DNA from: Glaucostegus cemiculus
Lineage: Eukaryota
Assembly: GCA_976551045.1 (NCBI GenBank)
Contig: CDPCPM010000239.1
Coordinates: forward strand, 1,674,001 to 1,738,000
Direction of reading: 5' to 3'
Length of the DNA: 64,000 nt
Shown here: positions 1-64,000 of the stretch, piece after piece
Numbering within the stretch: the first letter of the stretch is position 1
Layout of the letters: every line of letters starts with the position of its first letter
The notes under the pieces: model-generated
What the model was told of the DNA's origin: nothing
The model's database searches: none
The model's input: the letters and a program-made list of their open reading frames with translations, nothing else
Made by a program: the position numbers and the translations under genes

Positions 1-874
1 AGGATGTCATAATGGAGCCTTGAGCCTACAGGTAGTCCTCGGCTGACTGAACAGTTTCTGTTTACTTGGAGCATTGTATGTGTTGGAAGTCTCCGAACAC
101 TAAACACATTATGAGGTATATCTTATGAAAATGAGTTTGTGATACAGTAGGTAGTTGTACATTCAACAGGGTTGATCAGAAATTACCCTAAATAGTAAAC
201 ACAGTTACATGGAATGACCTTGAGCACAATAACATGGCTGCATAATGCAGCCAACAAATCTTGCTATATGTTCTGAAAATTTTAAACTACAAAAGCTTCA
301 GGAAAGATTAAATGAGAAATTCTATAAACGTTAAGACTATCTGCTGGTGACTGTAAAGTCGTCTGTTTCTGATCTGGTAATTGTTTACTTTTACTACATC
401 TTCCCCAGCCATTTCACCACAAGCTCCCACTTTTGGACAGTCACTCAAAGCTGGGAAGTCACTGATAACTGGGACTCTTAGAAGTTTGCAGCCCCACCAC
501 CAGGTGGCAGAACTTGCTGTAGAATTCTATATCAACTGAACAAAAAGTGCATGATCAGCCTGGAAGTTCATCAGAGCCTGAGTATCATGTTAATTCATTA
601 TTGCACAACACAGCAATGACCGTTTTGGGCATGGGCCTGCTGTTTTAAAAAAATTATTGACATCAAGGGCAACTCAGCAATTCCTTGACTTGGCAATCAA
701 CCTCCTATTGCCCCATTCTCTGGCCAACTCAGCAATCCAACACCCTCACAACTTTAAATCTAATTTACATTTGATGCAGGCATTTCTGCTGGTCAAATAT
801 AAATCAGAATCCTTTTGGCTGATTGGTTGATCAGTTCAACATCTGCTTGACCTGTTGCTTGATGCAACAGTTAC

Positions 875-1282
875 AAAACAAAAACTGTAAATGCTGGAAA
901 TCTGGGACAAAAGCAGAAAATGCTGGGATAGATCAGCAGGTCAGCTGGAATCTGTGGAAAGAGAAACAGTCAACATTTCAGGGTCTGTAAGTCTTTGTCA
1001 GAACTGGGAAAAAGAGAGAAACGTGTAGGTTTTCAGTAGGAGAAAAGCTGGAGGAGAGATGTGTAGAACAGAGGGAATCCTCATGAAGCCATTTCGACTC
1101 ATCCTATCACAGACATTACCTTTGTTCCACACATCCCTCCCTCACCTTCCCTCCTCCTGAAAACTTATGTGCATCTGTCTCTTTCCCAGTTTTGATGAAG
1201 GGACACAGACCCGAAATGTTGACTGTTTCTCTTTCCACAGATGCTGCCTGTCTTAAGTTTCTTTAGCACTTTATGCTTTTTT
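875..1282. mobile_element. Palindromic (fold-back) non-autonomous element, Penelope-like terminal sequence, with decayed hammerhead-like cores
   Basis: Left arm (about 910-1078) is the reverse complement of the right arm (about 1115-1250): atctgtggaaagagaaacagtcaacatttc vs gaaatgttgactgtttctctttccacagat. The ends resemble the common elasmobranch gatgctggaaatctg...gatgctgcctg repeat (recalled). Confidence 0.75.
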
Positions 1283-1297
1283 ATATACAAGCATATA

Positions 1298-1832
1298 TAT
1301 GAACATATGAATTAGGAGCAAGAGTGGCCGTCTGGCCCAGCTCCACCACTTGGCTGATCTGATTGTAGTCTCAACTGCAGAATCCTGTCCACGCACAGTA
1401 ACCTTCCACTCCCTTGCTTCTCACCAATGTATCTACAACTGCCATTAAAATATTCAGATGCTCTGCTTCCACTGATCCTTGAGGAAGAATTCCAAAGACT
1501 CTCAAATCTCTGAGAGAAAATATTTTGCCACTCTATATTGGGTGACCCTTTGGTTTTCAACAATGACCCCTAATTCTAGATTATTCCATAGGAAGAATCA
1601 TCCTCTCCACATCTACCCTTATCAAGTCACCTTCTATTATTTTAAATTGCAGTGGATACAGAGCTAGCCTGTCCAACCCTTTCTTTTCAGAAAACCTGCC
1701 CATTCCGGGTAGTGAGCATTTGTCTAATGAACCCTCTCTGAACTGCTTCCAGTGCATTAACTTACTTCCTTAATTAAGGAGACCATTAGTGTACACAGCA
1801 CTCCAGATGTGATCTCACTAATGCCCTATATA
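1298..1832 (-). mobile_element. CR1-type LINE 3' fragment (ORF2 C-terminus plus 3' tail)
   Basis: Minus strand near 1780-1830 reads YRALVRSHLECCVH (CR1 YxxLVRPHLEYCVQ motif). FSQRFESLWNS in ORF 1312..1563 matches CR1 FSQRVVNLWNS. Confidence 0.85.
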
Positions 1833-3059
1833 AAGCCCATAGAAAGGCCACTAAATTCAAACCAATGGGAACAAAAAGAGAAATTGTGCAGTCTGAAGCT
1901 CACCAAATCTGTCTGGGCATCTGTCTCTCAGGTCAATTGTCATTAACTTCTGTTCTCAATCTTCTTGCTGGAGATGCGATTGGAATGCTATTATGTGTCT
2001 TACTGTGACTTACAGAATCCCAAGCTGAGCCAATGGTTGGAGAAAGGCAACACTCTCAAAATGGCACCAAACTCTCTGCTTGGCAGCAACACTTGAGTTT
2101 GTCTTTCTAGTTGTCTGAAGAAGGTGAATCCTACTGTTGATTCAGGGAGATCTTTGTGAGACTGGATAATGAGGTTAAGGAGATGTTTTGGTCATTTCAT
2201 GGGATGAGACAACAGCGCCATTTTCTTCCCTCACCCAATGCCCGGTACAGATATTTTTAAGTAATGTGGATACTTGGCACTCATCAGACCAGTCTTAAAA
2301 TCAATGCAATGAATCCATTAGGAACCTAGAAATTCCACCAGGCTTCAATTTTTCTCATACTTATGCAAAAGTTTTCTAAGAAAGATATAATAACAGCTGC
2401 TTTGGATTTAATGCATAGGTGATATTTGTATAAATAAAATTGAAGTCATTGAAAGGCCACAAAGTGTTAATCACGTTCTTCAAGTCTGCAAAATGCTAAG
2501 ACACATGTTCGAGTTAACCTGCTTTCAGCCTGGAGCTTTGTAGGGTGACTGCTCATCCAGGTAATTCCTGACATATGGTGGGAGTTTCTTTTCCACAACT
2601 TCAAACAGTGAGTCACAAAGACCTTGCTACTCCCCAGGTGAAAAAGTGTTTTTACCCCTCTCTAATTACCTCAAATCTAAAGCTCCTAGCAGTTAACCAC
2701 CAAGGGAACTAGGTCCTTCCTTTTCTCCTGGCCTGTAGCCCCATAGTCAATTTGTTCTACAATTTTACACAATAGTACCACATCAGCAGTCTTCCAGTCC
2801 CCCCAACGTGACAATTGTAACAAAGAGAGTTGGAACGGAGTTTGGGATACAGTATATCCTGGCCTGTAGATTTATTGCCAAGAATAGAGAAAGGCAAGAG
2901 GTAGGGGAGTAATAATTGACTTGTAAGTACTAAAGTGGGTTAAGCAGTATGTGTCAGAGGCTCTGCATTTGCAATCAGATTGAGGAGGTATTTAATGGTG
3001 TTGCTACTTTGGCAGGATACATTCAGCAGAAAAGTCTATAACCTTGCTCACTCTTTCAG

Positions 3060-3286
3060 CTTTCCCTATTACCACCCGAGAACCACTGGTGCTGCTTTCT
3101 CCACCAAGGTGCCTAACAGCCAATCGAACACACCAAGGAGTATTGCTGTCTTGGCTTTCACCAGCCAACCATAGCTATCCGATCAGCCATTATATCATGG
3201 AGTTCCGCCTGGGAGAGAGGTGGGAGATTTTAGATGAAGCAATACCAGGGACTGAAACTGAACTGCTGACCAAGGAGTTATCTCTG
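3060..3286 (+). CDS. IGSF9B: IGSF9B exon: second fibronectin type-III domain, N-terminal part (AFPITTREPLVLLSPPRCL...TKELSL)
   Basis: Acceptor ctctttcag| (phase 1) and donor CTG|gtaagg (phase 0). The translation closely matches recalled vertebrate IGSF9B (PPRCLxANRTxQGVLLSWLxPANHSxPIxxYIMEFR). Upstream exons lie outside the window. Confidence 0.95.
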
Positions 3287-4499
3287 GTAAGGCATTACCA
3301 AGCAGCTACTGAAACGGTCTTCAAGGAATTCACAGGGAATGCAAGAACAGACCTAGTATATTGACATAAAGATTAAATGATGACATTCACCATTTTTTAG
3401 TGGGTGTGGGTGGGGTTAAACCTGTCATTTGTTAATACTGGACAAGGATTCTTTAATGTATTCAGCTGAACCAATAATACCACGGAGCAGGTTCACCAAT
3501 GGAGTGGCCATGATGGCCTTTGGTGGTATTTGGTCAGTGTCTTCACAACCGAGATGCGCTGCCTGGTCTCTGGTGAAGAAGAAGATAATTGTTGGATGGG
3601 GAACCTGAATAGCAGTGGGCCAGACATGGTGTCTGTATAGCCAGGAGGAGCTCTCCTGTACTCTGTGGAGTAAACAGAAGCCTACCAGTCAGACCCTTTC
3701 CAGCTGATGTTGGGCCAAGCATGGTCCACCGAGCACTCACTTGACATGGTAAACAGATGCACGTTTTTAAGTGAACCCAGCAAATGACACAGGAAGGCTA
3801 TGGTATGCACTCCAGTGTATCATTCCAGTGTACAGCATATTTTACTCTCATGATAGGGTACATGTTATCACAGGGACTGGTCTTTCAGTCAAACCCATTA
3901 GAGAACTGAACTGCTTTTCATTCCACTAAATTGAATAGAATGAGAGTTAGGCAGGTGAGTGACTTCTTCTTCCCCACTACCAACAAGGCATCAAAGAGGA
4001 ACATTTACCTTGACTCCTACACCTTGGAGGGCCTAATCTTTACAATCTGGACAATGCAATGGGTTAACTATTTGAATGGGATCTAACCCATTGTTTATGA
4101 ATAAGATGAGAGTCTCCTCTTTCTGCTGTGCTGAAAAGCTCTCTGTAAAGGCACAGAGGTCATGGAGTTTGGATCGGGCAGGGGTCATCAACACAGGATT
4201 AACCCCAATTTGGTCGATACAGTCCAATGGGGCACAATCAAGGCAGATGCTGGATACAGAGTGAGCAGATGGCTGCAGGTGGGGCCCACGCTTGACCACA
4301 ACAAGTAACGCAACTCTGAACGTTAAGCGAGATGTCCTTTTATGTTTGCAGTGGTTATTCACATTTTAAGAGGCAAATGGGACTTATCCTTGTAGGAAGT
4401 GATGGTTCTCTTTAAAGAACAATTAAGGGCAAAATGGGTAACAGTCTTCACAGAGATAACAGAATGAAATGCAGATGTTTTATTTCCTTCCCTTGTCAG

Positions 4500-4584
4500 G
4501 ACTCCTGGTATGAATTCCGTGTAATGGCTGTCATGCAGGACCTGATCAGTGAGCCAAGTAACATAGTCGGAGTTTCTAGTTCAG
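4500..4584 (+). CDS. IGSF9B: IGSF9B exon: end of second FN3 domain (DSWYEFRVMAVMQDLISEPSNIVGVSSS)
   Basis: Acceptor ccttgtcag| and donor TCAG|gtaagc. 85 nt, phase 0 to 1, fitting both neighbours. FN3 YEFRVxA motif. Too short to appear in the ORF track. Confidence 0.95.
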
Positions 4585-4635
4585 GTAAGCTGCAGGTATA
4601 TTCTCTATGATGAAACTTCCATTGTGTAAGAATAT

Positions 4636-4935
4636 TACAGCACCCTTCGGCCCATGGTGATGTGCCAAACTAATTAAGTTAATAACACCTAACCCCTTCT
4701 GCTTGCACATGGTCCATATCCCTCCATTCTCTGCACATTCATGTGCCTATCTAACAGCCTCTTAAACACCTCTATTGTATCTGTCTCCACCACCACCCCT
4801 GGCAGTGCATTCCAGGCACCCACCACTCTCTGTGTAAGAAACCTACCCTGCACATCTCCTGTGAACTTCTCCCCTCTCACCTTAAATGCATGCCCTCCAG
4901 TATTAGACACTTCAATCCCGTCTACCCCATCTAAA
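4636..4935 (-). mobile_element. CR1-type LINE 3' end in the short intron before the TM exon
   Basis: ORF 4689..5021(-) contains GHAFKVRGEKFTGDVQGRFLTQRVVGAWNALPGVVVETDTIEVFKRLLDRHM, a typical CR1 ORF2 C-terminus. The tail contains gggccgaaggg. Confidence 0.9.
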
Positions 4936-5006
4936 AAGGATTGAGAGAAGTTGTTCAAATGCATGGGCCATTGTTGTTTCCTTGAACAAGTTCTCTGTGC
5001 TTCTAG

Positions 5007-5168
5007 ACATCTTTTCACCACCTGATGTGCCGGAGGAAGGCCTAGCCCGTCCAGTCGTGGCTGGGATTGTTGCCACCATTTGCTTCCTGGCGGCAGCCAT
5101 TTTGTTCAGCACTCTGGCTGCTTGCTTTGTGAACAGGCAGCGGAAGCGGAAAAATAAGAGAAAGAGGG
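5007..5168 (+). CDS. IGSF9B: IGSF9B exon: transmembrane helix and basic stop-transfer (DIFSPPDVPEEGLARPVVAGIVATICFLAAAILFSTLAACFVNRQRKRKNKRKR)
   Basis: Acceptor ttctag| and donor AGGG|gtaagt. 162 nt, phase 1 to 1. A hydrophobic stretch followed by a K/R cluster, near-identical to the recalled IGSF9B TM. Confidence 0.96.
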
Positions 5169-5813
5169 GTAAGTAGGAGCCAGCCTACCATTTGGTGAGG
5201 GACACATTGCCAGTCAAATGACAAATATCCAGAAACTGGATTGCAACTATTCTCAGTGGAGTGAAGTGTTTGAAGGTTAGCCCTAAAGACAAACAAAAGT
5301 ATTGAAATTAAAACATCCTTCCTTAAAGAAATTTACACACTTATAAATCTCACCTTTGTTTCACAGACCTGTGCTTACCCACAGGAAATGGGTCAGGGCT
5401 GTTAAAGGGATCACACCCTGGGTAATGCCTCCCTCTCCCAAGCTGCCCAGAGCACGGAGTGAGTCAGTCGTACCCTGTGGCCATGGATGGTTTGAAAACC
5501 CTGTGATCAGTGGCAGCCATTGGGTACAGATCAATGAACCTGTGAACTCCAGTTATCAGTTACAGAAGCTTCGATCTGTGCCAAGGGCTGCTTCAGCCTT
5601 GGATGATATTCAGCATCTAAAATGATATCCCGGGTGGCACTTTAAATCATTCAGGCTTCAATACCTTCAGCATGAAGTAGTCCTTGTTGAAATGTATGTT
5701 AATAGCGCAGGTCCCAGGTCATGATCTATTGATCCAACCTCTACTGTTAAGTAACTAAGTAAATAATGTGCATGTTAATGATGTCATCACACATGCAAAG
5801 AGACAGAGTGTCA

Positions 5814-6137
5814 CTGCACATGGTTCAGCTGTCTCACAGCTCCAGCATCACAGGGCCCCTTCTGACCTCTGGTGCTGTCCATTCTGCCTGGGACCTCACG
5901 TGTTTCTCCCCGGGTGCTCCAGTTTCCTTCCACATTCCAAATGTGCTGATTGGTAGGTTAATTGGCCACTGTAAATTACCCCAGCATAGCTAGATGGGGG
6001 GGGGGGGGGGAAATCAGGGAGAGTTAATGGGCATGTGAGAGAGAATAGGTTCAGAGAAGTAAGTGGAAGAATGGGGTTTATGGGGTTGCTCTGAGGGTTA
6101 ACATGGACAATGGGCTGAATGGCCTTTCATGTTGTAA
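5814..6137 (+). mobile_element. HE1/V-SINE-like tRNA-derived SINE
   Basis: V-domain-like core ccgggtgctccagtttccttccacattccaaa, then ggttaattggccactgtaaatt and a CR1-like tail gggctgaatggcct. Similar to the copies at 20540 and 29658. Confidence 0.8.
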
Positions 6138-6367
6138 AGAAGAATGAAAAATGTGAGGAGCAAGTTACATCGGCATTAGGGTGAATCCTGTCAGGAAGTA
6201 CCAGACCCATTTTCCTGACAGATGGGACTTCACCAGGAAATCAGCACAAATATTGCAGAATTGCAGCTTATGCGCTAGTTATGCATAAAAAATGGGTGAA
6301 AATGGATTTTCCTTAATCCACTTTCTAGGTTTATGTCACCCAATACAAACTGAGACTGCAGCTGCTG

Positions 6368-6722
6368 AGTGTGGTAGCATCATGGTTAGGTTATTGGACA
6401 AGTATCCAGAGGGACAGACCGTTGATTTGGAGACATGAGTTTGAATCATAGCATGACAGCATGTGAGATTTAAATTCAGGTAATCAAAGAAATCTGGAAT
6501 GTAAAGTTGGTCTCGATCATGGTATCTGTGGATTATCATACAATCCAACCTGGTTCATCACTGTGCTTAACAGGCAAATCTGTCCTCCTTTCCCAGCCTG
6601 GTCTGACTGTGATTCCAGACCCACCAGTATGGCTGCCTCTTGACTTCCTCCACCCTTCAGGGTTATTTACGGACAGGCAATAAATGTCAGCCTTGCCGGC
6701 TATCTCCATGCATTTTTGTGAA
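6368..6722 (+). mobile_element. Old SINE with a tail shared with a CR1/L2-like LINE (second SINE family)
   Basis: tRNA-like head (tggtagcatcatgg...gagtttgaatc), body tgtgattccagaccc, tail ggcaataaatgtcagccttgcc. Homologous copy at 49003-49372. Confidence 0.7.
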
Positions 6723-7774
6723 TTTCAGTTAACAGAATAAGCAAAGCCAGTCAGCTGATGTTGCATCATTGTGCATTCCCAGAAGAGAAAATCCCATGAG
6801 CTCACTCCCTCATTCTGCTGAGCTTCTATTGTCAGACACGCTGCATAAGGCTCTAAGTTGAAACCTATTGTTAGACCAGAGGGAAAGTCAAGACATCTCC
6901 CCCTGGACCAATCCCCTGCAACTCCTGGATCATGTTGGCCGTGTTCTGGAGATTGTTTCTCAGCCCATCCTTTGGTTCTGGGGGGAAATAAGGGAAAGCT
7001 GGGCGTCTGCACCAATCAAAGGGTAAATGTTTTTACCAAAACAAGTAATTGATTTTCATATTTTATCCTTCTGCTATATTCAAATATTGTTCAATTCACT
7101 GGAAAATGCTGAATGATTCATTGCAATGGTAATATTTAAAATTCATTTATCAAACCTGCTTGGAACGATCTGCATTGCTCTTCCAGTGGAAGGATTTTTC
7201 ACTCAGCATGTGCCACCAGTCTGATTCAAAGCATTCCAAGAACACTCATGGTCACTGCCCAGTTCTGTAGTTCTGGCTTGCCTCCTGCAGTTTACAAGAT
7301 TGCCTTCTTTTCAGGACAGAATTTTACAGTAGATGTAATTAAGCAGTTGAATGTTGATTGTGAATGGTGTATGGCTGAGTGTGTGTCCATGAGAAACTGC
7401 TCTTCCCACCTCATCGATAAAAGATGTTGTTAACTTAAAATAAGCCTGGACTCCATCAATATCTTTGGCAGCACCTCCAAATTGGCTCAAATTTACCCGA
7501 ACTTCATGGCAATGGTCTTTGTTAATTTGCAGCTTCATTTATTTAGCTTCCTAAACAGTTAGGCGCATATTGTGTGTCAACAAATCCCCAATTTACAGTA
7601 TGGCTTGCCTTCTGGTTTAACCGTCCTTTCCTTTTCTGGAACTGGGGAAAACACATGGACAAAATCAGGGAAGAGGATCAAGAGAAGAGGATCAAAAATC
7701 ATAGCTACTGTGACAAGTACTCCCTTGATTATAATTAGCTGCCAGAATTTTGAGGTTGTGAAAGTTTTATTTAA

Positions 7775-8075
7775 ATGCTTTTTACCCGACAACTTGTGAA
7801 AGTGGTCCCTGATAGAAAAAGGTATGTCATATTTATCAGTAAACATCTGAAGAACTTTGAGTCTGTGCATGAGGAATATCATGAAGCGCAGCATATATCA
7901 AATTCAAAATCTCCCATACAAACCACCCACCCCGTAAGGCACTCCTGCCCCAAACATGGAAGAGTCTGCATTTCCCACATTGACCTCATCAGTCACCTCA
8001 GAACCCACAGAAGCAGAGTGGAAGCAATTCATCCTCACACAAGAGGGAAAGAGGAAGAAGAAGTGGAAGAGGACA
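7775..8075 (+). mobile_element. RTE-clade LINE 3' end
   Basis: ORF 7775..8080 ends with SCPKHGRVCISHIDLISHLRTH, a decayed RTE C2H2 finger (CxxCGRxCxSRIGLxSHxRTH), followed by a gaa-rich tail. Confidence 0.75.
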
Positions 8076-8614
8076 GCTAACCTGAGAATTGAAATATATT
8101 AACGCAAACTGCTTTAGACCTTCACTCTGGCAAAGAAGATCCTAAATGAAACAGTTAGGCTGGACAGATGAGATCCTACTTACTTTCAGAGTTTACACAC
8201 CGTCTTCTAGCACTTTATCAAAGATCAGGCCAAACGTAACAAAGTATGATTGGTGACTGAGAGTGTAAACAGAGAATAAATCCTACTCTACATCACAATC
8301 AACACTCATTTATTTAGCAAAGAGTAGAAGGGAAGTTATTTACTTTTCATTAAATTGTTAATGTTGTTAGCTATAAATGATTTCTTGGAGACCAAAAGTC
8401 TCAACAGATGTTGGAAAATGCAAAATAAACTAACTTCTTTAATGAACTATTTTTTAATATTGTGGAGAAGAACTGCTCATATTTTACAAAACTTAGACCA
8501 TTAGACCAAGACCACATTATACATCACATCAGTATTTTGGCACCTCTGTAATTTTTTTCACATTTCCCCTGTGCTTTTTATTTATTCTTCGATATGAGCA
8601 ATTCTGAAAGGGAC

Positions 8615-10070
8615 ACATTCATTCATGTTTGCAGGTTGATCTGAGAAGGTGAACCCATTCCTTGAATCCTTCCAGTTTTGGTGACTTGATAACAATATTA
8701 TTTAAGGAATTCCAGAATTTTGGTCCAGTGATGAAGAAGGAAAAGTAATGCACATCCAGATCCGGTCACCTTCATTGTGAGGAAGATTTGGAAGTCGTAA
8801 TAACAAAAGAACATTGCACAGCACAGGAACAAGCCCTCTGGCCCATCATGTCTGTGCCAACCATGATGCCAATTTAAATTAATCCGATCCATCTGCACAT
8901 GGTTCATATCCCTCCTTTCCCTGCCTGTTCATGTGTCCGTCCAAATGCCATTTAAAGGTTGCTGTCTTATGTGCTTCCACCACTCCCCCTGCCAGCACAC
9001 TCTAGGCACCTATCACTCTCTGTTAAGAAAAACTTGCCTTACACATCTCTATTAAACTTCCCACCTCTCACCTTAAAGCAGTGCCCTCTAGTATTTGACA
9101 TTACAGCATGGAAAAAAGACTCTGACTATATCTACCCTTTCTATGCCTCTCATAATTTTACATACTTCTATCAAGTCACCCCTCAGCCTCCAACGCTCTG
9201 GAGAAAATAATTCAACTTTGCCCAACCTCTCCTTATAGCTAGTATTCTCTAATCCAGGCAATGTCCTTGTTAACCTCTTCTACACCATCTCCAAAACCTC
9301 CATATCCTTCCTGTAATGTGGTGACTAGAACTGGACAAATGAGGCCTGACCAAACTTCTATAGAGCTGCAAATTTGTTTTCTCTTTCTTGTGGTTGAGAA
9401 GCTGAGAAATGACCTCACCAGTATCTGATAAATTGCTACAATGCATCGTGAGGCTAGTATAGATTTTAAATGACAAAAGATGTGGTTGTAGAATACTGTG
9501 GCAAGGATGGTGATCAGACACCTTGCTCTGTCCTGGATGCCGCTGAGTTTCCTGTGTGATGTTGCAGCTAAAGACTTTCAAGTAGTTCCTGAGTTCTCCA
9601 TTCCAAATTTGATGAGCTTTGTAGATGGCCTGGAAGCTTTGAAAATTCAAGAAAAGAACCACTCATCACGGATTTTCTTGCCTTTACTCTGTTTTTGTAG
9701 CAAGAGGGTAGCTCTGGCTGCTTCATTTAACCTTATGGTTCGTGATCACCTTGAGATAGCTGTGTTGAGAGAGTGTGAATCTAGTGTGATGTTGATGTTG
9801 AAGTTGTGGTGCAAATGTGTATTGTCACTTCTCATCCCAAGCCTTCATGTTGTCTAGTCATCAGGCTGGAATGGGATGTTTCTGGCTGCAAGATGAAAAC
9901 TGTTGAATCATCATTAAGCAGGACCACCCTCATGTTATATGGAAGGAAGATCGATGATGATGCCGTTGATGAAGTAACTGCTGCACTGATATCTTGGCTT
10001 GCAACAACTACAAGCATTTTATCTGTGCCAGGTGCAATTTCAGCCTCCACTGAATGACACCCGTAGCTTC
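8615..10070 (-). mobile_element. Old LINE (CR1/L2-like RT 3' part), split by a younger CR1
   Basis: Segments 8615-8797 and 9372-10070 resemble the element at 23428-24835 (e.g. gtcctggatg..gagttt, gaatcatcattaagca). Confidence 0.65.
8800..9370 (-). mobile_element. CR1-type LINE 3' fragment
   Basis: LQLYRSLVRPHL in ORF 9270..9662(-). The 3' portion is highly similar to 4636-4935. Confidence 0.9.
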
Positions 10071-13000
10071 TTATTAACTTCACATTTATGTGTATTATTG
10101 TTAAGCAAAAGTGCATTTCCCCAAAATTGCACTGAATATTTGATGGTTAATGAAATTAATTGGAACGAATTCCATATTCAAATAAGATAGGCTCCTAATC
10201 AACCAGTATAGCTGCAGAGTCTGCAATCTGTTGCTGTTATGATAAATTAAAGGGTAAACTGATGTTTACTTCAGCTGTACCTGAAGTGTTTGGCAGATGG
10301 AATACTGGTCCTTAAATAGCCTTTGGTAGATATGGATTAGCAGGAACTAGAAAGGATTTTCAGATTGCGGTCAAGTGCCACTTACACATGATGCAACAGA
10401 CCAGACACAGGCACCAAGTAATAGCAAAGGAGGATGAGGCTTCACACTGAGACCATGCCCAGAAAGCCATCTGCTCAATAATGATTGCTGCACATCTGGT
10501 GTCTGTGGAAATCAACAGTGATCTTCATTTTTAAAGTGTCTGGTTTCTTCTTGCTTGGTCATAGAGAGATGTCAACAAACAGGTGGAGTAAATCCTCACC
10601 ACCCAGGATTGATAAGAAACATTTTACTTGACAAGTTGCAGCAAAGCAAAAGAGCAACACAGTTCTGCATATCCCCTGTCTCTCCCAGGTTGCAATCATG
10701 TATTACTCAGTAGCTTTCTCCCCTTGCCCTCCCCAGCATTATTTTAGTTTGAACCCTCCTGTGGCAGAGTTATTGCTTTACCACTCCACCAACTGGCCTG
10801 CTGTGTCAGTGGTGTAGTTTTCACTGGCCTAAAGTGCTCATCTGGTCCCAGTGCACGCCAACAGCAGTTGACAGATTAAGCACCATGGAATAATAGCCCT
10901 TGGAATGAGGATGCTGGTGATTGTAAGGATAAAGAGTGGAGATGAATAATATCAAGATGGAAGGATCATAGAACCCAAATATAAGAGGGGAGCATTCTAT
11001 GAACTCCCATCAAAGGCTCAGTGCATAATATTGTAGTGGTACATCAGACTGTCTTCAGCATTGCTTTATTCTGAACTTCAGCCATGATAGTGAATGGTGC
11101 CATGGTTGTTCTGCAGACGTATCAGGTTCAAAATAGAAGCAGGAAAGAATCTGAAGGGTTGCAAGAAGTGGAAGGGTTAACTTTCACTGTGCATTATACC
11201 ATGGAATGACTTCTGCTTTCATTAATGTGACTTTTCAACAATGAATGCATGAAAAATGGTCACCAGTGCACATAGCAGAGAGATATTCTCCATGAACTAT
11301 ATCCCAGCAAAAGTTAGAAGAGCTGAGAGTAAATTTCATTGTGAGCTACATAATTTGCTTTGAGGAGTCAGAGACTGGGGTTGGAGAGTGTGTTAGAGTT
11401 GAGGGTCAAGGGATGGTCCATGGTGGAGTTTACTTGATGGGCCTGAAGAAAATCTTGGCCCACACGCAGTAACAAACAGACACAGGTCCTACGGATGTGG
11501 AATTTTGCACCTTCTTTAGTCTGCCACATTTCCCAAGTCTCAGAAAACCAAGTGTCCATGGATGAAAAATAAGGATCTTGTTAAGAAGATGACACATAGC
11601 CTGCTTACTATCTAGTCCAGAGCCACCCAATTCCAGAGACTGGATTGGATGCACCTGAAATTTGCCTCAGGCCTCCAGTCCTTGTGAATTAATTTCCAGC
11701 CCTCCCCAATTTCTTTCTGGGGGCTATAGGAGAGTGTGAGATACACAGGAGTTTCGTGGAGTGTTATTCTGAATGTGTGGTGAAGCACTTGGTTAACATC
11801 ACACAGGTCAAGTCTACATTCTTTTGAATGGTTCATGTGTTTAACTTGGGAGAACCTGGCAACAGAACAGAAAGCCTGCTCATTGGCAAAGGTTGATGCA
11901 GTAAAATAAAATGAACTGTCCCTCCATTTATTTGAAACCTCGATTCCATGTATACATTTATTTAATATGGATGATGTGTATATTCAATATAAATGAGGCT
12001 GGCTTCATAACTTATGATACTTGAATTAAGTTGTTTATAGTTATTGCATTCAACTCAGTACACTGAAGGATTCTAAGGTGATTAAATATTTTGTAAGTTA
12101 TACTGAAATTAGTGAATCCTGCTTACTTCTTGCTACTGGCAAAACAATGTGTTTGATCCACCATTACAAAATGATATGTATTAGCAGTTATGGGCTGATT
12201 ATTCCACATTTGAACGCCAAAATGAAATTGAGAAGAAGTCAATGTTTAATTCTCTGTTTGCTGATGAATTGTGCTCAGTACAGTGAGGAATGTTTGACCT
12301 GTGGAACTCTCCCACTTCAGGAGCCTAAGTTGCTCTTCCCATCAGTTATTTTGTCTCGAACCCACTTATGTTCAAAGGCATTATGTATTGTAGGAACCTC
12401 TGCCATGCTGTTAAGCATTAATAACTTACAGCAAGTTAGGTGCAAAATCGTGTATAATGTGCTTTACCACCAACCAGAGACCACTTGGGCTGGTGAGATA
12501 TTTTCTTTTTCTGACTCCATGCAGTTTGTCTAAATTAGAATGCCCAGTTGATTTCAAAAAGGGTGCTATTTTGCACTGTGGTTTATTCCCCTGAGTAATG
12601 GGATTGCCCAAACCTATTTCACATAGAAATCCTACTGCCAGCTGACAAATCCCGTCTGAACTGTATTTAACTGCAAAAACGAGGAAGATATAATAAGTGT
12701 GCAGCTCATGATGCAATAAACACTGAGCCCACACATTGAAATTTCCAATGACTGGGGGAATGGACCAGAGAAGTATTGTGCCTAAGATAGCATTGACACA
12801 ACAATCAATGCTAGCATACCTCAACTTGTTCATTTTTGTAAGGACCATTGTATATCATAGAACCCTAAAATCTTATGGCACAGGAGCATTTCATCTCACC
12901 CTTATGGAAATAAAGATCTGCAGAAGTAAACAATGAACTGCCAGCTTGGTTATCGCTCATTTCTACCATAATTCACTCTTGAAATCTACCCCTTTGTGTT

Positions 13001-13138
13001 GTATCATGTGAACTTGGTTTAATATGATAACACTGATGTGCCTAAACTATAGGCACACTGTTGTGTGAAAAGTATTTCTAATAGTAAATGGTTTGATTCC
13101 CTTCTAGCTGTTTAATGCGCATGCTTGTTCTCCTCCAG

Positions 13139-13184
13139 ATCCTCCTCTCTCAATAACACACTGCCGAAAGAGTGTGGAATCCCC
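13139..13184 (+). CDS. IGSF9B: IGSF9B short exon (DPPLSITHCRKSVESP)
   Basis: Acceptor ttctcctccag| and donor CCCC|gtaagt. 46 nt, phase 1 to 2. Matches recalled DPPLSITHCRKSLESP. Confidence 0.93.
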
Positions 13185-13947
13185 GTAAGTAACCAGCCCC
13201 TTTTATAATTTTGTCCATGTTTGCTTGTTTGTGATAAATCAATGTGGTTGATTTGATTCATTCTCTCAGAGATGATAGCCAAACTTTGGTGCAAGATCCA
13301 TGTCAGACTAACACTAGACTTTGTTTTACAATCAATAAAAGAGAGCAATAAAGTGGTTGTTCTATAATGCCTCTGATTGTGCTGATTGCAAGTGAACTGA
13401 AGTCTGGCAGCCTTAGTTGCATAGATCCTATTAAATTTTAAAGCAGAACATAATTCCATATGTAATTTACAGTTTTCCTACAGGATACTGGAGGACTTGT
13501 TCTTAAATCCTTAATCTGCGGTAACTTTGGAGAGTTATGTTTCCGTAAACAGAGTAGTTTGCTATGATACATACACAGCACAAAAGTGCCATTAATTCAC
13601 CACCAAATGGTTCTGGTATCCTATTGCTGTAATAACATGCATCAGTTGGCAGTATTAATCAACTTATAAATTCCCTCATTATTACTTTAAAATGCATTAT
13701 ATTCATAATATTGTTGCATAACTGGTAAAATGTTCCCCAAGTGAGAGCTAAGTATCTTCGTGAAATGTAAACTAACTGCCACAGTTTCATAACTGATGAC
13801 TCATTAAATTAGTAGCCAAAAGGACTTGTTATTAATGAATAATGGCAGCGAAAGCAATAAAATAATGCTTTACTTCACTGGACAATAACAAAATTGTAAA
13901 CTTGAAAGTATACAGGGTTACTGTTGCCTCTGATTTTGGTCTCTCAG

Positions 13948-15624
13948 ATCTTCCTCAGGAAAGGTGAGTCCTGAAAGCGTCAGAACACTCCGAGCTCCAT
14001 CAGACTCCTCTGAAGATGCTCAAGCCATACATGCCAAGATGATGAGTCCTGGCAGGGAAAGGGAAATGTCCCTGTACAAAAAGACAAAGAGAGCAATAAC
14101 CAGCAAGAAGTACAGTGTCTCCAAGCATGAGGCTGAAGCTGATGTCACTACCCCTATCGAACTTATCAGCAGAGGCCCTGATGGACGTTTCATTATGGAT
14201 CCCACAGAGATGGAGACATCATTGAAGACGAGGAGGATTGAGGGCTTTCCTTTTGCAGAAGAGACGGAAACTTACCCTGAATTCCGGCAGTCCGATGAGG
14301 AAAACAATGATACACTAACTCCTACTGCCATTATGGGCTTGAAGTCTCAGCTTTCACCACTTTCATCCAGTCAAGAGTCATTCTTACAGCCACCAGCATA
14401 CAGTCCATCGTTCCAGAAAGTAGACGAAAGCATGGGAGGCTTAGATGCCAGACTACAAGCCACCGGTCAGGCCAGGCGACCTGCTAAAGGTTACTCTCAA
14501 AGCCAGTTTTATGGCTATCTCAGCAGTAGCTCAGCAGACCAGGATGGTCAGCCATTTTACATGCCAGATATCAGTCCCCTCAGTTCAGTGATGTCTTCAC
14601 CTCTATTACTTGCTGAAGGACCTTATGGTCATCCTACCCTCCCTGCAGATCACGGAGATCCTGAAGGACAGCATTTGGTCACTTCCAGTAGCACCCTGCC
14701 TTTGACTCACACTCCAACCACTATGCGGTCTCCTGAACCATGGAGAAGGAAGAAGTTGTCTATAAGCAGCATTGAAAGCTCTCCGGTTATGTTCTCGCAC
14801 CATCAAGAAACACCTGAGAGTACACTGCCAAAGGCTGGTCTTCCAAGGGGTGGCCCCCCTTCCTCACTCCAGGTCTCAGCACCCTACCACAGTGTGCTGC
14901 AACTGGAGGCACCAAAGAGTCAGACTGGCAAAGCTCCCAGCAAAAGTAAAGGATCTGCCTCTCTCTCTCAAAAACATCCACATCAACCTATGCAACAGAC
15001 CAGCCACGGGCAGCTAAAGCATACCAGCCATGGTATAAGTGCACCCACATTGCCTTACACTGAATCAGCCAAACAGGCTGGTCCCAGTGGCACAAGCACA
15101 TTCAGTCTGGACACCAGGTGGTACGAACCAAGACCCAGGCCCAGACCTAGCCCTAGGCAAGGCAGAAGGACTGAGGCTAGTTTACACCAGGTGGTTCTAC
15201 AGCCTTCCCGGCTCTCCCCTTTGAGTCAGAGTCCTCTGAGTTCCCGTCATGCCTCCCCAGAGATCTCATCCCGTCCACGGCCTCGACCCAGTGTCATGCA
15301 GCCCTCCCGCGGAATCTTTCCTGCAGGTATCTCTGTGGAGATGTCTGAAATTACCCTTCAGCCTCCTGCTGTTGTTAGCTTATCCGGAAGGTCCTCTCCG
15401 TCCTCCTCACCAGCACAAAGCAGCACTGCTGAGCAGGGCAGCAGACGAGGAAGCCCCAGTTATAGACCTCATTTGGCACTGACACCTTCGACAGGCAGCT
15501 ACACAGGATCCCTTTCTCCTACAACAGGGCGCAGCGAGTTTTATAGTCAGATCCCTTCCCAAAGGAGGAGAGATGAAGACATTCCTCCTTTTGAACACCC
15601 ACCTTCACACTTATCTACTTCAGG
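13948..15624 (+). CDS. IGSF9B: IGSF9B large cytoplasmic exon (1677 nt, Ser/Pro-rich disordered tail)
   Basis: Acceptor ctctcag| (phase 2) and donor TCAGG|gtaggt (phase 2). The 554-aa ORF has conserved blocks TTPIELISRGPDGRF, RRIEGFPFAEET, LDTRWYEP, LHQVVLQPSRLSPL and EMSEITLQPP. Confidence 0.96.
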
Positions 15625-18600
15625 GTAGGTATTTGAAAAAGAACATTGAACCAGATCGGTTGGAAAGCCAGATTGATTTCTTCTGTATCACTAAGTATTA
15701 TTGATTTATTGTGGAGTTCCTGTGTTCCAGGATAGATGCCTTTTTCTTTCAAGTGTGCATAAAGCTTGACAGTGCTGCGCATTCATAGAGTTGTTCCCTA
15801 ACGTCGAGCTGGGGAGGGAAGAGACCTCTTATAAATAGACTTGATGTCACAACTCCATATGATTCTAAATATGGATAAGGACCTCATACAACTGTAAATC
15901 ATCAGAATATTATTTATTGTCAAATTTCTGGGCAAAGGTCACATGTAATGTATGTCAGGATTTGAAGTGTTTAGTGAAAGAAATTATTACACAGGGAATA
16001 CCATTGACAAACTGGAACAACATCTGGTGTTTACATCATTAATAGCTTAGAGTTTTCTGTCACTAGTGAAGTAATGGGGCTTGCCACTGACTTCAAAGAA
16101 ACCTGGACATAAATATCTAGGAATCCCAGTGACATGAATTTCACCTATGCTGGCATCAGTTGTTGGACATCACCTCTGTGGGATCTGTGGCATCTAGCAA
16201 TAGTGATGTCATCACTGAACAGTCAGTCACGTTATTGAGACCTCATATAGCAGACTGGAAAGTGGAGTAAACATGCCCAGAAATTCAGCCCTGGAGAGTA
16301 GTCTCAAATGCATCATATCATAGCATCAGCACATTGTACCCTGCCTCAAAATTCATTCGATCCAATCAATGTACTTGAATTTCAGAGGCAGAGTGTACCA
16401 CATAACCACTACTATATAGTAAATTACACAACATGGATTGGGGATGAGTTTCTCAGTAGAAACGTTTGATTAACTTTTTAACCTCCCATGCAACATTCCA
16501 AAATTTGTTTCAAACTCTACGAAAGGTTAAGGTAGAAACTAAAACTTATAAACTTTTTAAAAGTTTTTTTTATCATTTTAAATAGGTTTGCAATTTCATC
16601 TGAGGAAATGACACCCCATACAAAATATTTTTCTTTAGGTTGTTGAACAGCAGTTATGGCTTGGTACAGAATTAAAACTCAATTACATCTCATGCAATAA
16701 CGCAGAGAATGTTAAGCATTTTTCACAATGGAAATAGTTAAGAAATACCTTCAATAGGATGAGGAGGAGCAGGGAATCACCTCAAGCTTTTTCAGGTTTT
16801 CTCCAGTGCAGTCAGATTTCTTCCATTAAGACATTCTGGGCTGACAAGATTACCCAGATATTGTAGCATTAATTGCCTGTGGGTCCCAAGCAATTAAATT
16901 TTCACCAAAAGAATCGCAAGTGATAGGTCACCATTGAAATTCAGTATTTGGATTATAGTCTATGTTTTTACCTTCTCATGGATGTTAACAATCCTGGAAA
17001 TTACTGTTTGCCAGATTAATTTAAGAATATCATGTATATTCCACTGACATACCCCAGTTGCCATTTTAACAGGGGTAATAATCTATTTGTTTCAAGTCAG
17101 TTGGCATATCTAGTGCAACAGTGGGTATTCAAATTTCATGTAAAGATCTTAAGCATTTGTGCATCAAAATACAAAGAGACATTTCTAATCTAATGATAAT
17201 TTCAGCATACCTGACTCAACCATTCCAGATCAATGTACAGTATCATATGGTTTCTTGTAAGAGGCTGAATTATTCATGAATCTTGTTTTGTAAGTAGAAG
17301 TGTATTTGAAGGTTATCAATGTCTAAATTCTCTCCAAAAGCTAATGCAACACCTGCTCACAAAATAATTAGAAGTGAAGAAAAATTCCTCCTCATGCTAC
17401 CCCAGTAACAAACACAGCTTTCCTTTTAGAGTGAAACATGACGTTTGTTCTTTAATGAATCTTAAGAGAACCTGAAATGTGTAATTTTAAAAATATAGCT
17501 CCACGTTTCTTCTGTTCCCATTTCAAACAGTGGAAGAGTATTCAGATCTGAACTTCCAAATTACTGAACTTCTAAAGGTGTATTTGGAGGCTTTGGTTAG
17601 AAATCGCACTGTTGCCATCCAGTCAGATGGCCCCATGTTTCATTTGGGTGCCCATCATTCACATTTATCTGGCCAGTTGGGAACACTTGTAAATTTCAGC
17701 CAAGCATTTTCATCTTCAGAAGAGGAAATGATATAATCAGAATTTCTTCACTGCCCATGGATTACTTGTTGGTTGCTTCGAAAGTATAATTCTAGTGCTC
17801 ATAGACTTATAAGAACTAAGATAGCCTGAAGAAGATCTAGAAGAGGAAAAGTGATCATCAAGGTAGTCAAAACCTGCCTTTATTGACCATGTTCTAGAGT
17901 ACCACCTAATCACGAGAGTTTGTAAATATATATTTATTTGGAGGAATTCATATTTGCAGCCAACACTCTGGTGATGCAATGGCTGCAGAAGACCTTGCCG
18001 CAATCACCTGAGCTAAGTAGTAGGATGATCACCTCTCAAAAATCCTTCCTCTAAGCTACACCTTCCTGCTTTACCCCTTAATCTGGACCATTAACTCAGG
18101 TCCTGCAGCTGCTTGTAAACTTTACTGCCAATTTACAATGAGCTCATCATTCCATAGAAGGTGAGTTATTCACAGCTTTCACTCATTTTTGCGTATGTTG
18201 GGCTTATGGCATAACAGAAAATGTCTGTCTGAATACATTCAGAGGAGGTAAGAGAAAACCTCTCCCAATATGGCAGACGTATAGATCAGAAGGACAGAGT
18301 TAAACATGAACAGGTAACTGTCTTTTTACTCCAACTTCTACCAGCCAGGGAAGGCTGTAATGAACCTGAGTTGATTCAGACCATTTCCAGAAAGCTGCTG
18401 CATGTAGTTCCATGAAAATGGTATCCATCTCCTTCAAAACGGAGCCTTTAACTAGCATAGATTCCCTGATGCAACTTTCTAACTAGTGCTGTGAAAGTTG
18501 GGATAAAATGCAGCACTTCAAATCTATAACTGTATGTGCTATGCTATCTTATATTGGCATGAATTAATTCATGGTGACCCATTCCCAGTTCTGATATGGT

Positions 18601-20539
18601 TATGTATTTATATGGAGATATATATGTGTATTTTTTACTATTTTAAAAGTTCAAAAGTTTCTGAAACTGGAAAATGAACGTCCAAGGTATCACCTGATAG
18701 TTCAGTGACGTTGTATTGAAAGAAAGAAAGCAAAGTGCAGTTTAGCAGCAGGGCTTTTCTCATGCTGGCTTGATGTTCAAGGCTAGGTTTACAGAAGTTG
18801 GATGAGTAAGGCTAATATAGCATGTGTACAAAGGAAATGAGTTAAGGATTATCTAAATGGCCAGATTAAATACTCTGTTAAATGTTTACAGTATCTAGAT
18901 TTGGTGTCAAGATTTCCTCTTTTCATATCAAGTTGTGCATTTGCTGTGCAAGTTCCAATTCTAGAGCTGATTAAGGTCAATTTATAACTTCCAGCCTGCT
19001 AATTATTAAATCTTATTGTTCACTTTTCCTGAAACAAATTGAAACAAAAATATCTTAAATTCATTTCTATATCACAGGATCAGTCAATAAACTTTACCTA
19101 AGATCTGTTTGGTATTTTTTTTTTTAATTTTGAAAGCTTACCAGCTGCTCTGTTAATACTACTGACATCATTTTACAATATGTATTAGAAACACAGGGTT
19201 CAGTTAGTATTTTGATTTTCTATTGTGGCTGGTCCTGTGTACAGACCATAAAGTTGTTCAAACAACCAGTATTCCTACTGCAAAAATAGTGAATATAGAT
19301 TCAATGACTTGGAATTTAGATTCCTGCCCCAGGTTTTAATCATGGGAAGGTTGAATGACCTTTAATGTTTTGTACATTTTCTAAATAACTGCCCATTCAC
19401 CATTAAACTTGCATATATATTTTCATGTCATCTATGTTTAGTAGAAATTTGCTCATCCTTGTTCAAATTTTATCCACCTTGAGTAGAAATTGGTATAATT
19501 AAATAATCTCGTTACAGGTATGATACAAAACAATTTGAAAACTGAGTATTTTTGTTGAAATGACAATAGTTTTTCTGGTGTAATCATGTTCTCACTCATA
19601 GTCATGGAACTGAGAGTTATTATCTTTTATTTGAAGAGCCAAGATTATAAAAGGAAACTCAAATTAAAGTGATAAAGGTGGTCTTGGGAATGAGGTCATG
19701 GAACGTTTTCAAGACAATTTCCTCAAACAATACATTGTAACTCCAATTGGGGAATGGGTAATTTAACATCTGGCTGTGTGTAATGAAACAGGATCAATCA
19801 GTACTCTTACAGCAAAGGTTTCTATAGAAGAAGAGCAATCAAGATATGGTTGAATTTTTCATTCAGTCTGAGAGTAACAAATGTAAGTCTGAAACTAGAG
19901 CCTCAAACTTAAATGGAGCATGAGGAATGGGTTGAAAATTGGATTAGAAGTTATGAACATAGTACAGCAGTGGCAGACAGTTAACTGTCAGTTAACTGGA
20001 CAGTTAACTCCTGGGGAAGGGACAACAGGTGGACTCTCATGACACCCAGCGAAGACACAAGAGAGTTACATGTATGACACTCTCATGGTGATACAACAGC
20101 ACATGTGGTAATGGGGATGTCTAAATCTGATCAAAGCAAGGGGGATGTAATAAAATGATACTCTCATAAAGTTTAGGACTTTGGACATTCATGCCATTAA
20201 TCCTCAGAAGTGTTTTGGTTAGTTGGTCAAGTCCTCTCTGGGAAGAGGTTATGTCCTACTTATGAAGAGTGTGATACTCACATGGAATCATTAATAATTG
20301 ACATAGCTGATGAAATGCAGATAACACAAGGAGATTCAGGACTCTGTAGATACTTCACGCATTCACTTGAGGCTAATTTCCCCTTTCAGGGTCAGGTACT
20401 AAAATTGAGAGCGTTCTCTCACTAGACTTCCTTTTATTGCCCACATGGAGGAGATGGACCTTTTCATTGAAGTGGGTGGTGCAAAGAGTAGAACATCATT
20501 CATTGGGTCGTGTAGGAGAGACTGTGTAGTTCAAAGATA

Positions 20540-20862
20540 GTTCATAATGCAGAAGGAAACCAAGTCTATGTTAGGTCTCAGAGCAACGCCATTCTCCCAT
20601 TTATTTCCCTGTAATCTATTCTCTGGCACGTGCCCACTAACACCCCATGATTTTCCCACCAGTCACCTACACCTGGGGATAATTTGCATTAGTCAACTAA
20701 CCTAACAACCAGCACATTTTTGGGATGTGGAAGGAAACTGGAGCACCCAGGGGAAATCCACACAGTCACAGGGAGAACATGCAAAGTCTACACATAGATA
20801 GGAGGTCAGAATCAAAGCAGGTCATTAGATTTGTGAAACAGCTGCACTACCTGCTGCCCCTG
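20540..20862 (-). mobile_element. HE1/V-SINE-like SINE
   Basis: tgggatgtggaaggaaactggagcacccagggg is the reverse complement of the V-domain core seen at 5900-5940 and 29780-29810. Confidence 0.8.
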
Positions 20863-21544
20863 TCTATGGATGAACATATGGTTCATGTGTTGCTATTGAT
20901 CTAAATGCCAAGGGTGGGATAGCTGATGCCCTTCTCTGATTCGTGTACAGAAAAGTTTCAGCAACAATTTTCAATTGAGCCTTGCTCCATCAGGAACTGT
21001 ATGGATCCCATTTTAGCTCCTGTGTCTGGTTGTAATCTACCCTAACGCTGTTTCAAACATTTTTTTTTGGCCAGTTTCATGACTTTGTGCAGGAGACCCA
21101 AATGAGCATTAATGCTAAACACAGCAGCTGTTTAGTGCATCAAAAATCATGAAATCCAATTTCTAGCCAAAAGACTCCACAGGAAAAGTAATTCTTCTTG
21201 GCCAGTAAAGAAATTAAGGGTTGTATTAAGTTTGAAAGAAAAGGCTTAGAATAGCATTACAGCTGAGGATTGGGAGAATTTTTAGAAACATTAGCTTCTA
21301 AAGGAAGACTGAAATAATTCTAAAGAGGCTGTAAATAAAATATGAGAATAAACTAGCAAGAAATATGTAAAAACATATTGTCACAACTTGTACAATTATG
21401 TTAAAAGAAAGAAAGCAGCAAAAGTAACAGTTGGCCCCATAGAACCTGAGACAAGGAAACTAAAATGGTGGTGAGGAGATTGCGGAAACAAGAAACTCTT
21501 CTTTGTGTCCATCTTCACAACAAGAGTTGCTAAAAGCAAATAAT

Positions 21545-21780
21545 AAAATAATGTGGAAAATACAGGAAATACTCAGCAGGTTCAGCAGCGTCTGTGAATG
21601 TCCTTCCATCAGAACTAAGAAAAGGTAGAGATAAAAACGTGCACAGAAGAAGGGATGAAGAAAGAGGAAGAGGAGGCAGAAAACACAAAAGAGAGGGGCA
21701 GTAATAGGATGGAGTAGATAGGAAGACTTTGAGTGGTGGACCTGGCTGTAAGCAGCTAGTAAAGGTGGAGCAAAAAAAGT
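21545..21780. mobile_element. Single arm of the Penelope-like element inserted in the CR1
   Basis: ggaaatactcagcaggttcagcagcgtctgtg...ccttccatcagaact resembles the left arm at 910-1010. Confidence 0.6.
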
Positions 21781-23427
21781 AAATAACCAAGGGGCAAAGG
21801 AGAGAAATTAACTTGAAACAACTAAATTCACTGGAGGAAATCTTCAGGTAACTAATGCGATGAAGGGCTAACAAATCATCTGGATGTGATGACCTGCATT
21901 TTCAGGTTCTAAGAGGAGGCTGCTAAGATACTAGATGCACAAGTTGTCATCTCCCAAGATCCCTTAGGTTCTGGATTTAACCTATCAGATTCAAAAGCTG
22001 CAAATTTAACTGTATTCAAGAAAGAAGCGAGAGGGAAGATAAAGATAAGCTGCTTAGCCAGTATCAGGTGTTAAAGAAAATGCTAGGATCCATGTTTAAG
22101 AAATGAAAATTGGTCAGGCTGCTCCTGTGATCACCATTTCCCTCCCTACTCTTGCCAGGAGAGTGGCAACTTGGTCACCAGAGCGAGGTCCTGTCCAGGG
22201 GAAGCTGAGGTCAGTACCACCAGCTCTGCCGAAAATAGCAAGCCCTGCCCCCGAACTGCACGGACATTGAGCTAAGCCATTGCACTCCCACCCCACAACC
22301 ACACCTCTTTATAGCTTACAAGCTGACAAAATTGTCGATGTCTTTAAATGAATGTGAATGTCTCTTACAGTCACAAGCATTTGAAAACAAGCAAAAAAAT
22401 CGTTAATTATTTATCATGCTACTCTAAATACAAAAATGGCATTTCTAAAATTTAAATTGTTTTAAAAAATTAAAAACAAATGCTTAAAACATTAGAAAAC
22501 ATAAAGGCAATTAACAACACTCAAGTGCATCTGAACTAAAGATTAAATATATTTATTAAATAATTAAAATAATGTAAATTAACTGAAGCTTGCTGGTCTC
22601 CCTCAGAGCCTTCCTTCCTCATTGCAGTGATTGCAGTCGCTGTGCCAGATCAGTATGCAGGTTCAGCGGGCAGATTCCCCAGCAAAACTGTTGGGAAACA
22701 TCAGAACGCTGTCACTGTGCTGCTGGACTCTACGAGGGAGATTCTCAGGAAGTTCAGGATTTTGACAACTAGTAAGGTGCCTCGGGGATCACTGCTGGTG
22801 TCTGGCTACTTACAATCTCTTGACAACAAAGGAGATTAAGTATAATACATACAAGTTTCCCAACGGGGCAAATAAAGGTAGAGATGCAAGTTGTGAGGAC
22901 ACAGAGGGTCTACAAAGTGATACAGATAGGTTAAGTGAGTAGGCAAATTTGAGATTATTCAGTATGGTAGGAATAAGTGAAAAGCAGTATCTTATTTTAA
23001 ATGCTTGAGACTATTAGGTGACATCATACAAGAAACAGTGAAGTTGCTATTCAGGTGCAACAGGTGATTCAGAACACAAATGAAGTTGGCCTTTATTCCA
23101 AGGAGGTTGGTACAGAATTGTAAGGAAGTCTTGCAGCAACTATAGGGCTTTGATGAGATCACATCTGAAATATTGTGTCTCCTTATTTAAAGAAGAGTAT
23201 ACATGAGGCCATGCATTGAAGATTTACTAAATTAATTCCTGGGATTTGTTGGAATGTACAGAATGTAAGAACTGTCTGTAAGCAGGTGTATAGGCTCACC
23301 TGTACTATCCACAGCTTATCGTATAGTTAAATGAGTTCAACAGTTCTCGTAATTTTATTTCTTAATAAGAGGGATGATAAGTTGTGGTACAATTACAGTG
23401 TCTTGCCTTTTCAGTTCTTTTTAGTAC

Positions 23428-24835
23428 ATTCATAGATGTGGACTTAGCTGTTTCTGCCACTTTTTATTGTCTATCCGAGGCAGGTGAAGGAAAAGCTCCT
23501 GCAAGCCATTTGGTAGGGTCTTGAGCCAGCTATGAACACAATGCATTTCCAAGCCAGTGTAATGTGTTATTTGGGCAAAATGTGGTGGTGTCATGATGTG
23601 CCTCCTGTCATTGCAGCTGAAAAGATCATGGTTTTGCAGAAGGTGTTGAAGAAGCGTTGGTAAGTTACCACTGGGCATCTTGTGGCTGGTACAAATCACA
23701 AATGTTGAGTGCCAGTGGTAGAGGGAGTGAATTAGGGCAGTGAGTGGAGTGGAATGCATATCAAATGGACTGGTTTCTCCTCCAAGATGCTTGATTGGAG
23801 AGAGTTTCATCTCATACTTTATTTATTGGTGGCAAGGCTTTTGGAAATTAGGAATTGGGCCACTTGCAGTAGAATACCCAGTGTGTTAAATCTGCTCCTG
23901 CAGCCAGAATATTTAGCCAGTGGATGTCTAGAGTGGAGGATTCGGTGATATTATTGTCATTGGAAATCAGTAGAGCTGCTTGAACTTCTCTTTTGGAGAT
24001 TGCCTTTGTCATTGTCTTTAACATGTGGAGCACAAACATTAGGGCCAAGCCTAAATATTATCCAGATCTTCTTGCGTGTGGTTGTGAACTCCCTAATCAT
24101 CTTACAATTAATTTATGATTAAGAGTTACCAATGGAACCAAGCACTGTGTAATCATCAGCAAAGATCCCCAGTGTTTCCACGATGGAGAGCAGGTGATAC
24201 AGATTAATGAGCTGAGGATGATTGGTGAAGGCACTCCCAATAATTGGTCCCCGACAACCACAAACTTTTTTGAGCTAGTTATACCAGTCAGAAGAGAATT
24301 TTTTCCACATTTCCAAGATGAGTTAAATACCACTGGGGCCCCTTAATGCCACACACTGTCAAATGTCCAGGGCAGTAAATTATCGTTTCACCTTTAAAAT
24401 TCAGTTCTTTTGAACATGTTTGGACCGAAGCAATAGAAACCAAGCTGAGCACAGGTAAGCAGCTGCTTTTGAGTATGAACAATAATTCAATCCCTCTCTT
24501 TATTGGTGGGTTGACAAGGTAACAGTTAACTGAGTTGTAGTGATCCTTCTTTCTGAACTTAGGGCATATCTAGGCAATTTTGTACATTGTTGGAGGATGT
24601 CTATATTGTAGCTGTACTGCAGTAGCTTGGCTAAGGGCACAGTAGTTCTGGGCTACTGCAGCCAGGATGACATTGGGTCCCATAGACTTTGCTGTATCCA
24701 GAGCTCTCAGCCGTTCTTTGACATAATATATAGTGAATCAAATTAGTTGAAGTCCAGCATTTTTCTCTTCAGGATAAGCCCAAGATGAATCCTCCACTTG
24801 AAAACTTCTGTTAAAGATGGTTGCAGATGCTTCAA
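23428..24835 (-). mobile_element. Old LINE (CR1/L2-like) RT plus 3' end
   Basis: The minus strand reads GIFADDY around 24152-24163 (RT catalytic motif). Same family as 8615-10070 and 60168-60560. Confidence 0.8.
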
Positions 24836-25395
24836 CTTAAAATTCATGGGACAATCACAGTTTTTTATATGTAAGATTAGCTTCAACTACCCAGAGGCCC
24901 AAACTATTATTTCAGTAAGTTTGCATTTTCTTTGGTCTCTGATTTAAGTTGCTGAGAATAAAAAAAGCATCCCCTGCAGTATCAGATCAATGCCTGTCAT
25001 TGCCTGAATGATGTAAATCAGGGGTTACTTTGTGTAGTAATTGAGAGGTTACTATGAAGAATCAAACCTTCATTTGAAGAAATACCAAAGGTTTAAAGGT
25101 TAAGTGCAAAGGTTTCATTCTTCAGCTCGATGTCTGAAACACAAGGGAACTTATCACCATAATAAAACCTAGTATGAGTGTGCCTGGAAGTTCATTCCTG
25201 GTCAGTGGAGCTAAATGCATGTTATAGTTACAGCATTAGTTCCTTTGAAGTCAGTAGAACTGAGTTCAGAGACAGAGGGGAATACAGTATCCTCACTACA
25301 AAGTAAGCCTAATGCTAAGCTAGTTTTTATTTGCCTGGCTATGGATTACATGCTCTTTCACTCTGGAACATTGACATCATAAAATTGTTAGATTT

Positions 25396-25768
25396 CTTTC
25401 TTTGGAGTTTAGAAGAATGAGGGGTGATCTTGAAACATATAGCATCCGAAGGGGACTTGACAAGGTGGATTTGGAGATGTTGCACTAGTGGGAGATTCCT
25501 GAACTAGTTACAAGGGGTGGTTATTTAAAACTGGGGTATTCTACTCACAGAGGGTGGTGAATCTCTGGAGAGTAGTAGAGGCTAGATCACCAGCAGTATT
25601 TAAAGAGGAGCTAGATAGATTTTTGAATGGGGGGGGGGGGTTGAGGTACATGTGGAACTGGCAGAGACGAGCAGTTGAGGATGGAGCAGATTAGCCATGA
25701 TCACACTGAATGGTGGGGCAGAAGAGAGACTAAGTGGCCAACTCCTGCTCCTATTTTCTTATGTTCTT
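25396..25768 (+). mobile_element. CR1-type LINE 3' end
   Basis: ttggagtttagaagaatgaggggtgatct (LEFRRMRGD), cagagggtggtgaatctctgg and tail actcctgctcctattttcttatgttctt. Confidence 0.85.
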
Positions 25769-28700
25769 GTATCACATCCCAAAAGTCAAAACCCTCCCTT
25801 TGTCTACTGAAACTTAAGTGAAAATATGTAGCCTACCAATTATAAACCTTAATTTTCAAATTCCATTTTTACCAGGGTTTCTTAGACTATTGGCTTAGAG
25901 GGTTAAATGTGTGGGAAGACTACTGTAAAACTGATTGAATTTTCCACCTAAGTCAGAACCTGACTGAAAATGAGCTGTCTAAAATATAGCACACCTTCCT
26001 GATTAAACCATCACATTACAAAACCTAGAAGATCCTTGGTTACAGTGTCCCATCACAAAGATGTAATTTTGAAAGCATCCCCACATTCAAAAACCTAGCT
26101 GAACTTCCTCGGCAAGATTATTTCTTAATCAAATATTTGAGTTTCCTAATCAAGCATTTGAGTCTTGTCTTGTCTGAGAAATCTTCGCATTTTTAGTCTT
26201 GAGATTCCTCCTTTTTATTTGTCACCTGAAATAAATTCATTGAAAGCTGGGTATTATTTGAAGCCGGGCCTGTACATCAGTTTTGGAGAAGTCTTGCACT
26301 TGCTAATCAACAATGAAATCAGTCCTTTTGGTGGAAATGTGGAAATATTGGTTGGGTGATCTTTGCCAAATTGGGTGCATATTCTGCTTCCTTATTGTAG
26401 CACTGACTGATACTGTGCACTAGGATTTATTATTCTGGATTTTAAATACTGATAATGATCTTCCAGATCAGTGGTGCCAAAATCCATGACCACTTGTTCT
26501 TGTATATACTGTTCTACAGTTCTTATCTGTAAAATCATCTACCTTTAACCATGAAAGTTCAGACATTGCCACTTTTTTTTACATTTGACTGGTCATCAAA
26601 TTTTTAGACTCCTTGATAAAGAACTGAAAAGAATGCTGTCCCTACATTGCATTGAATTTAAGCAGTATGTGTAATGGGTTTAACAGGATATACACAGCAC
26701 CTGCAGTTAGCAAGTTATCAGCAAGATGGGGCTTACTTTTTGGAGACTTGATCGAGTGCTGTGTATAGTTCAGTCATTATGTGTCTTTTCTGTTAGTATT
26801 TGCTATTTTCTCAATTCCTACATTACATGTTTATGGAAGTGCTATCCTCCATGAATCAGTATGCAAGGAAAAAACATAATGCACTGTGATGATCACGTAA
26901 TTCTTCTTAATTTTAAAGTGTGGCTAAAATAAAGAATTAAATAATTGCTCTCATCAACAAAAGAGCTGCAGATTCAATTTTGAATTAGTTGGCGATGTAT
27001 TTAAGGTATCAGAAAGGAAACTTATGTCATAGCAATCGCTCATACCAAACCAACTGGATGCACCACATGTGCAGTCAGAAAGCCAGAACGTTTAGCGCAA
27101 GTCTTTGAGGTTCCTTGCAGAGAGCTGGGAGAATTTTAATTATTTACTTTATTTTGAGTGTAGTAATTGGCTTTCACTTGGTAATACCAAGTCTCTTAGG
27201 CACAGTATCCAATATGCAATGGTAAGGTACAGAATTAGCAATGACATTCGCCTTGTGCGCACTTTTTCCTAAATAGACAGATTGATAGTTGCCTTGTACT
27301 CTTAATATACTGGCATAAGTATTGCAATAACTGATGTCAGATTAACTTGCTCTAAACACATATAGTCACTTAGTATTTATCTTTGGCTATATGTTTCAGA
27401 AACAGCTGTTGTTCCATCGCAAAGGATGTAATACCAGTTGTGTTGCTTCTTTACATTTGGAGATGATATTTAGATTTATTTTCCATCTGCTGCTTACATA
27501 ATTGTTTCTGTGCCAGCCTTTGCCATTAAGTATATGCAACAATTCAGATGTAAAATATCAGGAGAATAATCTTCAATATGGAAATTTAAGCCTCGGCATC
27601 TAAGGAAAAAGGGCTTGAATAGAAGCCCTGAGATATGCCCACCAATCTTAAGTCCGTACTACAAGGTCCTTTGCTCTGAGTGGCATGTTATTCAGAATTG
27701 TTGAAATAACTGCAATTCAGCCCTGGGCTGAATTCAAGCTCAAGGGGAACAGTAACCCCAGAAATGGAAAGGTTGTCTTCCTTTCCTTGCGTGTTAATAG
27801 CAACAAATGCAGTAAATTTTAGTGATTTTGAACACAAAGGACATAATTCCCCTTAACATTTTTGTATTGCCACTGAAGAATGTGAACCTCATGCTGGTTG
27901 CTGTCAGGGTTGGAAGCAAAACTATGAAGTAACAGCATTTTTGGACCAGTGTGGGAGGCAGTGTAATAATTGTGTGTCAACTTGACTCAGCATTGTTTCT
28001 TTGACTCCTCATAAGTGCAAAGAAAATTTCTTCCCATTTTGTTGATGAACACAGTGGGAAATATATTGAACCTCTGCAAGTGTTAATTAATTAAGGATTC
28101 TAGCTAATGAAGAATGAATTGGAATCATAAAGGAAATTAACATGATTTTTTTTATGAAAGACCATTGAAATGGAAATGAACGATGTATTGTATTGGATAG
28201 AGCTCTTGAGGAACCATAGAAGGAAGCTGTACCTTTACATTTGTGACTCCATGCACTGTGATATTCTCTTCTTTTCTTCATTTAAGGAGGGAATGTCAGG
28301 AAAAGTACTTTGATTTAGTATTGCTTATTTCATTTAGTCCTTTTCTACAATGTGAGCTCCTGGAATCATGGCTCAGTTCTCATCCCATCATTCAGGGTGT
28401 GATAACGCGAGCTGGAAGAGTGATGATAATCAGTTTTGAAATGTTGTAACCCAAGGCTGCCTGAAGTTCTCAGTCACCACACATGTGTTCCTCTTTTCCC
28501 TTTTCTCAATGAACTCTATCCTGAGTGAGCGGCAGGTAAAGCTGTTATGTCTCGTCATTGTGCGTGAGAACTCTGCAATAGTAAAAATGACAGTGTCTTT
28601 TCGTTTGTTCAGGTTCCTGTTTCATTTTCATTGATGTCAGATGCTGTGTATGTGGAACCCACTGACATTATTGAGCATTCTTCTGGTGTACCTGAATGTC

Positions 28701-28778
28701 ATCATTCGTTTAATGAATTTTCTTCAAGTTAAATGGATCATTCAGAGTCTTAACTGCTTTGTTTTTGATTAATCTCAG

Positions 28779-28824
28779 CTATCACGGCAGTGTTGTTGTG
28801 ACCAGGTCCTCAACACCTCAATAG
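28779..28824 (+). CDS. IGSF9B: Candidate alternative (stop-containing) IGSF9B cassette or terminal exon: (G)YHGSVVVTRSSTPQ*
   Basis: Branch-like cttaac, a T-rich tract and ctcag| acceptor, and a TAG|gtaagg donor. In frame with the phase-2 end of exon 13948-15624. No transcript evidence available. Confidence 0.5.
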
Positions 28825-28991
28825 GTAAGGGTTGAATCCATGTCTGAAAGGGGGGCAGCAGGTGGGGCTTTTAATCTCATTTTTCCTTTAAAGGGGAATA
28901 CAATACTTGGAACCTTCATTCCCCTCCATCATTCCCTTCATACTCAGTGTTGTTACTTTTATGTTTTCTGTGTTATTTCCTGTTTATTCCC

Positions 28992-29203
28992 NNNNNNNNN
29001 NNNNNNNNNNNNNNNNNNNNNNNNNNNNNNNNNNNNNNNNNNNNNNNNNNNNNNNNNNNNNNNNNNNNNNNNNNNNNNNNNNNNNNNNNNNNNNNNNNNN
29101 NNNNNNNNNNNNNNNNNNNNNNNNNNNNNNNNNNNNNNNNNNNNNNNNNNNNNNNNNNNNNNNNNNNNNNNNNNNNNNNNNNNNNNNNNNNNNNNNNNNN
29201 NNN
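28992..29203. other. Assembly gap (212 N)
   Basis: Run of n characters. Confidence 1.
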
Positions 29204-29657
29204 GAAGGGCATGGAACGAGGCCTGAATTTCGTCACAACCTCAGTTGCTGCGGGCTCTTCCTGCTTCAGGTGGGTTGCAAACTGGTCAGAGTTTTCTTTC
29301 TTTTATGTTGTCCTTTTTAGCCACCCCCCCCCCCCCCACCCGCCCTCGTGAACAGTCAGAAATATTCCTTCCTGAGCGCAATGAAAACAAACAAAAAACC
29401 ACGATGAGGATGCTTATTTCCTGAATGGTCAGTGTTCAGGGCAACCATGACAGAAAACCAGCGTTACCTATTGGCCGACTGAATGACACTACATTGTCAA
29501 TTTGTTTCAAACCTTGTAACAGGAGAATGAGACAAGTTGCTCAGTTCGTTCAAGGAGTCAGCTCAGACCCGTTGGACAGGATGCCTTCGTTTTTTTTTCC
29601 TGTATGATTCTGTCAAATGCAGTGGACTTATGACTAGGTTCTCTGCTGATGCTGCAG

Positions 29658-30002
29658 CAGAGCAGTGGCACAGCTGGTAGAGCTGCTGCTTCACAGCTCC
29701 AGCGGCCTAGGTTCAATCCTGACCTCCAGTGCAATCTGTGTGGAGTCTGCACATTCTCCCGGTGACTCCATGGGTTTTATCCCAGGTGCTCGAATTTCCT
29801 CCCAGACCCCAAAACTGTGTGGGTTGATAGATAACTTGGCCACTGTAAATTGCCCTTGATGTGTAGAGGAGTGGTAGAATCTGGAGGTTGTTGATGGAGA
29901 TGAGGGAAGAATAAAATGAGATTAATGTACGGTTAGTGTAAATTGATGTTTGATGCTCACCTTGGACTTGGTGGGCCAGAGGTCCTGTTTCCTCTGAATC
30001 TA
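29658..30002 (+). mobile_element. HE1/V-SINE-like SINE with recognisable Pol III boxes
   Basis: A box tggcacagctgg (29666-29677), B box ggttcaatcc (29710-29719), V core and CR1-like tail. Confidence 0.88.
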
Positions 30003-32001
30003 ATTATGAACAATATTTGAAAAAAATAGCAATGTCTTATAAAAGCACAGTGCAAAACCTCCTAGTTACCAAGTGGTAATATTTCCCCAAATACAAACAT
30101 TTTTCTCTCAACATTACACTATGTAGTCTGCAGTTTCACATTCAAATAAGATAGTAGTTTGAAGTTCAAAGTGATACTTTAAGTGAATAAGTAATTAAGA
30201 AAGCAAAAATTCCTAAAACAAAACTCAAATCTACCTGAATGGTGGAGCATAAACAATGGAACTTTTTTAATGCAGTATTTACACAATTCAGTCTGCCATT
30301 CCTGAAGACATGCAGGGCTGGCAGTAGTTCCTCAAAGCTGTTACAATCTGTCACTGTTTTGCCCAATTTAGTACCAGGCAAATGGTTCAAAAACTCCTTG
30401 CTGCATTTTGCTTTCTGATTTCAAGTATTTCAGGTATTAATAATAGTCATCAACATCTTCACCCCGATTTAAATTGCTGCTCAGAATTACCTCAGTTTCT
30501 CATGACATAGCTCACTTTCAATCCACTTGGACTGTCGTCTTTTCTGTTATTCCAATACAGAAAAAATTGACTCAAGAAACAAAACTCTTCTGTTATTTAA
30601 AGTTCAAGTATTCCCCTTTAAAGTCACATCTGCTAAAGCAATGCATGCTTTCGCTAGTTGAACATCGTTGCATTTGTCTTCTGAGTGACGCAATGTGATT
30701 GTTCCTAAGCATTTTCCCTAATCCTGCCATTCCTCCCCCCTGTCAGCATGGTGAAGCCCATTATAGATGAATATTTAAGTTGTTAGACACATACAAGTGA
30801 TGCTCTGTTGCACAGCAGTGTAATCATTTACTAACCATCATTAATTTCATATTGCAGCAAATTTAGGGAGTGTCAAAGAAATTCAGTGGAATTATTTTGA
30901 ACTGATGAGATGATATTGTATAAACTAAATAAAAAATCATAAGTTTTCTGTGATTGATGGGTCCATTGAAAGTTGAAAGGATTTGCCTTTCTGTGTCAGG
31001 TAATCTACTTTATGGAAGAGGCATAGATTTTACATAAGCAAAGAATTACTCCTGAAAGTATCCTCAGGCCCAATTGGTAATTCAGCCTGCAGCAGAGTTT
31101 ATTATTGTCCTACTTCACTTGAGGTGAGAGCTATTTTTCAGTACTGCCAAAAGGCTACAATCTTGTGAAAGCAGACCAACCCATCCTTCCAGTTAAATAA
31201 CAAATCACCCATATTATGTAATGAAATCAAAGAAGAGGGAGTGGACGTTGTCATTTCACCTCTGAAATAGGCTTTTGAATCAAAGCCAAAATGATGAATG
31301 ATCGCCACTCCAATAGTTATGACAGGAGTCAAGATAGTGACAGAAACCTTTTTGAAGTTTGCCTCCTACAATGAAACTGGCTTGTTACTAGCACGGATTT
31401 TTTTAATTGCATGTGTAGCAGTTGATAATTGCATGCTTTGTCTTTATATTTCATTTCTTCAATTGCACATCTTTATTGCAGGCACTATAGATGTACTATG
31501 CATCTGAAAGTTTTGTAAAGAAGAATGAACTGTACAAGTAAATGTACATGCATCATTCTCTCCTTTGCTAGCTAATACATGAATGAGTGCTATTGGTTGG
31601 AATCCAGCTAAATATCCTTTCAACTTGTAACCTATACCAGCAGATTTAACTTCTGGGTTTTGTCAACAGTTCTCCCCTTCCCTGTTGGAAATTAATGAGT
31701 GAACTGTAAGCATGGTGTTTGATCACAAACTCAGTAGTAAAAAGTGATGCATAAACAGTTAAATTTTCTTGAGACTTTCAAAAGCTTTAAAATAACAAAA
31801 GTATGGTTCATATTGCATATCATTGGCTAGTAAATCTGATGCTATGTGATTGATAGGTCATTTTTCTACTCCCGTTCCCTTTCTCCTGTCTTTAGCAAGT
31901 GTTACCTGTTGTTGGGATATGGTTCAACAGGTGGTAGCTGCTATTTAGTGTATTGGCAGACAGACTTACCTTCACATATATGTTGAGCAGTGAATGTCAG
32001 C

Positions 32002-32637
32002 AGTCTTCTGAACTATATAGATCATCACAAGTAAATCTGTTTAGGTATCCACATATGGGAGTCAATATTGGCCATCTTTACCTTGTATTAATGGGGCCGA
32101 AGAAGCCTCAAAATAGTGTTGGTAGACTTACCATCCCCCTGAGATGAGAAATTGAGGCCATCCAACCTTTGAAAATGGACAAGAAACCTCCTGGAAATAG
32201 TGAAGAACAACAGTGAATGGAAAAATTAATGAAACTGAATCCTGATAAGCTCCCAGGATCTGATGGCCTGCATCCCAAGGTCTTGAAAGAGGTGACGATG
32301 GAGATAATGGAAACAGTGGCCACCATCTTCCAAAATTCCACAGATTCTAGAAATTGTTCCCACAGGTTAGAAGATAGCAAATGTAACTCCACAATCAAAG
32401 AAAGGAGAGACAGGGAGAGTTAATAGGGAACCACTGACCGCTGTGCCTTGCATCATTTGTAGGGAGCCTGTTAGAATATAGTAGTCTTCTGGACCACAGA
32501 GCATCACAACTAAATATGTTTAGGTTCCACAGATGGGAGTCAGTATTGGCCATCTTTACCTTGTATTAATGGAGTAGGAACAGCCTCAAAATAGCATTGG
32601 CAGACTCACCATCCCATTAACCTGTGAAAATGAGGCC
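32002..32637 (+). repeat. Diverged direct repeat of about 155 bp (32002-32159 and 32483-32637) flanking a CR1 RT fragment
   Basis: Both copies share atgggagtca(a/g)tattggccatctttaccttgtattaatgg and agcctcaaaatag...agact(t/c)accatccc. Confidence 0.9.
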
Positions 32638-33548
32638 TTTTAAAGGTTCGAAAGTACCACATCCACAGGGTCTCCCTTATCCTATCAGATTTCAGTTTCA
32701 TTAATATTTCCAATAGCATTTTTTAACAAATGCTAATTTCCTTCAGTTCCTCTTTCATCTAGCCTCTTGTTCTTCATTATTTCCAGGTGGCTTCTTGTGT
32801 CTTTGGAGGGAATGCAGCCCTGGCTATCTTTTCCCTTGCTCATTGAAGCCTTGCACTTTAGATGGACTTGGGTCTCTATGTACATGTATCACTAAATATT
32901 AGCAGGCAGACATAGCAAGCAACTAGGAATGCAAATGTTAGCCTTTGATGCAAGAGTATTTGAACACAAGAATAAAATGTTTTACTGCAATTATATCAGG
33001 CCCTTTGATTCTGCACCTGAAATATTGTTTACACATCTGGTTTTATTACCTGAGAAAGGATATATTTGCAAAATAGGAGGTGCAACAAAGGTTCACAAGG
33101 CTGATTTTTGGGATGGTCGGGTTTATCCCATGGGGAGTATAGGCAGCCCAGACCTATACTCTCTAGAGTTCTGAAGAGTAGCATCTGATCCTATTGGAAT
33201 GTACAAATTTCTTACAGACTTGGTAAGACAGTTGCAGGGATAGTGTTTCCTTGTCGTGTTCAGAAACAAGGGTCAAAATCTGAAAGTAAGGGGTTGGGGC
33301 TTCAGGACTGAGATGAGGGAGAATTTCTTTATCCAGAATGTAGTTAGTCCTTGCAAGAGGGCAGTGGAAGTTCCATCACTGACTGTATTCAAGACACTGA
33401 ATGGTAGCTTTTGGCATGTTAAGGAAATCAAAGGATCTATGATGAGTGCAGGAAAATGCCACTGAGATAAAAGTATAGTTGTGATCTAATTGGATGATGG
33501 AGCAGGCACAAGAGGACCAATGGCTATCCCTGTATCTATTTCTCATGT
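32172..33548 (+). mobile_element. Rearranged CR1 ORF2 fragments and 3' end
   Basis: ORF 32217 reads LMKLNPDKLPGSDGLHPKVLKEV. ORF 33256 reads GQNLKVRGWGFRTEMRENFFIQNVV. An inverted piece lies at 32682-32804. Confidence 0.85.
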
Positions 33549-34184
33549 TGGCCATTTGATAAATTCAAGTACTGTCTACCTCTAAGAGGTGTAGATGTCT
33601 TTAAATGGCATCAGACTTGCTTGGTTGCCCCTCACTGGGCAGGTTGCCACTAGAATTTAGTCATATTGATAAGGCATCTCTTTTACTTCCTAGATGTGCC
33701 CGTATGATTGATCACATCCTGGCTGCACATTTCCAAATCTGGGCTTGAAGACAAAGCTTTAATAAAAGCCCTACCCCACATACTGCCATATATCAGTGCC
33801 CCATTAACTAGTATATTTCACACAATAAAAGATCACCTTCCTTGTGATTTACCACGAACAGTGCCCTAGATGATGTGATGTTGTATTCCACAGCCATTTT
33901 ATCATTAATGCAAATTTCTGTGCTGAACAAGAGGAAATATATAAAAAAAGAAAGTCAGCCTTGATTAAACCTTTGATTGAGGGACCACTGATAATGCACC
34001 TCAGCAGCAGAGAAGCAAGACGTTTTATTACAGCATAGCCTACAAATTGGAGGGGTCTATTTAGTCCCAATTAATAGATTCTTTGCAGCAGGCTGACTGA
34101 TATTTTGTTTGTCGGCCTGCCACTCGAAACTCAGCAGGCAAGGCCCAGACCATCTTGGAAGAGTTACAGGCAATATACAGTAAG

Positions 34185-34468
34185 TGGCCAGTCACTTAAA
34201 AATGAGGTGCATGGAAATTTCTTCTCTCAGAGGGTAGTGAATCTCTGGAATCCTCTGTCCCTGAGGATGGTGAAGCCCAGATCATTGTAAATTCTTAAGG
34301 TAGAGTTAGATAAATATTTGAAAGACAGAGGAATTGAGAACTATGGAGAACTAGCACAAAAGGGGGGGGTTGAGGGCAGCATAGATCAGACCTGATCATA
34401 TTGAATGGTAGGGCAGGCTTGAGGTGTCTGGTGGCCTACTCCTGCTCCTGTTTTCTCATTTTCTTATG
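34185..34468 (+). mobile_element. CR1-type LINE 3' end
   Basis: NFFSQRVVNLWNPL in ORF 34105..34290, and tail ggcctactcctgctcctg. Confidence 0.88.
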
Positions 34469-34557
34469 CTACTGATCAGAGCTTGCACAAGGAACTCGGC
34501 TAAGTTTGCAACTAGGCTCAGGTAACAGCACTGGGGTCATAAGAGGATAGAGGAAGT

Positions 34558-34741
34558 TGGAATTGGTTTATTATTGTTACATGTACCGAGGTACAGTGAA
34601 AAACTTGTCTTGCATCCTGTTTGTACAGATCAATTTATTACACAATGCATCCAGGTAGCACAAGGTAAAACAATAACAGAATACAGAATAAATTGTTAGT
34701 TACCGAGGAAGTATGGTGCAGGTGGACAATAAGGTGCAAGG
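34558..34741 (-). mobile_element. 3' UTR of a Rex1/Babar-like LINE
   Basis: aattggtttattattgttacatgtaccgaggtacagtgaaaa is homologous to 58738-58920. Confidence 0.75.
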
Positions 34742-37700
34742 GATAGTGGGAGAGTGTGGAAAGGTAGGTTCAGTTTCAGTTGGTTGGTGGGGGGCTGGCA
34801 GTTGAATTGGGATGAGAGTTGCCAGCCAGAAATCTTGAAGCGGAGGGGTGGGGTTTGGCAGTCCAGTCAGTCACCTCAGTTGCTGGCAGAGGCTCAGTGC
34901 AATCTACATGGATCAGTAGTCATGTAGAACAGATGGGAGATCAATACTCAGGTGGGGGCATTGTTGTTCTGATCAGGGATCAGTGTGTTAAAGGGAGGGT
35001 GTTTAGTTGTAGCTTGTGGATCAGTAGAGGGAGGTCAGATGAGGATTGCAAGATTGGATGGGATTTGGGTGTTGTTCATGGGAGAACTGGATATTGGCAT
35101 GCCCAAGGAGGAGCTTTATTTCTCAAAGCTGGTCTAAAATCTACTCAGACACATTCCCTTTTAAAAATTGCTGAAAGAGATGAACATTGTGGGCTTCAGT
35201 ATGGGCAGCCCACCAACTACACATTCTACACACGTACCAACGAAAATTTTGGAAGTAATGTCCAAGAATGTCGTTGGATGCCCCTGCAGCTATTTAAACT
35301 CCTCTAATGCAATGAGCCTTCAGGTGCATAAAGGATCTGGAGAGAAAATTGTGGACTTAACAATCTATGTAGAAAAGTAGTGGTCTGCATGGTGGTCCAT
35401 GATTTTCCATTGTGCTTTGTTTTTCATGAAAATTGAACAGTGTGGTGTGCAGAAACAATGCAATCTGTAGACAGTGCTAGGGGAAATTATTCATACCAAA
35501 TTAAATGACAGGAAATTTACTAGTCTGTGTGTAAAAATATAAGAAAATGTCTAGCATGCAAAAAATGCAAGAAAGTGGAATATCTTAGACAATTGTAATC
35601 ATTCTCACTATAAGCTTAAAATTTCCCTTATTTTGATTTCTCATCCCCATCTTGAAGCTTTCTTTGCTGTTCCCCAATGAGAAGTTGGAAGAGGATCTCC
35701 TGTACAATAAACTGGAAGGAATGATAAAGTGTTTTATTTTCCATGGATATCATCTGCCACATTGATGTACAGTCCCATCTGAACATAGGCTAGTGTGTAA
35801 TAAAGTTGTTTTGTGCTCACCCAGTTTAGCATCCACAGGTTTGAGTTGGAGTTAACTTGTGCAGAGTCGGCTGTACTTCATTGGGAAGTCAGGGAGATAG
35901 CACGCAGTTTACCATTTTCCTTGACAGATTTGTGCTGGAGGATTGAAAGAGCAGGTTGTGGAAGTACCATTAATATAGAAAAGCAGGTGCTATCCGGAGG
36001 CTTGTCTCTCATAACAGAATAGGAGCAACTCTACATTGCCTCTAAATGGTGAAGCATGACTCTGTCAGTTCAGTTGCTGAATGATTACTTGCTCTCAGCA
36101 CTGTCTTCCCTCACCTTGAAAAGCACACTCAAGAAAGTTAAAAGAGTACATCCTCCTTTTGGCAATCCTATTGCTAATCATACAGAGATTAAAAGTTTAA
36201 ATTTACCATGTTGTAGGAATACAAATAACTTTGAAATGGTAAGGAAATTTGTCAAGCCACTAAAAGCTCCATTCAGAGCTTCAGCTAAACAACGAAGAGG
36301 ACAGGGGCATGCACAGGAAATGACATTGACCACTTTCATAGGGACATGTTAAACACATGCATTCATCCTTAAAACGCTCAGTCCAGATTGTGGGGCCATA
36401 TACTGTTTCTCTCCCCACCACTTTCCCCTGTTTAAGCCACTGGAACTGGGGAACTCTGACTCAAGCTTCTAACTTTCAAAACCACTTTTTCTAGGTTTGT
36501 ATAGTTAGTTAGTGGTTAATTCTTAAACTTCATGATTGCCTTCTGAGTGAAAGTAAAAGAATCGACATTAACCAGGTTTCTTCCACAGACTGAAGTTTTC
36601 AAGGCAACATTTGGCCCAGAATGTCGGCTAAGCATTGAGAGGCATTCATAGTACATTTTGGATAAATTATCCATTGGGTTTCCATACTGGATTTGATGAT
36701 GTGAGAATAGTATACTCAAAAGGAAACAATTGTGGCATAAATTGAATGGATTAAGGTTCCATTGAATACTCAATGTAGCCTGTAACTAAATCTAGTTATG
36801 ATTCTGATGCTGATGAGGTTCTGCTTGAATGAATGAATAAATAAATGCCTCATCTAAAAAACATAAATGCCGTTTTGTGTGTAGAGGAAAAAGGAGTGAG
36901 GAAATCAACTATTGTTGTTATTTGTATCGCATTTTAATTGGTGGTGCTTGGAAGAATCCATGAAAATTAATCCCATACACGAGTTGCATTGTCCATTGCT
37001 TTAATCTAACCTTTTATCACAGTTTGGTGCTACTACACAAAGAAATTGTTTGAGATCCCCTAAATGCTTTTCTTAAAATCCTCTAGCCATAAATATACAA
37101 CATAAAATGGTAATCAAAATCAGTGGAATTATTCATGTGGCTTTATGCTTGCATATTCATATTAATACTTCTCACAGTTTTAAAGAGGAACTATTCACCT
37201 CATTACTCTTAATCACATGCAGTCCTGTGGGGCAAGAAGAACAACTGGCTACCTACACCAGCAGATAAATCCAATTAAACACAATCCTTAAATGATAAGT
37301 CACATATATTTTTCAAGACATGATTTTCTCATACTGAAGTATCTCTGTTCCCCTTAGTTACAGACTGCATTTCTCCTTCATTGCCTTCACCCTGGTGCGC
37401 AAAAAAAAAGATATGATCTCTGAAGGATTCATTAACATCGCTACAGGATTACTCGCAAAATGGATATGATAATTTTCAACTAAAAATAATGGTCTCAAAT
37501 GAGAAGTGTTCCCACTTGTGTTTTGTGTAAGAATTAATGTGTCGTTTAACAGCTGTGTTACAAATGGCAAACAGAATTCTTCCTCTAAATATATTCTATG
37601 CAAGATATATATCAGATGTGTTGCACAGAAAATATTTAATATAGATCAGTTTCCAGATTTTATATCTTTTAATTATTAATCTTTCTTGTATATGCTATGT

Positions 37701-38569
37701 CTTTTATAATGTAGCTGAACTTTTTATACCATAATTATCTTGTTTATTAATAGATCTACTTTTCAAGATGCCTATTTTGAGGTATTTGCATTTTTATATA
37801 CTAATATGAGGGATGGCCTCTCTACATTGATACAACAAGATTGTTGACAGGATATGAACTACATAAAGTTACGTGCAATCAGTAAGGTTCAAACTAAAAA
37901 GTGGCATGCATGATAAAAGTTATTCATGGATGTTGTGCTTCATGTTCTTTTCTTAATGGGAAATTATTTCTGGAGACTAATGTCATTGAAGCCTTACCAA
38001 ACTATATCAAATATCTAACTCTAATTTTTGGAAATACCACTGAGATCTAGGCTTATCAAGCTTCCATATAAAGAGAATCAATGTCTGGGACGAAGCACTT
38101 CTGAAGTGCACAATCTCTGGACAATATTAATGCATTCAAACAAAATGCCAGTTTACATGCCCCTGTTCTATATCGCTCTTTGAACAGTGCTGGGTGATCC
38201 CTTGGTCTGCCACATCCAGTGAATTAGATTAAAATTACTCCCAAACATCTGGACTAGAATTTATTCCATGGCTACCTTCACTAAATGACTGATATAGCAG
38301 CTTATATACTTCCTGTTCTAATACATGTTTCTATTGAATGGAAGTGAATTTTAGAAGTGGATTACAATGTGGAGATACTACTGTACTGTGCATTTAATGC
38401 AAGTGACCAAGGATGGCTTCAATTCAACCTCTTTTACAACATCCCATTTACCCTCCAAATTCTTCCACCACTGCACCATCATATCTCCATGCATTCACAT
38501 CCAAAACATTCAATTTTAATTTACTCAGTTTATGAAGCTAAATTTAAACTATTACGAAGTAGAATATTC

Positions 38570-38790
38570 CAAACAAAATACTGCAGATCCTCAATACTGG
38601 AAACAAAATAACTTTTTTATCATATAAAAACAGAAGGTGCTGGAAAAACTCAACGGGTCAGATAACAAGTGTTGTTGACCTGGAATATTATCTGTTTTTC
38701 TCTCCACAGATCCTGTCTGATCTGCTGAACATTTCCAGCACTTTCTCTTTCACTGTATATTTTAGATTTCCAGCATCTGTTTTGTTTTGG
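38570..38790. mobile_element. Internally deleted palindromic Penelope-like element
   Basis: gtgctggaaaaactcaacgggtcaga pairs with tctgatctgctgaacatttccagcac. Same family as 875-1282. Confidence 0.7.
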
Positions 38791-39193
38791 CTTTCTGTGT
38801 CTTTATTATATTATAGAGTATGGTGTTTTTGAAAAAGTAACCCCTTAAACTACACTGAAAATCTTTCAATTAAAAATAAATCATGCTGAAATATTTCTAA
38901 TTGACAAATACATAATTTAACTTTAATTAAAAATGTCATAACTGATTGCCATGACATCAGCACTAGAGCAGAACATTAACCAGAGAATTGCCTAAGATTT
39001 GTAACATTGTTTATGTTAGTCTGTTAACAAAATTAGTTTTCATTATAAAATTTGCGCAGTTACGTGTATTTCAATTTTGATTAACTTTCAGGCTATCCCG
39101 TTATGTATGAAATAGACCAAAATGTCAGGAAAGACCCAATGAATCTGAAAGTGAAGATGTTCTGTCTAATTTCCCAATCTGTCAATTTGGATT

Positions 39194-39268
39194 ATAGAAT
39201 AGTACAGCACAGAATAGAACAGGCCCTTCGGCCCGCAATGTCTGTGCTGAACACGATACCGAATTAAA
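39194..39268 (-). mobile_element. Very short CR1/SINE 3' tail
   Basis: tacagcacag...aacaggcccttcggccc, as at 4636 and 8820. Confidence 0.65.
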
Positions 39269-41609
39269 CATAAGTGAAAATTCCATTAAGTACAGCTGAT
39301 GAGGACATGATCAGACCAGGATTGGGGCTATACAAGTTGTGTGCACCACAACCAGGAGGCAAGCATAAATCTAAGCATTGGACATCAGATCAGCTAGACA
39401 GTAAAGGTAATGGGACAGATCCTGCTAATTTTCAGCCAGCAATTCTATAGAGAAATGGTGGCTAACAGCAGTGTGCACATCAGCATGATCTGGACTACCG
39501 CACCATGCAGTACAGTGTGGAAGAACAGAATGCCTTGGAAATCGGACAACCTCTCCCTCCGTCACAGGCCATTGAGTGTAGGGGCAGTCCTTGGTGTCTT
39601 GAGCTGAGGGGGTCAGACATACTTCATCTGAACAAGGTCACCGGCCTTCACTAAAAAGAGTAAGTTTACCCAAGGTTTTGGTTTTTTTCTTTTATCACCA
39701 TATGTTTATATTTTAATTAATTAACAGGAACTTCATGTCTTTATAAGTAATTCTTTCTGAAATAAACTTTATTTTTTAATTATTTACATACATTTGAACA
39801 TTTAAAACACTGAATGTGGGGGAGGGGACTGAGGGCAGGCCCTCGGGATGCGCTACCTGGAGACTTGCTCATCACGGCCGTGGAACTGTGGCCTCACGGT
39901 CATTGACAGAGTCGCAACAGGTAAGAGTGGCTCTGGGGCTGGTGCAAAGATCGAGCACAGGAAGCAGGTCAGATCGAGTATGATCCAGCCCAGTGTTTCA
40001 TGAAATGTCTGTTGTAAGTGCTCTTCTCCATTTACTTACATTTATTGCTTCACAAAATTTCTTTTCCTCCTCTTTAGGTTCCTCCACAGCACTTGGCATT
40101 CCTTGCTGAGGGGCAGGGTTGGCAAACTCCATTCAGGTATCTGCCCATGCTCCTCTGTAACTTCCCTGTAGGTGAGGTGCTCACAGTTGGCTAGTGGTGA
40201 CACCCAACCTATCACTTCACTGATGCCCCACTTACCTGTGTTCTCTCCCACCACCACCACCACCTCTCCTTGTCCTACCCACTAACAGCCCGACCAAGTT
40301 TGTGAGTTTGTATGAACAGTTGTGACACCAGAAATGGACCTGGTCACTCAGTGGCATAGATTGTTCTTTCATCTTTTTCCAAAGAGCCCTGCACTAAAAT
40401 TCAGCCAGTCATCATAGGCAAACAGTTTTGACTAAGGAGCTTTCCAAGCACACTGTCAATGCCATGAGGCTGACCAGAAGCCTGGCAAAATGCTCCATAT
40501 ATTTCAGGAATCAAAGATGAAGTTTTAATGGCTCCAGTAAATGAACTAGAAGGTTGTCAAATAACCTTTGAGCATCAATCTCATTTTCTTGTAATCTCTT
40601 AAAACGCAAGCAGTAAAAAAGGTGGAAACATAATTATAAAACCATTATAAAACAGGCTGATTCTTCACCATGAGCAGCTTTTGTGTTCTAGCAAATGGCC
40701 AATTTCATCTTTGTTCCAATAATCAATGTTTTCATTATATGGAGAGAGTGCTGGCACCTTGGGGATTAGTGTAGAGACATTGAGGTAAGTTTTAATCCAA
40801 AATTCCACACAGGAACAAAATTCCACAGAGGAAATCCATGGAATCTGATATGTTCCAATCAATCCTACCCCACATCAACTTCAGTTCTGCAGCATGCATC
40901 CAACACAACAGAATTACACACTGAAACTATAAAGATAATATTCAGTTCAGAAACATGAAATTTATTTAACTCTCTTATTTTGAATTTGTGTTATTTTTGA
41001 GTGTGAATCTCCCTCTTTCTTGAATATTTCTTCCATCCCCTTCTTGTCGTGTGCTGCCCTTCAACCAAGAAGGGAACCTCATAACCTACTCTTTGAATTC
41101 CACCAGTGCTGTTTGAAGCCCTGGAGTAACCCAGGAATGATGATTCCTCCTATGATTGTAGGGCCATCTCTGATCTTCACACAAAAAGGTTGTTCTTAAT
41201 TGTCTTCTGATCATTAAAGGACCATAGTAATCTCAAACTGGGGTCAGTAGCTTTACTATCTGATTGACATCAATGGCCTTTTATCTAAAACATCTCCCTG
41301 TTACAAGCAGCAGTCTCCTTTTAAAATAGAATTCAAAGTTCAGGTGGCTACCAACCCACTAACTCCAACCTCCATGATTGCACCACTCCCCGTCCTCTGA
41401 GCCCTCAATCTAGCAATCCATTTGCTTAATGCTCTGCAGTATCCCCGTCAAATTTATATGAACTTGCGGCCCCAAAGGCATAGGGCAATGCAAGCCAGTC
41501 TGTCAGAGTGGACTGCTCAATCTGTCATCTAAAAATCAAAATTGACCTCAGTTTCTCACCATTACTTGAGCCATGATTGTGAGGTAGTCTCCAGTAAATC
41601 CAGTATGGG

Positions 41610-41825
41610 ACCAGGAAAAATTAATGTACCCAGAGTGATTAAAAAATGGAGTTGAATATGTGGAATTTGACAAATATATTTAAAAGAAAGCTGGATGCTC
41701 ATGATGGAGAAATAAGTGAATGCTGATAGGTTTGAGTGAAGTTGGGATGCAGGAGGCTTTTGTGGAGAAAAACACCATCTGGGATCATTTGGGTCATTTG
41801 GCCTGTTTCTGAACTGTGAATACTG
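41610..41825 (+). mobile_element. Decayed CR1 3' end
   Basis: atttaaaagaaagctggat and tail tggcctgtttctg. Confidence 0.6.
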
Positions 41826-44657
41826 TGCTATTCCATCTACTGGGGCTTTCTCAGGATAATTCTTATGAGCATGATCCCACACATTGTCATTCCACGGGAT
41901 TAGCACATGATTGGTTTAAAACCTCTGAGAGTATTTTGCATTATGTAATTAATTATGAATTTATATTATGGTCTTAATGATGATGCTGCAGTTAAGCAGG
42001 AAACAAAGAGAGGACAAAGCAGAAAACAGGAAACTCAAAGCAAGCATACGTATTCAGCTACATTTACAAGCCAAAGTTCTATAGTGCTACAAGTGACAGG
42101 GAAATTCTAAAGATCAGTTGCTGGTGGCACTCAGTTCTCTATTTCTGGTTCAAAATAGAATTGTATATGTGATAATGAGTATGACCAGCAGCAAATACTC
42201 TTAGATGTTTAGCACTAAGACCTAGATAAACTTCTCCCCAGGATAGTCCATTAACACGCTGCATTCAGGTTGATTAAGGCAATTGGACCAAGAAAGAGAC
42301 AGGGGGGGGGGAGGAGGCTTAAGGGTGGGGAGAATGCAGAAGTCATGCCAATGAGAAGCATAGCACAAAATGGCAGTCAAGGTTGTGTAATTGGAGGCTA
42401 GTGTTGAACATTGAAATATTGCACTGCTGCGGTTTCACGTCAGCTGGAATTCTGGTCAGCAAAGGAGGCTGTCAGATCTCCGAAATGATGCTCTATTGTT
42501 GGGCTTGAAGAGAAGTACTGGGTTGTCATGCAAATACATCAACATTTGAAATCTTTCTGTGCCACCTAGTAGTTTGTGACATGTTAATATTAATGCAGTG
42601 GCTTTTGCTACAGAGCTTAAGTTAGTTTACCGTTTTAAGTTCCTTACCATCACAGCTTTAATGGCAGACACTTTGTAATGAACAGAATAACAGTCCATTG
42701 AAGCAGACTGTTGTAATCCACCTATCATTTTCAATTCATATTTAATTGAAAATTATTAGATAAATAAAATCTCCATTTGAGAATGAAATCAATGCCGCTA
42801 AGTTTAGTGCTTATAACACAAGTGGTGTGAAATAGTTCTGGATAAGATCTAGTATAGTTGGTGGTAATGTTGGGGTTACCCAGCATTGTGTAATAATATT
42901 GCTTTCATTGCAGCCCTGTCAACCAGACTCCTGACCTGTCAACCTATGATCACAGTTCATTTTAACACAACTATGTCAATGTGACACTTAACCTACATTG
43001 TCTTTCAATAATTTCCACTGCTTTCTTTGACCCAAACCCGAGCTAATTGCTAATAATATGCATACTCAGTCAATAATTTCTCAAGTGCTTTGAGTCATAT
43101 GCTATAGGATCATACATCTGTTTGCTACACATTAGGCTGTGTGACCTCAGGCAGAGGACAGGAGGGAGAAAATAAGAAGAGAGAACTCAGCCCAGATATC
43201 CGAGCAGCCAACCACCGAGGACGGGCTGAGGCATCAGTTCATCCTTTCATTTGAGAAAATGTTTTGCATGATTGGAAGCAGTAAATGAATGAAAAAAGGA
43301 ATATGTAATTAGGGACATTTAATTTTCAGAAAGAAGCCAATGAGTGGATTTATAATTTATAGCAGCAGTCTATCACCATAATTCTGGTTCAATCACTTTT
43401 ATCATTGTAGAGATTGGAAATTTTTGGAATAAAAGAATAAAAAGGTGTAGAAAATTATATCTCTTCTTACCTATTTAAGGGAAAGTGGGCCTGGTTCCTC
43501 TAGATTATGGACCTTCAATAAACATCTAACCAGTTTTTTTTTCTCTCAGTGTCCCTTGGAACCACCTAAAACTAACTGTTTATTACACATGTAAATGCTG
43601 GACTAAGTGTCTGCTTTCAGTGCCTGCTCAGGAATTGGTTCCAACCAGCAGAGCAAGCGTGGACCTTTCCCATTTTAGGTGGAGTGTTCTTCCCATCCTT
43701 TCACATTTATTCCCCACCTTATTACTGGTGACCCCCACCTTCTGTTTTTGAACAACTTCAGGATATTTCCATGAAGCCAAATTAAATGTGGGGGTATAAA
43801 AGGCTTTGCAAGCTTACCCAGATTAAGTGGCCAAGGCCTGAAGTACAATTTGAGGTGAGCCTCAGACTTTGCTCTTGGGATACGTGCCAGAAAATGGGCC
43901 ATGAACATTTTCCACCCTCATGCTCCTTCCTCTTTACAGAGAACCAGCATCTGACAGAGTGCACAGTGATCTGGACTTTAGTTTGCCGGGTAGAGTTTGA
44001 GATTTAATGTTTCAGTTCCCTTTGTGGTGACTTTTGATCCCAGATTTTTTTATTAGGCCAAAATACCCATCAGAAGACAAGCATCTCCCATGAAGTTGAA
44101 GCAATAATCCTGTTTTTTTTTACAAAAATACTTCACTTTATGGACAATGTGCCAACACAGTTCATATAAAGAAATGAGAATGGGATTTGAATCCAGATGT
44201 TCAGACTACAGTGGATTAGCAGTCAACTTCTTTAACCTCTCGCCCATCTCTTCATAACATTCATCCAGTCATTCCTCTGCACTGCCATGTGACTTTTTAA
44301 AATCAGACAAAGCCCAAGTTACTGGGAATATATCATTACATTGCTCTTTTTTGGATAGGATGGCCAATCTGGCCCAAGGGAATGAAGAGACTGAGAAATA
44401 TAAAATTACAACACTTTAAAAACCTAAACGCATTCAGGCAATGTGGCTTGAATATGATACTGTTTAGTATATCTTGGATCCGGTCTGTCCAAACAAATGG
44501 TTGAATTTTGGTTCGGGCACTATAGTCAACATTTTAATAAGCAGATGTTCTACTATAGCAAGTTATTATTCAGTGATGATGGATAATTGCAAGCCAGACT
44601 AACTGTTAAAATTGAATTTTTTCCCCATCCCCTTTTCTGTTTCTCTTGCTCTTGCAG

Positions 44658-44779
44658 GAGGCCTTCAGATACACATGGTGCGGCTGCTGTACCTGAGAGC
44701 TTCGAAGGACTGAGATATCAACGTGTGAGAAAGCCCAAGAAGGCAACCCAGCTCCCCTCAAAACCATGCCGAAAAAACA
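44658..44779 (+). CDS. IGSF9B: IGSF9B penultimate exon (RPSDTHGAAAVPESFEGLRYQRVRKPKKATQLPSKPCRKN)
   Basis: Long pyrimidine tract with ttgcag| acceptor (phase 2) and AACA|gtgagt donor (phase 1). Matches the recalled long isoform motif AAAPERLEALKYQRIKKPKK. Confidence 0.88.
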
Positions 44780-45289
44780 GTGAGTGATGTGATGAACTGA
44801 AATGGGGCTGAGCATTAGATAACTTTGAAGAGGAATGAATAAGGCATTCATATCTTCCACAAGTTCTTCTTCAGAGATAGGTTCAATGTGCTTTATATCT
44901 TTTGGATAGCATTGATTTTAAATGCTATTTATTTTATTACATCTGAGCACTTAGACCATTCATATAGCGTCCTTTTCCATGACACTATAACCCACTGACT
45001 AAACCAACGAATGCTTTAATGGATAATGCTTAATGCTCCATTTCAAAGAGAAGGCTGATGACAGTTTTGCAAATGTTTCAGGTGTACATATAACATCCAA
45101 AACTGCCATTCATAGATTTTAGTTGATGTTGTTATAATTACCATTACTGCCTTGACCATAAACTGGAATTGGTGGAAAAGTAATAAAGTTTATGGCAAGA
45201 ACTAAAGACAATAGCTATGATCTTCCCAGTAATTAGTTGCAGGAAATTCCTATTGATCCAGCCTGGGTGGTGAAAATTAGAGACAATGA

Positions 45290-45570
45290 GCAGTCAGGAG
45301 AGGTGGTGATGAGCTTGCCAGCATGCATGTGGTAAGTGACATGGATTTTTTAGATAACTTTGCCTGTGGGCAGCATGGAGATGAGAAATAGAAAATGACC
45401 AAGAACTGAAGTAATGGAGGAGGGAGAAGTCATACCTGGCAATTCTTTGGCTCATCTGGTTAGATGAAACCAGATCCTAACCTGATGGATGTGGTCGAGA
45501 GGTGTTTGAAGAAGATCGTGTGGTCAGCCTAGTCAAGAGCTGCAGGTAGGTCTAAAAGAATGAGAAGTGA
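45290..45570 (-). mobile_element. Ancient L2-clade RT fragment
   Basis: The minus strand reads LLILLDLPAALD*ADHTIF and VLGHFLFLISMLPTG...HMHA, decayed forms of LLDLSAAFDTVDH and LGPLLFxIYMLPLG...HxYADD. Confidence 0.7.
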
Positions 45571-47994
45571 ACATTAATTTTTGTTACAGTCACTTAGGTT
45601 TCAATATTATAAGAAATATAAGATATTTGATGTAAGGGCTCTAACCTGAAGTTAAGAAAAGATGGACACAGTTCTGGGAGATACCACCACATTCAAGTGC
45701 TTTGGAAAGGACTGGGAGTTGATCCATAGTTCTTTAACATCAATAGGATCACCAGACAATTCCAAAACATTGATGCTTGACACTGAGTAAATTAAAGAGT
45801 ACTCTCTAAAGGGACCACTACAGTGCACTTAGGAAAGCTTATCGCTGATTTTTGTAAGGTCACAAGGAGCCTTAATGTCCTTTGTTATCTCATAAATAAA
45901 TAATTCCGTGATGTGGCCCTCCCAGGAAACATTGCTCTTTCAGCCTCTCTATTAATTTACCCAATCCTGGTGGGTTCCACAATGTACTGAGCACATGTGA
46001 TGGAATGATAATAGATCCCAACCATAAAAATTGTCTCCCTTTTGTTGTGACTTTGGACAGAGTTGACATCTACCAAAAGCAGTGACCCCTGTATATCAGG
46101 GAATATGTGTTTATATCTATAAAACACTTTTGCTGAAATGCTATTTTTTTTGTTCTCTTTCTGCGCTCTCTGCCAAAGATTTTGGTAAAGCCATTAGGGG
46201 TCATTAAAAATATGCATGAAAAGAAAATAAGTGAATATGCCCACTATAATTATGGACCACTTCCAACACTTAGCAACATGTGGCTCAGCTGAGACTTTAG
46301 TCTCGGGCTGTGCTACAATCTTGTGTCAACTTAAAGTAACTTCTGTGTGCATATAGAATTAGTTATATAACTTCAGCATCATGAAGCACCTGTAATACCC
46401 CGGCAGGAGGTTCAAATTAACTCAAGTTCACCATCATTGAACCCAGGTTAAAAGACAGAAATAACCTCCCTGATAATCCAAGAGATTCCTTGGGTCCTTT
46501 TAAAACTTCATACAGAATAGATATCCCCCTTAGTTATCCTTTCAATAAAAATTGACGACCCAGGACACAGAATTTCAAGCATGCACAAGTATGAATGCAC
46601 AGATCGTCTTCCTCACTGATTTTTGTATGCTGTGGGTGCACCCACATGGTTGGCAGTCTAACTCTTAAGCTGGCAAGCATGCATCACAATTCACAGTGGT
46701 AGGGCTGGAGGATCCAGTCTGACTATTCCCCATAAAATTTCTAACAACAGACCTACAGGAAATAGTCCCTGCCCAATTTTTATTATGTTTTTAGTAAAAT
46801 CATATATATTTACCTGCAGATCAATAGTTGCAACACAAATTCTGAGGGAAAATCAACCCAATATCATGTGTCTGTTTAGCCTTTGAGAAGCATGTTAACA
46901 ATCTAATGTGGTGCAGCTTGATATTGGAATGCATTAGCTGGATTTTGGGTAATCAACACCTCCAGGTCGAATTTGGCTGTAGTCTTGTTGCTAGTCAGAT
47001 GGTAACATTCACTTAAAGCAGAAATGTAACTTACTAGACAAATGGTACACTGGATCAAAGCAGGCAGAATAGTTGGAAGTACTTTCACTTCTTTTATTTC
47101 TCCAATTAGTAGCTTCTTGCTATCTTGTCTGGTACCTGATGATAGATGACTAGTTCAGTGTGGACCATCAGATTCGGCTACTGCTCAGGTCAGTGAATGC
47201 TGTTCAGCTCAAACCCCTGCCTAACATCCATTTTCCTGATTTGTCCTGGTCATGTCAGCCCAGAATGATGCATCTGTTCTTTGTCATTTAATTGTACAGC
47301 TGTACATCTGGGTGCCGAGGACTAGGCTCCCTCAAGGTCTTTCAGTTAACACTTGACTGAATAACAAATTGTTATCAACTTTCTGCTCGGACACAGAAAG
47401 GCTAAAACTGATCCATCCATTCTCGTGCCAGTGAAATAAACTGTTGGCAAACCACTTGCTTAACTGACATATGTGCTGCAATCAACTGCGTGGTTAAGAA
47501 AACAAACTTGCTCTCTGATTTCAAACTCCTAAATGTCTTGCTATCTGAACCAGGCTGAAAAATTTATAACTTCTCTATTAGTCTGCTCAGGGGAGCATAT
47601 TTAATACAGCATAGTGCCAATACAGACTGTTCCCAGGCAATGAACAGACACTAGGTAGTCGATTTTGTCCGCAAGTCAGAAAGTACACAAAAAAATATCT
47701 TGATATGGTAACCATACCTTCACAGTATTGTAATGAATGGCATCAAAAGCACATAAGAAAGAACAATTACTAAAAGTGGACAGAGAGAGGAAACTAGTTC
47801 TGCCATTTGTGGCAACAAAGGTATGTATGGACATCAGACCTCTAAATTTAATAATATTATGGGAACTCACTGGTATGTAGGGGTGTCCATAAGTCGGCAT
47901 TCACAACCCGACGACAACCTTACTACAGCAAGGTCCCTGTTATAGTTAAGCTCTTTTTAATCTCTTACAATTCACATTTCATTGTTTTTCATAT

Positions 47995-48215
47995 CAAAGT
48001 CAAAGTTGAGTTTATTATCATCTGCACAAGTACATGTATGCACAGGGGCAATGAAAATCTTACTTGCAGCAGCATCACAGGCACATAGTATCATATAAGC
48101 AGCATTCACAAGAAAAACTTAAATTAGAGATAATTTTTACTAGAAAAAAAATGATTAGTACAATAACTAAACAAAGTGATCAGAGTAGTCACGGTGTTGC
48201 TAAACTATAGTGGTG
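47995..48215 (-). mobile_element. LINE 3' UTR fragment (probably Rex1/Babar-like)
   Basis: aaagttgagtttattatcat...gcaatgaaaatcttacttgcagcagcatcacagg has the same architecture as the 34558 and 58735 tails. Confidence 0.5.
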
Positions 48216-49002
48216 ATATGCTTCTGATTGTTGCCTAATTACTTAGTTTTTTGTCTAAGTTCTAACAGTCAAATTCATAGCTTAAATTCTAACCCATTGA
48301 ATGAATAGAATGCTCAACTGGCAGAATTTTGAAGGAAATTCCTGGAGGTCCTGCCTGCGACTGCCTGGAAAGAAATACCCAACAAACAACTTATTAGGCT
48401 TTTGCACCTCTGCACTATGGTAGCCATTAAAAATCAATTAAATATACAGGGAACAATCATAAGAACTCCTGTAGGAATTACCAACCTGAAGTGCAATGTG
48501 TGATTTGCAGCCAAATGTTATGCTGTGAACTACTTACTCTTAAGCTCAACAATAGAATCAGCAAGAATATAATTCTGCACTCTTGTACATAGTTGCATGC
48601 GCTTAATTTTGTGACAGAGATCGATCAGATCTTTAAACATGCTGAATTTTTAGATTCGCTAATATTTCTACTTAGAAAAGAAAGATAGATGAATCATAAT
48701 TGAGGAATTAAATCTCAATAGAGATTCTTGTGGGTTTATTCAACTGGTATATTCAGGGTTCATGGTAAGAACAACATTTTACTTGCAACTATATTGTATT
48801 GTTTCATTTAACTGCTCACTGCCTCCCTCCATCATACAGCACTCAGCATTTCATCCAATTGTTGACTTTGTTTAGGATGCTTAATTTGGTTTCATGTGAG
48901 GAAAGATAGCTGCCATTCTGTCCTGTTTTATCTTTCCTCCCCAGATGTCCTCTGTGACATCTTACTTTTCAAACGGCATGAACAAGAAAATGGTAAAACT
49001 GC

Positions 49003-49372
49003 GTGATAGCATAGTGCTTATATTGCAAGACTGGAAATCCATTGGCATTGACCAATGATGTAAACCAAATCCCTCCATGATAGCTGGGGAATCCGAAGTA
49101 AATTACTGGTTGAAATCCAGATTAAAAAGACTACCATCAATATCAGAAACTACTGTATCATTGTAAAAACCCCATCTGATTTACTCATATACTTTTAGGA
49201 AAGAAATGTGCAGTTCTCTCCTGGACCTGCCAAAATGTGACTCCAGACCCTCAGCGATGTGAGGGATCCTTAACTGCGCTCTGCATTGGTCCTACAAGCC
49301 ACTCAGTTCAAAGCACTTAGGGAAGAACACTAGCCTTGCCAGTCACTCACATCTGTCAATGAATTAAGAAAT
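49003..49372 (+). mobile_element. Old SINE, same family as 6368-6722
   Basis: Shared atgtgactccagaccc and agccttgccag...aatgaattaagaaa tail. Confidence 0.7.
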
Positions 49373-52300
49373 GTCTCATGCAAATGTTTTGACTTCACAA
49401 GTGATGGTAGTCTCTCATTACTTCACTCAAGGTACTATTTCATCTATGAAAATAAATACCAAGAGGTGATTTGACTATCTGGGCATCAGTACCTATAATC
49501 CCGTCCACATTTATAATCCTAGAAATCTAAAATGCACACAAAGGGCACACAACACTTGTCTCTGCCAGTTCTTTCCCACAAAAATTTAATCCCACAATTC
49601 TGATTTTACTCCTTACTTTTCACTAATTTGTATACTTGTCTACTTTTCAAAAAAAATTGTTCCTCCTCGACTATTAAATATTCAACAAATCTTGTAATAA
49701 GAATTCTCCACTCTTTCCTTATTCTCTTTATTGAAATTTTATATCAACAACCTATCTTTACCTACTCCCCAGAAAAAGGAAGTTGTCTTCCCTACAACTG
49801 TCACTAATAATTTGAAGATTATCCATTTAATTCATTCTTAGATTCCTCTGGTCCAGTGGAAATACTTTCAGTCTCTCTTTTACGGATCTTTATAGATACC
49901 CATTGAATTATTCTTGTGAATTTAGTGTAAACTGACAGCAATGAGTATTGACTTCCAGCAAAGTCACTGGATACTGGCCATCAGGAAAACCCTGGCATTT
50001 TCCACCTTCTAAAGTTGAAGCCTATACCATTAGTATCCTGGATGGAAGTTAGAACAGGCTTCAAGCTAAGAATATTTTTGTTATAGAAATCTCAGAACCA
50101 TTCAATGACCCATCAAGTTCTCAGACCAGCAGGCAATAATGATCCTGGAGTGGATTTCAAGAATACGAAGTCAGAGTACCTTTATATAAAAGCAAAACTA
50201 ACAAAAAAAATGGCTTATGAAATTGTTGTCAGACCATTTGAAAGGTTGGCTTTGAAAATCTTTTTCTTTAAACCCATGATGTGACTGGATTAACTGGAAT
50301 AATTTCAAGATGGATTTGACATGGTCAACTGTCATTGCAACAAAAGACAACTGAAAGAAGCACGTTTCATACTGCAGATATGTGCAATGCGCAATATCAT
50401 GCAAGCTTAGCTTTTAACTCATTATGTATGCTTCTGCCTATCAATGTCTTCACAAGACTAACATACCATGAAATTGCATCTTGCTGACATGTGTTGTGTC
50501 CAAGGTCAACCATTCTGACGTTGTTGTTGTAAACTGTGTAGAGCTTCTCTGTTGTCCCTGAAATAGATTTTGGTGTTAAATTCAAGCTCAGAACAAAACA
50601 CTTTGCTGTGCTACCAGGATAGTTCTTTTTTGTGTATTTGCCACATTTCTTGTTGAGCATATTCATTTAATATAGAGCTCCAAGTAACTTTATCCTGTAG
50701 ATCTGTGAGAATCTTGGGATCGAGCAAATTTATCACCCATAACCACCATTAAAAAAGACATTTTCAATCCCCACCTCTGGGCTAGCTTGACTGATTACAG
50801 TCAGGACTTTTTATCTCGCCTTTATATTCAGACGTTCTCTGTACCTTCCCCAGAGGCATTTTTATCTGAATATCAAACCTTTATCTGAAACAAGTAGCAG
50901 AAATGCTACCACTGAAAGTTTATTTAACGTTAGTAATTATGAAATATGTGTAATTAATTAGTGCCAGAATACAAGCTAGACATTGCTAAGACAATTATGC
51001 ATCCTTTCAATACCTTTGACCAGGTTGCTTCTTTGAAGAGGTAAAAAGGTAATCAGATTTATGCCTGGTTTAGCAGAAGAAATCAAAATACTAAATGCCT
51101 CAAAAATTTAAATTTTGACCACATCCTCCTTAAAGCCAGTCAGGTAACCATGGCATGATACCTCTCTGAGGAAAGACTAAGCAATTAAGTACACAGATCA
51201 TGTTTTGCAGGCCAAGGTCATATCACATATATTGTAAGCACTTGGTTGCTCTTCACACCTTTGGTGATGCAACCAAGGTCTGTAAAATAAGGTATTGTGC
51301 AATAAGCATGAGATCATTTCATCCTTTCATATTTGCTGAAATACCCTTGCAAAAACAAAAATTCCAAATTACCAAATTTAAGGAACTGCAAATACAAAAT
51401 TGCTCACTTCAAACTCAGGGTTCAGATTTGAAATCACAATAGAAGCTTTTAATCAAACAACATGACTGCAGATAAATACAATTCAATTTATTAATGATGT
51501 GATTTAGGTATATTGAAACTTGTGATCTATTTCCATTTACAATTCCATTTGCACTATTCTTTGATTTTCATGAGATTATCATTAAACTCTTTGATTTGAA
51601 CTGTGATGCCATGGCTTAACAAAATGAATTGCCTTTTCCTTATTTTTATCTTTTCGTATTGAATCTTGCAATCTCATCAACCAGTGACTTGATTTGGTGC
51701 TTAGTGATATGGACAACTCATTCGTTACAACCAAACTTCTAATAAAGTGGCTTTTCTATGTCATTCTATACTGTGGGAAAATAATCAGGAGTATTCTAAG
51801 CAGAGAAAATGTATCTACATAACTATTGACTTGCACAGAATTTCTATATGTGAATAATTTATAAATAGTGGCAAAAGGTAATGCTTCCTTTGAGATAATC
51901 TTTGCTATATTTTGTAATGTAGGTGTTTTGGAACTTGCACTTGGGACCTGAGTCAGTCTGAAGTATTCAGAAGCAGTATGAGCTACCAGTAAATCCATCA
52001 ATTAGTATCTGTTCTTCCTGATATAGCATTACTATACTTGTGTATTAGTCATCACTGAGCACTATTGGTAGAAAGCCAATAGCATATATCTGGGCTGGAT
52101 TGTCAACTCATAGCCTGGCAGTTACAGCGGTAGATATTGGAAATTTAATGATGTTTCGGGATAGAAGGTGGGCAGCATAGTGGGGAAGGAAACCAGCCAC
52201 CAAACCACCAACTTTCCCCTTTCCCCAGATGCAGGTCCATCACCTTTGCTGAGCTCCGATGGGACCTGGAATCTCCATGTCTTTTGGGTTGGCAGACAGC

Positions 52301-54111
52301 CACCTGCCCAGGCAATCCAAGCAGCAGTAACAGTGGGTGCTGCTAGACTGCTGAATGATGGGAAGCCTCCAGCTCAGTGAAACCCAGGAAGGAACATAGT
52401 CTCTGGTTTAGTCTAGCACAGAGCGATGGTTATATTCATGCTGAGTTATCTGAGCAGTGCGGCCAAGAGTTAACACGGCCTGATAAATGGAGCATATAAT
52501 TATTATATTATTTAACATCTTTAAATCTGGATTGATGCTGCCAGGTTTTCCTTGCATCCTGGGCTGGGTTCACCTCATCTTGAAACAGCTAAGCCCGATT
52601 CACTAGAGCAGAACTAAATTAACACAAACCACTGATCCCAATTGGGTCTGCAGAAGAAATGAAGAGAAAGGGAAGGAAAGATTGGCTGGGATTTGACCTC
52701 TAACTGAATGCCTGTGGATTATTAGAAACAAACTAATTATCAAACCATGGGTGAAACTGGGCCAATGAAAGAAGTGATGGAGGAGGCCAAGATGATCTCT
52801 GCTCAGGACAGGTTTATGAGAAGCAGTAGGTGACAGCCTGACAATAGGTTAGGATCTCTGTTTCTCTGCATCTGCCTCGAACCCAGTCCATTCCCCTTAG
52901 ATGTGAGATATACTGACTGCATTTCAGGCTACTGATGAGGTCTTCCCTGCCAAGGGCAAACCTGGCATGATATGGGGAAGGCTAGGAAAAGACCAGCACC
53001 AGATGAGTGCCCCAAATGTCAGTCAAGATTTCAACTGAAGGTACAACCAAGTCCTTCATGGGCTAAATATTTGGTGCCATTTGGGAGGAATATAAACTAC
53101 TACAAAATCCTTTCACCCCATAAAGGAATCTCAAACTCTTTACTGTCACTTTCCAATGCCTAATGCCTCTGAATCACTGTCCTCCAAGTCTTTTTTTTCA
53201 CACATACTACAGTCATCAGCTCATATGAGAAATGGCCATGTGGTCTTCAGCATGCGACGAAGATGTCTGCACTGCACTGCAACCACCAGTCCAGCTAACT
53301 GCCAAACTCAGTTGGGAGCTCAGCAAGGCCAGTGAGGGACAAAGATATGGGGAATGCTGCAGCCACCTATACCTTAAATATAACCAGCCAGTGCTGGGTC
53401 AAATGATCCGGCCCATTATTAAAATAGGGAGTCTACAGTTCAATTCAGATTGGATGAATGCATCCACTGTCCTCCTGCTATAAATTATCCTCAAAATTAG
53501 TTATGCGGCAAGTGTTTGTGCATAATAGCAAACAGAATCAGGATTGTATACAAAGCTCAATTTTGCTCTGGTCATCTTGAAATATTGATTCCCCATCTTC
53601 AGTCTTGCCACCTACTGGATCTTTAAAATGTAACAAGGGATTTGACTAATCCACTGTCATAATATGCTGAAGAGTTCTCTCAGCTACTAGGCTGCTATAC
53701 GGAACTACTGGACAGAGGATCAGTGTTTCTCTCAAGTAGCTTGAGAGGAGAGGGCTGTGGAGAAAGTCAAAATATGATACATTGATTACCCTGAGAAATT
53801 GTTACGCCTCCCTTTCTAGCAAGCAAATGCAGAACTATATTTGCCCAAGGTTAAGAACAGACCCAGCTTCTGGGCTGAAATAAAATACGTAGCAAAGCTA
53901 AACTAATGGCAACTAATGCTGAAAGACAAGTTTAAGGTATTTTAAAATCTTTCACCTATGTAAAATGTTATCTCTTACCTTGGTCAAACCTCAAAGATGC
54001 TGAATGATTATTGGTGGTTTCTAAAACTTGATTCTCGTTTTCCAATTTTTTTAATACCAGTAAGTCTGTTGTTTATATTTTTATTTTCTATTTGGTCTTC
54101 ACAATGAGCAC

Positions 54112-54395
54112 AATAGGGTAGATAGACTTTTTTAAAATCAAAAACTAGAGGGCATAGGCGGAAGGTGAGGGATATAGGGTTTAAAGGGCATTTGAGGGCA
54201 ATTATTTATTTTTTTACACACAGAGTGATCGATATCTGGAACACATTGCCAGAGAAATCAGACAAAATCACTATTTTTAGACAGGCACTTATATAGGCAA
54301 GGCATAGAAGGATATAGACCAAGTACAGGCAATGGGGTTAGTGTGGATGGGCAAAAAGGTCGGCATGGACATGGTGCCGCACTAGTCTATGACTC
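54112..54395 (+). mobile_element. CR1-type LINE 3' end
   Basis: actagagggcatagg (TRGHR) and acacagagtg...ctggaacacattgccagag. Confidence 0.8.
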
Positions 54396-54663
54396 TTATG
54401 AGAGAAAATTCATTAACTGAAATTTATAAAGAGGCTGTTCGAACATTGATTTTGACCAGTATTTTAATAATCCATTTTTGCACTTGGTATGGGTAATGGA
54501 ATGGTGTTTTCCACAGAAAAATATAGTGCTGCAGATTTATTTTTTAATTCTGCCCCTCTGCAGTTATGAATAACGACACCCTGCAAAGTGATCAAATGGT
54601 AATTCCTTTCCTTCGGTAGTTAAAGCTCATCAAACCCAAGCGTACTCATTCAGATATGGTTAG

Positions 54664-54670
54664 CACTAAC
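54664..54670 (+). promoter_or_regulatory. Branch point (cactaac) of the last IGSF9B intron
   Basis: Near-consensus branch sequence about 24 nt upstream of the tag| acceptor at 54693. Confidence 0.7.
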
Positions 54671-54693
54671 TGAATGCTTCTTGTTTTGGTTAG

Positions 54694-54923
54694 GTTTTCC
54701 AATCTCACAGGTCCAGCAGCCCGGTGAATCTCAGGATCTCCAGCCCCAAGGCATTCTCTACCTCCAAAAGAAGAAGAGACACTCCCGTCAGGACCCTTAT
54801 GCTTATTTTTCTGCCATGAAGGAAGAATTTCACAAGTACAGACACCAGCCTGAGGATGAAGTGGCCATTCTGGGGAAGGTGGATCATGAAGAACACCATG
54901 GGCAGACAACCCTGCTTAAGTAA
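54694..54923 (+). CDS. IGSF9B: IGSF9B last coding exon (SFPISQVQQ...KKKRHSRQDPY...DHEEHHGQTTLLK*)
   Basis: Phase-1 acceptor matches the upstream exon. Similar to recalled mammalian LRKKKRHSRPDPF...DHDDPGHATLL. Stop TAA at 54921-54923, followed by TAG. Confidence 0.88.
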
Positions 54924-56147
54924 TAGTTATTAGTTTAACAAAATATTTGACAAGATTTGTGAATCAATGTACAAAATGTGTTTCTCTGCTCAGAGAAGTT
55001 AAGTACAGACCCTGTGGTAGAAGTTAGCCTTATGGAAACAGCAGTATTATAGTGCTATTTTCTTAGCTACCTATGCCACTGTTCAAAGTATCAGCACCAT
55101 ATTCATATATATCCCTTGAAAGGTCTAATTAAAGGGTGGCAATATTTTGATTTGCCAACCTTCTTAGTTTAAGTGCTTGAAAAAATTGCTGTGAAGAAAC
55201 ATGTAGTTTGTAATAATTTTATGCCAAGAATATGAAAACACATCTAAATGGGGAACATTTATCTGCCCATCAATATCATATCCCCTCCAAGATGACTTCA
55301 TAGTATCAATGTAACAGGTCAGTCATTGATGGCATATATCCTGTGAAATGGTATGTGTGTTTCTCCAGATCTTGCTGCTTTACGATGTCACAGTTTCTGA
55401 TAGATGCATATGCTCCATCTCAATCTGCCACTTAAGATGGCATTATTCAGATGCTGAACTTATTGTTTATGTGCAGCACATCCAAACAGTGAAGTAATAC
55501 TTCACCAAGGGAAAATGTATGATGGAAATTTAGTGCTGAATGGCACAAGCCTGTTGTCGTTTGTAAAATATGTCTGGCCCTTCTCTTATTTCTATTGAAA
55601 GGCCCTAGTATTCATTTTATTAATGTCAATTAATGAAAATACATTTTAAAAATGCCATAGAACATAAAAAATGTTAAAGGCTGCATCAGGTGGCTCTTTT
55701 TTATTTTTTAGGTTTTATGGTTTTCTCTTTAGCTCAACATCACAATTTTCATAATTGTATATTCAGTGAGTGAGACAAACTGGATTTAAAAGGTATGCAA
55801 CAATTATGAGAAATTTGCCCAAACAGTGCTGTAGAAAATTCTATTAAATGCAGGTAAGCAGGTGAAGGAAATAATTTATTCACCTTGTGCAAAATTATTT
55901 TAAAACTGTTGCAACACTGACAGGACTGATAATAATTGTCTTTAAATCTTCCCATATGTTTTCGATTTGAAAACCTACAATTAGTCATGAATTAACCCAT
56001 TATGTTTTTTATCACTGAAATCATATCCCTAACATCATACTTGAGAGTTTGTCAGGTGCTTGTTGCCCACGTCAAATAATCATCAGTGGATTAATTCATT
56101 CCTTCACCTCCTCCTGTACTTGCAAAGCCCTGTAACAATTTTCACAC

Positions 56148-56165
56148 AATAAAAATGGCAATAAA
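56148..56165 (+). promoter_or_regulatory. Tandem AATAAA, candidate proximal poly(A) signal
   Basis: aataaa at 56148-56153 and 56160-56165, 1.2 kb after the stop. AATAAA is frequent in AT-rich DNA, so this is weak. Confidence 0.3.
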
Positions 56166-58117
56166 GCAGGTTTCTATCCATCAAGTTGAATGCTGTCACT
56201 GGGACAGAAAATCCCTTCATTAATCCTGTGACCTATACAGCTACATATGGAGATCAATGTCGGTATTCTTTGGTATGATGTCCAATTATAAAGAACTGGT
56301 AACAAATCTGATTACTTACATTCAATTTTTATTAAATCAGCTAACACCCTGTTGTTATCAGTGCCTGTTTGTATGAGAACCATAATCTAATTGCGTGTTT
56401 GGATTACTTGGCTTTCAAGAGGATCAAATGGATTTTATATCAAGGAAATTGATTGAAAATTCCAAAATCAAAATTGTCAGGGTGAACCTCTGAATATTGC
56501 AGATTCAAAACCAATTAAATAGCACAGTTTTGATAATCAATTGGATATTGCAAAAGTAAGCTTAGCCTAGTATTCAGACATGAATTAGTAAGCTGTAGAT
56601 GGAATATTCCTATTGTCACAATAAGTCTGGCATTTAATAAACTAGCAATCAAAAAGTAAATTTTCAGATTTAGCTCTTTATGTAAATTTCTTTGAGGAAA
56701 AGTGTAGAGAGGAGGGGTTATTGATATGAAATAATATTGCAGTAGCTGGAATTTATTTCTTCCACTCTTTCTATCAGATTCTATTAATGTGCAAGACTTG
56801 TTAATGGATATTGACCTATCGCTTGGATAGATCCCCCCCCCACCCCCCACCACTGCAACCTGTCCCTCTTTGTAATTTTTTTTTCAGGTTGCAGCATTTC
56901 TTTGTGTGGACAAGCTGTGCATTAAACCAATACCATGCAAAATAACTAGGGTGAAATCCCAAAACAATGCTCGGTAATTGACAGAAAAAATAAATTTCCC
57001 ACCTGCAATTTAATGTTATATCAGAACCTTTACATTGGCCAATAAAAATGATATATTGGTGTTGAATATAATAATGCTCTGTTAACAATTGAGTCCAAAT
57101 ATTGCAAAAACCCACTTATAATGAAAAAATTGCCCTAATAATTCTTAATGAAGAATTGGTATCCTTTCATATTGCCACAAATGGAAAGCTTATGTGTTTA
57201 TTGAAGTGGCCCATTTTGTAAAAGGTCTGTCAGAACTCGATGTCTCAGGTGGGATATCCATTAAACAGCCTGCAATGATTTATATGGAATATGACTTCCA
57301 TCTTTCCATTGGTTCACACTGCCATTGCACTAAAAACAGTTTAATCTGAGATTTCTTTAACATCTGTGTGTGTATGGTATGAATGAAATATTCGTTAATG
57401 AATGCTGGCTTGTGAGAGTATCCCACTCATGACATTCTGTAATATTTTTTAAGAAATCATTGAATAATTTTAAATGAGAGACAAGAACTTTCTCTCAAAC
57501 TTTTAGATGTAATCAGTACATCACCAGTGTGAAAGTTAAGGGCAAATATACTTGAATAATGACATCCTCCTCTGTATTTAAATTCTTTTTGGCTTGGTGT
57601 GAAAACATTTTTAAGAGAAAAAATGTTAATTCAGAAAAAGTACTGAAGTTATAAATGTGAGAGATATATTTATAGTACTATGTAATTAATGTGACATCTG
57701 CCTCAAAAATATTGGATAGTAACATTATCTCTTTGTAGCAGAAATCTTTATGTACAGAGACATTTTTACAGATGCTTTATTAATGATGCATGCAGCTTGA
57801 AAGTCAAATATACTTTGAAGAAATGTAGAGGAAAATGAAAGTGAAATTAGTCAGGAAAATGTATAAAGAAACTAAACTGTAGGATACTAAAGTAGTTGTT
57901 TAGCAGAGCAACTGAGCTGCATGGTAGAGCTTTGGGATGTATTTGTGGATGTGAGACATAGAGAATGAAGTTCGGGGATATCTTTACGAAGTGGCTGGCA
58001 TTTCTCATTCAACATGCCAATGGCATGTTTGCATAAATGGAGGAGTTCTGAAAAGAAAAGTATTTATTCTGTACACATACTGAGTAAAATAGTTATGATA
58101 AGCACTGATCATACCTG

Positions 58118-58225
58118 GGTCAGATCACCTCTCAACCTTCTAAACTCAGCTTTATGCATCCTATTCTCATAAAGTCATCTTTAAAGCCTTGGTATCATTC
58201 TGTATTATACCATTTCAAAGTCAAC
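58118..58225 (-). mobile_element. Decayed CR1 fragment
   Basis: cagatcacctctcaaccttctaaactc is the reverse complement of EFRRLRGDL. Confidence 0.6.
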
Positions 58226-58734
58226 ATGTCAGTCTAATCAAAGTCATTAACAAGGTTAAGGGATTCAGTAAAGAAGTGACAGGGAAATTATTTCCTTGCA
58301 TGGGATATTAAAATTATAGATTGTTTTTGACTGAAATAAGAAAGCACTTTCTCTTATAAAGAACAATGGAAATACAGACTCCCAAAGAGGCAGTGGATGA
58401 GTCAATTGGAATTTTCTTTTACCCAGCTTTGTTCTTTTCTTACTAACAAAAGTTTTTTGCCAGTAAGGAAAGAACAAACCTGGGTAAAATGATGTGAGGC
58501 AGATGATCCAAGATCTAGTTGAAAAGTTAGTGGACTAGAGGAGCTAGATAGCTTATTCCTGTTTCCCTATTATTGTCAGATTCTGCTGATACTTTGAAAA
58601 ATTTTTCTTCAGTTACACAAGACGTTGTGTGGTATCCAGACAAAATAGGTTTTATCTCATCAAATTCATGCAATGACTTGACAGGCTACAGACAACAAAG
58701 TAGGATGGGCTACATTACATGCTAATAGTAAATT

Positions 58735-59116
58735 GATAAATTGGTTTATTATTGTCACATGTAACAAGGTACAGTGAAAAATGCTTTGCATTGCCATCCA
58801 TACAGATCATTTCATCATATCAGAAATCGAGGTAGTACGAGGGAAAAGCAATAACAGAAGGCAAAATAAAGTGTTACAGTTACAAAGAAAGTGTAATGCA
58901 GGCAAACAATGAAGTGCAAGGCCACGATGAGGTAGATTATGAGGTCAAGAGTCCATCTTATTGTACAAGGAGACCATTCAATAGTCTTATAACAGTGGGA
59001 TAGAAGCCGTCCTTGAACCTGGTGGTACGTGCTTTCAGGCTTTTGTATCTTCTGTGTGATGGGGAGGGGGAGAAGAGAGAATATCCAGGGTGGGAGGGGT
59101 CTTTGATTATGTTGGT
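58735..59116 (-). mobile_element. Rex1/Babar-like LINE 3' end
   Basis: The minus strand reads NIIKDPSHPGYSLFSPSPSHRRYKSLKARTTRFKDGFYPTVIRLLNG, a typical C-terminus of this RT clade, followed by the tail shared with 34558. Confidence 0.8.
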
Positions 59117-60167
59117 TATGTTGGCTATTAGGTTGATAATGTATAACCTTCCTGTTACACAATAACATTCCCAGAATGAAATGAGGCATTGATGATAATA
59201 CCTGAGAAAAATGAAAGGTAGCAGTGGATAATGAGAAATTCAAATAGTGTTGGTGTGATTTCTGTGCATTAACTGATCCCACCGTTGCTTTTACAGGAAG
59301 GATTGTTCCAAAAACAAAACAAACATTAGATTCAGCTCTTCTAATCACTGCTTCAGTCAATTCTGCCTCCAGCCAAATGACTCCTAATTTCTAGCATCTC
59401 TTCTACTGTCCACTTTAATGGGCTTATTTTGGTAATTTATTTCAAAACTCCAATATTCCCACGGTTAATAGTTCCACTAGACTTCCTTCCTTTCTCCTCT
59501 GGGCCAAGTGTATAGAGGTGGCCGTTACTCATGTGCATAGTTAGCATTAGCAACAAGGGCCAAATTCTCCATCTAAATTCTAAACTCAGGAGTATAATTT
59601 AGATTTAAATTACCCGGAAGAGGCAAGATAAACTGGAGCAAAAGCTGGGATTAATGGAAAGTGAAATAAAATACAAATAACCCTGGTTTTCTTTTTCTTA
59701 TATCTCCAAAACTAACTGTACTCTGAAGGAATAAAACTCCACATGTAACATTAAAATTTCAGGGCAGTAATTATCATTAAAAATTCATTTATACCTGAAC
59801 ACATCACCCCTAACATTGTCCGGCATATGTGGCTGGTAATTATTATAAAATACCAGCAAGTCATGATTTCCTCACTAAGCCTGCCATTGAAGTATTGGTA
59901 CACAACTTGGACCATAGTTTCCAGATTTCCAATTCGCTGTGCATGTGACAATTCTACATGTTGCTGTCTTATTTACTCGAGAGTAAAACTGAGTGTTGTT
60001 AGAGTCAAGATTATTCTCAATGCAAAATTGTCCTTTTCCTTTTGTTATTGATCCTTTTGAGTACCTTCACCAGCATTTTATTTCCAATGAGATAGCACTC
60101 TCCAGGTCCCTTATGCTGCCTTTCACCTTGAGGGCTATATCTGTGTCAAGACTAATGACTTATTTCT

Positions 60168-60700
60168 ATTTATTCATTCTTTTGGAACTGAACATCAGTG
60201 GCAAGAGCAGTATTATTGCCCATCCCCAACTCCCCCCCCCCCCCCGAGGAAGTGACAGTGAGCTAGCTTTTAAAATCATTATAGTCCTTTGGTTACTGCC
60301 AAATGACCTTTCCAGCCTTCAAAATTTAATTTTACATGTGGTCTTTCATTCCTTCAGAATGCAATTAGCATTGGAGAGTTAATAAAACAAAGCAAAGCAT
60401 TACTTTTAATTTTTCTGTCTCATTTATTTCACTTTCTCCCAGAGAGCTGTTGAGGAGGGAGTTCCAGAATTCAGACTAGGTGAGTGTGAAGGATCAGCAA
60501 TATATCTCCAAGACAGGACATTGTGTGATTTAAAAGGGAGCGTGGAAGTGGAGACATTCCTTCTGAATAGGTTTTTTACTGTTCCAGAAGCCTGAATGAC
60601 CCCTTAACAATTCCTCTGTTTGCCGAGTTGAGGTCAATGATAAATAAATGCTGGCTTACACAACAATGCCCAAATTCTGTCAATGAATTTTTAAAAATGA
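60168..60700. mobile_element. Old LINE 3' end (minus, about 60168-60560) next to a plus-strand copy of the same tail (about 60595-60700)
   Basis: tattattgcccatcccc (minus-strand tail) and aataaatgctggc...aatgccc...aatgaatt (plus-strand tail). Confidence 0.55.
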
Positions 60701-63700
60701 ATTCATGATAGCATATGTTCTGGCCCTTTTATAGATCTTTTCAAATTTGTAAAACATGCTTGTTTAATGCATTCTTCCTACTCAGAAAATCTTTAAAAAT
60801 AATTAATATCGTCACCATCTTCAACCTCAGTTTACACTGTCACTGCATCATCCGTTAAGATGTGTTTCATCAGAACCTCTGGCTTATTACTTTTTTTACC
60901 ACACCACTGTATTGTTACCCAGTGCACTGGGCTGCATGATTGCACCATACACTCTCAAAAACTCCTTGCCTGATACAAGGTTAAGGTACATCCAGACTAG
61001 AAATCCAGGGGAGTGCTTCTAGCATTCAGTAGAATATTATCTGACCTAAGACCTTTGATTTTATCGGATTTTATTTTCTCTCCTTACCATTCTCCTTAAT
61101 TTTGTACATTCAGTTCATGCAATTTCATGCCATTTTGCCAGGGGGAATATTAGAAAAGAAAAATTATAATTTCTGATTTAAAAAAATTCATAACATTTTA
61201 AAAGCATTTGATCCCCATGATTTTATTAGTGGGTCATTATGAGGATGACAAAAAAATCATGTTTTTCTTTGAAGGAGAAATGTCAGTGTGATTTCATGGT
61301 AGACTTTCAACACCAACTGAGAGTAGAATTTCCATTGTGGATTGGATGTTCTTTAGGATATTACCCTTGTTTCTATTAAATTAAAATTAGAACTCAGTTA
61401 AAGTTTCTTTTTGCTTACCACTTAGATCTAATCATCTTCATACAGGATATCATGGCATTTTGGGGACACTTTGCCCTTTATTAGATTCTTCAACTACAAG
61501 ATTAATTACATGGGATATAATTATATCATTATCAAGTTACTATACAGAAAGAAAAGCAAATGAATTGTGTTTGTTAGGATATTTCAGAACTCCTTTTGTT
61601 TTAACATGAATTGTTTAAGGATGTTGAATAATCAGTACTCTTTGCTTTCCATTATTAAAAGAAAGTTATCTAAGATTGTAAAACTAAAGCAAAGCTTGTG
61701 TTGAACATTCTCACTGGATATGTTTCCCTTTGTTCAGTAAACCTACGTCTTCCACCTCACCTCTTATATCAGTTGAGACCTTTGCCAAAATGTTGTAAAT
61801 ATGCACATGACTTTCCTCGTAGAGCAATCACCAGCAGAATGTAGGGAATGTTGCCATGACAACGTCATGCTGAAACTAATGAGATGTTGCTTCTGGAAGT
61901 CAGCACTAGTAGTATTTCATGTGCATTGTTCCCACGCTCTGTTACCTATTATAAATTTGAAAAGGCAATAGTAAACTAAAGATTAGTAAAGGGTGAGGGG
62001 GGGCTATGGCTGCTTCTGTCTGGTCAACTTTGTCATGCACTAAATGAGTGTTTGATAGAAGATTGGGGTGGGTTAAGTCGATTTGTTGCCTCATTTTGGG
62101 AATCAGCTATCTGAAAGTGATGCAGGCAATTAAGTGAATAATTTAAAAGGGAGAAATACCTTATAAAATCTGTGAAAAGGTTGAGTTGAAATTACATGGG
62201 ATATAATGACGTTCGTAAACCATGAGATTATTTATGCTCATAGTTCTGTTTCTTCAATATAGTAAAGAGAAGCTGTTCAGGATGATAATGCTTGTTCCCA
62301 TTCCTAATTGAGAATGAATAAAGGAGAGTGTTGTATATTTGGGATGTTGGTGATAGACACAGAATTGTAGTTGCCAGAAACCACGTTTACAACTGTCGGA
62401 CTAAGTCTGTGGAGGATGCACCATTTTGCCACCATTATGCTGCACAGTAACTCATGAACATTGACTTTGAATGCTGGAAAGGAAAATGTTACTTGTTTGC
62501 CACCTTAAAGCAGAAATGTAATTCTTTTAACCTATTGGTTTCTGATAGAATCATATTTATTTTCAAGCAGTCATCATATCAATTTATCATCTTATTCTCT
62601 TGAAAATTGTTATTTATGCCATCCTATTGACCACTGTCTACTTATATGGGGATAATTGCACATTGAGACCAGAAGCTTGGAATTCTAAACAAGGTGGTCA
62701 TGAGGTTATTTCAAAGCAAATTTGGCTTCTTTTTTTCAGAGCTAGAAGTGAAATAGCTAATTGAGGAAGAATACTCAGGGAGAATGTAGAAGACATTAAT
62801 ATTCCAATAAATAAGTGTCTATGAGCTGGAAATGTGAATCGACCAGCTTAATTCATACAATGATCTTCCAACAGTGTTTTCTTCCCAAGTTTTTTTCTAG
62901 CTAACATCTGCATACCCCGACTTTGGTCAGTTTATAACACAGTTTTAGCCCTCAGAGAGGGTTTTTCTTTTGTTTCACCAGTTATTTTGGTCGGTTGAGT
63001 AGTCTGTTAGCTTCTCTTCCTTTCCTTTGACCTTCGGGATTTCATTATAAGTCATGATAAATGAAAGAACCCCCCCCACACACACAAAAATAAACAATAT
63101 CCTCAGTCTAAATTCTAGTGGATACCATCACAGCTAATTTTGTATTTTTATTCCCATGCGGTAGAAACTTCTAAGATAATTTCAACAGTAATTTCCTGCA
63201 AATACAGTATGGCTGAGGTACAGAATATCCTCCTTACCCACTGGACTGATGGAATGAGAATGATAACTTTCATTCTTTGGTTCCTTACTCAATGATGCAC
63301 AGTTGTTCATCCTTCCATGCAACATTTGTCAAAATGAAATATTTAGGGAATTGTTGCATTGCAGTAGAAAACAAACAAGAGCTCGTTACATCAGAAATGA
63401 CCATTGGCAAAATGCTCAAAATGTACATAACACTGTACAGAGCCGCCCTGATCCATGTGAGAAACCTTGTATCTAATTAACCAATCAGGCCAAAAATAAC
63501 AAGAAGCATCAGCTAGAATATTGAATTCAGTGTCAAATCATGTACCAAGAGCAAATTAAAGAATTGATTAAGAAAGATAAAGAAGATAGTTTCAAAAAAC
63601 TGTATACATTTTTAATCTCTGACAATAAATAAAATCCAATAAAATGAGACTGCACATCAGCATACCCCAATGTATCTAAAAGGTACTTGCACTGAAATGG

Positions 63701-64000
63701 ACATGTCCTAATATGCTTTGCTGAGTTTAGTATGTATGTATCAGGTACATATTTCCAACTCTTGGCAAGTACCAGTGTATTGAGGTTTCTGCATGAGTAG
63801 ACTAATTCACACAGCACCTTCCTAATTTCTGCATCTAGTTATGCTAGAGGATTACCAGACGCCCCTCTCTGACTCCACGTAAGTAAGCATGAGCACAAAC
63901 AAAATAGTTTCATTTTTACTCCTTCCACAAAGGTTAACCCCAAGTTTTCCTTTGATTTTGCTGCATCTCCAATTTATAATCTTTGTCAATATTGTTGTAA

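Follow-up and report, generated by a model that had tools for sequence, protein, structure and literature searches.

A 46-nt stop-containing alternative exon in IGSF9B, conserved across jawed vertebrates and predicted to truncate IgSF9b

The stretch of the Glaucostegus cemiculus genome analysed here (64,000 nt; "the window") carries, in the 3' part of IGSF9B, a 46-nt alternative exon that ends in a stop codon. Judged by comparative sequence analysis this exon is genuine, the decisive evidence being that the same peptide ends orthologous proteins. It is conserved across jawed vertebrates, and its isoform is already present in automated annotations. Judging by the distribution of this ending, the exon arose no later than the divergence of cartilaginous from bony fish, over 400 million years ago. 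What we observe in the genome itself are the splice signals and the stop; the upstream junction, the peptide and the loss of the regular tail are observed in annotated orthologues. The reading that we favour, with slightly better than even chances, is that of a jawed-vertebrate IGSF9B cassette that would truncate IgSF9b and make its mRNA sensitive to decay.

IGSF9B is present with its 3' part on the forward strand of the window, where exons at 3016-3286, 4500-4584, 5007-5168 and 13139-13184 are followed by the giant exon for the cytoplasmic domain, the penultimate exon and the last coding exon (Table 1). All seven are collinear on one strand with ray and shark IGSF9B. The giant exon is 92-97% identical to its counterparts (96.6% over 559 aa for Hemitrygon IGSF9B), and in the last exon 75/75 residues are identical to those of two Hemitrygon records (P0139 and P0140). 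By sequence alone, this match and an unusual protein end shared with Mobula (TTLLK) most likely indicate a myliobatiform ray, not a shark.

Table 1. Features of the 3' part of IGSF9B in the window (positions are those of the window).
Feature	Position	Length	Strand	Remarks
Giant cytoplasmic-domain exon	13948-15624	1677 nt	+	Phase 2 end; donor GTAGGT
Acceptor region of 46-nt exon	28750-28778		+	TTAAC, TGC, T-rich tract, CAG
Stop-containing alternative exon	28779-28824	46 nt	+	YHGSVVVTRSSTPQ encoded after split Gly codon
Donor GTAAGG	28825-28830		+	No gap after stop codon; candidate, read from sequence
Six YCAY, possible Nova sites	28838-28941		+	Starts 28838, 28877, 28916, 28926, 28929, 28938
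Second alternative exon, same intron	40078-40136	59 nt	+	Frameshifting; stop 66 nt before last junction
Third alternative exon, same intron	43940-43989	50 nt	+	Frameshifting; stop as for the 59-nt exon, at 66 nt
Penultimate exon	44658-44779	122 nt	+	First 41 residues of long tail
Alternative last exon remnant	51211-51290		+	Frame-shifted here; spliced frame ends ...RSVK
Last coding exon, long isoform	54694-54923		+	75 residues, ends ...TTLLK-stop

The 46-nt exon lies in the 29-kb intron that separates the giant exon from the penultimate one (15625-44657). Its acceptor, CTCAG, ends at 28778 and is preceded by a branch-like TTAAC at 28750-28754 (-29) and by a TGC at 28755-28757 (-24). The TAG forms the final three bases of the exon (28822-28824) and doubles as the exonic AG of the donor; a donor that abuts the stop without a gap is what would be expected of a cassette. 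When the giant exon, which ends in phase 2 at 15624, is spliced in silico to 28779, the reading frame gives G, then YHGSVVVTRSSTPQ, then the stop, and once both downstream introns are removed in silico this stop stands 122 nt before the last junction. Were the TAG to be ignored, the frameshift of 46 nt would reach another stop 12 residues further, inside the next exon, so that truncation is independent of the TAG. The exon, its acceptor, the TAG, the GTAAGG and the YCAY positions are all as an earlier note on this DNA had placed them, and the 122 nt exceed, on paper, the distance of about 50 nt that it invoked for decay.

We then asked how unusual this combination of signals is within the intron. 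The 46-nt exon is the sole full pass among the 350 YAG..GTRAG pairs (21-250 nt) that it contains. The acceptor thresholds were our own (pyrimidine content of at least 0.7, an AG-free tract and a branch motif): 12 of the 350 pairs pass the first two, and adding the branch motif leaves the 46-nt exon alone, at a pyrimidine content of exactly 0.70. Neither tandem nor dispersed repeats overlap the exon, and Rfam gave 0 matches on 15600-56000. A 212-base assembly gap (28992-29203) starts 167 nt past the donor and may conceal regulatory elements. We also note an internal CAG/GTCCTC in 28779-28805 that would yield a 27-nt in-frame exon with the long tail retained. The corresponding 9-residue insert is found in two fish gene models (P0063 and P0359); the donor of this version is weak, and the insert may reflect an error of gene prediction. 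Since the entire exon is present in orthologous isoforms, we discarded the idea of a recursive splice site at TAG/GTAAGG.

The proteins used for comparison came from a giant-exon search (212 proteins, the 120 listed being either IGSF9B-named or unnamed with the same domains), two cluster look-ups and a tail search. Together these gave 366 fetched proteins, which are a sample, each large protein cluster being represented by 15 members. The pattern of the 14-residue tail, Y-x-G-x-x-V-x-T-x5-Q, was found at the end of 42 of these 366 IGSF9B-family proteins, in 37 species: three sharks, bichir, sturgeon, gar, 11 teleosts, axolotl, turtle, alligator, owl, five squamates and 11 mammals. The same 14-residue length and final Gln are seen in 42/42 pattern-matched tails, a regularity to be read with the fact that the pattern itself sets the length and six columns. 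In the three sharks the tail is identical to the peptide of the window, which matches the annotated isoforms P0126, P0128, P0133 and P0143 letter for letter, as the translation proposed in the earlier note predicted. The check for conservation in relatives that had been suggested there came out, at the peptide level, in favour of the exon, with tail and frame held from sharks to mammals, and the term "hidden" no longer fits an exon that automated models carry in 37 species.

Relative to bamboo shark, tail identity is 11-13/14 in seven ray-finned lineages and 8-9/14 in ten tetrapod lineages; between shark and pike, dragonet or sturgeon it reaches 13/14. For the other exons, compared with bamboo shark in 17 lineages, identity is 0.32-0.44 in the next exon, 0.48-0.58 in the last and 0.58-0.66 in the giant exon. 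Skipping (long) and including isoforms are both annotated within one species, for example in Chiloscyllium. Ser takes the place of the Gly before the tail in four mammalian records, a sign of an alternative donor further upstream. The tail-bearing records listed include none from human, mouse, zebrafish or a batoid, in a sample that cannot speak for absence, and none of the batoid proteins listed (15 of 21 cluster members) has the 14-residue tail. The tail-focused protein search, whose sensitivity is low, gave 8 matches among 11 candidates, one of them new (P0249), and no jawless fish or paralogue. A metagenome scan with P0070 matched 25 stretches and confirmed three loci, all of the Ig region and on short contigs, with no usable DNA.

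The 46-nt exon had been presented as a possible third C-terminus, which is an undercount: the C-termini of IGSF9B number more than three and also include a read-through form, two frameshifting exons and an alternative last exon. Read-through past 15624 meets an immediate stop after ...TSG, and the matching x-x-G motif ends 26 of the 366 fetched proteins, a few of these being fragments. The 59-nt exon encodes residues identical at 20/20 positions to skate and Mobula isoforms (P0136-P0138); its acceptor AG is directly followed by GT. The 50-nt exon agrees at 16/17 residues with an Amblyraja isoform (P0135). In the remnant of the alternative last exon, 15/19 residues match P0122 in another frame, and the stop of that old frame is gone. 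Eight records, from horn shark, bichir, sturgeon, gar and tarpon, have this exon with a T-x-V end, which could serve as another PDZ ligand. Turtles, lizards and a caecilian (P0254, P0255, P0270, P0276, P0280, P0327, P0273 and P0278) have still other short ends beyond the giant exon, which imply further truncating exons or donors in tetrapods.

Inclusion of the 46-nt exon swaps 116 residues (41 from the penultimate and 75 from the last exon) for 14. A class I PDZ ligand has the C-terminal consensus S/T-x-hydrophobic. HATLL is the end of 184 of the 227 long forms counted; the window's long form ends instead in TTLLK-stop (54906-54923), as it does in Hemitrygon and Mobula (four records). Neither this long form, with its final Lys, nor the short tail, with Gln at the end in 42/42, fits the class I consensus, and the extra Lys would abolish the canonical ligand in these rays. 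The claim that inclusion removes the PDZ region therefore holds for most other vertebrates and probably not here, and release from the scaffold could likewise be at stake in most vertebrates, though probably not in this species. That the exon is unchanged here despite the absent canonical PDZ ligand favours a role beyond removal of that ligand. In mouse, the last 75 residues of IgSF9b include the PDZ-binding motif, and MAGI-1 was identified with these residues as bait; S-SCAM is bound by IgSF9b through PDZ4-5 and bridges it to neuroligin-2 (PMC3678166).

In the reading that we favour, inclusion of the 46-nt exon would leave the protein just 14 residues beyond the giant exon; the GTAAGG donor would be spliced to 44658, placing a junction 122 nt downstream of the stop. 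This would likely commit most such mRNAs to nonsense-mediated decay, which would in turn lower the supply of full-length IgSF9b. The 50-55 nt rule for decay-triggering stops is set out, together with the precedent of Robo3.2, in the accessible part of PMC13542418, and the distance of 122 nt found in silico exceeds it. By analogy with Robo3.2, some short protein would probably be made before decay. We further suppose that regulation would take place in neurons, and that the RNA signals and the truncation would be under stronger selection than the peptide.

The main alternative, which we regard as possible if somewhat unlikely, is a stable short IgSF9b whose 14-residue end has a function of its own and whose mRNAs largely escape decay. 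The composition of the tail bears on this in both directions. In 18 lineages, seven of its 14 columns do not vary at all; like the 13/14 identity between shark and pike, dragonet or sturgeon, this would also suit a functional peptide. The seven variable columns, however, take radical changes (H/L/R, V/E/K, S/L/F/H/Y/P), with 13 of their 15 steps reachable by one base. The mean BLOSUM62 score of these 15 steps is -0.13; the three coding exons stand at +0.27, +0.37 and +0.08, and single-base changes drawn at random at -0.59. Windows of 14 columns that are as radical as the tail make up 12% of the giant exon, 0% of the next exon and 7% of the last exon, so that the test of substitutions is not significant, and the pattern leans towards constraint on the RNA more than on the peptide. 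The short protein is annotated as coding in 37 species, and in four of them (Chiloscyllium punctatum, C. plagiosum, Mauremys reevesii and Anolis sagrei) it has two transcript accessions, which would imply several 3' ends, some of which may avoid decay. Against a dedicated peptide, the ends STPQ, SSAQ and SPSQ fit no class I PDZ motif, and the protein is truncated at the same place by unrelated peptides, through the two further frameshifting exons and the read-through stop. With several unrelated cuts falling at a single place, the truncation as such would seem more important than the peptide, in line with the decay-sensitive cassette that we prefer.

RNA reads were considered next. The giant-exon run search listed 24 runs, four of which were mapped on 28500-45100 at 85% likeness. 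Repeats close to 29.7, 34.5 and 39.2 kb dominate the mapping tables, and high-copy repeats at 29600-30100, 34040-35147 and 38472-39579 draw very deep coverage in each of the four runs. Neither 28779 nor 28824 is touched by any of the joints listed, 15 of the 50 in these repeat-dominated runs. The raw RNA run X23 (about 18% read) has a depth of 3.97 in the 554-nt bin with the exon (28500-29053), or about 15 reads' worth of bases. First-mate strands there stand at 0.41 vs 3.56, which points to sense RNA, assuming the usual stranded library. The bin with the penultimate exon has a depth of 0.34, about 1.5x on that exon. For the spliced 46-nt exon alone to account for the depth of its bin, about 48x would be required, so that the signal cannot be that exon alone. 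The coverage, which reaches up to 2.3 across unique intronic bins to 38.5 kb and is near zero in most bins past 39.6 kb, is more easily explained by unspliced or nascent, retained, read-through or terminal RNA than by clean splicing of a cassette.

The same coverage could be taken to mean that the exon is an alternative last exon, its acceptor used, its donor ignored and its transcript polyadenylated downstream, with no decay. Proteins alone cannot separate terminal from cassette use, and X23 has one-strand coverage of 2.3 and 1.5 in the bins of 30162-31269, around an AATAAA at 30928, before falling to 0.03 in the next bin. Yet a consensus donor adjoins the stop, the bin nearest to the exon on this side is low (0.54 in 29054-29607, the Ns of the gap included), and coverage returns at 1.84 in 37364-37917, as nascent or retained-intron RNA would; all these counts are tiny. 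We consider terminal use distinctly unlikely.

The other runs bear mainly on neighbouring features. X1, flagged as probably DNA, has zero depth in the bin with the 46-nt exon; one of its contigs lies on 44657-44777 alone. X2 has a depth of 1.24 in that bin (equivalent to about 15x on 46 nt), to which we give no weight since the underlying piece is not listed. One X2 contig joins 43773-43986 to 44655-44781 and reaches about 170 nt upstream of the acceptor of the 50-nt exon, and the donor at 43989 therefore appears to be used in the organism of X2. Furthermore, X2 contigs span 39965-40258, across both boundaries of the 59-nt exon, with four differences each, which indicates that the flanks of this exon are highly conserved. 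Intronic stretches within 30263-31171, about 1.5-2.3 kb past the 46-nt exon, are about 88-91% conserved in X2. Motifs in the downstream intron include TGCATG (an RBFOX motif) at 30642, 31408 and 31430 and ACTAAC at 30830, in addition to the AATAAA.

As to candidate regulators, a YCAY cluster downstream of an exon is the position for Nova-enhanced exons. The six YCAY of Table 1 are present as the earlier note had placed them; the cluster itself is mild, since at least six YCAY are found in 3.4% of 28,584 intron windows of 121 nt. Four YCAY lie upstream of the 46-nt exon, constitutive exons have one to three downstream, and the 59-nt exon has eight in its next 121 nt. The counts for both alternative exons hint at Nova, in a pattern that is mildly suggestive and that we noticed post hoc. 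Control by SRRM4 had also been put forward, on account of the UGC in the polypyrimidine tract. In the portions available of the respective papers, fly exons are described as combining a strong branch point with a UGC near the 3' splice site (PMC8797185), and neural microexons are defined by a length of 3-27 nt (PMC7935315). In the window, 38% of 1012 intronic YAGs and 6/6 constitutive acceptors are preceded by TGC, so that the UGC does not discriminate in favour of SRRM4 control of the 46-nt exon, and at 46 nt the exon falls outside the microexon range. Igsf9b is absent from the supplement files searched of PMC5989265 (12 of 15 files), PMC4387716 (five of six) and PMC12626424 (12 files), which are not complete event tables, and from two small supplement files of PMC4930328. 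The event may be catalogued in other tables or in a splicing database like VastDB.

We hold it highly improbable, and largely refuted, that the exon is a pseudo-exon that arose by chance or that it is a conserved element spliced only as noise: no junction read is among the joints listed and the SRRM4 and Nova motifs are weak, but the peptide, frame and stop recur in independent models from 37 species, sharks and primates among them, and Rfam offers no RNA family in 15600-56000 to explain the conservation.

In the IGSF9B literature that we searched, which contains few subscription papers, no published description of the exon was found. The available parts of PMC3678166, PMC13042764, PMC13240960 and PMC10839115 do not describe it. 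Within what is accessible of the first, Woo et al. 2013 give shorter mouse IgSF9b variants by accession only (NM_001129787, termed alternate, and NM_001033323), and the section on DNA constructs contains only the 1441-residue IgSF9b and its deletions (PMC3678166). An ALS paper reports an IGSF9B exon-skipping event on TDP-43 loss, for which the part available has no coordinates (PMC13042764). Conserved stop-bearing alternative exons are a familiar class of mechanism, and databases already contain the isoform. What the exon adds is a defined target in IgSF9b, a gain for specialists in IgSF9b and the synapse more than for general biology. IgSF9b organises inhibitory synapses via its C-terminal S-SCAM link, according to the parts of PMC3678166 at hand, and the exon would remove this link and probably lower the mRNA.

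A more far-reaching version of the cassette reading, which we think unlikely, would be a neuron-regulated switch in place since the shark-mammal ancestor. By analogy with the way decay times Robo3.2, inclusion would release a short-lived burst of adhesive IgSF9b that does not bind S-SCAM, and the adhesion subdomain would be uncoupled from neuroligin-2 and gephyrin at inhibitory synapses. If this were true, stingrays, which have lost the canonical PDZ ligand on both long ends, would offer a natural test of dosage vs scaffold release.

The closest likeness to the form predicted here is found in the annotated short IGSF9B isoforms of Chiloscyllium (XP_072449276.1 and XP_043532700.1), Heptranchias (XP_067827125.1) and Macaca nemestrina (XP_070931957.1), which share its junction position and peptide. 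These are automated models, and in the three sharks the 14 residues are those of the window. The exon also resembles SRRM3/4 neural microexons in being short, in the UGC in its tract, in a branch-like motif and in its deep vertebrate conservation, and differs from them in its length (46 nt vs 3-27 nt), in carrying a stop and in shifting the frame. Robo3, like IgSF9b, is a receptor with Ig and fibronectin III domains. The likeness to Robo3.2, as far as it is covered in the accessible part of PMC13542418, extends to a neural receptor isoform with an alternative C-terminus and a decay-sensitive mRNA, the last being a prediction here; Robo3.2, however, arises by intron retention and its role in timing has been shown, whereas the IGSF9B form uses a separate exon and is known from sequence. 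Finally, with the conserved poison cassette exons described in that part of the same source (PMC13542418), the IGSF9B exon shares a short length, conservation, a stop and a downstream junction more than 55 nt away. Unlike typical poison exons, it lies near the 3' end of the gene, and its product, which would lose 116 cytoplasmic residues but neither the ectodomain nor the membrane anchor, could function.
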